Of a stretch of 64,000 nt of DNA, positions 1-64,000 are shown piece after piece (the first letter of the stretch is position 1; each line of letters opens with the position of its first letter). The translations under genes were made by a program, and so were the position numbers. The notes beneath the pieces were generated by a model. The model had not been told where the DNA came from. It saw nothing but the letters and a program-made list of their open reading frames with translations, and did no database searches. Origin of the DNA: an uncultured Elusimicrobiaceae bacterium. Its GTDB lineage: Bacteria > Elusimicrobiota > Endomicrobiia > Endomicrobiales > Endomicrobiaceae. Location: NCBI GenBank assembly GCA_964487915.1, contig CAZASN010000005.1, forward strand, positions 13,065 through 77,064, given 5' to 3'.

Positions 1-669
1 CTGCAATATGGTCTGTGGATGAAAAGACCGGGAAAAGAAGAAATTATTAAAATAAATGATAAAAAATTCAAGAAACCTGATATTGCACGTATTTCTTTTA
101 CAGAATTAAAACTTTCCATTACAGAAGATCATTCTCATTTATATGGTAAATTGGGAATAGGCGTAAAAAGATATTTTCTTTTTAACAGATTAGGAAGTCC
201 TATTCATTATTGTCAAGCAGATACACATAATTTGTTTTTTGCACCGTATTCAAACTTTTTAGAAAATACACCGGAAATTTTATCTTTTTTTAAACATATG
301 TGTTCTAAGTATAAAAAACGTCCACTGCAATATGATTTATATAATGAATCTGAATGGAGAATTATTTTTTCTGAAAATATAAGAAAACATTTGTTGCAAA
401 CCGACAAAAAAAAAGCAGCTAAATTGTTTGTTAATCCTAAAACAATAAACTATTTCAATTCCATAGAAAATAAACCAGAATATTTACTGCCATTAGATTC
501 ATGGCTGGGACTTATTATTTATCCGAATCTAGAAGTTAAGAAAAGAGCTATAAAAGATGTTGGAATTAGAAAATTACTAAAAAGAATATCTGCTAGAGGA
601 CGACGAAATTCTCCAGAAAAAAATTGTATGCCAATAGAATTAGATTTAGGGGCATGCAAACAATTTTAA
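1..669 (+). CDS. AbiGi-like abortive-infection family protein, probably 5'-truncated by the window edge
   Basis: Frame 1 is open from base 1 (LQYGLW precedes the first Met at 19). Stop at 667-669. Motifs ISFTE..HSHLYGKLGIGV..SPIHYC and NESEWRI resemble, from memory, the AbiGi (PF10899-type) family. Not verified by HMM. Confidence 0.4.
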   Translation: MQYGLWMKRPGKEEIIKINDKKFKKPDIARISFTELKLSITEDHSHLYGKLGIGVKRYFLFNRLGSPIHYCQADTHNLFFAPYSNFLENTPEILSFFKHMCSKYKKRPLQYDLYNESEWRIIFSENIRKHLLQTDKKKAAKLFVNPKTINYFNSIENKPEYLLPLDSWLGLIIYPNLEVKKRAIKDVGIRKLLKRISARGRRNSPEKNCMPIELDLGACKQF

Positions 670-678
670 AAGGCTATA

Positions 679-858
679 TTATCTATTCTGAATAGCACCC
701 ATCGGGCAGAATTTGATGCACTTTTCGCATTTAATACATTTATCTTGGTCTATTTGAGGAAGTTCATAGTTATTCTGTGATATTGCTTTTACAGGGCAAA
801 CTTTTATTGCCGGACATCTGTGGTTTTGAGGACATAAATGTTTATCTACGGTTATCAT
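679..858 (-). CDS. small 4Fe-4S ferredoxin-domain protein (59 aa, below the ORF-track cutoff)
   Basis: ATG at 858-856 preceded by GGAGAC (871-866), TAA at 681-679. Translation MITVDKHLCPQNHRCPAIKVCPVKAISQNNYELPQIDQDKCIKCEKCIKFCPMGAIQNR has one canonical CxxCxxCxxxCP motif plus a second Cys/Pro set. Confidence 0.6.
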   Translation of the reverse strand: MITVDKHLCPQNHRCPAIKVCPVKAISQNNYELPQIDQDKCIKCEKCIKFCPMGAIQNR

Positions 859-927
859 AGTTTTGTCTCCTCTCAGTTTTAAATAATTTGTCTAGGTTCC
901 GATAGCAAAATTTTATATAATTTTTAA

Positions 928-2130
928 ATGAATTACTATTTGATTATCATATGTTTGGCTCTTTTTGTAATATTGTCTTACGTGTATACAATTATTGCCG
1001 CACGTCATAAAATACCTTCTGTTTTACTTTTAATTCTTACCGGCATAATTACAAAGGCGTCTCTTGAGTTTTTGGGGATTTCATTCACTCCTTCACAGAT
1101 GTATCTTAATCTTTTCGGCACTATAGGTCTTATTCTTATAGTTCTTGAAGGAAGCGTTGATTTGTCTTTGGACAGAGAAAGTTTACCTATTATAGTGCGC
1201 TCTTTTTTAGTTGCAACAGTACTTTTGCTGTTTTCAAGTTTTTCAATTACTTTTCTAATTTCATATTTTCTTAAAGTAAGTTTTATAAATGCGTTTCTGT
1301 ATTCTATTCCGTTATCCATTATAAGCAGCGCGATAGTTATTCCCGGAGTGGAAGGACTTGATAAAAACAAGAAAGACTTTATGGTTTGCGAGTCTATTTT
1401 TTCAGATATTCTTGGGATTATACTTTTTAATATCGCCGTTATGAGCGCAGGCAATAGTTCGGGTTTGGCGGGGCATATTGTATTGAGCAGTATTTTTACC
1501 GTAATAATTTCATTCTTAATATCATTTCTGCTTGTATATGCGTTGGTTAAAATAAAATCAGGCGTTAAATTGTTTCCGATAATAGCTATTTTAATTCTCG
1601 TTTATTCTATCGGAAAAATTATGCATCTTTCAACTCTGATTATCATATTTGTTTTCGGTTTAACTCTTAGAAATATATTCAATTTTATGAAAGACGAATG
1701 GCAACAGAAAATCAACATTTCGTCCGAAGATTACGGTAAAGTATTCAGCGAGTTCAAACTTTTAATACGTGAATCTTCGTTTGTCATAAGAACTTTTTTC
1801 TTTATTATTTTCGGATATACGCTTATGATTGAAAATCTTTTGAATACAACGGTGTTGTTTATAGGAACGGCGATTATATTTATCACTTATGCTTTGCGAT
1901 ATTTTAACTTAAGATTTATTTCCCGCCAAAATTTAATGCCGGAACTGCTTATTGCTCCGCGCGGGCTTATTACTATTCTTCTTTATTACAGCATACCCGA
2001 ATCAAATAAAATAGGTTATTACGGAGAGGGAATAATAGTTTTTACGGTTATAACTACAGGCCTTTTAATGATGTTCGGGCTTATTGTAAATAAAGACAAA
2101 AAAATTGAAATTATTGAAACAACATACTAA
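928..2130 (+). CDS. cation:proton antiporter (Na+/H+ exchanger, CPA family) membrane protein
   Basis: 400 aa and polytopic. N-terminal pattern ARHKIPSVLLLILTGII..LFGTIGLILIVLEGSVDLSL is typical of the Na_H_exchanger family. Confidence 0.65.
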   Translation: MNYYLIIICLALFVILSYVYTIIAARHKIPSVLLLILTGIITKASLEFLGISFTPSQMYLNLFGTIGLILIVLEGSVDLSLDRESLPIIVRSFLVATVLLLFSSFSITFLISYFLKVSFINAFLYSIPLSIISSAIVIPGVEGLDKNKKDFMVCESIFSDILGIILFNIAVMSAGNSSGLAGHIVLSSIFTVIISFLISFLLVYALVKIKSGVKLFPIIAILILVYSIGKIMHLSTLIIIFVFGLTLRNIFNFMKDEWQQKINISSEDYGKVFSEFKLLIRESSFVIRTFFFIIFGYTLMIENLLNTTVLFIGTAIIFITYALRYFNLRFISRQNLMPELLIAPRGLITILLYYSIPESNKIGYYGEGIIVFTVITTGLLMMFGLIVNKDKKIEIIETTY

Positions 2131-2250
2131 ACAATTCAGTATTTTTTTTGGAATGGTTGCCGTAAAATCAAAAAAAGTATATAATCTTGCGATAGAAAAA
2201 TCCTTCAATTAAGAAGTTTTGTCTATAAGGGAAAAATCCTAAAAAATATT

Positions 2251-3435
2251 ATGAAAAAACGAAATTCAGCCTCTTTTATTTTTATTATGCTTGGCATGCT
2301 GACGGCTTTTGGTCCTTTTGTTACGGATATGTATTTGCCGAGTCTTCCTTCTATGACCGGTTATTTTAAAACAAGCGTTTCAATGGTTCAGCTGGGGCTT
2401 ACGTTTTCAATGTTTGGAATGGCTTTCGGTCAATTGCTTTTCGGTCCGTTAAGCGATAAATATGGAAGAAGGCGTCCGTTATTAATAGCAATGATTCTTT
2501 TTTTAATTTCAACTTTTGCATGTATTTTCGCTCCTGATATACATATTTTTGTAGCTTTAAGGCTTATTCAGGGCATCGGCGCGGCCGGAGGAATAGTAAT
2601 AGCCCGTTCCGTTGCGGCCGATAAATTTAAAGGCAGAAATCTTACGAAAGCTTTTGCGGTAGTAGGCGCTATAAACGGAATGGCTCCCGTAATTGCTCCT
2701 ATTACTGGAGGACTTATTCTCGGATTTATCGGGTGGAAAGGAATATTTGCAATATTGTTTATCTGGGGAATAGTACTTACCGCAGTTACGTCAAAATTTA
2801 AAGAATCACTGTCAAAAGCCAGAAGATCAAAAGAAAAACTTTCAAAAACGATTAGAATGTTTAAGAATGTTTTAAAAAACAAAGAATTTGTTTTTTATAC
2901 TTTGCAGATGTTTTTTACGATGGGTATTTTGTTTTCTTATATATCCGCTTCGCCTTTTATTATACAGGAACATTATAAGTTCAGCCCTATCGCATTCAGT
3001 TTGTTTTTTGCCGCAAACGCCGCGGCCATCGGAACCGGAGCCGCCATATCTTCAAGATTTAAAAATTATGAAAAGAGTTTAAAAACAGGCAGTACGGGAA
3101 TGATAATATGCAGTATTTTGCTTTTATGCGTTCTGGCAATTAACGGCTCAATAGTTTTTTTTGAAGGTTTGTTATTTGTTTTATGTTTTATGATGGGGCT
3201 TACATTTCCGGTTACTATTTCATTTGCTCTTAACAGCGCAAGAAAACAGTCCGGAACCGCTTCCGCAATACTCGGAGCGTCGGGATTTTTGGCGGGAAGC
3301 ATAGTTTCACCTATAGTAGGGCTTGGAAATATTTTGATTTCTACCGGTATTGCATTTACGGCAAGTTCTGTTTTTGCCGGATTAAGCGCTTATTTAGCTT
3401 CAAGTCAAAGAAAAGAACATAAAACATTGTCATAG
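2251..3435 (+). CDS. MFS efflux transporter, Bcr/CflA subfamily
   Basis: 394 aa, 12-TM-like. Signature GPFVTDMYLPSLPSM and GPLSDKYGRRRPLL (MFS motif A) are typical of Bcr/CflA drug resistance transporters. Confidence 0.85.
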   Translation: MKKRNSASFIFIMLGMLTAFGPFVTDMYLPSLPSMTGYFKTSVSMVQLGLTFSMFGMAFGQLLFGPLSDKYGRRRPLLIAMILFLISTFACIFAPDIHIFVALRLIQGIGAAGGIVIARSVAADKFKGRNLTKAFAVVGAINGMAPVIAPITGGLILGFIGWKGIFAILFIWGIVLTAVTSKFKESLSKARRSKEKLSKTIRMFKNVLKNKEFVFYTLQMFFTMGILFSYISASPFIIQEHYKFSPIAFSLFFAANAAAIGTGAAISSRFKNYEKSLKTGSTGMIICSILLLCVLAINGSIVFFEGLLFVLCFMMGLTFPVTISFALNSARKQSGTASAILGASGFLAGSIVSPIVGLGNILISTGIAFTASSVFAGLSAYLASSQRKEHKTLS

Positions 3436-3483
3436 TTTTGAATTTAAAATAGAATTTTAAAATTAATTATTTAAGAGGAAACA

Positions 3484-4128
3484 ATGATACAAACATTTTT
3501 TGATTTGCTTTTTCATTTTGAACAGTATTTGAATTTTATTGTTCAAAATTTCGGGTTATGGACGTATCTGATTATTTTTTTAGTTATATTCATTGAAACA
3601 GGACTTGTGGTTATGCCTTTTCTTCCGGGTGATTCTTTGTTATTTGCGCTGGGAGCTCTTGCCGCCGGAGAGATTCTTCATATATGGAGCCTTCTAATTT
3701 TATTATCGGCGGCAGCCGTAATAGGAGACAGCGTAAATTATTTAATCGGCAAATATTTCAGCCATAAAATTTTGGGAAGCAAAACGCTCGGACGGTTTGT
3801 TAAGAAGGAATATCTTGAAAAAACTCATAATTTTTATGAAAAATACGGCGGAAAGACAATCATTATCGCAAGATTTGTTCCTATTATAAGAACATTTGCT
3901 CCTTTTGTTGCCGGCATCGGCAGCATGAATTATTCTAAATTTATCGCATATAACATTTTAGGCGGTATTTTATGGGTGGCAACGATGGTGTCTGCCGGTT
4001 ATTTGTTCGGTAACATTCCTTTTATAAAAAATAATTTTACTATTGTCGTTCTTGCGATTATTTTTATATCTATACTTCCCGGAATTATAGCTTTTATAAA
4101 ATTTAAATTTAAAAAATACAAAAAATAA
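3484..4128 (+). CDS. DedA family inner-membrane protein
   Basis: 214 aa. FIETGLVVMPFLPGDSLLFALGALAA and ARFVPIIRTFAPFVAG are hallmark DedA/SNARE-associated motifs. AGAGGA ribosome-binding site (RBS) before the ATG. Confidence 0.85.
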   Translation: MIQTFFDLLFHFEQYLNFIVQNFGLWTYLIIFLVIFIETGLVVMPFLPGDSLLFALGALAAGEILHIWSLLILLSAAAVIGDSVNYLIGKYFSHKILGSKTLGRFVKKEYLEKTHNFYEKYGGKTIIIARFVPIIRTFAPFVAGIGSMNYSKFIAYNILGGILWVATMVSAGYLFGNIPFIKNNFTIVVLAIIFISILPGIIAFIKFKFKKYKK

Positions 4129-4158
4129 ATCCGGCGGCTAATAAAAATTATATCAGCT

Positions 4159-5199
4159 TTAATTGTTTTTGTCTGCGGACGTAATATGTCTGTATAACAT
4201 ATCTGCCGTTGCTTTATGAACTTTTGCATTTGGATGTCCGCCGTCAAAAGCTTTATATTTATTGAAAAAATCAGGTATTAAAATATAATCTACGTCGCAT
4301 TCTTTTATGTTTCCTGGGAAAATAATTACCGTAAGTTTTGAATTGTATTTTTCTGTTATGATTTTTTTCATTTCTTTTATGCTTTCTGATAAATAATTTT
4401 TATAAAAAGCTTCATTATGTTTATTGATTAAATTTTCAAATATATTTCTGAATATATAACTTTTTGTAAAAAACAGTTTAACCTTTAAAAAAGGACAATC
4501 TGCAATTTTCCAATTTCCGTTTTTATATATCCAGATGTCATTGGCGTAATGTGTAAACAGTCTGAAATTTCTGTATATATGGTCGTCAATAAGAAGATAA
4601 AAAAAATGCTTAATTTGAGTGTCAGGCATGATTTTTTCTATTATATTTGAATTTAAAATATTTAACGCGGTATTAGACCCTCTGGAACAAACGCCGCAGT
4701 TTAACACTTTTTTTTCAAAGTTCATTAGTTTTGAAAAATAATAGGGCAGAGTTTCATTATGATTGACAGCATCTCCGTAAGTATAAGAACATCCTAAAAA
4801 AACATAACCTTCTTTTGAATTATCAGAACCTGTTGTATATCTAAATCCGTTCTTATAAAATCTATCTTCGTTATCCAGATTAATGTTGGTATACGGTATC
4901 GTTAAATACGCTTTTTCTTCATCGGAAACAAGATATAGATTTTTCTCATTTATTATATTTTTACTGTATGGCAAGGTGTCTAAGGCAATTTTTTTATCAG
5001 GATTTAAACTTATATACAATACAAATTCATATACGGACAAAGTCAAAAATATTGAAAAAAATACAATGAACAGCAGTTTAAAATATTTGGTTTTTATAAA
5101 TGCCGCGCAAATTAAAAATATTAAACTGCAAGATAAAAAAATAAACGCAAATTCGCAGTTAACAATAAATTGATACGTTATTTTTAATAAATTAAGCAT
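4159..5199 (-). CDS. membrane-anchored SGNH/GDSL-like hydrolase or acyltransferase-like protein (paralog A)
   Basis: 346 aa with two N-terminal hydrophobic segments. GCSYTYG (block I-like, Ser), LNCGVCSRGSNTALN (block II-like Gly/Asn), C-terminal DGGHPN (DxxH-like). Clear paralog of 10675..11709. Confidence 0.55.
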   Translation of the reverse strand: MLNLLKITYQFIVNCEFAFIFLSCSLIFLICAAFIKTKYFKLLFIVFFSIFLTLSVYEFVLYISLNPDKKIALDTLPYSKNIINEKNLYLVSDEEKAYLTIPYTNINLDNEDRFYKNGFRYTTGSDNSKEGYVFLGCSYTYGDAVNHNETLPYYFSKLMNFEKKVLNCGVCSRGSNTALNILNSNIIEKIMPDTQIKHFFYLLIDDHIYRNFRLFTHYANDIWIYKNGNWKIADCPFLKVKLFFTKSYIFRNIFENLINKHNEAFYKNYLSESIKEMKKIITEKYNSKLTVIIFPGNIKECDVDYILIPDFFNKYKAFDGGHPNAKVHKATADMLYRHITSADKNN

Positions 5200-5341
5200 A
5201 AATTTTAATCTATAATAACAAATATTTATCTAAAAATGTTAAATTGTGTTTACAAAGCAGACATTGACATTTTAATTAGAAAGATGCAGAATACGCATTA
5301 ATGAACGTTAGAAGTACAAAATTATGTAAGGAGAAGAGGAA

Positions 5342-5719
5342 ATGAAGAAAGGTTTATGTTTAGGTTTGTTTGCAGTTATTGTTTGCGCTATGGCAGTTTA
5401 TGCTGAAGGACAGGGATTAGGCGAAAAAGCAAATACCGTAGCCGGTAATGTGCAGAAATCTGCTGATAATACGAGCGCGGCAGTTGTAGCAACTTCAACA
5501 GGTGTTGCACAAAAGGCAGAAATGCAGATAAAAAATGCAGAAAAAAAAGCTGAAAAAGCTGAAAAGAAAGCCGCCAAAAAAGTAAAAAAAGCTGAAAAGA
5601 AAGCCGAGAAAAAAGCAGAAAAGATAGCTGACGTCAAGAAAGACGTTGCAGCTTCAACAACGACTGTTGTAGAAACAGTTGCTGTAGCTGCGTCAACAAG
5701 CGCTGCGGTAGTTAAATAG
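5342..5719 (+). CDS. secreted Lys/Ala/Glu-rich low-complexity protein
   Basis: GGAGAAGAGG RBS. Signal peptide MKKGLCLGLFAVIVCAMAVYA/EG. Core KKAEKAEKKAAKKVKKAEKKAEKKAEK flanked by A/S/T/V-rich segments. Followed by a strong terminator. Confidence 0.6.
   Translation: MKKGLCLGLFAVIVCAMAVYAEGQGLGEKANTVAGNVQKSADNTSAAVVATSTGVAQKAEMQIKNAEKKAEKAEKKAAKKVKKAEKKAEKKAEKIADVKKDVAASTTTVVETVAVAASTSAAVVK
5532..5625 (+). repeat. in-frame imperfect tandem repeats encoding (K/A/E)n; exact 19-nt direct repeat at 5555-5573 and 5588-5606
   Basis: aaagctgaaaagaaagccg occurs twice, 33 nt (11 codons) apart, inside the CDS 5342..5719. Confidence 0.8.
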
Positions 5720-5740
5720 CAGTTATTGTATAAATTTAAA

Positions 5741-5779
5741 ACTCTGCTTTATTAAATATGATAAAGCAGAGTTTTTTTA
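5741..5779 (+). terminator. rho-independent terminator
   Basis: Perfect 12-bp stem actctgctttat (5741-5752) / ataaagcagagt (5761-5772) followed by a T-run. Confidence 0.85.
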
Positions 5780-5858
5780 TTTATACGCTTTATTATGATG
5801 AAATAAAATGCTAAAATCAAAACGGTAAGTAAATAAATTATTTGCAGCCGGAGTTGTA

Positions 5859-6371
5859 ATGTTTGCTTTAAAAATATTAAAGAAAATAATCAATTTGTTG
5901 CAATCGGATATTTCTCCCGACCAGATAGCATGGGGATTTGCGTTGGGAGCTATTTTAGGACTTGTTCCGGGTATATTTATGAAAAGTTTACTCTTTATCA
6001 TTATTATGATATTCAGAGTAAATTTAAGTTCGGCTTTTCTGGCGGCTGCATTATTCGCAATTATCGGGTTGGCTATAGATCCGCTGCTTGATAAAATCGG
6101 GTATGTCGTTTTGGTAAATTTTGATTTCTTAAATTCATTCTATACATGGTTATATAATCTTCCGATAGTTCCTTTTACAAAATTCAACAACACCGTAGTA
6201 ATAGGCAGCCTGATAACCGGCATTATTTTAATAATACCGAACGGAATTATCGCAAAAAAAATGCTGGTATATTACAGACAAAATTACAAAGATAAAGTCG
6301 CAAATCTAAAAATAATAAAATTTATTGACGCAATAATGGGTATAACGACTGTTATAAATAAAACAAAATGA
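5859..6371 (+). CDS. DUF2062-like small membrane protein (recalled as TIGR03546 family)
   Basis: 170 aa. GGAG RBS. IAWGFALGAILGLVPG motif and 3-4 TM segments. Stop overlaps the next start (ATGA at 6368-6371). Confidence 0.55.
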   Translation: MFALKILKKIINLLQSDISPDQIAWGFALGAILGLVPGIFMKSLLFIIIMIFRVNLSSAFLAAALFAIIGLAIDPLLDKIGYVVLVNFDFLNSFYTWLYNLPIVPFTKFNNTVVIGSLITGIILIIPNGIIAKKMLVYYRQNYKDKVANLKIIKFIDAIMGITTVINKTK

Positions 6372-8185
6372 AATTTATAAGATTGAATTTTATCATTCCT
6401 GCGGTAATTGTAATAGCGCTTATAACGGCTTTTAATATTTTGTTTTTTGACATTCTTTTAAAAAAAGCTTTTATTGCGACGGGGGAAATGATTTTCGGCG
6501 CTAAAGTTGAAGTTGACAGTCTTAAAACAAGTTTTATTCATTTATCGCTTGAAATGACGGGTTTAAAATGCGCGGACAGGAATGATTATTTTAAAAATGT
6601 TATAGATATAGACCAAATAAAATTTCAGGCAAAATTTTCTCCGCTGCTTAGAAAAAAAATAGTAATAGACGAAATGTCTGTCACCGGATTAAAATGGGGG
6701 ACTGAAAGAAAAACTTCCGGTAAACTTCCGCCTAAAAAAGAAAAGAAATTTGAAAAAAAGAAAAAGAAAGACGGAATGTTTTCCAAATTTTTTGAAGGCG
6801 CAAAAAATAAGGCGACATCCGAGTTCAATAACCTGCCTGCTGTTGACGCATTTGCAAAAATAGAAGCCCAAACTAAAAATTTTGACGTAAACAGCCTGAT
6901 AAATGCGGCAGATTTGCAGTCATTAAACGAAATAAATAAACTTTCAGCCGAAACTGAAGCGAAATACAATAACTATAAAACAAAAATATCTGGATATAAA
7001 ATAGAAGAAAAAATAGAAGAAACAAAGACTCTTATTAATGATATTTCAAAAACCAAATCATTCGCGTTAAGCGATATTTCAGCATCGGCCGGAAAAATAG
7101 AAAAACTTAAAGAAAACAAAAAAGAGCTTGAAAGCATATTAAAAGATTTGAATAACGCAAAAAAAGATTTGACGGAAAGCGTTAACTTTACAAAACAGAT
7201 TCAGGGAATGATAAATAAGGACATAGACAGTCTCTCTTCAAAAGTTGCTTTGCCCGGACTTGATACTAGAAATATTTCAAGAATATTATTCGGACAGCAG
7301 TGGATCAACAGAACGGATAAAATAATTTATTATATGTCTCTTGTCAAAAAATATATGCCTGAGAAAAAAGCCGAAAAAGAAGTAAAGGAAAGACAGAAAG
7401 GCAGAGATATTATTTTTAAACAGAAACAGTATCCGGATTTATTAATTTCAAAAATAAATATAACCGGCACGACCGCAAAAAATTCAAAAACTCAGGGAAT
7501 AAATTTCTCGGGTTTTATAAAAAATATTACTTCTTCGCCGGATATGATAGGCAGTCCTGTTACGCTTGAAATTAAAGGCAATGACGGCAGCCGGTCTCTT
7601 CTTGTTGAAGGAATTTTTGACTACAGGGGAAATGCTTCCGATAACATTCTTAAAATTACGCTGAAAGGATTATCAGGCTCCGCTTTGAATATCCCTGACA
7701 ACGATTATCTGCCTCTGATAAATACGGGGAATATGAATATGTACGGAATATTCAGTTTAAAAGATAATAAATTTTTATGTTCGGCTGATATAAAACTGGC
7801 TGATATAAAAGAGAAACAAATTCCTGGAAACGCTGCCATGAAATATATTGTGAAAATTACTAACTCAATAAAATCTTTTTCAGTTTCGGCAAAAGCCGGA
7901 GTTAACGATAAAAATGAATCCGAATTTAATATTTCGTCGGATATAGATAAAAAGATTTCCGAAGCCGTTTCAAGCCTTTTTGCTTCACAAATAGCGGAAG
8001 TTAAAGAAAAAGCGAGATCTGAAATTAATAAAATGATACAGGAAAAACAAAAGCAGCTTGAAGAAAAACTCGGAGCCGATAAAGATTCTCTTTTAAAGGA
8101 TATTAATCTAAAAACAAAAACAATATCCGATATAACGGAATCAGTAAATAAATCTGTTTCAAAACCGTTCGGAAAACTGTTTTAA
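6368..8185 (+). CDS. large N-terminally anchored envelope protein (recalled as TIGR03545 family; AsmA-like layout)
   Basis: 605 aa. One N-terminal TM helix, a K-rich linker (PPKKEKKFEKKKKKD), a central coiled-coil-like segment and beta-rich ends. Translationally coupled to 5859..6371. Confidence 0.5.
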   Translation: MKFIRLNFIIPAVIVIALITAFNILFFDILLKKAFIATGEMIFGAKVEVDSLKTSFIHLSLEMTGLKCADRNDYFKNVIDIDQIKFQAKFSPLLRKKIVIDEMSVTGLKWGTERKTSGKLPPKKEKKFEKKKKKDGMFSKFFEGAKNKATSEFNNLPAVDAFAKIEAQTKNFDVNSLINAADLQSLNEINKLSAETEAKYNNYKTKISGYKIEEKIEETKTLINDISKTKSFALSDISASAGKIEKLKENKKELESILKDLNNAKKDLTESVNFTKQIQGMINKDIDSLSSKVALPGLDTRNISRILFGQQWINRTDKIIYYMSLVKKYMPEKKAEKEVKERQKGRDIIFKQKQYPDLLISKINITGTTAKNSKTQGINFSGFIKNITSSPDMIGSPVTLEIKGNDGSRSLLVEGIFDYRGNASDNILKITLKGLSGSALNIPDNDYLPLINTGNMNMYGIFSLKDNKFLCSADIKLADIKEKQIPGNAAMKYIVKITNSIKSFSVSAKAGVNDKNESEFNISSDIDKKISEAVSSLFASQIAEVKEKARSEINKMIQEKQKQLEEKLGADKDSLLKDINLKTKTISDITESVNKSVSKPFGKLF

Positions 8186-8239
8186 GTCTGCAGTATATCC
8201 TCGTAAAACCGGAATAAAACTGTAAACAAATAAATTAAA

Positions 8240-8626
8240 ATGAAAATAATAAAACCGATAATTTCATTAGCTTTTATAATAGGACTTAATTATATGTGCC
8301 AGTGGTTTGTCAAAGCCGCGCACGTCAATTTTCCGGCGCCTCTGATAGCCATGATATTATTAAGCGTCCTTATGTATTTTAAAATAATTCCGCTTGAATT
8401 CATTGAAAACGGGGCGAATATTTTGCTTGAAAATATAGGTCTGTTTTTTGTTTCGCTTATCGTAGGAGCTTTTGTGTATCTGCCTGTTATAAAAAAAGAG
8501 CTTTTTACGGTTTTTGCGATATTTATATTCTCATCGGTTTTTTTGATTATACTTACCGGTCTTACTACTCAGTATTTTTTGTCAAAAAGAGTCTGTAAGG
8601 ATAAAATGGAGCAGGATAATGACTGA
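8240..8626 (+). CDS. lrgA: CidA/LrgA family holin-like protein
   Basis: 128 aa, 4 TM. Directly precedes and overlaps an LrgB-like gene, which is the typical pair. Confidence 0.8.
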   Translation: MKIIKPIISLAFIIGLNYMCQWFVKAAHVNFPAPLIAMILLSVLMYFKIIPLEFIENGANILLENIGLFFVSLIVGAFVYLPVIKKELFTVFAIFIFSSVFLIILTGLTTQYFLSKRVCKDKMEQDND

Positions 8627-9308
8627 ATTGCCGGTAAAAATATTAATCATAGCCGTAACGCTTGTTATTTATAAAATAAGCCTTAAGTTTAAAAAAGTAA
8701 AATATATGAACACGATACCGGCTAATATTATATGCGCTTTAATGATTTATCTTTTAATATCGGTTTTTAATATTGATTTTGAAACTTATAATGAGGGCGG
8801 AAAATTCTTTACATTTTTACTCGGTCCGGCGGTTGTAACGTTATCAGTGCCTCTTATAAAAAACATAAAAGTTCTTGAAAAAAACTACAGAGTTATACTG
8901 TGGTCAGTATGCATAGCTACTTTTTTTGCGATACTTTCGGTTATAGCCGCAGGCTTTATTTTTAAGGCAAACAAGGAAATTATACTTTCAATGGCGGCAA
9001 AATGCGTTACTACGGCGGTTGCGATTGAAATAACAAACATAATAGGCGGTAAAGTTGAAATAATCGTTTTGATGACGGCTCTGTCCGGTATTTTCGGCGC
9101 GATTTTCGGACATTGGATATTGAAACTGTCCGGAATAAAAAATAATCTGGCAATAGGCGTGACTCTCGGTTTTGTAAGCCATGTTCTTGGAACGGCGAGA
9201 TGTTACGAGGTCAACAAGCTTCAGGCCGGAGTCAGCAGCGTTACGCTTGTCTTGTCGGGAGTTACGACTGCTCTTTTTGCTCCGCCTATAATAAGATTGA
9301 TATTTTAA
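8619..9308 (+). CDS. lrgB: LrgB/CidB family protein
   Basis: 229 aa, polytopic. LLGPAVVTLSVPL and GVTLGFVSHVLGTAR motifs are typical of LrgB. Confidence 0.85.
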   Translation: MTELPVKILIIAVTLVIYKISLKFKKVKYMNTIPANIICALMIYLLISVFNIDFETYNEGGKFFTFLLGPAVVTLSVPLIKNIKVLEKNYRVILWSVCIATFFAILSVIAAGFIFKANKEIILSMAAKCVTTAVAIEITNIIGGKVEIIVLMTALSGIFGAIFGHWILKLSGIKNNLAIGVTLGFVSHVLGTARCYEVNKLQAGVSSVTLVLSGVTTALFAPPIIRLIF

Positions 9309-9320
9309 AGGATTAAAAAA

Positions 9321-10082
9321 ATGCATGAAATTATTTCTATCAAAAATGTTTCCGTATCAAGAGGCGGGAAACAGGTTTTAAAAAATATAAATTGGACGAC
9401 TTATTCCGGTGAAAATTGGGTTCTTATGGGTCAGAACGGCTCCGGCAAGACGACTCTTATAGAAATACTGGTTGGATATTTATGGCCGCAGGAAGGCACT
9501 GTATCAATACTTGGAGAGGAATTCGGACATATCAGTCTGCGCGAGTTAAGGGCGAAAGTCGGATATGTTTCTTCATGGATTATGAAAAGGATGCAGCCTT
9601 ACGTTCTTGTTGAAGACGTTGTGGCGTCAGGAATTGACGGGTCAGTCGGTTTTTTTGAAGACAAATCCGGCAGCATTGTAAATAACGTAAAAGAAAAACT
9701 TGATTTTTTTAATTCTTCAGATCTTTTCGGCAGGAAATTCGGAACTCTTTCTTCAGGCCAGCAGTTAAAATGTATATTGGCAAGGGCGATGATAAACAAT
9801 CCGAAACTGCTTATTCTTGACGAACCCTTTTCTCTTTTAGACGTAGGCACAAGAATTGATATGTATGAACATATAACCGAACTCTGCGCCGAAAATCAGG
9901 CTCCGCAAATTATAATGGTTACGCATCATAAAGAGGATATAATTCCTGCGTTTACCCACGGACTTTTAATTAAAGACGGTCAAACCGCCGCTTATGGCAA
10001 AAAAGAAGACATATTAAATCAGGATATTTTTTCAAAAGTATTCGGAATAAGCTCGCAGAATTATGAAAAATATTTTTTATAA
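9321..10082 (+). CDS. orphan ABC transporter ATP-binding protein
   Basis: Walker A GQNGSGKTTL, signature LSSGQQ, Walker B LLILDEP. No permease or binding protein adjacent. Confidence 0.85.
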   Translation: MHEIISIKNVSVSRGGKQVLKNINWTTYSGENWVLMGQNGSGKTTLIEILVGYLWPQEGTVSILGEEFGHISLRELRAKVGYVSSWIMKRMQPYVLVEDVVASGIDGSVGFFEDKSGSIVNNVKEKLDFFNSSDLFGRKFGTLSSGQQLKCILARAMINNPKLLILDEPFSLLDVGTRIDMYEHITELCAENQAPQIIMVTHHKEDIIPAFTHGLLIKDGQTAAYGKKEDILNQDIFSKVFGISSQNYEKYFL

Positions 10083-10671
10083 AAGCGAACAAAAAAATAT
10101 GTTCAAAAAAACTACGAAATTTTTTATTCTTTCTTTAAGCGTTCTGTTTTTTTTTGCCGGATTGTATTATTCTTACAACTGGTTTACCGGCAATTTCCAT
10201 ACCGTAACAGCAGGCAAGGCATACAGATCAAAACAGCTTAACAAAAAACAATTAGAGCATTATATAAAAAAATATGAAATTAAAAGTATTCTAAATCTGC
10301 GCGGAAGCGAGCCGGGCAAAGAATGGTATGAAAATGAAATTTCAGTCAGTAAAGCCTGCGGAGTAAAACATTATGATTTGGAGTTGCCGGCAATGTTTGA
10401 ACCTGCAGATGAAGATATTGATAATGTAATCAATATTCTAAAATCGGCTCCGAAACCTGTTCTTATCCACTGTTTGGGCGGGGCCGACAGATCGGGACTT
10501 GTTTCTGCAATATGGAAAATTGCAATTGATAAAGAACCTAAGCATAAAGCTTCAAAACAACTTTCATTTTTGTACGGGCATATGCCTTTCGGAAAAGCAA
10601 GAGCCATGGACAGATGGCTCTTATCGCATGATTTCAATTATGACACAGGTAAAATCACGAAATTAAGATAA
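10063..10671 (+). CDS. membrane-anchored Cys-based (CX5R) protein tyrosine/dual-specificity phosphatase family protein
   Basis: Active-site loop HCLGGADRSG. N-terminal TM segment. Start uncertain (ATG 10063 overlaps the upstream gene; alternative ATG at 10099). Confidence 0.75.
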   Translation: MKNIFYKSEQKNMFKKTTKFFILSLSVLFFFAGLYYSYNWFTGNFHTVTAGKAYRSKQLNKKQLEHYIKKYEIKSILNLRGSEPGKEWYENEISVSKACGVKHYDLELPAMFEPADEDIDNVINILKSAPKPVLIHCLGGADRSGLVSAIWKIAIDKEPKHKASKQLSFLYGHMPFGKARAMDRWLLSHDFNYDTGKITKLR

Positions 10672-10674
10672 AAA

Positions 10675-11709
10675 TTAAATTTCATTTTTTTTAATATAAT
10701 CAAATATCATTTTTGCAATTTCGTCGTTTGCTTTTGGAGAAGGATGAAAATCTTTAAGCCTATAAGGGGCATAATCAAAATATTGAGGTAAGAATAGAAT
10801 ATTTAATCCTGAATTTTTCAGTTTGATATTCATTGAATTTTCTATTCCCCATACTATAATAAATAATTTTGAGTTATACTTCGTTCTTATAATTTTATCC
10901 ATTTCTTTTAATGAATCTATCATGTAATCTTCATAAAATGTGCGGTTGATTCTATTGAATAGGTCGAGAAATACGGCGTTAAAAATATAACACTTCGAAA
11001 AGAAATTCAATATGAATCCGTACGGTTGATCCGGAGAAATAAAACGCCCGTTTTTATACAGCCAGTCTCTGTTTCCGACATATTGAAAATTTCTTTTCAT
11101 GCTCTGGTCCATCAGCGTATAAATAAATAATTTAATATTTGAATTTTTTTTAATAAAACTGTCAAAGATATTGCTTTTAAGAATATTTAGTGCGGTATTG
11201 CTGCTTCGTCCCTGACAACCGCAATTCAAAACATTAGCTCTAAAATTCATAAGTTTTGAAAAATAATAAGTTAGAGTCTGCGTGTCGCTAAGCAAATTGC
11301 CGAAAACAAAAGAACAGCCGAAAAAAACATAACTTTCATTAGAATTTATGTCACATTGAGTATATCTGAATCCATTTTCGTAAGTAGTGTATACCACTCC
11401 TTCAAAATTTTTATCGCTAACAGTATAAGTGTCAATTATTTTTTTAAGATTTTTTGCGGATAACGGCTTTATTTCACTGCCTTGAGTGTAATCCGTAAAT
11501 TTATCGGTATTATTAAAAGTTAATATGAATTCTATGCAAAATAATGAAAATAATAATGAAAATAATAAAAGGAATATTTTTTTATACAAAGATTTTTTTA
11601 AAAATACGGCAAGTAAAAAAAATATGAAAGATAATAAAATAAAAGTATATGCGAATTTATACGGAGAAATGAGTAAATAATTGTATATAAATAAAATATA
11701 GTGTTTCAT
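10675..11709 (-). CDS. membrane-anchored SGNH/GDSL-like protein (paralog B)
   Basis: 344 aa. GFRYT, YVFFGCSFVFG, TYYFSKLMNF..VLNCG..SSNTALNILKSNI, KYNSKL and DFHPSP align block by block with 4159..5199. Confidence 0.55.
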   Translation of the reverse strand: MKHYILFIYNYLLISPYKFAYTFILLSFIFFLLAVFLKKSLYKKIFLLLFSLLFSLFCIEFILTFNNTDKFTDYTQGSEIKPLSAKNLKKIIDTYTVSDKNFEGVVYTTYENGFRYTQCDINSNESYVFFGCSFVFGNLLSDTQTLTYYFSKLMNFRANVLNCGCQGRSSNTALNILKSNIFDSFIKKNSNIKLFIYTLMDQSMKRNFQYVGNRDWLYKNGRFISPDQPYGFILNFFSKCYIFNAVFLDLFNRINRTFYEDYMIDSLKEMDKIIRTKYNSKLFIIVWGIENSMNIKLKNSGLNILFLPQYFDYAPYRLKDFHPSPKANDEIAKMIFDYIKKNEI

Positions 11710-12050
11710 CTTAAATTGAATAAATACAAAAGTAATATATAATCCACGACAATCATATAATAAAAATTATAAATGTTCAATATGTTTGTCGGATAAAATA
11801 TAAAAATATTTTTTATTGAAAAATTTGTCCATATTGTTTATAATAAACATGATATTATTTTTTTCTGTTGTTCAAGTTGAAGCGCTTCCGTTTATACGGT
11901 CAAAAATCAGTTTTTTCAGTTGTTTCTAAAATTAATATTAAAATAAGGCGGATTTTTGGTATGAAAAAAGATTTATCTATCCCGGTGATAAAAATCTTTT
12001 GCTTTATATAAAAATAAACTTGCGCTAAACAGCGGCAAGGGGGAGGTTTT

Positions 12051-13364
12051 TTGGTTTTTGACAATAAATATAAAATGACAAAAAAAGTAAAAAACGCTAA
12101 TTGGAAAGATTGGACCTGGCATATCAGACATTCAATAAAAACACTGAAACAGTTTGAAGAAATAACCGAAATTAAATTTACTCCGGAAGAAAAAACAGTT
12201 CTTGAAGAAACAATAAAAAAATTCCCGCTCAGCATTACTCCGTATTATCTTTCTCTGATAGATTTGCAAAATTATAAAACGGATCCCGTATATCTGCAGT
12301 CTTTTCCTTCTACAAAAGAACTTAACGTATTGCCGCACGAAATGACTGATCCTTTATCTGAGGATAAAGATTCTCCCGCGCCTTATCTTACTCACAGATA
12401 TCCGGACAGGGTTTTGCTGCACGTAAGCAATCTGTGTTCAATGTACTGCCGGCACTGTACCAGAAAAAGAAAGGTGGGGGATAAAGATTCAATCCCGTCT
12501 TTTGAAGAACTTGAAGAGGCTTTTAAATATATAGAAAAAAACGGAAAGATAAGAGATGTGCTTTTATCCGGCGGCGATCCGTTGATGCTTTCCGACGAAT
12601 ATATTGATAAAATACTTGCAAAAATATCACAAATTTCTCATATTGAAATAATAAGAATCGGTACTAGAACTCCGGTAGTATTACCTTACAGAATAACGCC
12701 TAAACTGATAAAAGTTCTCAAAAAATACAGACCTCTTTATATAAACACCCACTTTAATCATCCGAGAGAACTTACGAACTCGTCAAAAAAAGCGCTTGCA
12801 ATGCTTGCAGACGCAGGTATAGTTCTCGGAAACCAGTCCGTATTGCTTGCCGGAGTAAACGATTGTCCCAGAATAATAAAAACTTTATGCCAAAAACTTG
12901 TAAAAAACAGAGTAAGGCCTTATTATCTGTATCAATGCGACCTTTCCGAAGGGCTTACTCATTTTAGAACCCCCGTAAATAAGGGGATTGAAATAATTGA
13001 AAGCATGATAGGACATACTTCGGGTTTTGCAAGACCGATTTACGTAATAGATGCGCCCGGCGGGGGCGGAAAAATTCCGGTTGAACCCAACTACATAATT
13101 TCATGGGGAGCAAACAAAGTCATACTGAGAAATTATGAGGGAGTTATTACCACATATAAGGAACCGGATTTTTACGAAGCCACTTTTTGCAACAGAGACT
13201 GCGTTAACTGTAAACTTCAGCTTAATCTTGAAGAAGCCAATAAATTTTCTACAATAGGTATAGAAAAATTGCTGTCTGATACGGATAAAACCATATCTCT
13301 TGTGCCGAGCGTAAATCAGAGAATGAAAAGAAGAAAGAGAAATAAAACAAATGGAAACGGATAA
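12051..13364 (+). CDS. kamA: L-lysine 2,3-aminomutase (radical SAM, PLP)
   Basis: Near-collinear with the remembered Clostridium subterminale KamA: [32 protein letters not shown] (CxxxCxxC), [36 protein letters not shown] start after GGGGGAGG; ATG at 12075 is an alternative. Confidence 0.9.
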
Positions 13365-14190
13365 AATAGAAAAAATCAACGGCGCATATATGCAGCACGG
13401 TAAAAATAATAACAGAATTTACATAATGAAAGCGTCTTCCGACGCCGAGACTATGATAAAAAACGCTGATGAATTGGCCGTTAAAAAAGGATATTCAAAA
13501 ATATTTGCAAAAATTCCGAATTCTTTATCGGGGAAATTTTTTAACGCCGGATATGTTAAAGAAGCGTGTGTGCCTGGATACTATAACGGAGCCGAAGACG
13601 CAGACTTTGTTTGTAAATATTTTTCAAAAGAACGCTCAAAAGCCGCAAATATTAAAGAAATAAAAACCGTTATCGGACTTGCCGAAAATAAAAAAAATGA
13701 TGTTTGCTCAAAAGAAAATATTAAATATAAAATAATAATCTGTAATAAAGAAAATTCAATAGAAATGTCCGATATTTATAAAATTGTTTTTACAACGTAT
13801 CCTTTTCCTATACATGACAGCCGTTATATTGAAAAAACAATGGATGAAAATATAGTATATTTCGGCGCAGTTTATAACGGAAAACTTGCCGCCTTATCTT
13901 CTTGTGAAATTGATATTGAATCGCAAAGCGTTGAGATGACGGACTTTGCGACATTACCCGAACATTTGGGAAACGGTATTGCTTTGGCGCTTTTAAAAAA
14001 AATGGAACAGGAAATGATAAACAGAAGAATAATTACGGCATATACCATAGCGCGAGCCGAATCAGCCGGTATGAATGTAACTTTTGCCAAAAACGGATAT
14101 AAATACTGCGGAACATTGGTAAACAACACCAACATTTCCGGTCAAATTGAAAGTATGAACGTATGGGTTAAAAAACTCCGGAGCCTGTAA
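13351..14190 (+). CDS. ablB: putative beta-lysine N6-acetyltransferase (GNAT, AblB-like)
   Basis: 279 aa. C-terminal GNAT fold motif ([18 protein letters not shown]). Overlaps the kamA stop by 14 nt. Size and position match the remembered TIGR03827 ablB family. Confidence 0.6.
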
Positions 14191-14271
14191 ATTTTTCCGT
14201 TGAGAATATATTCAAAATAATTTATAATTCATTTGCATTTTTATCGGAATTATTTAAAAAGGGGGATAAAT

Positions 14272-14733
14272 ATGAAAAAAATCTTTTTGTGTGTTTTATT
14301 TTGCGCCGCATTTATTTTTACGTTTAAAACACAGGCGCTTGCGCATTGTCAGGTTCCGTGCGGAATTTATGGAGACGAACTTCGTTTTTCAATGATGGAA
14401 GAAGATATTTCAACTATTGAAAAATCCGTAAATGAAATTAATAAACTCTCTCAGGTTCCGGGCAATTATAATCAGCTTGTAAGATGGATTAATACAAAAG
14501 AAGACCACGCGGATAATATAATGAAAACCGCCGGAGATTATTTTATCGCGCAGAGAGTTCCCGTTCCTCAGGACGCAGACAATAAAGATAAAACTTATTG
14601 CTCAAAAATATCGCTTCTTCATAAAATTATTGTATATGCCATGAAAACAAAACAGTCGGCTGATCTTTCCAATGTTGAAAAACTAAAAAATTCAGTCGCT
14701 GAATTTAAAAAAATATATTTTGAACAAAAATAA
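14272..14733 (+). CDS. sodN: nickel superoxide dismutase precursor with Sec-type signal peptide
   Basis: GGGGGA RBS before ATG 14272. MKKIFLCVLFCAAFIFTFKTQALA is followed by HCQVPCGIYGD, the HCxxPCGxY Ni-hook motif. The ORF-track TTG start at 14233 is less likely. Confidence 0.85.
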   Translation: MKKIFLCVLFCAAFIFTFKTQALAHCQVPCGIYGDELRFSMMEEDISTIEKSVNEINKLSQVPGNYNQLVRWINTKEDHADNIMKTAGDYFIAQRVPVPQDADNKDKTYCSKISLLHKIIVYAMKTKQSADLSNVEKLKNSVAEFKKIYFEQK

Positions 14734-14817
14734 ATTTTTAATAATTTTAGAGGTTTAAATAAAACATATTATTTATATCTTGAAAAAAAAGATTTTTTTT
14801 TGTAAAATTTCTAAATC

Positions 14818-15120
14818 GTGATATTTTATTACATGGTAGTAACATTACACTTCATAGTTTGTATAGCTCTTATAGCTATAGTTCTCCTTCAGGCAGGAAA
14901 GGGTGGAGGAATGGCTGGTATTTTCGGCGGAGGCGGATCTGATCAGATTTTCAGCGCACCTTCTGGTATGGCATTTATAAAAAAAGTTACGGTTGTTTGT
15001 GCGGTTTTGTTTATGTTGACTTCACTTACGTTAACCTTATTGTCATCAAGAATCAGCATGGCATCTGTTATAAATCAGATTCAGAATATTCCCGTAGCGT
15101 CTCCTCAACAGCCTAAGTAA
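14818..15120 (+). CDS. secG: preprotein translocase subunit SecG
   Basis: VLLQAGKGGGMAGIFGGGGS motif and two TM segments. Start uncertain (GTG 14818 or ATG 14833). Confidence 0.85.
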   Translation: MIFYYMVVTLHFIVCIALIAIVLLQAGKGGGMAGIFGGGGSDQIFSAPSGMAFIKKVTVVCAVLFMLTSLTLTLLSSRISMASVINQIQNIPVASPQQPK

Positions 15121-15127
15121 GAGGATT

Positions 15128-15209
15128 GCTGGGGTGGCGGAACTGGCATACGCGCACGCTTGAGGTGCGTGTCCTTAACCGGATACGGGTTCAACTCCCG
15201 TCCCCAGCA
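15128..15209 (+). tRNA. leuU: tRNA-Leu(GAG), long variable arm, no encoded CCA
   Basis: Acceptor GCTGGGG/CCCCAGC. D-arm TGGCGGAACTGGCATACGCG. Anticodon stem CACGC/GCGTG with loop TTGAGGT. T-arm GGGTTCAACTCCC. Confidence 0.9.
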
Positions 15210-15224
15210 TATGTCAAAAGTTTT

Positions 15225-15296
15225 GCGGGCGTAGCTCAGTGGTAGAGCGTCTCGTTGCCAACGAGAATGTCGTGGGTTCAAGTCCCATCGCCCGCT
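15225..15296 (+). tRNA. tRNA-Gly(GCC)
   Basis: Acceptor GCGGGCG/CGCCCGC. Anticodon stem TCTCG/CGAGA with loop TTGCCAA. T-arm GTGGGTTCAAGTCCCAT. Confidence 0.9.
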
Positions 15297-15312
15297 TTTG
15301 ATAATTAATATC

Positions 15313-15354
15313 CGACGGTAAAAGCTTCATAATCGGCTTTAACGTCGTTTTTTT
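15313..15354 (+). terminator. rho-independent terminator after tRNA-Gly
   Basis: Imperfect stem cgacggtaaaagc / gctttaacgtcg followed by an 8-T run. Confidence 0.55.
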
Positions 15355-15364
15355 ATTCAACAAT

Positions 15365-15393
15365 TTGCAAATTAACGCAGGTTTTTGTAAATT
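15365..15393 (+). promoter_or_regulatory. candidate sigma70-type promoter for tRNA-Ala
   Basis: TTGCAA (15365-15370), 17-nt spacer, TAAATT (15388-15393), about 22 nt before the tRNA 5' end. Confidence 0.35.
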
Positions 15394-15415
15394 AAATAAT
15401 AAATAGCATTTAAAA

Positions 15416-15488
15416 GGGGCTGTAGCTCAGCTGGGAGAGCGCTTCGTTCGCAACGAAGAGGCCGTCGGTTCAATCCCGATCAGCTCCA
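15416..15488 (+). tRNA. tRNA-Ala(CGC)
   Basis: Acceptor GGGGCTG/CAGCTCC with the G3:U70 identity pair. Anticodon stem CTTCG/CGAAG with loop TTCGCAA. Confidence 0.9.
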
Positions 15489-15561
15489 TTTTTTCTTCGG
15501 CTTTTGAATTTTCCTAATGATTAGATACTTTGTTTAAAAATAATAAAAAATTTTGCAAAAT

Positions 15562-15599
15562 AAAAAAACGGAAGGACAAAATATGTCCTCCCGTTTTTT
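15562..15599. terminator. bidirectional rho-independent terminator between the tRNA cluster and convergent btuB-like gene
   Basis: 11-bp stem acggaaggaca / tgtcctcccgt (one mismatch), flanked by an A-run upstream and a T-run downstream. Confidence 0.75.
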
Positions 15600-15621
15600 G
15601 TTTGGCGTTAAATATTTATTG

Positions 15622-17442
15622 TTAAAACTTTATGTCTATTCCGCTGTATCCCGTTATGCCGGGCATCGGATAATCGTAACTGATTTGGTATTTTTCATTT
15701 GTTATATTATCGCATTTTGCCCATACTGATATATTTTTTGTTATTCTGTAATCAACTCTTAAATTTACTGTGCAGTAATCTTTTAAATAATTTCTGTATT
15801 CGTCAAGAGTCGTTGCGACATACGATATATCTGCGTTTACTTTAACCTGCTCCAGCGGCAATACCGTAAGAACATAGTTTATTTTATGCATAGGTTTGTA
15901 AGTTAAATCCTTTTTTGTTTTTTTGTCTTCTGCCCTTAAATATGTGTAATTTAATTTGTGTTTTATTATTTTATACATATCGTATCCGATTTCAACTTCA
16001 TATCCGTACTGTTTTGTTTCTCCGATATTCTGAGCCTGATACTGATAATATACGGGATCGACGAGTATGTTTTGTATAAGGTTATTGGTGTCAATATAAA
16101 AACACGTAAATGCGGCGTTAAAGTCTTTTAGAGAGTATTCAACGCCTATGTCGCTTGAAGTTCCCTGTTCGGGTTTTAAATCATGGTTTGGAATATACCA
16201 CGTATTGTCTCCGTAAATTTGTCCGAACGTAGGGGCATTCCATACTTTGCTTATGTTTGCTGATATTTTTATGGATTCGCTCGCTTTAAATACGGCAGAT
16301 AAAGCCGGCGTCGCAACATCTGAATAATCCGTATTCATATCGGCTCTTATTACGGGTATTAAAGTAAGTTTGTCTATATTTAATAACGTTTGCATATAAA
16401 AAGCCGAATTTTCTCTGTTGCGGTTTACCTGTTCAACGGAGGACATATTATCAAACTGTTTGTAAGTTGTTTTTTCCCATTCCATACCCGTAAAGAAAAT
16501 TTCTTTATAAACAAACAAAGATTTTAGCCCTACGGTGTCAGTGTAATAAGTATTGTCATAAAAATTCGGAATATCGTAAGCTTTTCTTTTGTTCTGAGAG
16601 TTATATCCCGATATTTTTATGTCAAAATCCTGATAACGCGTGTTGTAATCAAGTTTTGAATAGTTGTTGTTTTCAAATTGTTTTGCAGTGTCTGAAGCCC
16701 ATGACAAAGGACCGGGATTACCGAGATCAGAATCTAAAATCTGTCCTGAAAAAGCAATCTCGGAGTTTTCAGTCGGTTTTACGGCAAAATTTCCGAAAAT
16801 ATTTTTTGAATTATAGAAAGAATTGTTTCTGTATCCGTCGCTTGACAAAAGAGAAGGAGCGACAAGCAGAGATATGTTTTCATCCGCATAGGAGCCTGTA
16901 ATTCCGGCGTTTATCGTATTAAAAGTCCCGTATGAAAAATACGGATTTACTTTCGGAGTAAAAACATCGGCTTTTTTTGTTATTACGTTTATTACGCCGC
17001 CGAAAGCGCCCGTGCCGTACATTGCGCTGCCTGAACCTCTTATTATTTCAACTTTTTCAATCATGCTTGCCGGTATTGAAGCAAAATCGGCTCCGCCGCC
17101 GGTTCCTATTTCGTTTATTCTTCTTCCGTCAACAAGAACGAGAGTCTGTCCGGCAGAGGCTCCTCTTATTGAAATTGAGACAGCCTGTCCCAAAGGACCG
17201 TAACTTTTAAAAGATATACCCGGTTCGTCTTTCAAAACGTCTCCGAGAGTTTTTGCGTTTTTTTCTTCAATATTTTTACGGGTTATTACGGTTAAATTCG
17301 TGCCGAGGTCTTTTAACGGTTCGGCAAATTTTGTAAGAGAAAGAAATACTTCTCCGTTTTCGCTTTGCGCGTCATATTCCTGAGACGCAAAAATCTGCGA
17401 GCATAAAGCCATTGTCATAACAAATAAAATAAATTTCTTCAT
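15622..17442 (-). CDS. btuB: TonB-dependent outer-membrane receptor, probable cobalamin receptor
   Basis: Signal peptide, plug-domain motifs (ISIRGASAGQTLVLVDGRRIN, IEIIRGSGSAMYGTGAFGGVINVITK), C-terminal ...GIDIKF. Directly preceded by a cobalamin riboswitch. Confidence 0.8.
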   Translation of the reverse strand: MKKFILFVMTMALCSQIFASQEYDAQSENGEVFLSLTKFAEPLKDLGTNLTVITRKNIEEKNAKTLGDVLKDEPGISFKSYGPLGQAVSISIRGASAGQTLVLVDGRRINEIGTGGGADFASIPASMIEKVEIIRGSGSAMYGTGAFGGVINVITKKADVFTPKVNPYFSYGTFNTINAGITGSYADENISLLVAPSLLSSDGYRNNSFYNSKNIFGNFAVKPTENSEIAFSGQILDSDLGNPGPLSWASDTAKQFENNNYSKLDYNTRYQDFDIKISGYNSQNKRKAYDIPNFYDNTYYTDTVGLKSLFVYKEIFFTGMEWEKTTYKQFDNMSSVEQVNRNRENSAFYMQTLLNIDKLTLIPVIRADMNTDYSDVATPALSAVFKASESIKISANISKVWNAPTFGQIYGDNTWYIPNHDLKPEQGTSSDIGVEYSLKDFNAAFTCFYIDTNNLIQNILVDPVYYQYQAQNIGETKQYGYEVEIGYDMYKIIKHKLNYTYLRAEDKKTKKDLTYKPMHKINYVLTVLPLEQVKVNADISYVATTLDEYRNYLKDYCTVNLRVDYRITKNISVWAKCDNITNEKYQISYDYPMPGITGYSGIDIKF

Positions 17443-17546
17443 AATTTAATCCTTTTTTAATGATTTTTTGCTGAAATTGAAACGTATAAACGGAATGATA
17501 TTAAGTGTTGAAAATCATAAACGTACCTCCGAGGGTTTCTAAATTT

Positions 17547-17684
17547 AACGATCGGTCTCCTGACTCAGAGCTTTGCGATTTTAGATAAATCCTTCCCGCT
17601 TTGGCAGTGGAGATATCTGCTTTAAATCAGCTCATCACAGTAGCTGGACTGTATCCGAATTTCACGGATTTCCCGTTCATCGTT
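17547..17684 (-). promoter_or_regulatory. cobalamin riboswitch (classical AdoCbl type) in the btuB leader
   Basis: Minus strand reads AACGATGAACGGGAAATCCGTGAAATTCGGATACAGTCCAGCTACTGTGA ... CTCCACTGCC ... GAGTCAGGAGACCGATCGTT. The GGGAA..GTGAAA core, the CCACTG element and the B12 box AGTCAGGAGACC are present. P1 is AACGAT/ATCGTT. Confidence 0.85.
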
Positions 17685-17686
17685 AT

Positions 17687-18466
17687 TTATTTTTCACTGA
17701 AAACAGGTATTACGACCGGTTTGTTTGACACAGGGTTTGTCTTTACAACCACAGTCGTATTATATACCGTTTCTATATCTTTATAATTTAAAACTTCAGT
17801 AGCCGCGCCGCTGCTGAAAATAGTTCCTTTATCCATTAGAATCAAATCGGAACAAAATTCTCCGGCGGCATTTAAATCATGTATTGTCGTTATTATTGTT
17901 TTAGAGTATTTTTTGTTTAAAATTCTCAGCAGCCTGAATATTGAAGACTGGCTTCCGATATCAAGATGCGAAGTGGGCTCGTCAAAAGCTATGATATCGG
18001 TTTCCTGCGCAAGAGTCTGGGCTATAAGAACTTTTTGTCTTTCTCCGCCCGAAAGTTCAAGAATATTTCTTTCGGCAAACTCTTTTGTTCCGGTAAAATC
18101 CATTATTTCTTCAACTTTTTCATAATCGCGTTTTGACGCGTATTTAAAAAAATTCATATGCGGGAATCTTCCGAACATAATGAAATCTTTTACCAAAAAA
18201 GGAAAATCAAGCGGCATATTCTGAGGCATAAAAGAAAGCTTTTCGGCAAATATATTTTTTTTAATTTTATAAATATCGGTTCCGTTAAGTAAAATATTGC
18301 CTGCGTAAGGTTTTAAAAGTCCGGATAATGATTTTAAAAGAGTTGTTTTTCCGGCTCCGTTTTTACCTATTATGCCGACGAAAGAGCCTTTGATAATGTC
18401 AACCGATATGTTTTTTACTACCGGAATTTTATTATATCCGCATGATAAATTTTTAATTTGTATCAT
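17687..18466 (-). CDS. ABC transporter ATP-binding protein, iron-siderophore/cobalamin (FepC/BtuD) type
   Basis: Walker A GKNGAGKTTL, signature LSGGERQ, Walker B IIAFDEPTSHLD. Sits in an operon with a FecCD permease and a BtuF-like binding protein. Confidence 0.85.
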   Translation of the reverse strand: MIQIKNLSCGYNKIPVVKNISVDIIKGSFVGIIGKNGAGKTTLLKSLSGLLKPYAGNILLNGTDIYKIKKNIFAEKLSFMPQNMPLDFPFLVKDFIMFGRFPHMNFFKYASKRDYEKVEEIMDFTGTKEFAERNILELSGGERQKVLIAQTLAQETDIIAFDEPTSHLDIGSQSSIFRLLRILNKKYSKTIITTIHDLNAAGEFCSDLILMDKGTIFSSGAATEVLNYKDIETVYNTTVVVKTNPVSNKPVVIPVFSEK

Positions 18467-19461
18467 AATGCAAATTTCCTGCCGGGTTTTAATAAAAGTA
18501 TGATAAAGAAAAGTCCGCCGACTATGCTTGTTATTACGCCTACGGGTATTTCAACCGGAGAAAGCAAAGTTCTGCTTAAAGTGTCGCATACGGGAAGAAA
18601 TACGGCTCCGGCAAGAGCTGACGCAGGAATAAGAACTCTGTGGTCATTGCCTACGAATTTCCTCATTATGTGAGGCATCATAAGTCCCACAAAGCCTATT
18701 ACTCCGCAGCAGCTTACAGCTGAAGCCGTAATTAATGAGCTTAAAAGAAATATATATTTAACCGTTCTTGCCGTATTTATGCCCAAAGACGAGGCTTTTT
18801 GCTCGCCCAGAGTAATAACGTTTATAAGATTTCCGAATAAACAAAGAATAATAATACCTGTAATTATTATTACCGTTACCGGAAGCAGAAGTCTTTCGTC
18901 AAAAGAAGATAAATTGCCCATAAGCCACATAAAAGCCGAGAAAAGCTTATCGGAAGAAAGTACGGCAAAAATAAGCATTACCGCCGCTGAAAATATATAA
19001 CTTGCTACAACGCCCGAAAGTATCATGCTGTTTGAATCAAATCCTTTTTTTATATTTAAAGCGTAAACCAGAAAAATCGCAAGCATTGCTCCGAGAAAGG
19101 CAAACAGAGGAACATATATCCAGCCGGCCGCCGCAAGCCCGACGGCAAAAGCTATAGAAGCGCCGAAAGCGCTGCCTCCGGAAATCCCCAGAGTAAACGG
19201 ATCGGCAAGAGGATTTCTGAGTATCCCCTGGAATATGCAGCCGCTTGCCGAAAGTCCGGCTCCGGCCGCAACGGCCAGAATAAACCGCGGCAGGCGTATG
19301 CTGTTTATTATTGTCAGAGTATTTTTATCGGCTTTTAAAAAGAAAGCTTGAATCATCTGTATAAAAGAAATATTTCCGGCTCCGGACATCATCGCAAAAA
19401 TAAACGCCAGAGCAAGAAAAACAATTATTATTGAAAATTTAAAAATTAATTTAGTTTTCAT
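18463..19461 (-). CDS. FecCD-family ABC permease (BtuC-like)
   Basis: 332 aa, polytopic. RLPRFILAVAAGAGLSASGCIFQGILRNPLADPFTLGISGG is the FecCD/BtuC signature region. Confidence 0.85.
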   Translation of the reverse strand: MKTKLIFKFSIIIVFLALAFIFAMMSGAGNISFIQMIQAFFLKADKNTLTIINSIRLPRFILAVAAGAGLSASGCIFQGILRNPLADPFTLGISGGSAFGASIAFAVGLAAAGWIYVPLFAFLGAMLAIFLVYALNIKKGFDSNSMILSGVVASYIFSAAVMLIFAVLSSDKLFSAFMWLMGNLSSFDERLLLPVTVIIITGIIILCLFGNLINVITLGEQKASSLGINTARTVKYIFLLSSLITASAVSCCGVIGFVGLMMPHIMRKFVGNDHRVLIPASALAGAVFLPVCDTLSRTLLSPVEIPVGVITSIVGGLFFIILLLKPGRKFAL

Positions 19462-20281
19462 TTGTAAAATCCGGATATATCGTTTTTAAAATTATTTTTA
19501 CTCCTTTTAAAAAAGTTAAAGGCGTGGGGGTAAAAATATCGTTCACGTCAAGCATATAAATTCTTTTGTTTTTTACCGCGTTTATGTTTTTTATCCGTTT
19601 CCATCTTTGCATTTCTTCATTTGTTATATCGCCCATATTTACAAGTAAAATTATATCGGGATTTTTTATTATTACCGATTCCATGTTTACATTCGGATAT
19701 CTCATGTCAATATCTTCAAATATATTGGTCGTTCCGAGAAATTTGTTGTAATTGTTTACAAAACTTTTTTTACCGGCCGTAAACAGCGGTTTTGCTCCGA
19801 CTTCCCAGAATATTTTTTCGTTTTTTTTATTTTTCATATCTGCCGTTATTTTATCCATTTCTTTTTTTACTCTTTCTATTATAACGTCTGCGGTTTCTTT
19901 TTTGCCTACATAAGAACCCAAATTTTTAAAATTGTCGCATATTTCTTCAAAATTTCTTACGGTATTCATAACGTAAATTTTGCATCCGAGCCTCTGCATT
20001 TTTTCTATTGCGGATTTATTGTTTCCTTCCTTTGTTGATATGATCAAATCCGGTCTTAAAGAAATTATTTTTTCAATGTTGGGTTCCAAAAGCGTCCCTA
20101 TGTTTTCTTTTTCCGTGGTTCCTTTCGGACAGTATACGGTTATCGCTTTGACGTTTTCTTCAAGTCCGAGTTCATAAAGGCTGGTTGTGACCGAAGGGGC
20201 AAGCGATATTATTCTTTTATATTCGCAGTATGCGTTTGCCGTTATAAAAAGAAAAATAAAAAAAATAAACAGTTTGTTCAT
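19451..20281 (-). CDS. periplasmic cobalamin/siderophore-binding protein (BtuF-like, cluster A-2 substrate-binding protein)
   Basis: 276 aa with signal peptide. RIISLAPSVTTSLYELGL start is typical of BtuF/FhuD-type binding proteins. Confidence 0.75.
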   Translation of the reverse strand: MNKLFIFFIFLFITANAYCEYKRIISLAPSVTTSLYELGLEENVKAITVYCPKGTTEKENIGTLLEPNIEKIISLRPDLIISTKEGNNKSAIEKMQRLGCKIYVMNTVRNFEEICDNFKNLGSYVGKKETADVIIERVKKEMDKITADMKNKKNEKIFWEVGAKPLFTAGKKSFVNNYNKFLGTTNIFEDIDMRYPNVNMESVIIKNPDIILLVNMGDITNEEMQRWKRIKNINAVKNKRIYMLDVNDIFTPTPLTFLKGVKIILKTIYPDFTNEN

Positions 20282-20793
20282 CAGAATTCTATGCCTTCTT
20301 TCGCCTGAATGCCTTTTGAGTAAGGATGTTTTATTTCAAGAACTTCGCTTACAAGATCCGCCGTTTCAATAAGTTCTTTTGAAGCGCCTCTGCCGGTTAT
20401 CATTACGGTTGATTTTTGAGCAAGCTTTTTTACAGTCTCAATGAGCGTTTGATCTTCAATAAAACCGTCTCTTACGGCTATGTTAAATTCTTCAAGAACT
20501 ATAAGATCGTAAAAGTTGTTTTTCAGTATTTCTTCAATTTTGCTTAAAGCTATATAACATTCGTGTCTTGCGTCCTGTTTTGAAACGTCTTTAAAACAAA
20601 AGGGATGTTTTTTAGCGTATGAAAAAAAATCAAGCCCTTCAAGTTTCGCAAGTATTTTTTGTTCTCCGTAAAAATCTTCGCCCTTGAAAAGCTGTATCAA
20701 ACAAACTTTTTGTTTGTGTCCCAAAGCGCGTACTATCTGACCTATTGAAGACGTAGTTTTGCCTTTACCGTTTCCGGTTAATACTATTATCAT
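20281..20793 (-). CDS. cobO: ATP:cob(I)alamin adenosyltransferase (CobO/CobA/BtuR type)
   Basis: TGNGKGKTTSSIGQIVRALGH P-loop, LIVLEEFN, MITGRGASKELIETADLVSEVLEIKHPY..GIQAKEGIEF. Collinear with the CobA/BtuR family. Confidence 0.9.
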   Translation of the reverse strand: MIIVLTGNGKGKTTSSIGQIVRALGHKQKVCLIQLFKGEDFYGEQKILAKLEGLDFFSYAKKHPFCFKDVSKQDARHECYIALSKIEEILKNNFYDLIVLEEFNIAVRDGFIEDQTLIETVKKLAQKSTVMITGRGASKELIETADLVSEVLEIKHPYSKGIQAKEGIEF

Positions 20794-20825
20794 ACAATCC
20801 TCCGCGCAGACTGATCATATTTAAA

Positions 20826-20858
20826 AAATAAAAAAACCGCCTTTCAAAAGAAAGACGG
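20826..20858 (-). terminator. rho-independent terminator, probable expression platform of the upstream riboswitch
   Basis: Minus strand reads CCGTCTTTC-TTTT-GAAAGGCGG followed by TTTTTTT. Lies between the aptamer and the cobO start. Confidence 0.7.
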
Positions 20859-20909
20859 TTTATAAATGTTGAAAATATAAAACTCTCTCCCTAGAAAGAA
20901 ACTGCAAAA

Positions 20910-20997
20910 AGATAAATAAATAGACCGGGCTTACATATAAAATATGCTTACCGTTGCTGGGCAGCGTCCGAATTACGGAACTTCCTTTTATTTATCT
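20910..20997 (-). promoter_or_regulatory. compact cobalamin riboswitch aptamer (variant/class-II-like) in the cobO leader
   Basis: 11-bp P1 AGATAAATAAA/TTTATTTATCT encloses AGGAAGTTCCGTAATTCGGACGCTGCCCAGCAACGGTAAGC..AAGCCCGG. Core resembles GGGAA..GTGAAA..CCCGCCACTGTAA but is only about 88 nt, with a degenerate B12 box. Confidence 0.6.
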
Positions 20998-21016
20998 GTA
21001 AAACTTAAAAGAACAT

Positions 21017-21090
21017 TGGGCCTGGTAGGACTTGAACCTACGACCATTCGATTATGAGTCGAGTGCTCTAACCAACTGAGCTACAGGCCC
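21017..21090 (-). tRNA. tRNA with CAU anticodon, elongator type; acceptor C4:G69/C5:G68 favours tRNA-Ile2 (lysidine) over tRNA-Met
   Basis: Minus strand reads GGGCCTGTAGCTCAGTTGGTTAGAGCACTCGACTCATAATCGAATGGTCGTAGGTTCAAGTCCTACCAGGCCCA. G1:C72 is paired, so it is not an initiator. Anticodon loop CTCATAA. Confidence 0.85.
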
Positions 21091-21109
21091 TTTAAAAAAC
21101 AGTGGAAAA

Positions 21110-21138
21110 ATTATACTTAAAACTTAATTTTAAGTCAA
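21110..21138 (-). promoter_or_regulatory. near-consensus sigma70-type promoter driving the tRNA(CAU)-riboswitch-cobO transcription unit
   Basis: Minus strand has TTGACT (21138-21133), 17-nt spacer, TATAAT (21115-21110), about 20 nt upstream of the tRNA 5' end. Confidence 0.6.
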
Positions 21139-21160
21139 ATATTTAATAAAAAACAACAAA

Positions 21161-22885
21161 TTAAAAACTTCTTTCACGACGGGGAAAGAATCTTTTATTT
21201 TTATGTTTCGAAAAATTTCTTTTTTCAAAATGCTGCGTCAGCGTCAATTTTTGTTTCATTCTGGCGTTTCTGTCTTTTTCAATAAAAATCGGATTGCCCG
21301 CCGAATCTTTTTCACAGTAATACATCATTGTTGAATAAGTTGACGGAGCCGGCGTAAAGACCTGAACCTGTTCGGGCGTAAATTTTAACTGCTTTTTTAT
21401 GAAAGCCGCAAGATTTTGAGTGTCTTTAAGAGAACAGCCGGGATGGTCAACCATAAAATAACACGTCATATACTGGTCAGTGTTTTCATTTGCGGCGTTA
21501 AACATTTTTATAAATTCAATAAAAGTTTCCTGTTTTGGTTTATTCATTGCGGCAAGGACTTTTTCTTCTGTATGTTCCGGCGCTATTTTCAACTGCCCCG
21601 ATATATTATTCGCGGATATATGTTTTAAATATTTTTCTCCGTTGTTTTTATCTTTTACTATCATATCGTGTCTGAGACCGGATGATACGAAAACCTTTTT
21701 TATTTTTTCATTTTCTTTAATTTTATTTAACAAATTTATCTGTAAATCATGTGAGAAAACAAGATTTTCACATATTTCCGGGTACAGACATTTTTTGTTT
21801 TTGCAGCTTCCGGCAATTGTGCGGATTTTGCACGACAATCCGTACATATTTCCCGTAGGTCCGCCGACGTCCGATATATATCCTTTAAAATCAGTCATTT
21901 TCGTTAAATTTTCTATTTCGTTTAATATTGATTTCTCGCTTCTTGAAATTACGTTTTTGCCCTGATGGACGGCAATTGCGCAAAAATTGCATTCGCCGCA
22001 GCATCCTCTGTGAGATATTACTGAAAATTTTATTGTATCCTGGGATTTTACAGCGCCTGATTTTAGATAATAAGGATGCACCTGTCTTGTAAATTCCATA
22101 TCGGATATTTCATCCAGTTCTTCCTGAGTCAGAACATCTTGGGTTTGATTGTGAATTAAATAACGGGTATCATGCCGCTGATACATGTTTTTATCCTGAT
22201 TTTCATAAAAAAGTTTAAACATTTTCGCAAATTCATCTTTTGAAGCGACACAGTCTTCGTATGACGGAAGTTCAAGAGAATTATCCGGTTTTTCTTTTGA
22301 AATATAACAAAGTCCTTTTATGCTTTTGTAATCAAGATTATTTTTTAATTTGCCGGCCAGTTCCAATGTTGTTTTTTCGCCCATTCCGTAGATAAGAATG
22401 TCGGCTTTGGCGTCAAATAGAAGAGATCTTCTGAGTTTGTTATCTTTTAAGTCAAAATGTGTTATTCTTCTAAGACTTGCCTCTACTCCGCCGAGAACGA
22501 CCGGTTTTGTATTTTTAAAGTATCTTCTTATTAAATTTGTATAAACCATGCAGGCTCTGTCGGGACGTTTGTTATTTATTCCGCCGGGAGTTAAATCGTC
22601 TTCGTTTCTGAATTTTCCGGTAGCGGTGTAATTTGCCACAAGAGAATCCATGGCGCCTGCGGTGACCGCCCAGAAGAGTTCCGGTTCTCCGAGTCTTGAT
22701 ATTTCGTCTGAATTTATATCTGGTTGCGCTATAATCGCTGTTTTATAACCGTATTTTGACAGATAATTGCCTATTACCGCCGCTCCGTTGAAGGGGGAAT
22801 CAACATAGGTGTCGCCGGATAAGATTATTATGTCCGGTTTTGTCCATTTAAGTTTGATAATTTCTTCTTTTGTTGTAGGAATCAT
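21161..22885 (-). CDS. ygiQ: YgiQ family radical SAM protein (UPF0313)
   Basis: 574 aa. N-terminal PDIIILSGDTYVDSPFNGAAVIG and SHRGCCGECNFCAI cluster motif are characteristic of YgiQ. Confidence 0.85.
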   Translation of the reverse strand: MIPTTKEEIIKLKWTKPDIIILSGDTYVDSPFNGAAVIGNYLSKYGYKTAIIAQPDINSDEISRLGEPELFWAVTAGAMDSLVANYTATGKFRNEDDLTPGGINNKRPDRACMVYTNLIRRYFKNTKPVVLGGVEASLRRITHFDLKDNKLRRSLLFDAKADILIYGMGEKTTLELAGKLKNNLDYKSIKGLCYISKEKPDNSLELPSYEDCVASKDEFAKMFKLFYENQDKNMYQRHDTRYLIHNQTQDVLTQEELDEISDMEFTRQVHPYYLKSGAVKSQDTIKFSVISHRGCCGECNFCAIAVHQGKNVISRSEKSILNEIENLTKMTDFKGYISDVGGPTGNMYGLSCKIRTIAGSCKNKKCLYPEICENLVFSHDLQINLLNKIKENEKIKKVFVSSGLRHDMIVKDKNNGEKYLKHISANNISGQLKIAPEHTEEKVLAAMNKPKQETFIEFIKMFNAANENTDQYMTCYFMVDHPGCSLKDTQNLAAFIKKQLKFTPEQVQVFTPAPSTYSTMMYYCEKDSAGNPIFIEKDRNARMKQKLTLTQHFEKRNFSKHKNKRFFPRRERSF

Positions 22886-22938
22886 TCTTTATTCATTCTA
22901 TCAAAAAAATACTGCTAGGGCTAATTTTTAATATTATA

Positions 22939-22967
22939 TTGACATAAATACAGATGTATGATATAAT
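22939..22967 (+). promoter_or_regulatory. consensus sigma70-type promoter of lexA with embedded palindrome (candidate LexA operator)
   Basis: TTGACA (22939-22944), exactly 17 nt, TATAAT (22962-22967). The spacer contains ATACA-GA-TGTAT (22948-22959). Confidence 0.6.
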
Positions 22968-23002
22968 ACAAAAGAATTAGATTTTCTTAATACGGGGTGT
23001 TT

Positions 23003-23596
23003 ATGAAAGAATTAACTGAAAAACAAAGAAAAGTTCTTAATTTTATCAACGAATTTTACGCGGATAACGCAATGATGCCTACTGTCAGGGAAATAGCGGG
23101 TCATTTTAAATTATCAATAGGCTCAATACAGCAGCATTTAAACAGTCTTCAGACAAAAGGCTATCTTACAAAAAGAGACTCAATATCAAGAGGGATTGAT
23201 TTTCCCAACAGACAGAATTTTACTCCGGTTGCGGTACTCGGCAGCGTTCATGCAGGTACGTTTTTGGAACAAATTGAAGACGCCAGCGACTATGTTTATA
23301 TAAATACAAACGTTACTAGAAACAGAAAATGTTTTGCTTTAAAAGTCAAAGGCGACAGCATGGAGCCTTCCGGCATATTTGAAGGCGATACGATAGTCGT
23401 TTCAAAAGAAGACAAACCTTATAACGGAGACGTCGTAGTAGCTCTTGTAGACGGAGAATCGGCGGTTAAATTATTTTATAAGGAAAACGGCAGAATATTT
23501 TTAAAATCTTCAAATCCGAAATATCCGGTAATTACATCGGATAATATTGAAATAGTCGGCAAATTAATATATCTTGTAAGAGAATATAAAGGATGA
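23003..23596 (+). CDS. lexA: LexA repressor (S24 peptidase)
   Basis: N-terminal winged HTH (LTEKQRKVLNFI..PTVREIA..SIGSIQQHLNSLQTKGYL), cleavage-region VAVLGSVHAG, catalytic VKGDSMEP and downstream Lys region. ATG 23003 preferred over GTG 22997. Confidence 0.9.
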   Translation: MKELTEKQRKVLNFINEFYADNAMMPTVREIAGHFKLSIGSIQQHLNSLQTKGYLTKRDSISRGIDFPNRQNFTPVAVLGSVHAGTFLEQIEDASDYVYINTNVTRNRKCFALKVKGDSMEPSGIFEGDTIVVSKEDKPYNGDVVVALVDGESAVKLFYKENGRIFLKSSNPKYPVITSDNIEIVGKLIYLVREYKG

Positions 23597-23784
23597 ATAT
23601 AAACATGTTATTTTATTTATTGTTTTTTGCGGATATTTTAATTGCCGTAATCGTCGGTGTTTTTACGAATTTTATTTTTGGTTTAATAACGGGATTTGTG
23701 TTGTTGTTTATAAACGGAATAACTTTTTATTTTATACAAAAAATACTGAAAATCGGAAAACAAACATATGAAAACAGAAAATAA
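23593..23784 (+). CDS. small 2-TM membrane protein, translationally coupled to lexA
   Basis: 63 aa. ATGA overlap with the lexA stop. Two hydrophobic helices and a basic C-tail (KILKIGKQTYENRK). Confidence 0.5.
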   Translation: MNINMLFYLLFFADILIAVIVGVFTNFIFGLITGFVLLFINGITFYFIQKILKIGKQTYENRK

Positions 23785-23971
23785 TTATAAAAAATACAAA
23801 TATCTCTTTTTAACATCAACATTTGCCGGTGTAGCAGGTCTTTATATCGCTTACAAATTTCATTCCGAAACCGCAAAATACGTATCTTATGCGTTATTTG
23901 CGATATGGCTTATTCTTGCCTTGTACGTAAGATATCTCATAATCAGAGATAAAAAAAATATTCAAAAATAA
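23768..23971 (+). CDS. small 2-TM membrane protein
   Basis: 67 aa. Overlaps the previous small ORF by 17 nt. Two hydrophobic helices with basic termini. Confidence 0.45.
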   Translation: MKTENNYKKYKYLFLTSTFAGVAGLYIAYKFHSETAKYVSYALFAIWLILALYVRYLIIRDKKNIQK

Positions 23972-24080
23972 CATATTTAAAGAGCAGCAAAATATGTTAA
24001 AATGACATAATCTTAATTTTATGTAACATTTTAACTGTTTTTGCCGTCAAAATACTTTAATACTTTCTTGAGGGTAATAT

Positions 24081-27000
24081 ATGAATTTAGCGGGTTTGTC
24101 AATTAAAAGACCTACGTTTGTATTTTCAATATTGGTGTCAATGATTATTGTCGGACTTATTTTCTTTGAAAGAATACCTGTAAGATTATTTCCCGACGTT
24201 GAAATGCCTTTTGTCGTGGTTGATATAAGATATGACGGAGCCGGACCAGAAGAAATTGAAAGAAGAGTTTCAAGAAGAGTTGAAAATACCGTAAGCCCTA
24301 TTTCCGGGATAAAACATATTTCTTCAATAAGCCAGGAAGGACAGTCAATGACGACAATAGAATTTGTGTTGTCAAAAAATCCGGAAACCGCCCTTCAGGA
24401 AGTTAAAGACAAAGTAGCCGAAATAAGAAGAGGATTCCCGGACGAAATAGACGAGCCTGTTATTTACAGAATGGATCCCGATTCGGAACCTATAATGACG
24501 GTAAGTTTAAACGCCAATCTGTCTCCGAAAGATATATACGATTTAGGAGATGAAATATTCAGAAAAGAACTATTCAGAGTAGACGGCGTTTCAAAAATAC
24601 TGATGATAGGCGGCACAAGAAGGGAACTTCAGGTCAGGGCCGACCTTGATAAACTCAAACAATACGATCTTACCCTTACCGATATTACAAACGCGATCAA
24701 ATCAAACAGTTCAAATATTCCGATAGGCAAATTTTCAAACCGGAATGAGGATATATCGTACAGGAGTATCGGAGAATTCAGAAGCGTTGATAAAATAAAA
24801 GACGTTAATCTTAATTTTTTAGGCAATGACGTTTCTGTCCCTATTAGTTATGTAGCCGAAGTTAAAGACACGGTGCAGGACAGAAGAACAAAAGGCAGAA
24901 TAACAGTAAGAAACGGTGATATGATTCAGAGTAAAAATTCGCTCCTGTTAAGAATATACAAGCAGTCCAAATCAAACGACGTAAAAATATCAGACGGAAT
25001 ACAAAAAAAAATACGAGAACTTAACGCGGAATATTCAAATACTGCCGGAAATCCGGTTCTTGAAGTTGTCAGCGATAACGCAAGAGCCATAAGAGAAAAT
25101 ATTAAAGACGTTAAAAATACTATTTATGAAGGAATATTTCTTGCTATAGTAGTCGTTTATTTCTTTTTAGGCAGCTGGCGTTCCACATTTATCACCGCTT
25201 TGGCTCTTCCAAACAGCCTGATAGGTTCTTTTATTTTTATGTATATTTTCGGATTCAGCGTAAATATTATTTCTCTTTTGTCTTTGTCTCTTGCCGTCGG
25301 GCTTTTGATAGACGACGCCATAGTTGTGAGAGAAAATATTTTCAGGCATGTTGAGGAAGGAGAGGAACCTATAATTGCGGCGCGCAAAGGCACTGACGAA
25401 GTTGCGCTTGCCGTAATAGCTACTACCAGTTCCGTTATAGCCGTATTTCTGCCGGTTGGTTTTTTAAGCGGAGTGGTCGGACAGTTTTTTAAAGAATTCG
25501 GGCTTGTCGTTGTTTTTGCCATGATTATTTCTCTTATGGACGCTCTGACTATCGCGCCTATGCTTTCCGCGTATATGATACCCGGCAGAGGACAGGAAAA
25601 TAAAAAAAATAAATTTATTTTGTTAGTTTCAAATATAATAAGAAAATTAACCGTTGACTGGTTTGAAAAAGTATACTCCTTTGTATCAAAAATTTACGTT
25701 TTAAGCATAAAAACAATAATAACTCATAAAATAAAAACCATATTTACCGTGATTTTGATATGTTTTTTGTCTTTCATATTGTTAAAACATATTCCGGTAG
25801 CTTTTATATCAAACGCCGAAATGGGTGAATTTAATATTGCGGTTGAAGCGGTTCCGAAGACATCAATAGACCGAATGGACAAATATACTTCCGATATTGA
25901 GAATATCGTTATGCAAAATAATAACGTTTCTTTTGTAGTAAGCGCAATAGGTTCAAGCGTTGAACCCAATACGTCAAATGTTTTTGTAAAACTTATTCCT
26001 TCCGGAGAAAGAAAAAAGAAAACCAGCGATATAAAAAAAGAAATAAGAACGGCTTTAAAGAAAAAATTCGGAGCTGAATTAAAATTTTCTCTTAATGACA
26101 ATATGGGGCTTAACAGCCAGCGTCCTTTTTTGCTTCATTTATACGGAGACGATATAAACAGGCTTACCGAAAGAGCCGACGTTCTTATTGAAAAATTTAA
26201 AAATATAAAAGGACTTGTTGATCTGAGAACAAATTATGTATCCGGTAAACCCGAGATACAGATAACTCTTGATTCGGAAAAAATGAAAGCTTTCGGCGTA
26301 AATTCCGTTGATGCCGGCAACGAACTCAGGGCTATGGTTGAAGGAACCACTCCCGCCGTTTACAGACAGGATACTCTTGAATACGACATAAGAGTCCGTT
26401 TAGACGAAAAACAAAGAAACATAAGAAACGCTTATGACAGACTCTACGTAAAAAACAGAAACGGCAAACTTGTAAAACTAAAAAATATAGCGACTTTTAA
26501 AGAGGCAGAAGGCCCAAATAAAATTTTCAGACGCGACAGATCAAGATATATTTCCATTGAGGCAAACCTTGAGCCGGATGTTACTATTACTCAGGTTCAA
26601 AAGGCCACAAAAGAGATAATAGAAGAAAATATGCGTCAGGAAAAAGAAAAGTGGAATAAAATTAAATATTTTTATGCCGGCAACGCGGAAGACATGAAAG
26701 AATTATTCAGCAATATGATAATGGCCGGAATTTTATCTCTCATATTTATTTATATGGTGCTTGCAAGTTTATACGAGTCGGTAATAACTCCGTTTACCAT
26801 AATGGCGGCGCTGCCGCTGTCAATAATAGGAGGATTATTTGCATTATTTATTACAAGAGAAACCATAAATATGTTTACGATGATAGGTTTTATAATGCTT
26901 TTAGGCATCGTCGCTAAAAATTCAATACTTCTTGTAGATTATATACAGCAGCTTATGCGTAGAGGCAGAAATATAAAGGATGCCATAGTTGAGGCCGGCA

Positions 27001-27263
27001 AAGTCAGATTAAGACCGATCTTAATGACTTCGTTTGCTCTTTCAGCCGGTATGCTTCCCACGGCTTTGGGTCTTACAGAATCCGGCTCTTTCAGAAAAGG
27101 CATGGGAATAGTCGTTATAGGCGGAATCATAAGTTCAACTGTTCTGACTCTGTTAATAATTCCGGCAATTTTTGAATATATGATGACTTTCAGAATGTGG
27201 CTCAGGAAAATTTTGGGAAGGCCGCCGCTTAGAACGATAGATAAAGAAACGCAATTAAACTAA
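24081..27263 (+). CDS. RND efflux transporter permease (AcrB/HAE-type), no adjacent membrane-fusion (MFP) or outer-membrane-factor (OMF) gene
   Basis: 1060 aa. N-terminal IKRPTFVFSILVSMIIVG, 12-TM/2-loop layout, LSLAVGLLIDDAIVVREN and GFIMLLGIVAKNSILLVDY motifs. Confidence 0.9.
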   Translation: MNLAGLSIKRPTFVFSILVSMIIVGLIFFERIPVRLFPDVEMPFVVVDIRYDGAGPEEIERRVSRRVENTVSPISGIKHISSISQEGQSMTTIEFVLSKNPETALQEVKDKVAEIRRGFPDEIDEPVIYRMDPDSEPIMTVSLNANLSPKDIYDLGDEIFRKELFRVDGVSKILMIGGTRRELQVRADLDKLKQYDLTLTDITNAIKSNSSNIPIGKFSNRNEDISYRSIGEFRSVDKIKDVNLNFLGNDVSVPISYVAEVKDTVQDRRTKGRITVRNGDMIQSKNSLLLRIYKQSKSNDVKISDGIQKKIRELNAEYSNTAGNPVLEVVSDNARAIRENIKDVKNTIYEGIFLAIVVVYFFLGSWRSTFITALALPNSLIGSFIFMYIFGFSVNIISLLSLSLAVGLLIDDAIVVRENIFRHVEEGEEPIIAARKGTDEVALAVIATTSSVIAVFLPVGFLSGVVGQFFKEFGLVVVFAMIISLMDALTIAPMLSAYMIPGRGQENKKNKFILLVSNIIRKLTVDWFEKVYSFVSKIYVLSIKTIITHKIKTIFTVILICFLSFILLKHIPVAFISNAEMGEFNIAVEAVPKTSIDRMDKYTSDIENIVMQNNNVSFVVSAIGSSVEPNTSNVFVKLIPSGERKKKTSDIKKEIRTALKKKFGAELKFSLNDNMGLNSQRPFLLHLYGDDINRLTERADVLIEKFKNIKGLVDLRTNYVSGKPEIQITLDSEKMKAFGVNSVDAGNELRAMVEGTTPAVYRQDTLEYDIRVRLDEKQRNIRNAYDRLYVKNRNGKLVKLKNIATFKEAEGPNKIFRRDRSRYISIEANLEPDVTITQVQKATKEIIEENMRQEKEKWNKIKYFYAGNAEDMKELFSNMIMAGILSLIFIYMVLASLYESVITPFTIMAALPLSIIGGLFALFITRETINMFTMIGFIMLLGIVAKNSILLVDYIQQLMRRGRNIKDAIVEAGKVRLRPILMTSFALSAGMLPTALGLTESGSFRKGMGIVVIGGIISSTVLTLLIIPAIFEYMMTFRMWLRKILGRPPLRTIDKETQLN

Positions 27264-27344
27264 AAAAATATTATAATATAAGCCGCATAATAAAAATAAT
27301 GAATTTAATTTTGCGGTTTGCAAAATGTATGTGCGGAGGGAATA

Positions 27345-27548
27345 ATGTTCGGATTGGGATTTCAGGAAATTTTATTGCTGTTTTTGTTGGCCTTGTTATT
27401 GTTCGGAGCAAAAAAACTGCCGCAGATAGGAAAATCTTTGGGAAATGCCATTAAAGAATTTAAAGACGCGTTTGACGGCAAAGCCAAAGACGATAAAACC
27501 GACGAAAAAAAGGATTTAAACGAAAAAAACGATGACGGCAACAAATAA
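27345..27548 (+). CDS. tatA: twin-arginine translocase subunit TatA/E
   Basis: [49 protein letters not shown] is the canonical TatA TM plus amphipathic helix. Confidence 0.9.
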
Positions 27549-28296
27549 ACAAACTATAATATCGCATCTTGAAGATTTAAGATGGGTTTTTATAAGAGCA
27601 GTCGTTTATTTAACGGCGGCCTGCGTAATATCTTTCTTTTTTGCGGAACAAATTATAGAAATTATAAAACTTCCGGCAAAAGACGTGATTACTAATTTTT
27701 TCATATTAAAACCTACGGATTCGGTTGTTATTTATATGAAAACAATATTGTACGGCGGTTTTGTAATAGCTTTTCTGCCGATAATATACGAGTTTGTAAA
27801 TTTTATAAAACCGGCGCTGCAGAAAGAACAGATTAGTTTTGTTTTGAAATGGACGGCGTTTTCGGTTATTTTATTTTTAGCCGGAACTTTATTCGCGTAT
27901 TTTCTTATTTTGCCTGTTGCCGTTAAATTTTTAACGGATTTGGCTCAAACTCTTACAGCTTCAAGCATGCAGGTATCGTTTAATGCTTATATTTCATTTG
28001 TTCTTATGCTTTTATTGTGCGGAGGAATAATTTTTCAAATTCCTCTTTTATGCGCCGCTTTGACGATTTTAAACATAATTTCTCCGTTTGTTTTAAGAAA
28101 GTTCAGAAAAGAAATGTTTTTCGGGTTATGTGTTTTTGCCGCCGTGATTACTCCTACTACCGATGTTTTCAGCATGGCCTTATTCGTCGCGCCTATGATT
28201 GTTTTGTATGAATTGGGAATAATAATATCCGATGTGATATATAAACGTAAAAAATCAGAAACAGAGATGCTTTATGACGGAGGCAAATATGATTAA
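27532..28296 (+). CDS. tatC: twin-arginine translocase subunit TatC
   Basis: 254 aa, 6 [14 protein letters not shown] start and [16 protein letters not shown] motifs are typical of TatC. Confidence 0.9.
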
Positions 28297-29266
28297 AAAA
28301 ATTACGGGATTATTGTCGCAAAATTATACGAGAAAAAGTTTCTTAAAGATTTTTGCGGCGGCTTTATCGGCGGTTTTATTTTCAACGATGAAAACTAAAA
28401 AAATATTTGCGGCCGGAACTAAAAAAATAAATCCGAGACCAGGCAGAAAAATATCAACGAATTACGACCTTGTCTCCGTTCAGGGAGACAATATTCCGTT
28501 GATGGCGAAAAAACTTATTGACGAGCTTGGGGGCATCCAGAAGTTTGTAAAAAAAGGAGACGTCGTAGTAGTTAAACCTAATATGGGATGGAACAGAACA
28601 CCCGAATATGCGGCAAATACAAATCCGGAATTGGTGGCCGCCGTTGTAAAAATATGTCTGGAAGCCGGAGCAAAAAGGGTAAACGTATTTGACAATACAT
28701 GCAACGAAGAAAAGATGTGTTACAAAAATTCCGGCGTAGAACAAGCGGCTAAAAAAGCCGGAGCCAATGTTTATTTTATGGATTCTTTCAGATATTTATC
28801 CGGAAATTTTCCGGAAGGTTCGTCCATGGACGATTATCCGGTTTACGCCGATGCGGTAAACTGCGATTGTTTTATAAATATGCCGATAGCAAAAACGCAT
28901 GGACTTGCCGGATTAACGCTTTCAATGAAAAACCTTATGGGAGTATGCGGAGGCAACCGTTCAACAATGCATTGGAATATAGATAAAAAACTTGCCGAAA
29001 TGCTGGCTTTTATAAAACCGGATTTGAATATTATCGACGGATACAGGATATTGACCGCAAACGGTCCCAGAGGCGGAAATTTGTCGGACGTAAAAAAAAT
29101 GTCAACGGTTATAGCCTCAACTGATGCCGTTCTTGCCGATGCTTATGCAGCAAAACATTTATTTGATATGAACCCCAAAGATATTTCACATATAAATTTT
29201 GCCGCCGAAACAGGACTCGGAAATATAAATATTAATTCGGCAAAAATTAAAAAGATTAAAATATAA
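28289..29266 (+). CDS. DUF362 domain protein with Tat-like (R-K variant) signal peptide
   Basis: GGAGG RBS before ATG 28289. T-R-K-S-F-L-K (28328-28348) followed by a hydrophobic stretch and AxA-like site. The body (VVVKPNMGW.., MPIAKTHGLAGLTLSMKNLMG) matches my memory of DUF362. Confidence 0.65.
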   Translation: MIKKITGLLSQNYTRKSFLKIFAAALSAVLFSTMKTKKIFAAGTKKINPRPGRKISTNYDLVSVQGDNIPLMAKKLIDELGGIQKFVKKGDVVVVKPNMGWNRTPEYAANTNPELVAAVVKICLEAGAKRVNVFDNTCNEEKMCYKNSGVEQAAKKAGANVYFMDSFRYLSGNFPEGSSMDDYPVYADAVNCDCFINMPIAKTHGLAGLTLSMKNLMGVCGGNRSTMHWNIDKKLAEMLAFIKPDLNIIDGYRILTANGPRGGNLSDVKKMSTVIASTDAVLADAYAAKHLFDMNPKDISHINFAAETGLGNININSAKIKKIKI

Positions 29267-29310
29267 ATCAGAAGCTGAGAAACTTGGCAGTTTGGAAACT
29301 TGGTAAAAAG

Positions 29311-30792
29311 ATGAAAATAAAGACGATAAAAAGAATAACCCAAAGTTTTATATTTGTCTTAATATGTCTGGCGTTTTGGTATTTGAGATATCCTCTGATC
29401 GGTTGGTTTAATCCGGTATATTTTTTTCAACTTTCGCCTCTTGCGGCGGCAGTCTCGTTTTTTTTGATGCCGCTTCTTCTGATATCGGCCGGCTTGATAA
29501 TTTTTACTTTTATATTCGGAAGAATTTTTTGCGGATGGATATGCCCGTACGGAACGATTATGGACGCAATTTCTTTTTTCTTGAATTTTTTTAAAAAGTA
29601 TAACGAAAATTCTCCCAAACCTTTAAAATCAAAATATTTTTTGCTTGCAGTTTTAATAATCCTTTCTTTTTTCGGATTTCAATTAATTTATTTGTTTGAA
29701 CCGGTAACTGTTTTTGCCAGAGCTTTTTATTTTACGATTTATTCTTTTAAAAATAATCTTCTTACGGATTTATTTTATAAACTCATGTCCGCAAATCCCG
29801 GAGCGGTCGTTGAGGGCATTTACAGCGTATTTAAAAGTTCAATAATAGAAAACAGGCATGTTGTTTTTAATAACAGCCTGATAACTTTTATTTTTTTTGC
29901 GGTTCCGCTGTTTTTCGTTTTTTTCAAAAGAAGATTCTGGTGCAGATATATATGTCCGCTGGGCGCATGTCTTGCGGCGGTTGCAAAATTTTCTTTATTG
30001 AAAAGAAACAGCGGTATTTGTTCGTCAGGATGTTCCGGATGCGTTTCTCAATGCAGGATGAATGCGATAAAAAAAGATAATTCTTATGTGCCCCAGGAAT
30101 GCATAGTATGCGGAGACTGCGTGAATATTCCGTGCGGTAAAAAATCAAAATTTACTTTTTCGTTTCCTTTTAAAATACAAAGCGAAAAAAATGCGTACGG
30201 CGCAGGCGTTACAAGAAAAGATTTTATTTTATGGTCTGCCGCAGCCGTTACTTTATTTTTTTCAAAGAAAGTTTTTGCAAAAGAGCAAAGAAACGTAATA
30301 AGGCCGCCGGGTTCTTTAGAAGAGGATTTATTTAAACAAAAGTGCATACGCTGCGGAAATTGCATAAAAGTGTGCGTTACAAACGGGCTTCAGCCGGTTT
30401 TATTTGAAACCGGACTGGACGGCGTTTGGACTCCGAAACTTGACGCAAATACCGGATACTGCGAATATGAATGCGTATTGTGCGGAGAAGTTTGTCCTAC
30501 GCAGGCAATAGAAAAATTATCGGAATCTCTTAAAAAAGAAACAAAAATAGGCATAGCCAAAATTCAAAAAGACATATGCGTTCCATGGAGAGACGGATTA
30601 GAATGCCTTGTTTGCGAAGAACACTGCCCGGTTGCTTCAAAAGCGATAAAACTTCAAAAAATCACTGTAAACGGAAATGAAGTTCAAGCTCCTTACATAG
30701 AAGAAGAACTCTGCGTCGGCTGTTCTATATGCGAAAATAAGTGTCCGGCATCAAACAATAATAAAAAAGGAATTGTTATTGAACCTATTTGA
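29311..30792 (+). CDS. NapH/NosH-like membrane polyferredoxin
   Basis: N-terminal TM region with two CxxxCP motifs (FCGWICPYG, WCRYICPLG). C-terminal half has several ferredoxin-type clusters (CIRCGNCIKVC, CVLCGEVCP, CLVCEEHCP, CVGCSICENKCP). Start is ATG 29311 or TTG 29284. Confidence 0.7.
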   Translation: MKIKTIKRITQSFIFVLICLAFWYLRYPLIGWFNPVYFFQLSPLAAAVSFFLMPLLLISAGLIIFTFIFGRIFCGWICPYGTIMDAISFFLNFFKKYNENSPKPLKSKYFLLAVLIILSFFGFQLIYLFEPVTVFARAFYFTIYSFKNNLLTDLFYKLMSANPGAVVEGIYSVFKSSIIENRHVVFNNSLITFIFFAVPLFFVFFKRRFWCRYICPLGACLAAVAKFSLLKRNSGICSSGCSGCVSQCRMNAIKKDNSYVPQECIVCGDCVNIPCGKKSKFTFSFPFKIQSEKNAYGAGVTRKDFILWSAAAVTLFFSKKVFAKEQRNVIRPPGSLEEDLFKQKCIRCGNCIKVCVTNGLQPVLFETGLDGVWTPKLDANTGYCEYECVLCGEVCPTQAIEKLSESLKKETKIGIAKIQKDICVPWRDGLECLVCEEHCPVASKAIKLQKITVNGNEVQAPYIEEELCVGCSICENKCPASNNNKKGIVIEPI

Positions 30793-30894
30793 CATTGATA
30801 TATTAACTGTTTATAATAAATACAATATGCGGCAATAGTTATTGGAGATTATTGTCTTTTTTTTGTTAAAATATTTTAAAATAAGGAAAAAATT

Positions 30895-31854
30895 ATGATA
30901 ATACTTACGGGCGGCGCCGGTTTTATAGGAAGTTGTTTCCTTTGGAAACTTAATCGTGAGAAAATTGACGATGTTTTAGTGGTTGATCATCTTGACGAAA
31001 GCGAAAAATGGAAAAACCTGGTAGGTAAAAAATACAGGGATTACATGCAGAAACAAACCTTTCTTGATTTGATCAAGGAAGGAAAAATTCAAAAACCCGA
31101 AGCCGTAATTCATCTCGGAGCATGCAGTTCAACTACGCTTACCGATGCAAATTATTACGTTTATAACAATTTTGAATATTCAAAAACTCTTGCTTTATGG
31201 GCAATGGAGTTAAAAGTTCCCTTTATATACGCTTCATCCGCGGCTACGTACGGAGACGGAGAAAACGGATACGACGATAAGTCGGATCTTGACAAACTTG
31301 CCCCGCTAAATATGTACGGTTATTCAAAACATATGTTTGATTTGTGGCTTTTAAGAAATAAACATATTGATAAAACGACAGGAATAAAATTTTTCAACGT
31401 GTTCGGACCTAACGAATATCACAAAGGTTCAATGAAAAGCGTAATTTGCAAAAGTTATGATGATGTCGCAAAGAAAGGATTGATGAAACTTTTTAAGTCA
31501 TATAAAGAAGAATTCGGACACGGCGACCAACAGAGAGATTTTATATATATAAAAGACGCAGTTGAAGTAATGTGGTTTTTAATGAACAATCCTAAAAAAA
31601 CGGGTATTTATAATTTGGGAACAGGCAAAGCAAGAAGCTGGAATGATATTGCAAACGCGATGTTTTCGGCTGTCGGCAGGAAATCAAACATTGAATATAT
31701 AGAAATGCCGGATATCCTTAAGGAAAAATACCAGTATTTTACTCAGGCGGAGATGTCAAAAATAAAAGAAGCCGGATGCAAACATAAGTTTTTGTCTTTG
31801 GAAGATTCCGTAAAAGATTATTGTTCATATTTAAAGAATAAATCATATTTATAA
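30895..31854 (+). CDS. hldD: ADP-L-glycero-D-manno-heptose 6-epimerase
   Basis: MIILTGGAGFIGS.., HLGACSSTT, FIYASSAATYG. Collinear with E. coli RfaD/HldD. Confidence 0.9.
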   Translation: MIILTGGAGFIGSCFLWKLNREKIDDVLVVDHLDESEKWKNLVGKKYRDYMQKQTFLDLIKEGKIQKPEAVIHLGACSSTTLTDANYYVYNNFEYSKTLALWAMELKVPFIYASSAATYGDGENGYDDKSDLDKLAPLNMYGYSKHMFDLWLLRNKHIDKTTGIKFFNVFGPNEYHKGSMKSVICKSYDDVAKKGLMKLFKSYKEEFGHGDQQRDFIYIKDAVEVMWFLMNNPKKTGIYNLGTGKARSWNDIANAMFSAVGRKSNIEYIEMPDILKEKYQYFTQAEMSKIKEAGCKHKFLSLEDSVKDYCSYLKNKSYL

Positions 31855-31894
31855 AATTTATTAATATGTTCCGCGAAAACAGGAGAACAAAAAA

Positions 31895-32887
31895 ATGCAA
31901 GACAAATTACTTTCAATGATACCGGCTCTGCAGAAACAGGCCGTATTGGTTGTCGGAGATACGATGGTTGATAAGTTTATATGGGGGAAAGTTTCAAGAA
32001 TTTCTCCCGAAGCTCCGGTTCCAGTCGTTGAAGTTTCAAACGATACCGAGACTCTGGGCGGCGCAGGAAACGTCGCAAGCAACATAACGTCGCTTGGCGC
32101 GACGGCATATTTAATTACCGTTATAGGGGACGACGTTAACGGATTAAATATGAAAAAAATGCTGGACGAAAAAAACATAAATCATGATTTTGTGGTTGTA
32201 GACAAAAACAGACCGACCACCATTAAAACAAGAATAATAGCTTCACATCAGCAGGTTGTCAGAGTCGACAGAGAAGTTAAGGGAACTTTTTCTCCTTCAA
32301 CGGAAGATGCGATTATCAAAAATATAGAAACGGTAATTCCAAAAGTAGGCGGAATAATAATTTCTGATTACGCAAAAGGCATAGTCGTTCCGAAAGTTTT
32401 AAAGAAAATAATTGCTATCGCAAAAAAAAGAAATATACCGGTAACTGTTGATCCGAAAGTTGAAAATTTCAGACAGTATAAATACATAACATGCATGACT
32501 CCCAATACAAAAGAAGCTACCGAAGGCATGAATGCAAAAAATATAAATACGGATGAAGATATAGCGGTACTGGGCAAAAGAATACTTAAACTTTTAAAAT
32601 CGGAATCGGTGCTTATCACGAGAGGCGAGAAGGGAATGACTCTGATAGAAAAAGACAATAAAATAACGCACATACCGACAAGAGCTAAAGAAGTTTACGA
32701 CGTAACCGGCGCAGGCGATACTGTTATAGCCACAATGACGCTGGCTCTGTCGGCTAAGTTTAATTTTGTTTCTGCCGCCGAAATTGCCAATTTTGCTGCC
32801 GGACTTGTAGTCGCAAAAGTCGGAACGGCCACAATAACGGCTCAGGAATTGAGAGAAAATATAAAGGATTTTTACAGAAAAAAATGA
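31895..32887 (+). CDS. hldA: D-glycero-beta-D-manno-heptose-7-phosphate kinase (RfaE domain I only)
   Basis: 330 aa, ribokinase/PfkB fold. VLVVGDTMVDKFIWGKVSRISPEAPVPVV and C-terminal DVTGAGDTVIA. No fused adenylyltransferase domain. Confidence 0.85.
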   Translation: MQDKLLSMIPALQKQAVLVVGDTMVDKFIWGKVSRISPEAPVPVVEVSNDTETLGGAGNVASNITSLGATAYLITVIGDDVNGLNMKKMLDEKNINHDFVVVDKNRPTTIKTRIIASHQQVVRVDREVKGTFSPSTEDAIIKNIETVIPKVGGIIISDYAKGIVVPKVLKKIIAIAKKRNIPVTVDPKVENFRQYKYITCMTPNTKEATEGMNAKNINTDEDIAVLGKRILKLLKSESVLITRGEKGMTLIEKDNKITHIPTRAKEVYDVTGAGDTVIATMTLALSAKFNFVSAAEIANFAAGLVVAKVGTATITAQELRENIKDFYRKK

Positions 32888-33612
32888 AAACGGCTGTTAT
32901 AATTCCGGCAAGATACGCTTCAACCAGATTTCCGGGCAAACCTTTAGTTTTGATTCAAGGAAAGCCTTTGATTCTGCATGTCGCGGGAAAAGTTTCAAAA
33001 TGCAAAGGCGTTGACGGCGTATTTGTCGCTACAGACGACAAAAGAATATTTGACGCCGTAAAACAGGCGGGTTTTAACGTTTATATGACGCCGGTAAATT
33101 TAAAAAGCGGAACGGACAGAGTCGCTTTTGTCGCAGGTAAATATTTAAAAAAATTTGATGTTTTTATAAACGTTCAGGGCGACGAGCCTTTAATAGACAA
33201 AAAACTTGTTGAAAAGATGGTTGACCGGTTTAAAAAAGACAGAACCGTTGAATATTTAACGGCGGCTTATAAGATGAAACCTTCAGATGATATAAACAAT
33301 CCTAATACGGTAAAAGTTGTTTTTGACCGCGATATGAACGCGATTTATTTTTCAAGATATCCCATACCGTATTTGAGGGATAAAAATGCCAAAACGGATT
33401 ATTATAAACACATAGGCGTTTACGGATACAGACGCAAATTCGTTTTAAATTTTGCAAAAACAAAACAAACTACTTTGGAAAATGCCGAATCATTGGAACA
33501 GTTAAGGGCTTTGGAAAACGGTAAAAAAATAAAAATAATACTTTCAACAAAAGATTTAAAAGACGTTAACGTGCCGGATGATATAAAACAAGTTGAAAGT
33601 TTATTGAAATAA
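32884..33612 (+). CDS. kdsB: 3-deoxy-manno-octulosonate cytidylyltransferase (CMP-Kdo synthetase)
   Basis: VIIPARYASTRFPGKPL, NVQGDEPLI, YKHIGVYGYRR motifs. Confidence 0.9.
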   Translation: MKTAVIIPARYASTRFPGKPLVLIQGKPLILHVAGKVSKCKGVDGVFVATDDKRIFDAVKQAGFNVYMTPVNLKSGTDRVAFVAGKYLKKFDVFINVQGDEPLIDKKLVEKMVDRFKKDRTVEYLTAAYKMKPSDDINNPNTVKVVFDRDMNAIYFSRYPIPYLRDKNAKTDYYKHIGVYGYRRKFVLNFAKTKQTTLENAESLEQLRALENGKKIKIILSTKDLKDVNVPDDIKQVESLLK

Positions 33613-33654
33613 AAATTATAAAGCATGACAGAAAAATAGTATAATAGAGGAAGA

Positions 33655-34476
33655 ATGAATATTAAAGTTAAAATTTCAGATAAAGTGGCCCTTGCAAACG
33701 ATTTGCCGTTATCGGTTATTGCCGGACCGTGCGTTATTGAAAACAGAAAAGAAACGATTGAACTTGCCGCAAAATTAAAAAAAATATGCGTCGGCAGAAA
33801 TATTAATTTTATTTTTAAAGCTTCTTACGATAAAGCAAACAGATCCTCAATAGATTCATTCAGAGGTCTCGGTATTGAAGAAGGTCTTGAAATACTTTCG
33901 GAAATAAAGAAGAAATTAAATATTCCGGTTTTAACTGACGTTCACTGCGTTTCGGAAGTCAATATTGCCGCTAAAGTAGTTGACGTTATTCAAATTCCGG
34001 CGTTTTTATGCAGACAGACCGACTTGGTCGTAGCCTGCGCCAAAACGGGGCTGCCGGTAAATATCAAAAAAGGGCAGTTTCTTGCTCCGGAAGATATGCT
34101 GCAGGTTCTTAAAAAAGCAAAAGTGTCCGGAAATAATAAACTTACTCTTACGGAAAGAGGAGCAAGTTTCGGATATCATAATCTTGTTGTTGATTTCAGA
34201 GCTATAGAAATTATGAAACAATTCGGTTATCCGGTTGTTTTTGACGCGACTCACAGCGTTCAAAAACCCGGAGGACTCGGAGATAAAAGCGGCGGAGACA
34301 GGCAGTTTGTGTTGCCTCTGGCAAAAGCGGCCGCGGCAGTCGGCGTAGCCGCTATTTTTGTTGAAGTTCATAAAAATCCCCAAAAAGCTCTTTCGGACGG
34401 AGCCAACAGCATAGATTTAAAAATGTTTAAAAATATGCTTGATACGGTGTGCAAATTGGACAAGGCCGTAAAGTAA
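33655..34476 (+). CDS. kdsA: 3-deoxy-8-phosphooctulonate (Kdo-8-P) synthase
   Basis: VIAGPCVIE, FKASYDKANRSS, IQIPAFLCRQTDL, VVFDATHSVQKPGG motifs. Confidence 0.9.
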   Translation: MNIKVKISDKVALANDLPLSVIAGPCVIENRKETIELAAKLKKICVGRNINFIFKASYDKANRSSIDSFRGLGIEEGLEILSEIKKKLNIPVLTDVHCVSEVNIAAKVVDVIQIPAFLCRQTDLVVACAKTGLPVNIKKGQFLAPEDMLQVLKKAKVSGNNKLTLTERGASFGYHNLVVDFRAIEIMKQFGYPVVFDATHSVQKPGGLGDKSGGDRQFVLPLAKAAAAVGVAAIFVEVHKNPQKALSDGANSIDLKMFKNMLDTVCKLDKAVK

Positions 34477-34498
34477 AATAAGAGATGCGGAGTTTAAA

Positions 34499-34714
34499 GT
34501 GCCAAAAGAAAAATATGAACAAGAAGATGAAAAATACAGTTGGAAGCCTGATTTCAAATGGCTGTTTAAGACATTTATCTTTGTATATGTTTTTGTGATA
34601 ATTTTATTTTTTTTACTGAATTTTTTGTTGAAACCGTATATGAGGCAAAGACCGGCTGAAATAACTCCGTGGCTGGATAACAATAAAACGGAAAACGTTT
34701 CGGAGCGTAAATGA
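34499..34714 (+). CDS. small single-TM protein embedded in the Kdo/Lpt operon
   Basis: 71 aa, GTG start. Acidic N-terminus and one TM (FIFVYVFVIILFFLLNFLL). ATGA overlap with the kdsC start. Confidence 0.4.
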   Translation: MPKEKYEQEDEKYSWKPDFKWLFKTFIFVYVFVIILFFLLNFLLKPYMRQRPAEITPWLDNNKTENVSERK

Positions 34715-35250
34715 AAAAATATTCTTCCAAAATTTTATCGGCCGCAAAAAACATAAAACTGATTGCAACTGACATAGACGGCGTTTTAACGGCCGGAGAA
34801 GTTATACTTCTTGAAAATAACGAAGAAATAAAAATTTGGAACGTTAAAGACAGGGCGGCAATAGCATATATTAAAAAACATTTGCCTGATGTAAAATTCG
34901 CATGGATTACGGGAAGACAGTCAAAACAGGTAAGATTAAGAGCCCAAGAATTAAAAATTGATTATTTGATTCAGTCCTGCGACGACAAAAAACAGGCTCT
35001 TATAAAAATTGCTAAAAAAACCGGAATTGATTTGAAACAGACTGCATATATCGGAGACGATATTATAGATATAGGAGTTTTGAAATCGGCGGGATTATCC
35101 GTATGTCCGGCGGATGCGGCTGACGACGTTAAAAAAAACGTATTGTATGTGTCTGCTTACGAAGGCGGAAAAGGCGTTTTAAGGGAAGTATGCGAAATAA
35201 TATTAAAATCAAAAGGCGAATGGGATAAAGTTTTAAAATATTATTTATGA
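34711..35250 (+). CDS. kdsC: Kdo-8-phosphate phosphatase (HAD superfamily)
   Basis: LIATDIDGVLT (DxDGV), ITGR, YIGDDIIDI motifs. Position between kdsA and lptC. Confidence 0.85.
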   Translation: MKKYSSKILSAAKNIKLIATDIDGVLTAGEVILLENNEEIKIWNVKDRAAIAYIKKHLPDVKFAWITGRQSKQVRLRAQELKIDYLIQSCDDKKQALIKIAKKTGIDLKQTAYIGDDIIDIGVLKSAGLSVCPADAADDVKKNVLYVSAYEGGKGVLREVCEIILKSKGEWDKVLKYYL

Positions 35251-35768
35251 AAAAAAATATTTTTTTCTTAATTTTTCTTTTAGTATCAACATGTTTTACG
35301 TCGTCTTGTAAAGAAGAAGAATCAATAATAGAAGAAACTCCGCCGACAACCGAACAGACAATTGAAAAGTTTATAGTAACGGAAACTCAGGACGGTAAAA
35401 TAAAGACAATTCTTGAAGCGGAATCCGCAATAATCGACGACAATGAAAAAAAGGCTTATCTGACTCTTCCAAGAATTAAGTTTTATGAAAACGGCAAATA
35501 TACTTCCATACTTGTTGCGGAATCCGGAGAAATCAATCTTGAAACGAATGACGTTAAAGCTTTGGGAAAATGCACTGTTGATACGGTAAAAAACGAATAC
35601 CTTCAGACAAGAGACATATCTTACGACGCCGTAAAAAAAATCATATATTCAAACAGCGATATTAAAATAACAAGAGACAAAGAGGTTATTTACGGCAGCG
35701 GATTCAAATCGGACATAAATTTAAACAATATTACGGTAAAAAAACAGAGGGTTATAATTGACAAATAA
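35247..35768 (+). CDS. lptC: LPS export protein LptC-like
   Basis: 173 aa, N-terminal anchor, OstA-like beta-jellyroll-sized body. Conserved position immediately upstream of lptA-lptB. Confidence 0.65.
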   Translation: MKKNIFFLIFLLVSTCFTSSCKEEESIIEETPPTTEQTIEKFIVTETQDGKIKTILEAESAIIDDNEKKAYLTLPRIKFYENGKYTSILVAESGEINLETNDVKALGKCTVDTVKNEYLQTRDISYDAVKKIIYSNSDIKITRDKEVIYGSGFKSDINLNNITVKKQRVIIDK

Positions 35769-36435
35769 ATTTTATATGCTGATTCCGTTATGTTTTATTT
35801 TTAGTTTTGCATATGCCGGAGAAAGCAAAGAACAAACCATAATTACAGGCGATGAAATGCATATGAATAAAAAAGAAGCTATAACGGTTGTAAAAGGCAG
35901 CGGAAAAGTTGTAAGAGGGAATAAAATTATAGAAGCCGATACGATAACATATTCGGAAAAACAAAATCAGATTGACGCTGAAGGTAACGTCCGTTTTTTT
36001 GATACGGAGAAAGACGGAAGCAAAATAAAAGCGGTTTCGTCAAGCGCAACGTATAATACCGAAAAATCAGACGGCAGACTGTGGGGCGGCAATCCGTCTA
36101 TTGAATACAATATAAAAAATTCTACGGATATAGTTTATATGTATGCGGATACTTTTTATCTTGATAAAGATTTTGAATCAGCAAGAGCTTTGTCAAACGT
36201 TAAGATTATTTCGTCTTCCGGCACGCTGACGGGAGATAACGCAAGGGTAAGCAAGAGCGACAATACGTTATTTATGCATAAAGATATCGTCAGACCTAAA
36301 ATAACGGCTTATCAAGACGATAAATACGCCGAATTTGAATCCGACGAGCTTTATTTGTTTTATGACACGAAAACCGTAAAAATGGATAAAAACGTCAAGG
36401 GAAAATTTATAATGAATACTACAGAGGTAAAATAA
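35758..36435 (+). CDS. lptA: LPS transport periplasmic protein LptA (OstA domain)
   Basis: Signal peptide. ITGDEMHMNKKE..KGSGKVVRGNKIIEADTITY pattern is typical of the OstA/LptA N-terminal domain. Confidence 0.75.
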   Translation: MTNKFYMLIPLCFIFSFAYAGESKEQTIITGDEMHMNKKEAITVVKGSGKVVRGNKIIEADTITYSEKQNQIDAEGNVRFFDTEKDGSKIKAVSSSATYNTEKSDGRLWGGNPSIEYNIKNSTDIVYMYADTFYLDKDFESARALSNVKIISSSGTLTGDNARVSKSDNTLFMHKDIVRPKITAYQDDKYAEFESDELYLFYDTKTVKMDKNVKGKFIMNTTEVK

Positions 36436-37154
36436 TGATATTATCCGCGCATGCGCTTCATAAAAAATATAAGCATAGAATGGTTGTAAACTCTGTCAGC
36501 ATAAAAGTTTCTCAGGGTGAAATAGTCGGGCTTTTGGGACCTAACGGAGCCGGTAAAACCACGACGTTTTATATGACCGTCGGATTGATAGAACCTTACG
36601 ACGGCAATGTTTATCTTGATGATAAAGATATAACTTACGAACCGATGTACAAAAGAGCAAGAGCGGGAGTAGGGTATTTGCCTCAGGAATCTTCAATATT
36701 CAGAGGATTGACCGTTGAAGAAAATCTTATGGCTATAGCCGAAATGCTTCCGATATCAAATAAAGAACGTCAAAAAAAAGTAGATTCTCTTCTTTCTGAT
36801 TTCGGATTAAACAAATTAAGAAAACAAATCAGCACGACTTTATCCGGCGGAGAGAGAAGAAGATGCGAAATTGCAAGAGCATTGGTAAACGATCCTAAAT
36901 TTTTATTATTGGATGAGCCGTTTGTCGGCATTGATCCCATAACCGTAGCCGATATACAGCAGATTATTTCAAAATTAAGGGATAAAGGTCTCGGGATTTT
37001 GATAACCGATCATAATGTCAGGGAAACTTTGGAAATAATAGACAGAGCCTATATTATTTATGACGGGAAAATATTACTTGAAGGAAGCGCTCAGGATTTA
37101 ATTAACAGTCCGGAGGCTAGAAAAGTATATCTCGGCGAAAATTTTAAAATGTAG
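36435..37154 (+). CDS. lptB: LPS export ABC transporter ATP-binding protein LptB
   Basis: GLLGPNGAGKTTTFYM, LSGGERRRCEIARAL, LLLDEPFVGIDP, and the C-terminal VRKVYLGENF motif typical of LptB. Confidence 0.9.
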   Translation: MILSAHALHKKYKHRMVVNSVSIKVSQGEIVGLLGPNGAGKTTTFYMTVGLIEPYDGNVYLDDKDITYEPMYKRARAGVGYLPQESSIFRGLTVEENLMAIAEMLPISNKERQKKVDSLLSDFGLNKLRKQISTTLSGGERRRCEIARALVNDPKFLLLDEPFVGIDPITVADIQQIISKLRDKGLGILITDHNVRETLEIIDRAYIIYDGKILLEGSAQDLINSPEARKVYLGENFKM

Positions 37155-37187
37155 TTTCAAAAAACTCTTGCCGTCAGGTCTTATAAA

Positions 37188-38108
37188 ATGCAAAAACAGA
37201 CAATAATTATTTCAGGTCCGACAGCTTCAGGCAAAACTGCCGTTGCGGTTGAACTTTGCAAAAAAATAAACGGCGAAATAATATCCGCCGATTCGCGCCA
37301 GATTTATAAATATCTTGATATCGGAACAAATAAAGAAGGCGTTCTGTCTGATAACGGAATAAGATATATTTCTTCAGTTCCGCAGCATCTTACGGATATT
37401 ATAGAACCTGACGGTAAATACAGCACAAAAAAATTTGAAACAGACAGCGAACAAATTGAAAAAGAATTGCTGTTGAAAGGCAAAGTCCCTGTTGTTACGG
37501 GAGGCACGGGTTTGTATATAAAGTCTTTTTTATACGGACTTGACGAACTGCCTGACGCAGACGAAAAAATACGCGCTGAGATACAAAAAGAAATTGATGA
37601 AAAAGGGCTTGAGTCTGTTTATCAAAAACTTTTAAAGGCAGACCCGGTATCAGCTGAAAAAAATAAAGGAAATACGCAAAGAATCGTAAGAGCTTTGGAA
37701 ATATATAAACTTACCGGTAAAACAATGACGGAATTTCTTAATAAAAGAACAAAAAAAAACAGAAACTTTAAACATTTTGTGATATTTAAAGACAGGGATA
37801 TTCTGTATAAAGACATAAACGCAAGATGTAAAAATATGATCAATTCGGGAATGATTGAAGAAACGCAAAAAGTTTTAAATATGGGTTTTAAAATAAATGC
37901 GCCCGCGCTGACAGGCGTCGGGTATAAGCATATAGTTCTTTATATAAACGGTAAAATTTCAAAACATGAACTTATTGAAAGTTTTTCCGCAGAAACCAGG
38001 CAGTACGCCAAAAGACAGATAACGTGGTTTAAAGCCCAGCCCGACGTTATTTTAATTGACGGGTCAAAAAAAGACGTTATTTACGACGTGCTTAAATACA
38101 TTTCTTGA
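37188..38108 (+). CDS. miaA: tRNA dimethylallyltransferase
   Basis: GPTASGKTAVAVEL, ISADSRQIYKYLDIGTNK, GGTGLYIKS, RQYAKRQITWFK motifs. Confidence 0.9.
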   Translation: MQKQTIIISGPTASGKTAVAVELCKKINGEIISADSRQIYKYLDIGTNKEGVLSDNGIRYISSVPQHLTDIIEPDGKYSTKKFETDSEQIEKELLLKGKVPVVTGGTGLYIKSFLYGLDELPDADEKIRAEIQKEIDEKGLESVYQKLLKADPVSAEKNKGNTQRIVRALEIYKLTGKTMTEFLNKRTKKNRNFKHFVIFKDRDILYKDINARCKNMINSGMIEETQKVLNMGFKINAPALTGVGYKHIVLYINGKISKHELIESFSAETRQYAKRQITWFKAQPDVILIDGSKKDVIYDVLKYIS

Positions 38109-38145
38109 CTTGAAATTTCAAAAGAGATAAAATAATAAAACAATT

Positions 38146-38349
38146 ATGGCTAAAATAACAGTTAACAACGACAGATGCAAAGGATGCGGGTTATGTATAA
38201 ACGCCTGTCCGAAAAAATGCATTTCCTTTTCACAAAACCTTAATAAAATAGGCTATCACTATGCCGTTCTTGAGAATGAAAAGAACTGTATAGGATGCGG
38301 ATTTTGTTATCAGGTGTGTCCGGATGTATGCATAGAGGTTTATAAATAA
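38146..38349 (+). CDS. 2-oxoacid:ferredoxin oxidoreductase delta subunit (2x[4Fe-4S] ferredoxin)
   Basis: 67 aa with two CxxCxxCxxxCP motifs. First gene of a delta-alpha-beta-gamma operon. Confidence 0.8.
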   Translation: MAKITVNNDRCKGCGLCINACPKKCISFSQNLNKIGYHYAVLENEKNCIGCGFCYQVCPDVCIEVYK

Positions 38350-39398
38350 TGTCAAAACATTTAATTAAAGGAAATATAGCGTTATGCGAGGGAGCGATAA
38401 CCGCGGGTTTAAGCGCCTATTTCGGTTATCCTATAACTCCGCAGAATGAAGTTCCTGCTTATATGTCAAATAAAATGGTTAAGCTGGGAAGAGTTTTTGT
38501 TCAGGCGGAATCGGAACTTTCGGCCGCCAATATGGTTATGGGCGCCTATGCCACCGGAAAAAGAGCCATGACATCATCGTCGTCTCCGGGAATATCTTTA
38601 AAACAGGAAGCAATTTCATATCTTGCCGGAATGGAAGTTCCAGGCGTTATAGTTAACGTTCAGAGAGGCGGACCTGGACTTGGCAATATTTCAGGTTCTC
38701 AGGCTGATTATTTTCAGGCGACAAAAGGCGGCGGGCACGGTGATTATCATACTATAGTGTTTGCTCCTAACAGCGCGCAGGAAATGTACGAAATGGCTTA
38801 CGATTCGTTTGATATTGCTGAAAAATACAGAACTCCGGTGATGATTCTTTCAGACGGAATTATAGGACAGATGATGGAACCTGTTGAATTTAACAGGAAA
38901 GAAAAAACAGAATTTGAAAAAAAAAGCTGGGCTTTGGACGGATGCGACGGAAGAGAACCGCGGTCGCTGCAGTCTCTTCTTATGAAAGACGGAGCGCTTG
39001 AACAGCATAATATTGATTTACAGAAAAAATACGAAGAAATAAAGAAAAATGAAGTGAAGTACGACATATATGAAGCTGAAGACGCTGAAATAATAATAGT
39101 CGCTTACGGAATATCTTCAAGAATTGCAAAAAATGCTTTAAAACTTGCAAGACAGCAGGGAATAAAAGCAGGAATGATCAGGCCTAAAACATTATGGCCT
39201 TTTCCTTATGAAATTATAAATAAACATGCGGGGCAAGGCGTAAAATTTCTAACTGTTGAACTTTCTATGGGTCAGATGGTTGAAGACGTAAATCTTGCCG
39301 TAAACGGAAAATCTCCCGTTGAATTTATCGGAAGAGCCGGCGGCGGAGTAATTACGGTACAGGCTGTTTTAAATAAAATTACGGAATTAAAAAAATAA
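38349..39398 (+). CDS. 2-oxoacid:ferredoxin oxidoreductase alpha subunit (KorA/VorB type)
   Basis: KGNIALCEGAITAGLSAYFGYPITPQNEV start is typical of OFOR alpha subunits. Confidence 0.85.
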   Translation: MSKHLIKGNIALCEGAITAGLSAYFGYPITPQNEVPAYMSNKMVKLGRVFVQAESELSAANMVMGAYATGKRAMTSSSSPGISLKQEAISYLAGMEVPGVIVNVQRGGPGLGNISGSQADYFQATKGGGHGDYHTIVFAPNSAQEMYEMAYDSFDIAEKYRTPVMILSDGIIGQMMEPVEFNRKEKTEFEKKSWALDGCDGREPRSLQSLLMKDGALEQHNIDLQKKYEEIKKNEVKYDIYEAEDAEIIIVAYGISSRIAKNALKLARQQGIKAGMIRPKTLWPFPYEIINKHAGQGVKFLTVELSMGQMVEDVNLAVNGKSPVEFIGRAGGGVITVQAVLNKITELKK

Positions 39399-39399
39399 A

Positions 39400-40140
39400 A
39401 TGGAAAAAATATTATCAAGACCAAAAGCGCTTAAAGATAATCCTTTGTCTTACTGTCCGGGATGCGGACACGGAATAATACACAGGCTTATAGCAGAATC
39501 AATTGATGAACTCGGTATAAGAGAAAAGACGATTGCCGTAGCTCCGGTCGGATGCGCGGTGTTTGCCTATGATTATTTTAATTTTGATACTACCGAAGCG
39601 CCGCACGGAAGACCTCCGGCTGTTGCGACGGGAATTAAAAGAACAAATCCCGATAAAATTGTTTTTACCTATCAGGGAGACGGAGATTTGGCGGCGATAG
39701 GTACCGCCGAAACTATTCACTGTGCAAACAGAGGCGAAAATATAACCGTAATTTTTGTTAATAACGCCAATTACGGTATGACAGGCGGACAGATGGCGCC
39801 TACGACGTTAATCGGGCAGGTTACGGAAACTACTCCTTTCGGAAGAGATCCGTTAAGAGAAGGATATCCGATAAAAGTTTCTGAACTTTTGGCAAATCTT
39901 CAGGGAACAAAATATATAGAAAGAGTGACTGTTTTTAACGCTCCGCATATAATTAAGGCTAAAAAAGCCATCAAAAAAGCTTTTCAAAATCAGGTTGAGG
40001 GAAAAGGATATTCTTTTATTGAAGTTATATCGCACTGTCCCGTTGACTGGGGTAAAACTCCTCTGGAATCAGTAAAATGGGTTGAAGACGTATTTTTGAA
40101 AACATTCCCGCTGGGCGTAATAAAGGATGAAACTAAATAA
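39400..40140 (+). CDS. 2-oxoacid:ferredoxin oxidoreductase beta subunit (TPP-binding)
   Basis: YCPGCGHG, GDGDLAAIG and NNANYGMTGGQ motifs of the TPP-binding beta subunit. Confidence 0.85.
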   Translation: MEKILSRPKALKDNPLSYCPGCGHGIIHRLIAESIDELGIREKTIAVAPVGCAVFAYDYFNFDTTEAPHGRPPAVATGIKRTNPDKIVFTYQGDGDLAAIGTAETIHCANRGENITVIFVNNANYGMTGGQMAPTTLIGQVTETTPFGRDPLREGYPIKVSELLANLQGTKYIERVTVFNAPHIIKAKKAIKKAFQNQVEGKGYSFIEVISHCPVDWGKTPLESVKWVEDVFLKTFPLGVIKDETK

Positions 40141-40679
40141 TGAAAACATATAATGAAATAATCATTGCGGGATTCGGCGGACAGGGCGTTTTGCTTGCCG
40201 GTAATATTTTGGCGCAAAGCGCAATGGAAGAGGGGCTTAATACGACATGGTTTCCTTCTTACGGCGCAGAAATGAGAGGCGGTACTGCAAATTCAACGGT
40301 TATTATTTCAGATGATGAAATAGGTTCGCCGATAGCATTTAACCCGTCCGGACTTATTGCTCTTAATGCTTTGTCTCTTGATAAATTTTTGCCGAAAATG
40401 TCGGAAAAAGCGGTTATAATAGCCAATTCGTCAATTATAAATAAAGATGATTATAAAAATAAGAATATAATATTTATCCCGATTTCAGAAATAGCAGACA
40501 AAGAAATAGGAAATATCAGAGCAGCCAATATGGTTGCTGTAGGCGCTTTGGTAAAAGCATTGAATGTTCCTTCATTGGAAAATGTTCTTAACGCCGTTAA
40601 GACCGCATTTGCAAAAAAAGAAGGACTTTCTGAATTGAATATAAAAGCCGTAAAAGCCGGCTATGATTATAAAATCTAA
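40140..40679 (+). CDS. 2-oxoacid:ferredoxin oxidoreductase gamma subunit
   Basis: IAGFGGQGVLLAGNILA..YGAEMRGGTANSTVIIS is the gamma-subunit signature. Confidence 0.85.
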   Translation: MKTYNEIIIAGFGGQGVLLAGNILAQSAMEEGLNTTWFPSYGAEMRGGTANSTVIISDDEIGSPIAFNPSGLIALNALSLDKFLPKMSEKAVIIANSSIINKDDYKNKNIIFIPISEIADKEIGNIRAANMVAVGALVKALNVPSLENVLNAVKTAFAKKEGLSELNIKAVKAGYDYKI

Positions 40680-40692
40680 AAAAGGAGAGAAA

Positions 40693-41172
40693 ATGAAGAT
40701 AAGGCATGCCAAAGTCTCAGACGTTAAGGCAATACATAAGCTTGTTGAATATTACGCAAACAACAAGGAAATGCTTCACAGATCTCTCAATTCAATATAT
40801 GAAAATATACAGGAATATATGGTAGCAGAAGAAAAAGGCCAGATAATAGGCTGCGGAGCTTTGCATGTTTCGTGGGATAATCTTGCCGAAATTAAAGCTT
40901 TAGCCGTTTCAAAAAATTACATGGGAACGGGAATAGGAAGGAAAATAGTTTCAGAACTTGAAAAAAATGCTCTCAAACTTGACGTATTTACTACTTTTGC
41001 GTTAAGTTTTAAACCCGGTTTCTTTCAGAAACTGGGATATGAAATAATATCAAAGGAAGTGCTGCCTCAGAAAATATGGAGCGAATGCATAAACTGCCAT
41101 TTGTTTCCTGACTGCGGTGAAGTTCCGTTGATAAAAGATTTAAAACATACCAAAAAGAAAAAAAACGTATAA
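40693..41172 (+). CDS. GNAT family N-acetyltransferase
   Basis: AGGAGAG RBS before ATG 40693. GNAT motif A region LAVSKNYMGTGIGRKIV. The ORF-track start at 40663 is less likely. Confidence 0.75.
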   Translation: MKIRHAKVSDVKAIHKLVEYYANNKEMLHRSLNSIYENIQEYMVAEEKGQIIGCGALHVSWDNLAEIKALAVSKNYMGTGIGRKIVSELEKNALKLDVFTTFALSFKPGFFQKLGYEIISKEVLPQKIWSECINCHLFPDCGEVPLIKDLKHTKKKKNV

Positions 41173-41364
41173 GTATAATATTTTATACTTAAGTTTATTT
41201 TACAATAACCTTAAAATTTTTGTTCTATAAAAACTTTTATTTCGTTTAAAAATAAAATATCTTTTATGATATAAATGATATATTATATATCATAAAAAGT
41301 ATAATAATTAAAATAAATTTACGATATTATATCTTAAATGGTATAGTTGTTTTGAGGGGGGACT

Positions 41365-42315
41365 GTGTTAAAACCAAAAGTTTCAATTATAGGGTGCGGA
41401 AACGTAGGTATGAGGTATGCCTATGCTTTAATGATAAAAGGTACCGCAAGAGAAATAACGCTTGTTGATTATGATATAAAAAAGGCGGAAGGCGAAGCTA
41501 TGGATTTGTCGCACGGAGCTCCGTATACCAATCCTGTCAACGTTGTTGCCGGCACTTATAAAGATATAATCGGTTCTGATTTAGTAGTAATTACAGCCGG
41601 TAAGAAACAAAGACCGGGCCAAACAAGAATAGATCTTCTTAAGGACAATATAGATTTATTTAAAAGCATAATACCTGAAATTATAAAATATGCGCCTGAC
41701 GCCATTTTAGTAATAGCTTCAAATCCTGTTGATATTCTTACATATGCGGCTTATAAAATATCCGGTAAAAAATCTTCAAAAGTTATAGGTTCGGGAACCC
41801 TTTTGGATTCTGCCAGATTCAGATATGAAATAGCAAAACATTGCAATATTGATTCAAGAAGCATACATGCTTATATTTTGGGAGAACACGGCGACAGTGA
41901 ATTCCCGGTATGGAGCAAAGCTACTTTGGGCGGAGTAAATATAGACAGTTACTGTATGCTATGCAACAACAAATCAGATTGTGACCATAAAGCTAAACTT
42001 GACGAGATATTTACCAACGTAAAAAACTCGGCTTATAAGATAATAGAGAAAAAAGGCGAAACTTCGTACGGAATAGGGCTTGCTCTTGTAAGAATCACAC
42101 AGGCAATTCTTCAGAATGAAAATGCGGTTCTTCCCGTATCTGTTTTAATTCAAGATTTCTGCGGTGTGGATGATGTTTATTTAAGCCTTCCGTCCGTTCT
42201 TAATTCCGAAGGCGTCAGACAGGTTCAAAAAATTGAATTTAACGAAATAGAAAAAAAATCATTTGTTGAATCTGCAGCCGTTCTAAAACAATTATTGAAA
42301 GAAGTTGGTTTCTAG
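41365..42315 (+). CDS. ldh: L-lactate dehydrogenase
   Basis: IIGCGNVGMRYA Rossmann motif. Active-site loop AGKKQRPGQTRIDLL with Gln at the position equivalent to Gln102. GSGTLLDSAR, ILGEHGDSEFPVWS. Confidence 0.85.
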   Translation: MLKPKVSIIGCGNVGMRYAYALMIKGTAREITLVDYDIKKAEGEAMDLSHGAPYTNPVNVVAGTYKDIIGSDLVVITAGKKQRPGQTRIDLLKDNIDLFKSIIPEIIKYAPDAILVIASNPVDILTYAAYKISGKKSSKVIGSGTLLDSARFRYEIAKHCNIDSRSIHAYILGEHGDSEFPVWSKATLGGVNIDSYCMLCNNKSDCDHKAKLDEIFTNVKNSAYKIIEKKGETSYGIGLALVRITQAILQNENAVLPVSVLIQDFCGVDDVYLSLPSVLNSEGVRQVQKIEFNEIEKKSFVESAAVLKQLLKEVGF

Positions 42316-42317
42316 TC

Positions 42318-43274
42318 ATGGAGGAGAATATATTAAAACCAAAAGTTTCTATTATAGGCTGCGGCAGTGTTGGTATGCGGTATGCTTATGCCTTAATGAT
42401 GAAAGGGATAGCCAGAGAGATCACGCTTGTTGACGTTGATATGAAAAAAGCGGAAGGCGAGGCTATAGATTTATCCCACGGCCTGCCGTATACTGATCCT
42501 GTTAATATTGCTGCAGGAGAATACAAAGATATAGCTGGTTCCGATTTAGTTGTTGTAACAGCCGGTAAAAAGCGGAAGTCCGGGCAAACAAGAGTAGATT
42601 TATTAAAAGATAATATAGATTTGTTTAAGACAATCATTCCGGAAATTATGAAATATGCGCCGGATACGATTTTGCTGATAGTATCCAATCCTGTAGATCT
42701 TTTAACTTACATTACTTATAAAATATCCGGCAAAAAATCTTCTAAAATTATAGGTTCAGGAACTCTTTTAGACACGGCAAGACTTAAAAATGAAATATCA
42801 AAAAACTGCAATATAGATTCAAGAAGTATACATGCTTATATATTAGGGGAACACGGCGACAGCGGATTTCCTGTTTGGAGCAAAGCTGCGGTCGGCGGTA
42901 TAAATATAGAGACATATTGTCTTCTATGTGATAATAAATGTCAATATAAAAAGAAATTGGAAGAAATATTTAACAATGTCAAAACTTCAGGTTCTGCAAT
43001 TATTGCAAGAAAAGGTGAAACTTCATACGGAATAGGCCTTGCTCTTTTAAAAATTACACAGGCCATTCTTAAGAACGAAAACGCTGTTCTTCCGGTATCC
43101 GTATTAATTGAAAATATTTACGGGATAAATGATGTGTATTTAAGTTTACCGGCTGTAATTAATTCAGACGGAGTAAGGCAGGTACAAAACATTGAATTTA
43201 ATGACACGGAAAAGCAGGCATTTTTAAAATCGGCAAATGTTTTAAAACAGTTATTGAAAGAAGTTGGATTTTAA
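42318..43274 (+). CDS. LDH-family 2-hydroxyacid dehydrogenase paralog with Arg at the Gln102-equivalent position (possible LDH-like malate dehydrogenase)
   Basis: Collinear with 41365..42315 and identical at most positions by eye, but the loop reads AGKKRKSGQTRVDLL (CGG at 42573-42575). Confidence 0.7.
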   Translation: MEENILKPKVSIIGCGSVGMRYAYALMMKGIAREITLVDVDMKKAEGEAIDLSHGLPYTDPVNIAAGEYKDIAGSDLVVVTAGKKRKSGQTRVDLLKDNIDLFKTIIPEIMKYAPDTILLIVSNPVDLLTYITYKISGKKSSKIIGSGTLLDTARLKNEISKNCNIDSRSIHAYILGEHGDSGFPVWSKAAVGGINIETYCLLCDNKCQYKKKLEEIFNNVKTSGSAIIARKGETSYGIGLALLKITQAILKNENAVLPVSVLIENIYGINDVYLSLPAVINSDGVRQVQNIEFNDTEKQAFLKSANVLKQLLKEVGF

Positions 43275-43289
43275 ATACGGAGTTTAATC

Positions 43290-43709
43290 ATGAAAACTTA
43301 CAGAAAAGAACTTATATTCAACACGTCAAAACGAATAGAATTTATAAACATAACCGAGCAGGTTCAAGACGCAATAGACGAAAGCGGCGTTAAAGAAGGA
43401 ATTTGTCTTGTTAATGCCATGCATATAACGGCAAGCGTTTTTATAAACGACCACGAATACGGCCTTCACAGTGATTTTGAAAAATGGCTTGAAAAACTTG
43501 CTCCGCACCAGCCTATAAATTATTACCGTCACAATGATACTGGCGAGGACAACGCGGATTCTCATCTTAAAAGACAAATAATGGGAAGAGAAGTTACAGT
43601 TGCAATTACAAACGGCCGGCTGGATTTCGGTCCGTGGGAACAGATATTTTACGGCGAATTTGACGGGATGAGAAGAAAAAGAGTTTTAATAAAAATAATC
43701 GGCGGTTGA
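43290..43709 (+). CDS. yjbQ: YjbQ/UPF0047 family protein (secondary thiamine-phosphate synthase)
   Basis: 139 aa. [20 protein letters not shown] and [12 protein letters not shown] motifs are typical of TIGR00149/YjbQ. Confidence 0.85.
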
Positions 43710-43714
43710 ACTGA

Positions 43715-44686
43715 TTATAAATTGCCGCTTCCTATCGTTACTTCGCCTGATCCGACAGTTTCAATGTTTCCGTTTGAAGTTTTTACGATAAGGTTTCCTT
43801 TTTCGTTTATATCCGTTACAAATCCTTCTTTTTTTAATCCGTTGACGACATAGGAGATATTCTTATTTAAAATAACGGAATGTTTTTTATATTCCTGCAT
43901 CAAATTTTTGTTTTTTAAATCACCGTATAAAACGGTAAGATTATTTACTATTTCCGCAATCAGGACGTTTCTGTTTAAATTATCGCAATAAAGAGAAGTC
44001 GCAGTTTTTTTCATTTCTTTCGGAAAATCTTCGGTTTTTATGTTTACGCCTATTCCGACAATAATGCTTTCGGCCGTCTGACTTTCAAAATCTATCGTAG
44101 CTTCCGTAAGAATTCCGCATATTTTTTTTCCGTTTAAAAATACGTCGTTTACCCATTTAATATCGGTATCAATGCCGGTCAGTTTTTTAACAGCTCTTAC
44201 TACCGATACCGCGGCAGCTATAGTTATAAGCTGCGTATCTGCCGCATTTTTATTCGGTTTAAAAACAACGGTCATATAAACGCCTGTTTTGGCGGGGGAA
44301 AAAAAATTTCTGTCAAATCTTCCTCTTCCGGCAGTTTGTTCGTCGGCGGTTATGATCGTTCCGTGTTTTGCCGTTCCTTCTGCGACCATCTTTTTTGCCT
44401 GATTGTTTGTAGAATCAATCGTTTTATAAACGTATATATCAAAGCGTTTATTTTCAGAAGACAGATAAAGGCGTATTCCCTCTGATGAAAGAATATCGGA
44501 ATTTGCGGCAAGAATATAACCGTTGTTCGTTGACGCTTTTATAGGATAGCCTTCTTTTTTTAAGGCATTTACCGCCTTCCATACAGCCGTCCTGGAAACG
44601 GAAAGTTTATCGGCAAGCTCCTGCCCGGAAACGGTTTTTTGTTTGTTTTTTTCAAATATTGATATTATTTTGTTTTTTAAAGTCAT
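43715..44686 (-). CDS. birA: bifunctional biotin-[acetyl-CoA-carboxylase] ligase and transcriptional repressor BirA
   Basis: N-terminal HTH (VSGQELADKLSVSRTAVWKAVNALKKEGY), ligase motif EQTAGRGRFDR, KWVNDV, GIGVN. Confidence 0.9.
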   Translation of the reverse strand: MTLKNKIISIFEKNKQKTVSGQELADKLSVSRTAVWKAVNALKKEGYPIKASTNNGYILAANSDILSSEGIRLYLSSENKRFDIYVYKTIDSTNNQAKKMVAEGTAKHGTIITADEQTAGRGRFDRNFFSPAKTGVYMTVVFKPNKNAADTQLITIAAAVSVVRAVKKLTGIDTDIKWVNDVFLNGKKICGILTEATIDFESQTAESIIVGIGVNIKTEDFPKEMKKTATSLYCDNLNRNVLIAEIVNNLTVLYGDLKNKNLMQEYKKHSVILNKNISYVVNGLKKEGFVTDINEKGNLIVKTSNGNIETVGSGEVTIGSGNL

Positions 44687-44712
44687 TTTATTTAAAGTAT
44701 CATATTAAAATA

Positions 44713-44751
44713 CAAATTGTCAACTTTTAAATATATCCGGTTAACAATTTG
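44713..44751. promoter_or_regulatory. BirA operator (bioO-like inverted repeat) in the birA promoter region
   Basis: CAAATTGTCAAC (44713-44724), 15 nt, GTTAACAATTTG (44740-44751), one mismatch. Half-sites resemble E. coli bioO TTGTAAAC/GTTTACAA with similar spacing. Confidence 0.7.
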
Positions 44752-44852
44752 TTTTTTAAATTATAAATAATATATAAAAAATTTTGCAAAAAAAATAACA
44801 AAAAGATAAAATTGACTGATATATATAATATATTTAAAGGAATTTAAATAAA

Positions 44853-46640
44853 ATGGATAAAAAGTATGATGCAATTGTAATAGGTGCCGGAAATGCCGGA
44901 TGCGAGGCTGCTCTTGCCTGCGCGAGAATAGGAGTAAAAACGCTTCTTATGACGCAAAATATGGACAGCGTAGCTAATATGCCGTGCAATCCCGCCATAG
45001 GCGGAATAGCAAAAGGCCAGATGGTAAGAGAAATTGACGCTCTCGGCGGAGAAATGGGATGGATTACCGATCAGGCCGGCATAATGTTTAAAGTTTTAAA
45101 TAAATCAAGAGGACCTGCCGTATGGTCGCCCAGAGCCCAGTGCGATAAAAAACTTTATTCTGCGTATATGCTCAATTCAATTATCAACCAGAAAAATCTT
45201 CACATAGTTCAGATGCAGGCTGCAAGAATTATAGTAAAAAACAACAAAGTCTGCGCCGTTGTCACAAGGCTCGGAGACGTTGTTGAAACATCCGAAATAA
45301 TAGTAACTACCGGAACTTTTTTAAACGGAAAGATATTTGTCGGGAAAACTTTTTTTGACGGAGGCAGATTTAACGAAACATCTTCCGTGAGCCTTTCGGA
45401 TTCGCTAAAAAACGACTGCGGACTTGAAATAGACAGATTTACGACTTGTACGCCGCCAAGAATAAACGGATGTTCCGTTGATTATTCTAAAATGGAGATA
45501 CAGCCGGGCGATAATCCTCCGATACCTTTTTCTCATTTTACAGATACCGTAAATTGGCAAAAGACAAAAAAACAAGTGCCGTGCTACATGGTATATACCA
45601 ACGAAAAAACTCATAAAATAATAGACGCAAATATTCAGGATTCCTCTCTTTATAACGGGCTTGCCGATGCGCACGGTCCGAGATACTGTCCTTCAATTGA
45701 AGATAAAATAGTCAGATATCCCCACAGGGAAAGACACCAGTTATTTCTTGAACCGGAAAATCTTGCAACAAAAGAAATATATATCAACGGACTTTTTACG
45801 GGACTTGGAGAAGAAGTACAGAAACAAATGCTGTGTTCAATAGAAGGAATGGAAAATGCCGTCGTTACGCGTTACGGATACGCTATAGAATATGATTATG
45901 TTCCTCCGACGCAGCTGAAACCTACTCTTGAAACGAAAAAAATAGAAAATCTTTTCCTTGCGGGACAGATTAACGGTACAACCGGATATGAAGAAGCCGG
46001 AGCCCAGGGGATTATAGCCGGAATAAACGCCGCTATGAAATTTATCGGACAGGAACAGGTTGTTTTGACAAGACAGGATGCTTATATCGGTATTTTAATT
46101 GACGATTTGGTGACAAAAGGCGTTGATGAACCTTACAGAATGTTTACTTCAAGGGCTGAATACAGGCTCAGCATAAGAAGCGACAACGCGGATCTTCGTC
46201 TTATGGATATAGGCAGAAGAGTCGGACTTATATCGGATGCAATGTATAAAAAGTTTGAACTTTACAGGCAGACGCTTGTAAATATTTATGATAAAGTAAG
46301 TCAGGAAATGCCGTCTGATGAAGATTTGTTTCCCTGGTCTCAGGCGAAAGTTCAGGATGAAATGGCCATAACTCTTAAATACGACGGATATATACAAAGA
46401 CAAAAGAGCAATGCGGCTAAAATATCCAAGTATGAAAATAAAAGAATTCCTAACGATCTTGATTTTAATGCAATTGCGTCGCTTTCAAGAGAAACAAAAG
46501 AAAAATTTACAAAAATAAAACCCGAAACTCTCGGACAGGCGCACAGAATTCCGGGAATAACTCCTACGGATATAGTATTTTTATATATAGCCATTGAAAA
46601 AATGGCGAGGAGCAAAAAATATGAAAGTCAGAGAGTCTGA
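44853..46640 (+). CDS. mnmG: tRNA uridine 5-carboxymethylaminomethyl modification enzyme MnmG (GidA)
   Basis: YDAIVIGAGNAGCEAA FAD motif, GPRYCPSIEDK, GLFLAGQINGTTGYEEAGAQG. Confidence 0.95.
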   Translation: MDKKYDAIVIGAGNAGCEAALACARIGVKTLLMTQNMDSVANMPCNPAIGGIAKGQMVREIDALGGEMGWITDQAGIMFKVLNKSRGPAVWSPRAQCDKKLYSAYMLNSIINQKNLHIVQMQAARIIVKNNKVCAVVTRLGDVVETSEIIVTTGTFLNGKIFVGKTFFDGGRFNETSSVSLSDSLKNDCGLEIDRFTTCTPPRINGCSVDYSKMEIQPGDNPPIPFSHFTDTVNWQKTKKQVPCYMVYTNEKTHKIIDANIQDSSLYNGLADAHGPRYCPSIEDKIVRYPHRERHQLFLEPENLATKEIYINGLFTGLGEEVQKQMLCSIEGMENAVVTRYGYAIEYDYVPPTQLKPTLETKKIENLFLAGQINGTTGYEEAGAQGIIAGINAAMKFIGQEQVVLTRQDAYIGILIDDLVTKGVDEPYRMFTSRAEYRLSIRSDNADLRLMDIGRRVGLISDAMYKKFELYRQTLVNIYDKVSQEMPSDEDLFPWSQAKVQDEMAITLKYDGYIQRQKSNAAKISKYENKRIPNDLDFNAIASLSRETKEKFTKIKPETLGQAHRIPGITPTDIVFLYIAIEKMARSKKYESQRV

Positions 46641-47415
46641 TATTTACGTTTTTTCAGGCACGGGCAATACTCTTACAATAGCCAAGAAAATATCTGAAGT
46701 TTTTAATGCGGGCGGTATTAAAGCCGGAGTTCACAGAATTGAAGCTGTTGAACCTGCTGAAATAAATCTTAATTCAACTGTCGGAATAGGCACTACCGTA
46801 GCCTGCTGGAATACGTATCCTATGGTAAAAAAATGGATAAAATCTTTGCCAAAAGCAGACGGCACGGAAGTTTTTCTGTTTGACAGTATGGGAGACAGTT
46901 CTTTGCGCATGCTGGCTTCAGTCGGAAAGGAACTTGAAAAAAAAGGATATAAGATAATAGGTTCAAAAAATTTTGTAATGCCTAATAATTTTTTGCTTGT
47001 TGAACCTGAAGGGAAAAAACAGGAAAAATTAAATAAAACGATTCCTCTTGTTGAGGAATTTGCAAGTTCAATTATTTCAGATAAAGCGGATATTGTAAAA
47101 GGCGGACCGATCTATTCGTTATTTTTTGCGGTTACATCATTTCTCGTAAACACATGGCGGTGGAAATTATCGCAGAAAATGTTCGGGTTTAAAGTTGACG
47201 AAAAACTTTGTACAAAATGCGGATTATGCGCTCAGATATGCCCTAAAAATAATATTACAATAAAAGAATTTCCCGTTTTTAACGGAATGTGCGAAATATG
47301 TTTAAGATGCGTTTCTTTTTGTCCGGCAAAAGCGATATCAAGCAGACTTCTTTATAAAAACAGAACACACAGAGGCGTAACGACCGAGGAGATAAAATGG
47401 AGAAATTCTATTTAG
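46621..47415 (+). CDS. flavodoxin-like plus 2x[4Fe-4S] ferredoxin-domain protein (EFR1-type)
   Basis: N-terminal IYVFSGTGNT flavodoxin-like start. C-terminal CTKCGLCAQICP and CEICLRCVSFCP. ATG 46621 overlaps the mnmG end. Confidence 0.6.
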   Translation: MKVRESDIYVFSGTGNTLTIAKKISEVFNAGGIKAGVHRIEAVEPAEINLNSTVGIGTTVACWNTYPMVKKWIKSLPKADGTEVFLFDSMGDSSLRMLASVGKELEKKGYKIIGSKNFVMPNNFLLVEPEGKKQEKLNKTIPLVEEFASSIISDKADIVKGGPIYSLFFAVTSFLVNTWRWKLSQKMFGFKVDEKLCTKCGLCAQICPKNNITIKEFPVFNGMCEICLRCVSFCPAKAISSRLLYKNRTHRGVTTEEIKWRNSI

Positions 47416-47663
47416 ATTTATTGGGTTACTGCGCGGCGACGCTTACTACCGTCGCTTTTGTCCCTCAGGTTTTAAAAACTATTAAAACAAAGTCTGCCAA
47501 AGACGTTTCAATCGGAATGTTTATTTCTTTTACGATCGGAGTATTTCTCTGGATAATTTACGGGCTGGCCACAAACACTAAACCTATCTGGATTTCAAAT
47601 TTCATAATTTTTTGTTTGGCGGCAACGCAAATCGCATTAAAATTGAAATACGACAGAAAATAA
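47397..47663 (+). CDS. SemiSWEET (PQ-loop) sugar transporter
   Basis: 88 aa, 3 TM. LGYCAATLTTVAFVPQVLKTIKTKSAKDVS closely matches the remembered bacterial SemiSWEET consensus, including the PQ motif. Confidence 0.85.
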   Translation: MEKFYLDLLGYCAATLTTVAFVPQVLKTIKTKSAKDVSIGMFISFTIGVFLWIIYGLATNTKPIWISNFIIFCLAATQIALKLKYDRK

Positions 47664-47674
47664 CTTTATAATTT

Positions 47675-47746
47675 GCGCCCATAGCTCAACGGATAGAGCA
47701 CTGGTTTCCGGAGCCAGTGATTCCGGTTCAAATCCGGATGGGCGCG
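47675..47746 (+). tRNA. tRNA-Arg(CCG)
   Basis: Acceptor GCGCCCA/TGGGCGC. Anticodon stem CTGGT/GCCAG with loop TTCCGGA. T-arm CCGGTTCAAATCCGG. Confidence 0.85.
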
Positions 47747-47761
47747 TATTCGGATTTTTTT

Positions 47762-48634
47762 ATGAATTCAAACATAAGCAAACTTTATAAATTAATGGAA
47801 AAGTGTTCCGTTTGCCCGAGAAAATGCGGAGTAAACAGATTAAAAGGCGAAAAGGGATTTTGTAAGTCCGGCAATGAGATAAGAGTAGCAAGCATTAATT
47901 TACATACGGGAGAAGAGCCTCCGATATCCGGAACGAAGGGATCCGGAACGGTTTTTTTTTCCAACTGTACGATGTCGTGCGTATTCTGCCAGAATTATCC
48001 GATAAGTCAGCTTGGCAACGGTTATCTTTTAACAACGCAGCAGCTTGCCGATAAGATGCTGGAACTGCAGAAAAAAGGCGCACACAACATAAATTTTGTG
48101 ACTCCGAGCCATATGTATCCTCTTATGGCTGAAAGTGTGTTTATAGCAAAGCAGAAAGACTTGAAAATTCCGATATTGGCAAACTGCAGCGGCTATGAGA
48201 GCGTTGAAGTTTTGGAACTTATGGATGATTTTATAGATATTTATATGCCTGATATGAAATATTCCGATGATATATACGCAAAGAAATATTCAAATGTTAC
48301 TGATTATACAAAAATAAATAAAGCGGCAATAAAAGAAATGTTCAGACAGAAAGGCAATCTTTTTATTAATAAAAATGAAATTGCAGAGAAAGGACTTTTA
48401 ATAAGACATCTTGTTCTGCCTAACGGAATATCCGGTTCAAAAGAAATATTTGATTTTATAGCCTCGGAAATATCGGCGGACGCATTTGTAAGCGTAATGG
48501 CTCAGTATCATACTGCGCATAAATCGGATGCAATTAAAGAACTTTCAAGAAAAATAACGGAAGCAGAATATGAAAATGCCGTTGATTGTTTTTATAAGTC
48601 CGGACTTCATAACGGCTGGGTGCAGGAACTATAA
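47762..48634 (+). CDS. PflX-like radical SAM protein (COG1313, putative glycyl-radical activating enzyme family)
   Basis: N-terminal CSVCPRKCGVNR..GFC and radical SAM CTMSCVFCQN. Start moved to ATG 47762 because the ORF-track start at 47717 lies inside tRNA-Arg. Confidence 0.75.
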   Translation: MNSNISKLYKLMEKCSVCPRKCGVNRLKGEKGFCKSGNEIRVASINLHTGEEPPISGTKGSGTVFFSNCTMSCVFCQNYPISQLGNGYLLTTQQLADKMLELQKKGAHNINFVTPSHMYPLMAESVFIAKQKDLKIPILANCSGYESVEVLELMDDFIDIYMPDMKYSDDIYAKKYSNVTDYTKINKAAIKEMFRQKGNLFINKNEIAEKGLLIRHLVLPNGISGSKEIFDFIASEISADAFVSVMAQYHTAHKSDAIKELSRKITEAEYENAVDCFYKSGLHNGWVQEL

Positions 48635-48664
48635 TTTTATATAATAAAAGAAAGGATTTAACAG

Positions 48665-49045
48665 ATGAATAAAAGTAAACTTATGATATTACTGGCGTCA
48701 ATTACAACTTTGCTTTTAGGACCGGGAGCCGGTCATTTGATTTTAAAACAATGGAAAAAGGCGCTGTTTTTTATTTCACTTGCGGTTGCTTTATTTGTAA
48801 TTCTTGCCGTTAATTTTATATCCGACGTAGGAAGAGATACGATAATGGCTGTTATAAATTTTCAAGAAACTCAAAGTTTGGAAAAATTCAAAGAGATATA
48901 TTATAAATTCCAGGAATTAAATCCGAAAACGATATTATTTTTTGACATATTTTTTTCTGCGTTGTGGGCGTATTCAATAGTTGATATTTTTATTTCGGCC
49001 GGAAATAAAGATTCCGGCGCAAAAGAAGAAGATAATGAAAATTAA
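48665..49045 (+). CDS. small membrane protein, unknown function
   Basis: 126 aa with 3 hydrophobic segments. GPGAGHLILKQWKK motif. No recognisable family. Confidence 0.45.
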   Translation: MNKSKLMILLASITTLLLGPGAGHLILKQWKKALFFISLAVALFVILAVNFISDVGRDTIMAVINFQETQSLEKFKEIYYKFQELNPKTILFFDIFFSALWAYSIVDIFISAGNKDSGAKEEDNEN

Positions 49046-50333
49046 TATTATAACGATCTGTGTTTTATTATTATTTGTCTGTCAGGGTATAAATGCAGGC
49101 CAGCATAAAGGGGTTGAGCGCATGAAACTTTCAAACGGAGTTACGGCTGTTCTAAAAAAAGATACTTCAGTGCCTGTTGTATCTGTTAACGTATGGGTTA
49201 AAACGGGTTCTATAAACGAAAATCAGAATCAGGCCGGTCTTTCTCATTTTATAGAGCATCTTATGTTTAAAGGCAGCAAAAACTATACGGGCGATTTGAT
49301 GACAAGAAACGTTGAAAAAATGGGCGGGCTTATAAACGCCGCTACGTCAAAAGAATATACTTGTTATTACATAGACATACAAAAAGACGGATGCATTGAG
49401 GCGATTAAAATGCTTGCCGATACGGTTTCAAATCCGTTGTTTCCTTCACAAGAAATAGAGCAGGAAAGAAAAGTGGTCGTTGAAGAAATACAAAGGCATA
49501 AAGACAGTCCGCAGTCTATGCTTTTTGAATATTTTATGGAAACGCTCTATAAAAACAGCGATTACAAAAACAGCATAATAGGTTCGTCTGACGTTATCAA
49601 AAATATACCGAGAGAAGAAATTATTTCATATTATAAAAAACATTACGTTCCGCAGAATATGTTTGTATCCGTAGTCGGCGATTTTGACAAAGAAGAAGTC
49701 ATAAAAACGATAGAAAACGCTTTCGGCAAATTTGAAAACGGAGTTATTCCGGAAGAGCCTGTGATAATTGAGAATTCGGACGCGGTTTCCGATTTTACCG
49801 CAAAAGACAAAACGGTACACACTTATCTTCTTGCCGGATTTAAAGGCCCCGATATGTCATCAGACGATATTTATGTCGCAGACGTTGCTTTAAATATACT
49901 CGGATCCGGAAAATCGTCAAGACTGTACAAAATTTTAAAAGAAGAAAAAAATCTGGTTTTTGCGATAAGTTCTTCTTTTATGACTTTAAGAGGAACAGGC
50001 AGCGCTTTAATATCGGCGGTGTTTGAACCTTCAAAATACGATGAAACGGTCAAAGCGATGGAAACCGAACTTGATAAATTTACAGAATACGGACCTTCGG
50101 AATCGGAACTTAATAAAATTAAAACAAACATAAAATCATCGTGGATTTTCGGCCTTCAGACATTCGGCGAACAGGCCGGACAGCTCGGATACTGGCATTC
50201 TCAGGGACATCCGGACAAATTTGAAAATTATTTAAACAGCATAGACAAAGTCACCGTTGAAGACGTTAAAAATTTCATGAAAAAATATTATTCAAAAGAA
50301 AAACTTGCAAAGGTATCAATATGCCCAAAATAA
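49035..50333 (+). CDS. M16 family zinc peptidase (active subunit), exported
   Basis: Signal peptide from ATG 49035. Inverted zinc motif HFIEHLMFKG (HxxEH) and downstream Glu region. Confidence 0.85.
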   Translation: MKINIITICVLLLFVCQGINAGQHKGVERMKLSNGVTAVLKKDTSVPVVSVNVWVKTGSINENQNQAGLSHFIEHLMFKGSKNYTGDLMTRNVEKMGGLINAATSKEYTCYYIDIQKDGCIEAIKMLADTVSNPLFPSQEIEQERKVVVEEIQRHKDSPQSMLFEYFMETLYKNSDYKNSIIGSSDVIKNIPREEIISYYKKHYVPQNMFVSVVGDFDKEEVIKTIENAFGKFENGVIPEEPVIIENSDAVSDFTAKDKTVHTYLLAGFKGPDMSSDDIYVADVALNILGSGKSSRLYKILKEEKNLVFAISSSFMTLRGTGSALISAVFEPSKYDETVKAMETELDKFTEYGPSESELNKIKTNIKSSWIFGLQTFGEQAGQLGYWHSQGHPDKFENYLNSIDKVTVEDVKNFMKKYYSKEKLAKVSICPK

Positions 50334-51628
50334 TTGCGGGAATTTTATTTTCGGTTTTATTTTACGCATGCGCGTTCGGAGGAACTGTGGAAACATTTAA
50401 TTTAAAAAACGGAATTAAAGTAATATACAAAAAAAGCGATACGGCCGATATTGTAGCTTTAAAAATTTATTCTCCCGTATCGGTGCTAAACGAAGACGTT
50501 TCAAAAGCCGGAGTCACTTCACTGCTTTATAACGTTATGAATAAGTCTACAAAGAAAAGAGACGCTAACAAACTGGCCGAAGATATTGAGAATCTCGGCT
50601 CGTCAATATCAACTGAAGTTGAATATGATTATTCCGGTTTTTCTCTGGCTTCTATGAGCGAAAATTTTGACAAAACGCTTGAAATTCTGGCCGATATTAT
50701 AATAAATCCGGCTTTTGACGACAAAGAAATTGAAAAAGAAAAAATACTAAACGCAGAAATAATAAAAAGCAGGCAGGACAGCATTTCAAAATCCGCCGGC
50801 GATAAATTTATTTATGATTTTTACGGAAATACTCATCCTTATTCATATCCGGTATACGGAAAAGAAGAAACTTTAAACTCACTTACCGGAGCCGATCTTA
50901 TAAAAACATACGGTAAGATTTATTCAAACAAAGATATTATTATAACGGTTGTCGGAAATGTTTCAAAAAAAGAACTTCAAAAATCTCTTGAAAAATATTT
51001 TTCTGATTTGAAATTAACCGGCGTTTATGCAAAACCCGATACCTGTCCGGCATTGAAAAGAACCGGGCAAGACGCAGTTATTGATTCAAAATTCAATCAG
51101 GCTTTTTTGATTTACGCTTATGACGCTCCCGACGTTCACAGCGGAGATTTTGCCGCTTTGAAACTGATAAGTTCTATTCTCGGCGGAAGAATGACGGGCA
51201 GACTTTTTATAGAACTCAGAGAAAAACTCGGACTTGCTTACGAGGTTAATTCCATTTATCCGACAAGAACCGATAAAAGTTATTTTGAAATTTACATAGG
51301 CTTGGATAAAAAGAACATAGAAACCGCAAAAAAAGGAATAGAAAAAATAATTTCCGATTTATGCACTACGCCTGTCAGCGATGAAGAGCTTAAAGACACT
51401 AAAAATTTTATAAAAGGAATTTATCTGCTTGACCACCAGCCCGTTGAAAGGCAGGCTTATTATCTGGGCGTGAGGGAAATTCTCGGTTTAGGATATAAAT
51501 ATGACGACGAATATATTTCTGTTTTGGAAAAAGTATCTTCACGGGATATAATTGACGTTTCAAACAAATATTTCAAAAATACGCCGTATAAACTTGTAAT
51601 GACGCCGCAAAACGGAGAAACAAAATAA
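50321..51628 (+). CDS. M16 family peptidase-like protein lacking HxxEH (non-catalytic partner)
   Basis: Collinear M16 fold. The position of HxxEH reads TSLLYNVMNK. Overlaps the upstream M16 gene. Confidence 0.75.
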   Translation: MPKIIAGILFSVLFYACAFGGTVETFNLKNGIKVIYKKSDTADIVALKIYSPVSVLNEDVSKAGVTSLLYNVMNKSTKKRDANKLAEDIENLGSSISTEVEYDYSGFSLASMSENFDKTLEILADIIINPAFDDKEIEKEKILNAEIIKSRQDSISKSAGDKFIYDFYGNTHPYSYPVYGKEETLNSLTGADLIKTYGKIYSNKDIIITVVGNVSKKELQKSLEKYFSDLKLTGVYAKPDTCPALKRTGQDAVIDSKFNQAFLIYAYDAPDVHSGDFAALKLISSILGGRMTGRLFIELREKLGLAYEVNSIYPTRTDKSYFEIYIGLDKKNIETAKKGIEKIISDLCTTPVSDEELKDTKNFIKGIYLLDHQPVERQAYYLGVREILGLGYKYDDEYISVLEKVSSRDIIDVSNKYFKNTPYKLVMTPQNGETK

Positions 51629-52866
51629 TGAATGCGTATCTTATTATCATAATAATATTTTTGGCGGCGTCTTTTCTTGCAGGTTTTATAACGGATTATC
51701 TTAATATTAAAAACATATCGGGTATTCTGCCCGATGAATTTAAAGGATATTACGACGAAGAAAAATATAAAAAATCGCAGAATTATTTAAAAGACAATAC
51801 AATTTTCGGCTTTATAAATTCTTTTGCTATTTTTATTATTGAAATAATTTTTATAATTGCCGGCGGTTTTAATTTTACGGATAAATTTGCAAGATCTTTC
51901 GGATACGGAGAAATTGTTTCCGGCCTCATATTCGTTGCGGTTCTTATCGTATTGTTCAATATAATAAAAATTCCTTTTTCCTTGTATAATATTTTCGTAA
52001 TAGAAGAAAAATACGGATTTAACAGAATGACCGTTAAAACGTTTGTCGCTGATTTGATAAAAAATAACATTCTTATTCTTTTGATAGGGCTTCCTTTATT
52101 CGGGATTATAGTCTGTTTTTTTACGTTTTACGGCAGCCAGGCATGGCTTTATGCGGCGCTGACAGTAATTATATTTGAACTTGTCATGCTTTTTATCGCT
52201 CCGGTTTTGATAATGCCTCTTTTTAACAAATACGTGCCTATAGAAGACGGAGAACTAAAGACCGAACTTGAAAATTACGCAAAACGCGAAAATTTTAAAA
52301 TGAAAGGTCTGTTTAAAATGGACGGTTCAAAAAGATCATCAAAAACAAACGCGTTTTTTACCGGTTTTGGCAGATTCAGAAGAATAGTTTTGTTTGATAC
52401 TCTCATAGCCAAACATACGGTTCCCGAACTGGTTTCAGTTCTTGCCCATGAAATGGGGCATTATAAAAAAGGACATATAAAAAAATTTGTGATAATGTCT
52501 TTTTTGAATACTTTTATAATGTTTTTTATTCTTTCGTTTTTTGTGTCAAACGAAGGATTGTTTGAAGCCTTTTCAATGGAAACGGTTTCCATATACGCAT
52601 CGCTGGTGTTTTTCGGATTTCTGTATACGCCGATATCAATGTTTTTATCTGTAATTCAGAATATTGTTTCAAGAAAATACGAATATGAAGCCGACAGATA
52701 CGCAGTTGAAACTTATAAAAAACCGGAAGCGATGACCGAAGCGCTTAAGAAACTTTCGGTAGACAATCTTTCAAATCTTACGCCTCATAAATTGAAAGTT
52801 TTTATGGAATATTCGCATCCGCCTGTTCTTGAAAGAATAAAAGCTATTAAAAATATTAAAATATAA
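51628..52866 (+). CDS. Ste24-type (M48A) integral-membrane zinc metalloprotease
   Basis: 412 aa with about 7 TM. Long N-terminal membrane domain (YDEEKYKKSQNYLKD..), HEMGHYKKGH (HExxH), C-terminal SHPPVLERI. Confidence 0.8.
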   Translation: MNAYLIIIIIFLAASFLAGFITDYLNIKNISGILPDEFKGYYDEEKYKKSQNYLKDNTIFGFINSFAIFIIEIIFIIAGGFNFTDKFARSFGYGEIVSGLIFVAVLIVLFNIIKIPFSLYNIFVIEEKYGFNRMTVKTFVADLIKNNILILLIGLPLFGIIVCFFTFYGSQAWLYAALTVIIFELVMLFIAPVLIMPLFNKYVPIEDGELKTELENYAKRENFKMKGLFKMDGSKRSSKTNAFFTGFGRFRRIVLFDTLIAKHTVPELVSVLAHEMGHYKKGHIKKFVIMSFLNTFIMFFILSFFVSNEGLFEAFSMETVSIYASLVFFGFLYTPISMFLSVIQNIVSRKYEYEADRYAVETYKKPEAMTEALKKLSVDNLSNLTPHKLKVFMEYSHPPVLERIKAIKNIKI

Positions 52867-52882
52867 TTAAACGGGGGATAAA

Positions 52883-53914
52883 ATGGATAAATTGTTAAAA
52901 GATTTGCTGAATGCGCCCGGAATATCGGGTTATGAAGAAACTGTTGCCGAAATTATCAAAAAAGAACTTGAAAAATGCTGCGACAGCGTTAAAATAGACA
53001 ATTTTGGAAATGTCATATCAAAAAAAGGAACAGGCAAAAAAAAGATTATGATTGCGGCTCATATGGATGAAATAGGTCTTGCCGTTAAATACGTAAATGA
53101 CCAGGGATATATTTATTTTATAAAAGTAGGCGGAATTTCGGACGGCGTTTTACCGGGACAGAGAGTCATTATAAAGTCTCAAAAGGGTGACGTTTACGGC
53201 ATAATAGGAACAAAACCTCCTCATCTTCAGACTCCTGATGAAAGAAACAAAGTTGTTTCTTATGACAACATGTTTATAGATATCGGCTGTTCAAAAAAAG
53301 AAGATGTTTTTGCCAAGATAGAAATAGGCGATCAGATAATATTTGAACCAAACGCCGGAGTTCTTAACGGCGATATTTGTTACGGAAAAGCCGTAGACAA
53401 CAGAGCCGGCTGCTATGCTATGATAAAAATTATGGAGAAACTTTCCGTAAACGCAGAGGTTTACGGAGTTGCCACAGCTCAGGAAGAGGTAGGGCTAAAA
53501 GGAGCCAAAACGTCTTCTTTTGCCGTAAATCCGGATTTTGCATTGATAGTAGACACAACAACGGCGGGAGATGTTCCCGGAATAGAAGGGAAAGTTTCTT
53601 CATTAAAACTCGGAGATGGGATAGCAATTACCATTATTGAGGCAAGCGGAAGAGGAACAATTGTAAATAATAAAATAAGAAAGATGATGATTGAGGCCGC
53701 AAAAGAAAACAACATAAAACACCAGATTGACGTTATAGACGGCGGCATGACGGACGGCGCGACGATTTATATAAACAGAGAGGGGATTCTTACCGGTATT
53801 TTAAGTCTGCCGACAAGGTATCTGCATGCTTCAAGTTCTGTTTTTAATATGAAAGATTTGGATGCGGCTGTTGAGCTGGGGATTAAGACGATAGAAAAAT
53901 TCGTTAAGTTATAA
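52883..53914 (+). CDS. M42 family aminopeptidase (FrvX/PepA-like)
   Basis: LLNAPGISGYEE, AHMDEIGL, AVDNRAG, QEEVGLKGA motifs. Confidence 0.85.
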   Translation: MDKLLKDLLNAPGISGYEETVAEIIKKELEKCCDSVKIDNFGNVISKKGTGKKKIMIAAHMDEIGLAVKYVNDQGYIYFIKVGGISDGVLPGQRVIIKSQKGDVYGIIGTKPPHLQTPDERNKVVSYDNMFIDIGCSKKEDVFAKIEIGDQIIFEPNAGVLNGDICYGKAVDNRAGCYAMIKIMEKLSVNAEVYGVATAQEEVGLKGAKTSSFAVNPDFALIVDTTTAGDVPGIEGKVSSLKLGDGIAITIIEASGRGTIVNNKIRKMMIEAAKENNIKHQIDVIDGGMTDGATIYINREGILTGILSLPTRYLHASSSVFNMKDLDAAVELGIKTIEKFVKL

Positions 53915-53944
53915 CGATTTTAATATTTGGACTGCAATAAATAA

Positions 53945-54010
53945 ATTCAAAGGGCTTATGTACCGTACGCTACGCTTTACTTACGTACACCGCACCCTTT
54001 GAATTTTTTA
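53945..54010. terminator. long imperfect hairpin with T-run between convergent genes (bidirectional terminator candidate)
   Basis: Outer stem attcaaaggg (53945-53954) / ccctttgaat (53995-54004). Inner tgtac/gtaca pairing. Unusually GC-rich 40-nt interior. T-run at 54004-54009. Confidence 0.55.
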
Positions 54011-54090
54011 TTTCGTCTTAAATCTTAAAGTCTCAAAAAAATAGTTTGTATAGCTTACGCGGCAAAACGGCAACAATACAAAAATTATAT

Positions 54091-54813
54091 TTACAGTTCA
54101 GTGCGGGCGACGGCGGCGACAAATACTTTTTTTGCTCCTGATTTTTTAAGAAGCTCGGCGCAGACGTTTGCCGTTGCGCATGTCGTTGCAACGTCGTCTA
54201 TCAGAAGAATATTTTTGCCTTTTAAAAAAGATTCGTGTTTTTTGTTTATTGAAAAAGAATTTTGAAGGTTAGCATTTCTGTCTTTTCTGTTTAGTCCGAA
54301 CTGCGGTTTGGTGTAAGAACTTCGCATAAGAATATTTTCATATAAAGGTTTTTTAATAATTTTTGATATTTCGGCCGCAAGAAGAGCCGTTTGATTGTAT
54401 CCTCTCGTGAATTTTTTTATGAAATGAAGAGGAACGGGAATTATCATATCAGTTTCCTTATCCCAGTTTTCTTTTATTATTAAATCGGAGACGGGTTTTG
54501 ACAAATCCTTCGCAAGAAACAGTCTGTTTGAATATTTAAAACTATGTATCAGTTTTTTTATTTTTCCGGTATATACGTAAGGAGTTTTTAAAAAATTAAA
54601 ATATATTTTTGAATGTCTGCAGTCATAACAATGCTCGCCGCCGTCTTTTAAGGGCATTGAACATACAACGCATTTCAAACCGTCATTTTTAGCAAGAGAT
54701 TTTAAGCATGTTTCGCATATATTGTTAACCGTATTTACGGGCATATTCCGCCCGCAGCAGGCGCAAGTTCTCGGGAAAATAAAATAAATTAAGAGATTAA
54801 AAATATTTATCAT
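54091..54813 (-). CDS. comF: ComF family protein (ComFC-like, zinc-ribbon plus phosphoribosyltransferase domain)
   Basis: N-terminal Cys pairs (CACCG, CETC, CVVC, CYDC) and C-terminal PRTase motif ILLIDDVATTCAT. Confidence 0.8.
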   Translation of the reverse strand: MINIFNLLIYFIFPRTCACCGRNMPVNTVNNICETCLKSLAKNDGLKCVVCSMPLKDGGEHCYDCRHSKIYFNFLKTPYVYTGKIKKLIHSFKYSNRLFLAKDLSKPVSDLIIKENWDKETDMIIPVPLHFIKKFTRGYNQTALLAAEISKIIKKPLYENILMRSSYTKPQFGLNRKDRNANLQNSFSINKKHESFLKGKNILLIDDVATTCATANVCAELLKKSGAKKVFVAAVARTEL

Positions 54814-54825
54814 ATCTTATGTCCG

Positions 54826-57800
54826 TCAGAATTGTATCGTCAGTCTGCTTCCGAATTCAATTAACGTATAATTTTCGTCAGGCACATAAGTGTATACGTA
54901 TCTTGATATGCCTGCAATCAAAGCGCATCTGAAATTACCGGAAATTTCATAATCGGCATTTACTTTGAACCCGTAATTTTGCAGATTATTGCTCTGTATG
55001 TTAACTCCCGAACTCTGCGTTTTATAAAATACGTTTGAATCAAAAATAAGCCTATTTTTTAGAGGTATTGTGCCGAATAACGGCAGTTTTATTCCGGCCG
55101 GAAACATCATGTCGGAATTAACCTGTCCGACAATTGAATTCGTAAATATCTGGGTTGAAAGTTTGCCTGTTGAATTTCTTGCCCATTCCTGAGAGTTTTC
55201 ATATTTTAAGCTCATTCTCCACTGTTTTACGTTTATTCCGCTTTGCAGCAGCCATGAAAAAATCTGCCCTTCGCTTATAGGCACATTTTTTGCGATATCG
55301 GTTTCGTTTGAATTTGTGTTTGACGCTCCGAAAAGCAGATCAAGTTTTTTTAATAATTTAAATCTGTAATCTCCTCCGAAAGTAGTGCTTTCCGCAAAAG
55401 AAATGAATTTTTCAATTACGGTTTTTTTATTGTGTCTGAGATTTAACTGCGTGTCGCTCATCCAGCTTATGTCAAAGAGATTTTCAAATTTGCTCATGCC
55501 TATAAGAAGATCCGGCCATATTCTCGTATATGAATCTTTATATGTTCCCGTTATGTATGATTCTTCCTGACCTTCGGTAAAAGTAAAATTTAAAGACATC
55601 GTTTTTACAGGCATAAGCGTTTTAGACAGATTTAATGTTTCAAAAGGGCTGTATCTTCCGATTATTCTTCTGTCGTCTCTTTGCACTACCGATTTGACGA
55701 TATAAGAAGATGTTGATGAAATTATATCTTTAAGCATATTGTTTCTTATCCATAACTTATCCATGCCTATTGAAGAAAAGTCTTTTTCCATGTTTGAATA
55801 TGCGTCGGAGTCCTGCATTCTGTAAGATGTCGTGAAAGATAAAGATTTTAAGCAGGACGCGTTTACTATGTCTATAACCTGAAGATTCCAAGTAAGTTCG
55901 GTTGTTCCCAGTCTTTCAATATATTTTGTCTGTCCGGGATAAATTATATTTGTTGTTTGAGTGCTGTAAGTCAGGTCATAAGTTTCTTTTGTGTTTATAT
56001 GATAAATAACGCTGGGCTGGAACCATTTTGCAACCTGAAAATTTAAACTGGCTCCAACGTCCTGGTTTAAAGATTTGTCATAATATATTTCATGGTCAAA
56101 GTATTCTTTATTTTTTTCGTTTACTTTGCTCAAAATATAAGTCGGTGAAAAAGTAACGCTGTCAAAAAATTTAAAAGGCGTTTTTAAACCCCATGTTTCT
56201 GTTTTTTCAAGCGTCAGGAAATCTTTGATGTCCAAATATTTTTTTGCAGTATCAAGATCCAAAAATGAATTTGAATCTGTAATCGGGGTATCCGGATATT
56301 TTTTAAAAGCGGAATTTACCAGTCTGTAATCGCCGGTTAAATTTGTAGGAAGAAGTTCAAATTCTATTGGATTTGTATACGTTAAATTTGCATAAACGCT
56401 TTCGGCGTCCTCAAGCCGTTCTATTTCCTGAGTGTCTTTTAAGGCTCTTGCATATTGAAGAGTAACGCGCGGCGTATCTTGCCCGGCATACAGAACCGTT
56501 TCGGCCTTGCTGTTGTAAGATATAACAGTTCCTTCGTCCAATATGGATACTTTATCGGATTCGTTCTGAATGGCAAGAGGCGTTATTGTTTTTAATTTTG
56601 ATATGGAAGCATTCAGCGGAAGAACGTCAATTCCGTTTACCGACAAACCTTTAAATCCGAGAGATGCCGTATCTTCAAGATAATCACGGTTATATGTTCC
56701 CGGCGCAAACGTCTGAAAATTTTTATCTATGCTTTTTCTGCTTAAAGCCAGACTTACGGGCCCGACAAAGTCGGTTCCGTTCCATCTCAGATTCGTATTT
56801 ACTTTCCATGCGTTTCCGTCTTTGCTTTTTGCTCCCGTGACGTGAATTTCGTTTATCCATACTTCTCCGCTGTCTGCCTGGTTTGTTTTTACGCCGGTTT
56901 GCAGATAAGCTATTTTTTCAAGAGAAGGATTTCCCACGATAGTTACGGTGCCGCTGTCGGTGCTTATCCATTTTGACGCTACCGAGCTGTATTCCTGCCT
57001 TATTGTAATAAGAGTCCATTTTCCTTTCAGATTATCGGTCATAGGTATGGAATATTGCAGATAGTTATTTTCATCGGCTCCTGCTCTCATTATTATTTCG
57101 CTTGCCGTAGAAGCGGTTGTAGAAGCTACATATATAAAAAATCTGAAGTTATCATAAATTGAAATATCTATGCCGTTTCCGTAATATGTAGTTTTTGCAT
57201 AGAATTGGTCATCCGAAGAATTTGAATCGTATACTAATCTTAAAGACTGTTCGTCAACAACCACGTTTCCGCTTAATTCGTACAAATCTCTGTAATCCTG
57301 ATTGCTTAATAATGATATGTAATTCGGATCGTCGCGGCCGATGGAAGATGTTTCAAAATCGCTTAAAGAATTGCTTTTGCTTGCAGTCCATTTATTTCCT
57401 ATGATTGAGACTTTTCCTATTGTGATTGTCCCTTCTGCTCCGCTTGTATTGTTTAAAGTCAGTCTGGCGACTTTTATGCTTCTCCACTTATCCTGATCCG
57501 CTTCGGTTTCAATATTTAGCGGTATTTGCACTTTTTTCCAGCCTGTCCAGTTTACGTTTACCGCGAAACTGCTGACGTTAAGCTCATATCTGTCCAGAAT
57601 ATTATTGCCGTTTAAGTCTTCCGTATCTATTTTGCCGTTGTGCGGACCTATTTTTGAAACGCCCAGATATGTGTCGTAATTGTAAAAATCTCTTCCGATA
57701 TCTTCCCAAGAAGTCAGCAGTCCGTCGCCGTCTTTATCTTCTGTATGAGGGGAAGTTTTTACGGAACCGTCTTCAAGAACCTGTCCGTACATTCCGTCGG

Positions 57801-60177
57801 AGTCTTCATTTATGGATGTTGCGTAATCAAGTTGCAGAGTAGTATTTTTGCCGTCGCCTTTTATCCACATTTCAATATAAAGTTTGCTTGAAAAATCGTT
57901 TCCCGCGGCATTTACAATCTGTACTATTGACGCCGTCGGCCGGCTCAGAAGATTATAATTTATTTCCATAACCTGCTGTTTTTCTCCGGAAATTATTTCC
58001 AAATTCGGATCTATTTCTCTTTTTTCAACGTCGTATGTTTTCCACGAAAGAGAATTGGTGTTGTAACGGCTGCCGTCGGGAGTTGAAGAATAAAACCATG
58101 TGTCGTATACCATTGACAGGCTGCTTTCCTGTTTTGCGCCTTCCATTGATTCAATAATGGCTTTTCCGGTAGTGTTAGACTGGAATTTGCTTAAAGCGTA
58201 TTCGGCTCCTGCCGATAATGAAAGAGAATCAGAAAGCCGGATATTGTTTATTTTTGTATCAACTTCACCGACTAGCGAACTTGACGGCGTATTATATAAA
58301 TCCGGCAGGACAGTATCTTTTGCGGAAAATTCATATATAAAACTGCCTCCGACAGACAGTCTGCTGTCAAAATCATACTGGCTTCTGAAACCGACAAGAG
58401 TAGACCCGCTTGAACTTGATCCGAAGGGGGAATAATCGTAGGAAACGTCAATTACGGAATTTTCATTTATCAGGCTTTCTTTTAGAATAGTAAGAATTCC
58501 CAGATCATAATCTATGAAATAATCTTCGTTTATTTTTAAAGTGACGCCGTCCAAAATAACTTTTTCAGACATTGGCACTATGCCGGATCTGAGAGTAAAT
58601 ATCTTTACTTTGTATCTGTATTCAGTTATAAAATTATATAAATGCGTGCCGGATGTGTACAAACTGTCGTGCAGAGGAAGAGTATTGTCCGGATTTTTAG
58701 GCTCTACTGGAGAAAGATTGAATATTCCGTTTTCAAAATCTACGATAATATTGCTCGTACCGTTTGGAATATTCGGATACTGAGGAACAGGCTTGTTGCC
58801 CGGATTTATTATTGAAGGAATATTATTGTTTAAATCTTTTATCTGGAGAATAAAATTGCCTCTTCCGTCATCTCTTGTTATCTGGTAGTTGCCCAGACTG
58901 TAATAAGTCAGCAGTTCTGTCGTCATCATATCCGTGCTTCTGGTATTGTTTGTGTCTTTTATAAGCTGCGGATTTCCGCCTGTCGTATCGGATAACCATG
59001 TTCCGTCTGAAAATTGATAATCAACGGCGACTATATATTGAGCGGATAACGTGTTTTTAAACATCAAAACGCCGGTATTGTAATCAAGAGTATAATCCTG
59101 TCCGGCCGTTAATTTAACAAAATTACCTCTGTATTCAAATGAAGATGTCGGATTTCTCATTGATTTAAGCACTGTATTTGTTGATATTACGATGTAATCC
59201 GACGCCTGCACTTTTGTTTTGTCAAGATAAACTTTTAAAGTGCCTTGTCTTATAGCTTTAGGGTTATTCGGATCCTGTACGACCGAATAGTATTTGTAAC
59301 GGATGTATGAGGTATCGGCTATAGTAAGTTTTTCAAGTTTTGTGTTGCCTTTAAACTGTTTGCTTTCGGAGTATCCTTTTGTTTTTGAGAAAAAAGCTTT
59401 GGTTGAAAGCCCTTTATATTTTGTATCAAGTTTAACGCCGAACAATTCTTTTGAATATCCGGTAAATTCCGTGCTTGGCAATGCTACGGTTATGTCTCCG
59501 AATGCCGCCTCCTGTACGAATTCATCGGGATATCCTTTGTAAACTATTGAAATATCTTTTTTGTCCGTATATGTGTCGTCATAGTCAATATTAAGAGTCA
59601 GGCGGTCGCTGACCGTTCCTTTAATTTTCATCTGCAATTCCTGATCCATTGAAAATGACGATAAATTTGATCTTTTGCCGGCTTCCGGTTTATCGTATAT
59701 TGTGGAATTATAAGTAATTCCTATGACTTTTCTTCCGGTTAAAAGCAGTTTTGACTCCAACGGTAAAGTCGTATAATATTCCGAAGAAAGTATTGAAGGT
59801 TTATCTTTAACGGTTGTTGTGCTTGCCGATATTTTTTCAATGGCTTTGCTTCCTGAAACAGCGGCAGCCGTTGTTGTTGGGACATTAACGTTATATACGG
59901 CTGTTTGGGTTGATTTTTCAATGATTGCTCCTGACTGGTAATAAGTTCCGACCGTATCCATAGCGGAGTCATTTACCGATATCGGTATTGATTTTTTATC
60001 CGGGTTTGTGGTATCGGGATTTTCAATAATATCGGCGTCATTCATATTTGTTACCGATACGGTTTCGGTTGAAATACTGACGGTATCGGATGATATTGCA
60101 ATATCATCCGCGCGCAGCATATAGAGCGGATATAAAAACAATAACGATAATAACAAATATAATTTTTTCATCGGCAA
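54826..60177 (-). CDS. giant outer-membrane beta-barrel protein, SprA/Sov-like (type IX secretion translocon family), compact form
   Basis: 1783 aa. Signal peptide and C-terminal ..RLTIQF. Blocks QELQMKIKGTVSDRLTLNIDYDD, FGDITVALPS..KELFGVKLDTKY, YIEMWIKGDG, RAGADENNYLQYSIPM and GEVWINEIHVTG resemble remembered SprA conserved blocks. Not HMM-verified. Confidence 0.55.
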   Translation of the reverse strand: MPMKKLYLLLSLLFLYPLYMLRADDIAISSDTVSISTETVSVTNMNDADIIENPDTTNPDKKSIPISVNDSAMDTVGTYYQSGAIIEKSTQTAVYNVNVPTTTAAAVSGSKAIEKISASTTTVKDKPSILSSEYYTTLPLESKLLLTGRKVIGITYNSTIYDKPEAGKRSNLSSFSMDQELQMKIKGTVSDRLTLNIDYDDTYTDKKDISIVYKGYPDEFVQEAAFGDITVALPSTEFTGYSKELFGVKLDTKYKGLSTKAFFSKTKGYSESKQFKGNTKLEKLTIADTSYIRYKYYSVVQDPNNPKAIRQGTLKVYLDKTKVQASDYIVISTNTVLKSMRNPTSSFEYRGNFVKLTAGQDYTLDYNTGVLMFKNTLSAQYIVAVDYQFSDGTWLSDTTGGNPQLIKDTNNTRSTDMMTTELLTYYSLGNYQITRDDGRGNFILQIKDLNNNIPSIINPGNKPVPQYPNIPNGTSNIIVDFENGIFNLSPVEPKNPDNTLPLHDSLYTSGTHLYNFITEYRYKVKIFTLRSGIVPMSEKVILDGVTLKINEDYFIDYDLGILTILKESLINENSVIDVSYDYSPFGSSSSGSTLVGFRSQYDFDSRLSVGGSFIYEFSAKDTVLPDLYNTPSSSLVGEVDTKINNIRLSDSLSLSAGAEYALSKFQSNTTGKAIIESMEGAKQESSLSMVYDTWFYSSTPDGSRYNTNSLSWKTYDVEKREIDPNLEIISGEKQQVMEINYNLLSRPTASIVQIVNAAGNDFSSKLYIEMWIKGDGKNTTLQLDYATSINEDSDGMYGQVLEDGSVKTSPHTEDKDGDGLLTSWEDIGRDFYNYDTYLGVSKIGPHNGKIDTEDLNGNNILDRYELNVSSFAVNVNWTGWKKVQIPLNIETEADQDKWRSIKVARLTLNNTSGAEGTITIGKVSIIGNKWTASKSNSLSDFETSSIGRDDPNYISLLSNQDYRDLYELSGNVVVDEQSLRLVYDSNSSDDQFYAKTTYYGNGIDISIYDNFRFFIYVASTTASTASEIIMRAGADENNYLQYSIPMTDNLKGKWTLITIRQEYSSVASKWISTDSGTVTIVGNPSLEKIAYLQTGVKTNQADSGEVWINEIHVTGAKSKDGNAWKVNTNLRWNGTDFVGPVSLALSRKSIDKNFQTFAPGTYNRDYLEDTASLGFKGLSVNGIDVLPLNASISKLKTITPLAIQNESDKVSILDEGTVISYNSKAETVLYAGQDTPRVTLQYARALKDTQEIERLEDAESVYANLTYTNPIEFELLPTNLTGDYRLVNSAFKKYPDTPITDSNSFLDLDTAKKYLDIKDFLTLEKTETWGLKTPFKFFDSVTFSPTYILSKVNEKNKEYFDHEIYYDKSLNQDVGASLNFQVAKWFQPSVIYHINTKETYDLTYSTQTTNIIYPGQTKYIERLGTTELTWNLQVIDIVNASCLKSLSFTTSYRMQDSDAYSNMEKDFSSIGMDKLWIRNNMLKDIISSTSSYIVKSVVQRDDRRIIGRYSPFETLNLSKTLMPVKTMSLNFTFTEGQEESYITGTYKDSYTRIWPDLLIGMSKFENLFDISWMSDTQLNLRHNKKTVIEKFISFAESTTFGGDYRFKLLKKLDLLFGASNTNSNETDIAKNVPISEGQIFSWLLQSGINVKQWRMSLKYENSQEWARNSTGKLSTQIFTNSIVGQVNSDMMFPAGIKLPLFGTIPLKNRLIFDSNVFYKTQSSGVNIQSNNLQNYGFKVNADYEISGNFRCALIAGISRYVYTYVPDENYTLIEFGSRLTIQF

Positions 60178-60183
60178 ATATTT

Positions 60184-61788
60184 TTAATCTTTTAGGTATG
60201 AGGCGTATTTTATATTTTTTTTGTCAACATACCATTGGCGAAAATTCCAGCCTATCCCAGCAGGCGCAAGTTCAACGCCTTTAAATCTTTTGTGAACGGC
60301 AACCATATTATCCGGATAATATAAAAATATGCAGGGAGGATCTTCACGCATAATATCCTGAATTTTATGATACATTTTTATTCTTTCGTTTTTGTTAAAA
60401 GAGCCTCTGGCTTTGATTAACAGTTTGTCAACTTCATTGTTTTTATAAGACATAAAATTATATTGCCCTTTTTGAGTTTGTTCGGAATGCCAAAGCGAAT
60501 ATTGGTCAGGGTCTACGGCTGTACTCCAGCCGAGTATCAGCGCGTCAAAATTTTTTTCGTTTACGTATTGATTTATAAACGTACTCCATTCCAAAATGCG
60601 TATGTTGATTTTTAAACCTATTTGTTTAAGCTGTTCCTGAATTATCTGGGCGGATAATTCTCTGGCTTTGTTTCCCTGATGCGTTATAACCGTTATTTCA
60701 AACGGCGTGTTATTGTAATATAAGTATCCGTCTTTACCGGAAGAAAAACCTATTTCTTTCAAAAGAGCCAGCGCTTTGCCGGGATTATATTCGTAAGACT
60801 CTATTTTTTTATATGCCCAGGAATTCGGCGGGAATATTCCGGTCGCTTCTTTTGCCATTCCCGAAAATATTCCTTCAATAATATCTTTTTTGTTTAAGGC
60901 GTAATTAATTGCCTGCCTGAATTTTATATTTTTAAAAGGTTCTTTTTGAAGATTAAATCCCAGAAACGTAAAACTGAACGACGGATATCTATACTTGTCA
61001 TAGTGCTTAAAAAATACGTTATAGGCGTTCCACTGGTCTGTCGTAAGCGATATTTGGTCAATGCTTTCATTTCTTAGTTCCAGAAACTGTACTGCTTGGT
61101 CCGGAATTATTCTGAACAGACATGCCGCTATTTTGGGTTTTCCTTCAAAATAATCGGGATTTGCCTTTAATTCTATTTTTTGGTCTGTTTTCCATTGTTT
61201 AAAAATATAAGGTCCGGTTCCGACGGGCTGTCTGTTATATTTTGACGTATTGATATCTTCGTTTTTAAACAAATGTTCCGGAATTATTCCTATACCCCAG
61301 CTTTCAAGTATCGGGGCAAAAGGTTTATCGTAAGAGACGGAAAAAGAGTAATCGTCAAGAATATTGAATTTTTTGACCAAAAGATAATCTGACGAAAAAG
61401 GCGTTCTGGTTTGAGGATCAATTAATTTTTTATAAGTAAATTCAACGTCTTTTGACGTAAAAGGAACTCCGTCGTGCCATTTTATGTTTTTTTTGATTTT
61501 AAATAAAACCGTAAGTCCGTTGTCCGTTATTTTAAAACTTTCCGCCAAATCGCACACAAGATTTAAATCTTTATCATATTTTAAAAGACCGTTAAATATA
61601 AAAGCGTTGATTTCGGCGGAAGAAGTATCGGCCGCAAGCAGAGGATTCAAATAGGAAGCGTCTCCGTTTAAACTTGTGACAAACATATCGCCGTTATTTT
61701 GATTAAGAGAAGTTTTTGAACCCGAACAAGAAAAAATAAAAAGCAAAATAAATATGAATATTGCGTTTTTATTCAGGTTAAAATTCAC
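60184..61788 (-). CDS. family-5 (Opp/Dpp/Nik-type) ABC substrate-binding lipoprotein, no cognate permease genes adjacent
   Basis: 534 aa. Lipobox-like LFIFSCSG. Collinear with peptide/nickel substrate-binding proteins (LNPLLA.D..S, WHDG.PFTS.DV.FT, VGTGPY.F..W). Confidence 0.8.
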   Translation of the reverse strand: MNFNLNKNAIFIFILLFIFSCSGSKTSLNQNNGDMFVTSLNGDASYLNPLLAADTSSAEINAFIFNGLLKYDKDLNLVCDLAESFKITDNGLTVLFKIKKNIKWHDGVPFTSKDVEFTYKKLIDPQTRTPFSSDYLLVKKFNILDDYSFSVSYDKPFAPILESWGIGIIPEHLFKNEDINTSKYNRQPVGTGPYIFKQWKTDQKIELKANPDYFEGKPKIAACLFRIIPDQAVQFLELRNESIDQISLTTDQWNAYNVFFKHYDKYRYPSFSFTFLGFNLQKEPFKNIKFRQAINYALNKKDIIEGIFSGMAKEATGIFPPNSWAYKKIESYEYNPGKALALLKEIGFSSGKDGYLYYNNTPFEITVITHQGNKARELSAQIIQEQLKQIGLKINIRILEWSTFINQYVNEKNFDALILGWSTAVDPDQYSLWHSEQTQKGQYNFMSYKNNEVDKLLIKARGSFNKNERIKMYHKIQDIMREDPPCIFLYYPDNMVAVHKRFKGVELAPAGIGWNFRQWYVDKKNIKYASYLKD

Positions 61789-63068
61789 TTTCTGTTCCCG
61801 TCATAATCATAGCCTTGAGATTGGATAAATTTTTTATTTTTTTGAGTCATTTGATTAGGATAAATATTTGCGACTTTTTGCGCCGTCTGAATGAGAGATC
61901 CGGCGTTGCCGTCTATATGATTTCTTGCGATACTCAGCATTTCTGCGGCTTCGTCAACTTTATTGCAGGCTTTCGTAAAATTAATTAAAAAATTATTGAA
62001 TTCGACAACAAGTTTATTCGCGTTTTCTTTAATGCTTTCAATTTCATCAGACTGTATTTTAAGATCCCATAATTTTACTATCATATTGATCGTATTTATA
62101 AGCGAGGTTGCAGAGACCAAAGCGACTTTTTTCTTCCATGCGGTTACCGTTAAATCCGGTTCTTCCTGGCATGCGGCTGTAAGCGCGCTTTCGGGATTTA
62201 CAAACATCAGAGTAAAGTCAGGTTCTACAAGTTCGCTTGTTTCCTGCAATTTTTCGGGATATTTTTTTCCGCTTAGATCGTCTATGATTTCTTTAATTTG
62301 TTTAATATGTTTTTTAAGATATTCCTGTTTTTCTTTATAGTCGGATTTATTTATATAATTTTGGTAATCAATAAATATTGTTTTCGCGTCAATTACTATG
62401 GTGTTGCCGGAAGGGAGTTTTATCATTATATCAGTTCGTTTATTGTCTTTCTGCTGCGTTTGTATAAAAAGATTTTTGCCGATAATAAGCCCGGAATTTT
62501 TCAGTATTTCAATTAGAGTTTCTTCACCCCAGAATCCGCGAACTACCGATTCGCCTTTTATAGCGTTTGCAAGCTGCGCCGCTCCGGCGCTTACGTCGTT
62601 TGTTCTTGCCACGAGATTTTCAAGTTTTTCTTTTAAGATGCCTTCTCTGACGGTATCCTGTTTTACGAATTCCGACACCTGTTTTTGAAAATCCTCAATA
62701 TTTGAACGCACGGGTTTTAAAATATTTGTCAGCGATTCTTCATTTGCGGATTTTATTTTCTCCCGGGTTTCTTCAAAAATTTTATTGGTTAAATTTTCAA
62801 AATTAATTTTATTTTGTTCATGGATTTTTTCAAGATCTGTTTTATATTTTTCAAGATGCTCTTTTTCAACCGTAATCTGTTTGTTAATCAGTTCAAATTC
62901 TTTATTTTGAGATGAAAGTTCTTCAATTTTTGCGTTAAGAGCTTTTATTGATTCTTCTTTCTTTGTCAGTTCATTTTTTATAAATGAAATATCGTTTCTC
63001 TTGGAAGCAATAAGAAACCCGACGGTTACTCCGAGCAGCGCAAAAATTGCCGTAAGTATAAATTCCAT
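61785..63068 (-). CDS. rmuC: DNA recombination protein RmuC
   Basis: N-terminal TM, long coiled coil, and C-terminal nuclease-like region (WGEETLIEILKNSGL, TDIMIKLP..IVIDAKT) typical of RmuC. Confidence 0.85.
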   Translation of the reverse strand: MEFILTAIFALLGVTVGFLIASKRNDISFIKNELTKKEESIKALNAKIEELSSQNKEFELINKQITVEKEHLEKYKTDLEKIHEQNKINFENLTNKIFEETREKIKSANEESLTNILKPVRSNIEDFQKQVSEFVKQDTVREGILKEKLENLVARTNDVSAGAAQLANAIKGESVVRGFWGEETLIEILKNSGLIIGKNLFIQTQQKDNKRTDIMIKLPSGNTIVIDAKTIFIDYQNYINKSDYKEKQEYLKKHIKQIKEIIDDLSGKKYPEKLQETSELVEPDFTLMFVNPESALTAACQEEPDLTVTAWKKKVALVSATSLINTINMIVKLWDLKIQSDEIESIKENANKLVVEFNNFLINFTKACNKVDEAAEMLSIARNHIDGNAGSLIQTAQKVANIYPNQMTQKNKKFIQSQGYDYDGNRK

Positions 63069-63070
63069 AA

Positions 63071-63415
63071 TTAATCCAGATTTTTCCAGTATTTTTTGCC
63101 GCGTTTCAGCAGATCGGCGCTTGCTCCGTCGTTTGAAAGATGAGGTTTGTATTCGTTGCCCATTTCATTCATTACTTTTTTATAATTTTTGTTTGAATAA
63201 ATGGACTCGTTGTAATCTTTTATAAGCGGAAGGTTATTAAACCAGACTTTAAAAGAGTTCCATTCCGCTTTTACGGCGGCTATTGTCGCGGCAACGCGTT
63301 CATTTTTCATAAAATTATCGTACATATCTCTTACTTTTTTAAAACTAGTGTCTTCTGCATACAGCGATGAAGAAAAAAAACATAAAGTTACAACAAGCAA
63401 TAAAATTTTTTTCAT
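63071..63415 (-). CDS. small secreted protein, unknown function
   Basis: 114 aa. Signal peptide MKKILLLVVTLCFFSSSLYA/ED. No recognisable family. Confidence 0.5.
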   Translation of the reverse strand: MKKILLLVVTLCFFSSSLYAEDTSFKKVRDMYDNFMKNERVAATIAAVKAEWNSFKVWFNNLPLIKDYNESIYSNKNYKKVMNEMGNEYKPHLSNDGASADLLKRGKKYWKNLD

Positions 63416-63428
63416 ACAGTATGTCTCC

Positions 63429-64000
63429 TTAAATTTTCAGCTTTTCTACTTCATTTTTAAAGCCCGCATCTATATTAAAGCCTTTTTTAACCGATTTTTC
63501 CATATCTGCTTTGGCATTTGCGTAATTGCCGAGCATCAAATGCGCGGCCGAACGTTTAAAATAATATTCTCCGTTCTCTTCAGTAAGCAGTATCGCCATT
63601 GTATAATATGCCAGAGCGCGTTGATATTTATGTTTTAGCGCATAAATATTGCCCAAAAAGAAATAACCCTGGTGATTGTTCGGATGATCCGCTATTGTCG
63701 CGATAAAAACCTGTTCGGCGTTTTTTAAATCATCTTTTTTAAAATATTCCGAACCTAGATAATTTAGTATGTTCATTGAGTTTTCTATACCGAGATTTTC
63801 AATGCCTTTAAAAGCTGTATTTTCAAAATCTTCAAAATCTTTTAATTTTTCATAGCAAACCATGTTAAACAGATAATATTGTTCATTATAAGGATTAAGA
63901 GCAATTGCTTTTTGCAAATATTCTATAACAGTATGAATATCCGCGTTGTCTCTTGAAAAATAAAAAGATGCGAGAGTGCTGTTGATTAAATCGGCGTTAT
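63429..64000 (-). CDS. TPR-repeat protein, 5' end outside the window
   Basis: The minus-strand frame stays open from 63917 to the window end (no stop). TPR-like repeats (A..Y...A......G.Y..A). The ORF-track start at 63917 is only a TTG. Confidence 0.6.
   Translation of the reverse strand, partial: NADLINSTLASFYFSRDNADIHTVIEYLQKAIALNPYNEQYYLFNMVCYEKLKDFEDFENTAFKGIENLGIENSMNILNYLGSEYFKKDDLKNAEQVFIATIADHPNNHQGYFFLGNIYALKHKYQRALAYYTMAILLTEENGEYYFKRSAAHLMLGNYANAKADMEKSVKKGFNIDAGFKNEVEKLKI

Follow-up and report, generated by a model that had tools for sequence, protein, structure and literature searches.

Features of the locus and its flanking genes

The stretch of DNA that we analyzed (64,000 nucleotides; hereafter the window) shares ~96-97% identity with Ca. 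Proruminimicrobium quisquiliarum (Elusimicrobiota), and its largest ORF lies at 54826..60177 on the minus strand. A preliminary description of the window had proposed that this ORF encodes a 1783-aa relative of SprA/Sov, the translocon in type 9 secretion systems (T9SS), and the ORF, its length and its rank as the largest of the window were confirmed. The gene, its features and its closest neighbors are as follows.

54826..60177 (-), SprA-like giant outer-membrane barrel gene; 1783-aa ORF with a TTG start, coordinates including the stop codon
60109..60177 (-), putative Sec signal peptide, aa 1-23, MPMKKLYLLLSLLFLYPLYMLRA; read by eye from the translation
59773..60108 (-), Ser/Thr-rich, low-complexity N-terminal stretch, aa ~24-135; from composition, poorly conserved
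59272..59721 (-), conserved N-terminal SprA block, aa ~153-302; from TIGR04189 and the SprA alignment
58336..58575 (-), approximate, second SprA-homologous block, aa ~535-614, with a DYFIDYDxG motif; from the family profile against SprA
56575..57747 (-), approximate, central SprA-homologous block, aa ~811-1201, with a GEVWINEIHV motif; from the family profile against SprA
54835..56871 (-), C-terminal run of 28 long predicted beta-strands, aa 1103-1781, ending in ..RLTIQF; from DSSP of the model
54091..54813 (-), ComF/GntX-family gene, double zinc ribbon plus phosphoribosyltransferase; Pfam DZR_2 and Pribosyltran, TIGR00201
60184..61788 (-), family 5 solute-binding protein gene; Pfam SBP_bac_5, E 4e-93
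61785-63068 (-), RmuC, upstream of the SprA-like gene
63071-63415 (-), 114-aa ORF, upstream of the SprA-like gene
63429-64000 (-), 3' end of the gene for a 698-aa TPR protein, cut at the window edge

Both ends of the protein read as those of an exported outer-membrane protein (OMP), as had been suggested: the N-terminus (MPMKKLYLLLSLLFLYPLYMLRA/DD), judged by eye, resembles a Sec signal peptide, and the C-terminus (..RLTIQF) is an aromatic OMP terminus in which L1779 and F1783 are invariant across the family alignment. Between the putative signal peptide and the first conserved block, the low-complexity stretch contains 17 Ser, 16 Thr and 12 Ile among 110 residues, and the family consensus there is simply "x". 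The N-terminal block that follows (aa 153-302) is the best-matching TIGR04189 stretch (profile positions 108-259), carries many invariant residues and holds the first group of motifs quoted in the preliminary description; all of the quoted motifs (QELQMKIKGTVSDRLTLNIDYDD, FGDITVALPS, KELFGVKLDTKYKGL, FFSKTKG, YIEMWIKGDG, RAGADENNYLQYSIPM and GEVWINEIHVTG) were recovered in the translation. D552, Y553, D556 and G560 are invariant in the second block, and the central block contains a CBM-like beta-sandwich insert with local Foldseek matches to CBM11 and CBM22. An exact-sequence look-up of the 1783-aa protein returned no database record, and scanning for promoters and terminators gave no useful information, the promoter counts being at chance level.

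The ComF/GntX-family gene (TIGR00201 comF, E 2e-33) begins 12 nt downstream of the SprA-like gene on the same strand. The solute-binding protein gene ends 6 nt upstream, also on the same strand, and is a neighbor in the ruminant/digester clade only (cluster 3, 15 loci). The genes spanning 61785..64000 share this strand as well, with gaps of at most 13 nt. We considered the 698-aa TPR protein as a SprE/PorW analogue and rejected it, since its matches were to generic TPRs and none was to PorW or SprE. When 73 SprA-like loci were compared across the phylum, the strongest syntenic partners were ComF (53 of 73, mostly downstream on the same strand) and a divergent lptFG pair upstream (40 of 73). 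In the window's own clade and at six Endomicrobiellum loci, the SprA-like gene is kept but no longer adjoins lptFG. Genes lying beyond lptFG were also considered for an LPS function and set aside, as these are genes for cobalt transport and for a nickel cofactor. To our knowledge, neither ComF nor lptFG has a role in T9SS.

Homology, predicted fold and distribution of the SprA-like protein

TIGR04189, the equivalog model for the T9SS translocon SprA/Sov, matched the window protein in five stretches with a total of 159.2 bits (E 8.4e-47), a significant score that nevertheless falls below the curated whole-protein cutoff of 200 bits. No Pfam model matched at E <= 1, so SprA_N (PF14349) was not detected; among the 120 listed homologues, precomputed PF14349 matches are confined to 15 of the more distant ones. 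Of the two profile checks that had been suggested, the TIGR04189 search therefore supported the assignment below its cutoff, while the PF14349 search did not. A single-sequence phmmer search of the PDB with the window protein found nothing, whereas a family profile built from 41 homologues matched F. johnsoniae SprA (6H3I/6H3J) at E 4e-38 in three collinear blocks. Profile positions 142-261, 509-588 and 812-1173 pair with SprA positions 149-267, 699-778 and 1158-1598 (6h3i_A/6h3j_A), and the central block scores 86.6 bits. Within these alignments, GEVWFNELRLA of F. johnsoniae SprA lies opposite the GEiWvNEihv block of the profile, and RFGNDFTQNFYQVEIPL opposite its RaGnd..Yfeysip block, indicating that the SprA motifs cited in the preliminary description are truly homologous.

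As had also been noted, canonical SprA is several hundred residues longer. At 1783 aa, the window protein falls ~620 residues short of F. johnsoniae SprA (2403 aa) and does not reach the typical SprA length of ~2300-2500 aa; by alignment offsets, the missing residues fall in four regions of ~190, 156, 79 and 215 aa. Related representatives form a length continuum from 1550 to 2500 aa. The window protein is a genuine, but shortened and diverged, SprA/Sov homologue.

The predicted structure agrees with the sequence homology. An AlphaFold2 (AF2) model was built as two overlapping halves, the second covering aa 600-1783, with pLDDT values of 80.5 and 85.2, respectively. When each half was searched against the PDB with Foldseek, SprA chains were the top four matches (E 2e-39 to 9e-31 and 6e-49 to 5e-34; TMq 0.40-0.57), and the next non-SprA match had an E of ~1e-6 to 1e-7. 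DSSP assigned ~43 long strands in total over the two overlapping half-models, including an unbroken run of 28 at the C-terminus; for comparison, SprA itself is a closed barrel of 36 strands. The models thus predict the SprA fold, that is, a giant single-chain beta-barrel with inserted extracellular domains, and the SprA/Sov identity first proposed from motifs is borne out by both sequence and predicted fold.

A homologue search returned 144 proteins. Among the 120 listed, full-length members measure ~1670-1900 aa, and every named organism belongs to the Elusimicrobiota, save for one entry labeled only "bacterium". The gene also has 440 genomic relatives, of which the best 78 loci occur essentially one per genome, the reduced Endomicrobiellum endosymbionts included; the gene is retained in endosymbiont genomes of ~1 Mb. 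The exceptions among the relatives are one Firestonebacteria and one metagenome-assembled genome labeled Ignavibacteria. A second, long SprA paralogue was not seen among the Elusimicrobiota matches (the listed homologues and the best 78 of 440 loci). The compact form therefore appears to be present once per genome throughout the phylum Elusimicrobiota. SprA has been called FCB-specific (PMC12611786), and T9SS is treated as specific to Bacteroidota/FCB in recent reviews and structural papers (e.g. PMC10994853). This restriction does not hold for the SprA-like family in Elusimicrobiota, and our literature search found no relevant report of T9SS or SprA in Elusimicrobia.

PorV-family barrels and sorting-domain proteins near the gene

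The preliminary description had stated that no T9SS genes lie around the SprA-like gene and that no protein in the window has an obvious T9SS C-terminal sorting domain (CTD). The latter claim stood, as a six-frame sorting-domain scan of the whole 64 kb gave nothing significant. The former held within the window, where no T9SS partner was found in the family-scanned ORFs (~3/4 of those of at least 120 aa, drawn from outside 17687-20793, 39400-43709, 46594-47415 and 48665-49045), but it did not hold just beyond the edge. Window position 64000 corresponds to position 6172 of contig L080 and position 6178 of contig L002, which are colinear with the window at 96% nucleotide identity, and 2.5-5.3 kb beyond this point both sister contigs carry the following two genes, which come from these contigs and not from the window's own sequence.

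L080 2745-3638, PorV homologue, 297-aa barrel, 6.4 kb upstream of the SprA-like gene
L080 839-2734 and L002:848-2740, M6 metalloprotease with a TIGR04183 type A sorting domain, 631 aa

The apparent absence of T9SS neighbors thus arises because the window ends at position 64000. In Bacteroidota genomes, T9SS genes are scattered, so missing neighbors would not have been diagnostic in any case.

The 297-aa barrel of L080 and L002 matched T9SS_PorQ at E 1.5e-26 and scored 86.8 bits against PorV_fam, just under the cutoff of 90, and a family member at locus L067 cleared that cutoff (115 bits). Together, these 297-306 aa barrels (cluster 27) match NF033709, NF033711 and NF033710. A single PorV-like sequence reached only E 0.25 against PorV; significance required a profile of six cluster 27 sequences, which aligned over nearly the full length of F. 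johnsoniae PorV (6h3i_F) at E 5.2e-22. Cluster 27 barrels resemble the PorV/PorQ carriers in this alignment and in sitting beside CTD proteins (L002-L004, L070, L078 and L080), although F. johnsoniae PorV (402 aa) exceeds them by ~100 aa. In Bacteroidota, porV adjoins porU. Judged from sequence, a PorV-family carrier is encoded alongside the SprA-like gene in the sister contigs L080 and L002.

In the M6 metalloprotease, the HExxH motif is intact and both a signal peptide and a CTD are present; its TIGR04183 scores all exceed the cutoff of 23 bits (32.5 in L002, 26.9 in L070 and 24.7 in L078), whereas the Pfam Por_Secre_tail match was faint. Lys occupies position -6 in 12 of 13 CTDs, in keeping with a C-terminal Lys that is near-invariant in type A CTDs (PMC10994853). 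A homologue search with the 100-aa sorting domain returned one fragment only. The TIGR04183 (type A) proteins of the neighboring loci are therefore candidate CTD substrates. We also considered the M6 protease as a PorU/PorZ homologue and rejected this assignment, as the matches span just the C-terminal sorting-domain part of those proteins.

Within 10 kb of the SprA-like gene, PorV-family genes occur at 22 of 73 loci, CTD genes at 14 and one or the other at 25, in at least four different arrangements; at six Endomicrobiellum loci, the PorV-family gene is directly upstream of the SprA-like gene on the same strand. Two other divergent PorV-like subfamilies of 400-585 aa (clusters 12 and 38) were identified. 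Cluster 12 is ambiguous, since it always accompanies a small TPR lipoprotein, is sometimes the last gene in a Tad pilus operon, and gave nothing significant when its family profile was compared with the PDB. GldK/L/M/N, PorU, PorZ, SprE/PorW, Plug and PPI were not found in the neighbor families that were scanned (a minority of the ~1100 ORFs in 1.6 Mb of Elusimicrobiota sequence), nor was a C25 peptidase seen among the scanned neighbors.

Candidate functions of the barrel

The closest known system is SprA of F. johnsoniae (6H3I, 6H3J, 8GL6 and 8GL8) and Sov of P. gingivalis. The window protein shares with it the three collinear blocks, the best structural match, a putative Sec signal and an aromatic OMP terminus, and it occurs in genomes with genes for a PorV homologue and for type A CTD proteins. 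It differs in its length, its TIGR04189 score below the cutoff, its lack of a Pfam SprA_N match, its host phylum and its conserved partners, an operonic ComF gene and divergent lptFG; compared with T9SS as a whole, the motor, hub, sortase, Plug, PPI and SprE were not found in the sequence examined. From the homology, the predicted fold, the phylum-wide conservation and the PorV/CTD linkage, we infer the transport function itself: the gene probably belongs to a module for SprA-PorV-CTD protein export in a lineage outside the FCB superphylum. Of the two readings offered in the preliminary description, a minimal or diverged translocon is the better one on sequence homology and predicted fold, and a T9SS-like role is more likely than some other use of a SprA-fold barrel.

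Several such other uses can nevertheless be envisaged. In one, the barrel would be the outer-membrane end of LPS transport, an LptD substitute that inserts LPS via its lateral opening. LptD, BamBCD and FadL are reported to be absent from all Endomicrobiaceae despite LPS synthesis (PMC11257099), the divergent lptF-lptG pair adjoins the SprA-like gene across the phylum, and the window carries kdsB-kdsA-kdsC-lptC-lptA-lptB, whose lptC-lptA-lptB genes imply an Lpt bridge that requires an outer-membrane acceptor. The lateral opening of SprA, moreover, faces the outer leaflet (PMC10994853). Like LptD, the protein is predicted to form one large barrel from a single chain, and it may have a lateral gate, but it lacks the jellyroll and any LptD Pfam match: the models for the OstA/LptA-like jellyroll and the LptD barrel (PF03968 and PF04453) did not match it, a phmmer comparison of the window's LptA and LptC with the N-terminal 700 aa of the SprA-like protein found nothing, and its Foldseek similarity to LptD/LptDE is at the level of a generic barrel (E ~1e-4, TM 0.14-0.18, versus E 1e-39 or better for SprA). 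The SprA-like gene has also outlived its lptFG adjacency in two groups, the reported absence of LptD is annotation-based and a divergent LptD may exist, and LPS export leaves the PorV/CTD linkage unaccounted for. We consider this role very unlikely. Still further from what we observe is a conduit for a pilus or DNA-uptake machine in place of a secretin. This idea draws on the ComF/GntX-family gene (DNA utilisation) fused downstream and on five Endomicrobium/Endomicrobiellum loci at which a Tad/Flp operon (TadE, RcpC, TadA, TadB and TadC) follows ComF with no secretin gene seen in it. The Tad linkage is restricted to one clade, however, and at L081 the Tad operon lies apart from any SprA-like gene. 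ComF proteins are cytoplasmic. The window protein has no Pfam match to the Secretin domain and no secretin among its Foldseek matches, and the SprA fold, being capped on the outside and opening laterally (PMC10994853), is ill-suited to a fiber; such a conduit is hardly credible.

A housekeeping role in the outer membrane, in which the PorV-like and TPR genes would encode BamG/BamD-like assembly helpers, is unlikely, though it deserves more weight. The gene is kept in reduced endosymbiont genomes, and BamBCD are among the components reported missing from Endomicrobiaceae (PMC11257099). Cluster 12 barrels show weak BamG matches (2 of 25 members, best E 8e-7), their TPR lipoprotein partner shows weak BamD matches (E 2e-5), and in Bacteroidota BamG/BamH have been proposed to assist in assembling complex OMPs, SprA among them (PMC12611786). 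If cluster 12 acted as a helper, however, the barrel could still be a translocon, no domain points to another function, and cluster 27 is a clear PorV homologue that adjoins CTD proteins.

We therefore favor the protein export module, for which a mechanism can be sketched by analogy with the F. johnsoniae SprA-PorV structures. Sec-exported proteins with a C-terminal type A CTD would pass into the giant barrel through its periplasmic mouth. A PorV-family carrier docked at the lateral opening would bind the CTD with its loops, and carrier and cargo would leave as a pair, moving sideways to reach the cell surface. The M6 metalloprotease, which travels with PorV-family genes beside the SprA-like gene, would be the conserved candidate client; it may be the flagship cargo or a stand-in for the PorU processing protease. 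In Bacteroidota, the GldLM/GldKN motor and hub are needed for ejecting carrier-cargo complexes. A narrower version of the export module, in which a compact SprA, a PorV-family carrier and CTD cargo form a minimal type 9-like pathway with M6 replacing PorU and without the GldLM/GldKN motor and hub, is tentative, and we would not bet on it. If true, it would represent either an ancestral T9SS core or a stripped-down derivative, kept in ~1 Mb endosymbiont genomes, and a genuine lack of motor and hub would show what a translocon minimally needs and that carrier release can be energized in other ways. As a bolder extension, the same barrel might also serve as the LPS exit in the outer membrane, given the lptFG pairing and the reported lack of LptD.

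The compact SprA family thus seems to belong to the core genes of a phylum outside FCB, linked to PorV homologues and CTD-tagged proteins. For the gaps reported in Endomicrobiaceae, namely no recognizable LptD and no BamBCD (PMC11257099), the lptFG pair, the TPR lipoprotein and the FadL/PorV-like barrels beside the SprA-like gene are candidates. The smaller size of the compact SprA could also ease structural work.

Sequence and predicted fold of the SprA-like protein

The giant open reading frame (ORF) of the minus strand (54826-60177) is genuine and, at 1783 aa, the longest of the window, and all of the motifs that the preliminary description had quoted were found in its translation. Its N-terminus, MPMKKLYLLLSLLFLYPLYMLRA/DD, was judged by eye to be a Sec-type signal and is followed by a weakly conserved, Ser/Thr-rich stretch of ~110 residues; the protein ends in ..RLTIQF. 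A 111-aa ORF antisense within the gene (58100-58435, plus strand) is most likely spurious.

Neither a Pfam search nor a PDB search with the single SprA-like sequence returned a match. The NCBIfam SprA equivalog TIGR04189 aligned with an E value of 8.4e-47, but its score of 159 bits fell under the curated cutoff of 200. When a family profile built from 41 homologues was compared with Flavobacterium johnsoniae SprA (6H3I/6H3J, 2403 aa), three collinear blocks were aligned (E = 4e-38), and GEVWINEIHV and RAGADENNY, which the preliminary description had likened to conserved SprA blocks, fall inside these blocks. Relative to F. johnsoniae SprA, the protein is ~620 residues shorter, and the alignment offsets distribute the missing stretches over four regions rather than over a single lost domain.

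The fold was modelled from the family alignment as two overlapping half-models, which cover aa 131-1200 (pLDDT 80.5) and aa 600-1783 (pLDDT 85.2). For each half-model, the top Foldseek matches in the PDB were the four SprA chains, whose E values ranged from 2e-39 to 9e-31 in one case and from 6e-49 to 5e-34 in the other (TMq 0.40-0.57). The next unrelated structures reached 1e-6 to 1e-7, and matches to LptD and to TonB-dependent barrels stood at ~1e-4. DSSP assigned ~43 long strands over the half-models, 28 of which form a single unbroken C-terminal run, and this predicted strand content is compatible with a SprA-class barrel.

PorV-family and sorting-domain genes near the SprA-like gene

The earlier statement that no type IX secretion (T9SS) genes surround the gene proved to be a window-edge effect. 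Two colinear sister contigs with 96% identity, L080 and L002, continue past the end of the window: its position 64000 falls at 6172 in L080 and at 6178 in L002, and in both a PorV-homologous barrel gene and an M6 protease gene lie 2.5-5.3 kb beyond the edge. The 297-aa barrel matched T9SS_PorQ (E = 1.5e-26), PorV_fam (86.8 bits, cutoff 90) and PorV (E = 1e-8); another member of its family passed the PorV_fam cutoff with 115 bits, and the six-member family profile aligned to F. johnsoniae PorV (6h3i_F) over almost the whole length (E = 5.2e-22). The gene directly next to that of the barrel encodes an M6 metalloprotease of 631 aa that has a signal peptide and HELTH; its C-terminal domain passed the cutoff of the type A sorting domain (CTD) TIGR04183 (32.5 versus 23). 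The CTDs end in K-x-A/V-hydrophobic-hydrophobic-R, and their Lys at -6 (12 of 13 sequences) echoes the near-invariant C-terminal Lys of known type A CTDs (PMC10994853).

Gene orders at related loci
Environmental Endomicrobiales: TPR lipoprotein, PorV-like barrel, M6 protease with CTD, then lptGF (opposite strand), SprA-like gene, ComF
L070: M6 protease with CTD, then PorV homologue
L078: PorV homologue adjoining a 1447-aa CTD protein
Six Endomicrobiellum loci: PorV-family protein (583 aa) immediately upstream of the SprA-like gene, same strand

ORFs were called and clustered in 79 loci, and neighbours were counted out of 73. Within 10 kb of the SprA-like gene, 22/73 loci carry a PorV-family gene, 14/73 a CTD gene and 25/73 either, a linkage that we infer to be far above chance for single genes in one-to-three-megabase genomes. 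In the six Endomicrobiellum loci (L027, L029, L032, L037, L042 and L043, ~6690-7870), a conserved protein of 390 aa that matched no family precedes the 583-aa PorV-family and SprA-like genes.

Another PorV-like subfamily, cluster 12, is ambiguous. Its 25 members (~400-520 aa) all matched PorV_fam under the cutoff (best E = 3e-19), none matched the PDB by sequence, and 2 of 25 gave weak BamG matches. A small TPR lipoprotein with weak BamD-like matches always precedes the gene, and the pair could represent BAM-type helpers instead of carriers (PMC12611786). The pair was also found in Salisaeta longa, an FCB bacterium (L085, 8970-11239), and in some genomes it ends Tad/Flp operons; the three below, which end in the small TPR lipoprotein and a FadL/PorV-like barrel, contain no secretin gene.

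Tad/Flp pilus operons (Flp or TadE, RcpC, TadA, TadB, TadC)
L081, 3860-11434
L028, 15073-22443
L034, 15088-22448

Possible functions of the giant barrel

The original observation is confirmed, and its reading as a minimal or diverged translocon is supported; the accompanying interpretation holds in part, its account of the neighbourhood excepted. A SprA-PorV-CTD export module is the most economical reading, and we consider it probable. By analogy with the F. johnsoniae structures, loops of PorV would hold the CTD within the pore of SprA, and carrier and cargo would leave together via its lateral opening (PMC10994853). The M6 protease may be a flagship cargo; more speculatively, it could instead replace the sortase, because it is a CTD-bearing protease whose gene accompanies the PorV gene, like porU in Bacteroidota. 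No GldLM motor, GldKN hub, PorU/PorZ, SprE, Plug or PPI was found in the scanned window ORFs and conserved neighbour families; in Bacteroidota, ejecting the carrier-cargo complex requires energy (PMC10994853).

The conserved neighbours raise two other possibilities. lptF-lptG lies divergently upstream of the SprA-like gene in 40/73 loci, and this pairing, the reported absence of LptD from all Endomicrobiaceae (PMC11257099) and a kds-lptCAB operon within the window would fit a barrel serving LPS export.

30895-37154, plus strand: heptose epimerase and kinase-like genes, then kdsB, kdsA, kdsC, lptC, lptA, lptB
54091-54813, minus strand: ComF/GntX-family gene, 12 nt downstream of the SprA-like gene

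Since the first string includes lptC, lptA and lptB, the Lpt bridge is encoded despite the reported lack of LptD. The SprA-like protein, however, has neither a jellyroll domain nor specific LptD similarity, making LPS export an unlikely role. In place of lptFG, the window clade carries a TPR protein, a 114-aa ORF, RmuC and a family 5 solute-binding protein in a row on the same strand. A ComF/GntX-family gene follows downstream on the same strand phylum-wide (53/73 loci), and we know of no link between ComF and type 9 secretion. The ComF fusion and the Tad linkage would suit a pilus or DNA-uptake role, but the protein has no secretin-like feature and a capped, laterally opening barrel is ill-suited to a fibre, so that we regard this role as highly improbable and continue to favour the export module.

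Adjoining ComF on the other strand are four peptidase genes (48981-53914, plus strand): two M16 insulinase-type, one M48 CAAX-type and one M42 aminopeptidase.

Distribution and other window features

Ca. Proruminimicrobium quisquiliarum, an anaerobic-digester lineage of the Endomicrobiaceae, shares 96-97% identity with the window. Among the 120 protein homologues listed, all with an organism name came from Elusimicrobiota, bar one labelled just "bacterium", and full-length ones span ~1670-1900 aa. A genome scan gave 440 relatives. With essentially a single copy in each genome, the best 78 loci range from rumen and termite lineages and reduced Endomicrobiellum endosymbionts to groundwater Elusimicrobia (30% identity). 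When 1.8 billion cluster representatives were searched exhaustively, 1029 relatives emerged, whose lengths run continuously from ~1550 to 2500 aa; among the few with a name is one from Ca. Firestonebacteria. A literature search for T9SS or SprA in Elusimicrobia found nothing, and recent papers term SprA "FCB-specific" (PMC12611786) and describe the T9SS as specific to Bacteroidota (including PMC10994853). The gene probably represents a new, compact T9SS-translocon variant in a phylum beyond the FCB group, with candidate carrier and cargo genes close by.

One metagenome-assembled genome labelled Ignavibacteria (L044, JBGFRZ010000060.1) carries an Endomicrobiales-type locus of lptFG, SprA-like gene (35% identity), ComF, GAPDH and PGK, which may reflect mis-binning, mislabelling or real transfer.

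Elsewhere, the window contains two paralogous membrane proteins of ~345 aa (4159-5199 and 10675-11709, minus strand) that match no Pfam family and have long motifs in common (e.g. GFRYT...YVF.GCS..(Y/F)G), and a tandem, very similar pair of ~317-aa genes (41365-43274, plus strand) that appear lactate/malate dehydrogenase-like by eye. Further features are as follows.

6368-8185, plus strand: TIGR03545-family protein, function unknown
15127-15488, plus strand: three-tRNA cluster (Leu, Gly, Ala)
15622-17442, minus strand: BtuB-like TonB-dependent receptor gene, preceded by one cobalamin riboswitch
17533-17699 and 20881-21012, minus strand: two cobalamin riboswitches
17687-20793, minus strand: four-gene string resembling a B12/ABC uptake operon, preceded by the other cobalamin riboswitch
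24081-27263, plus strand: RND efflux permease
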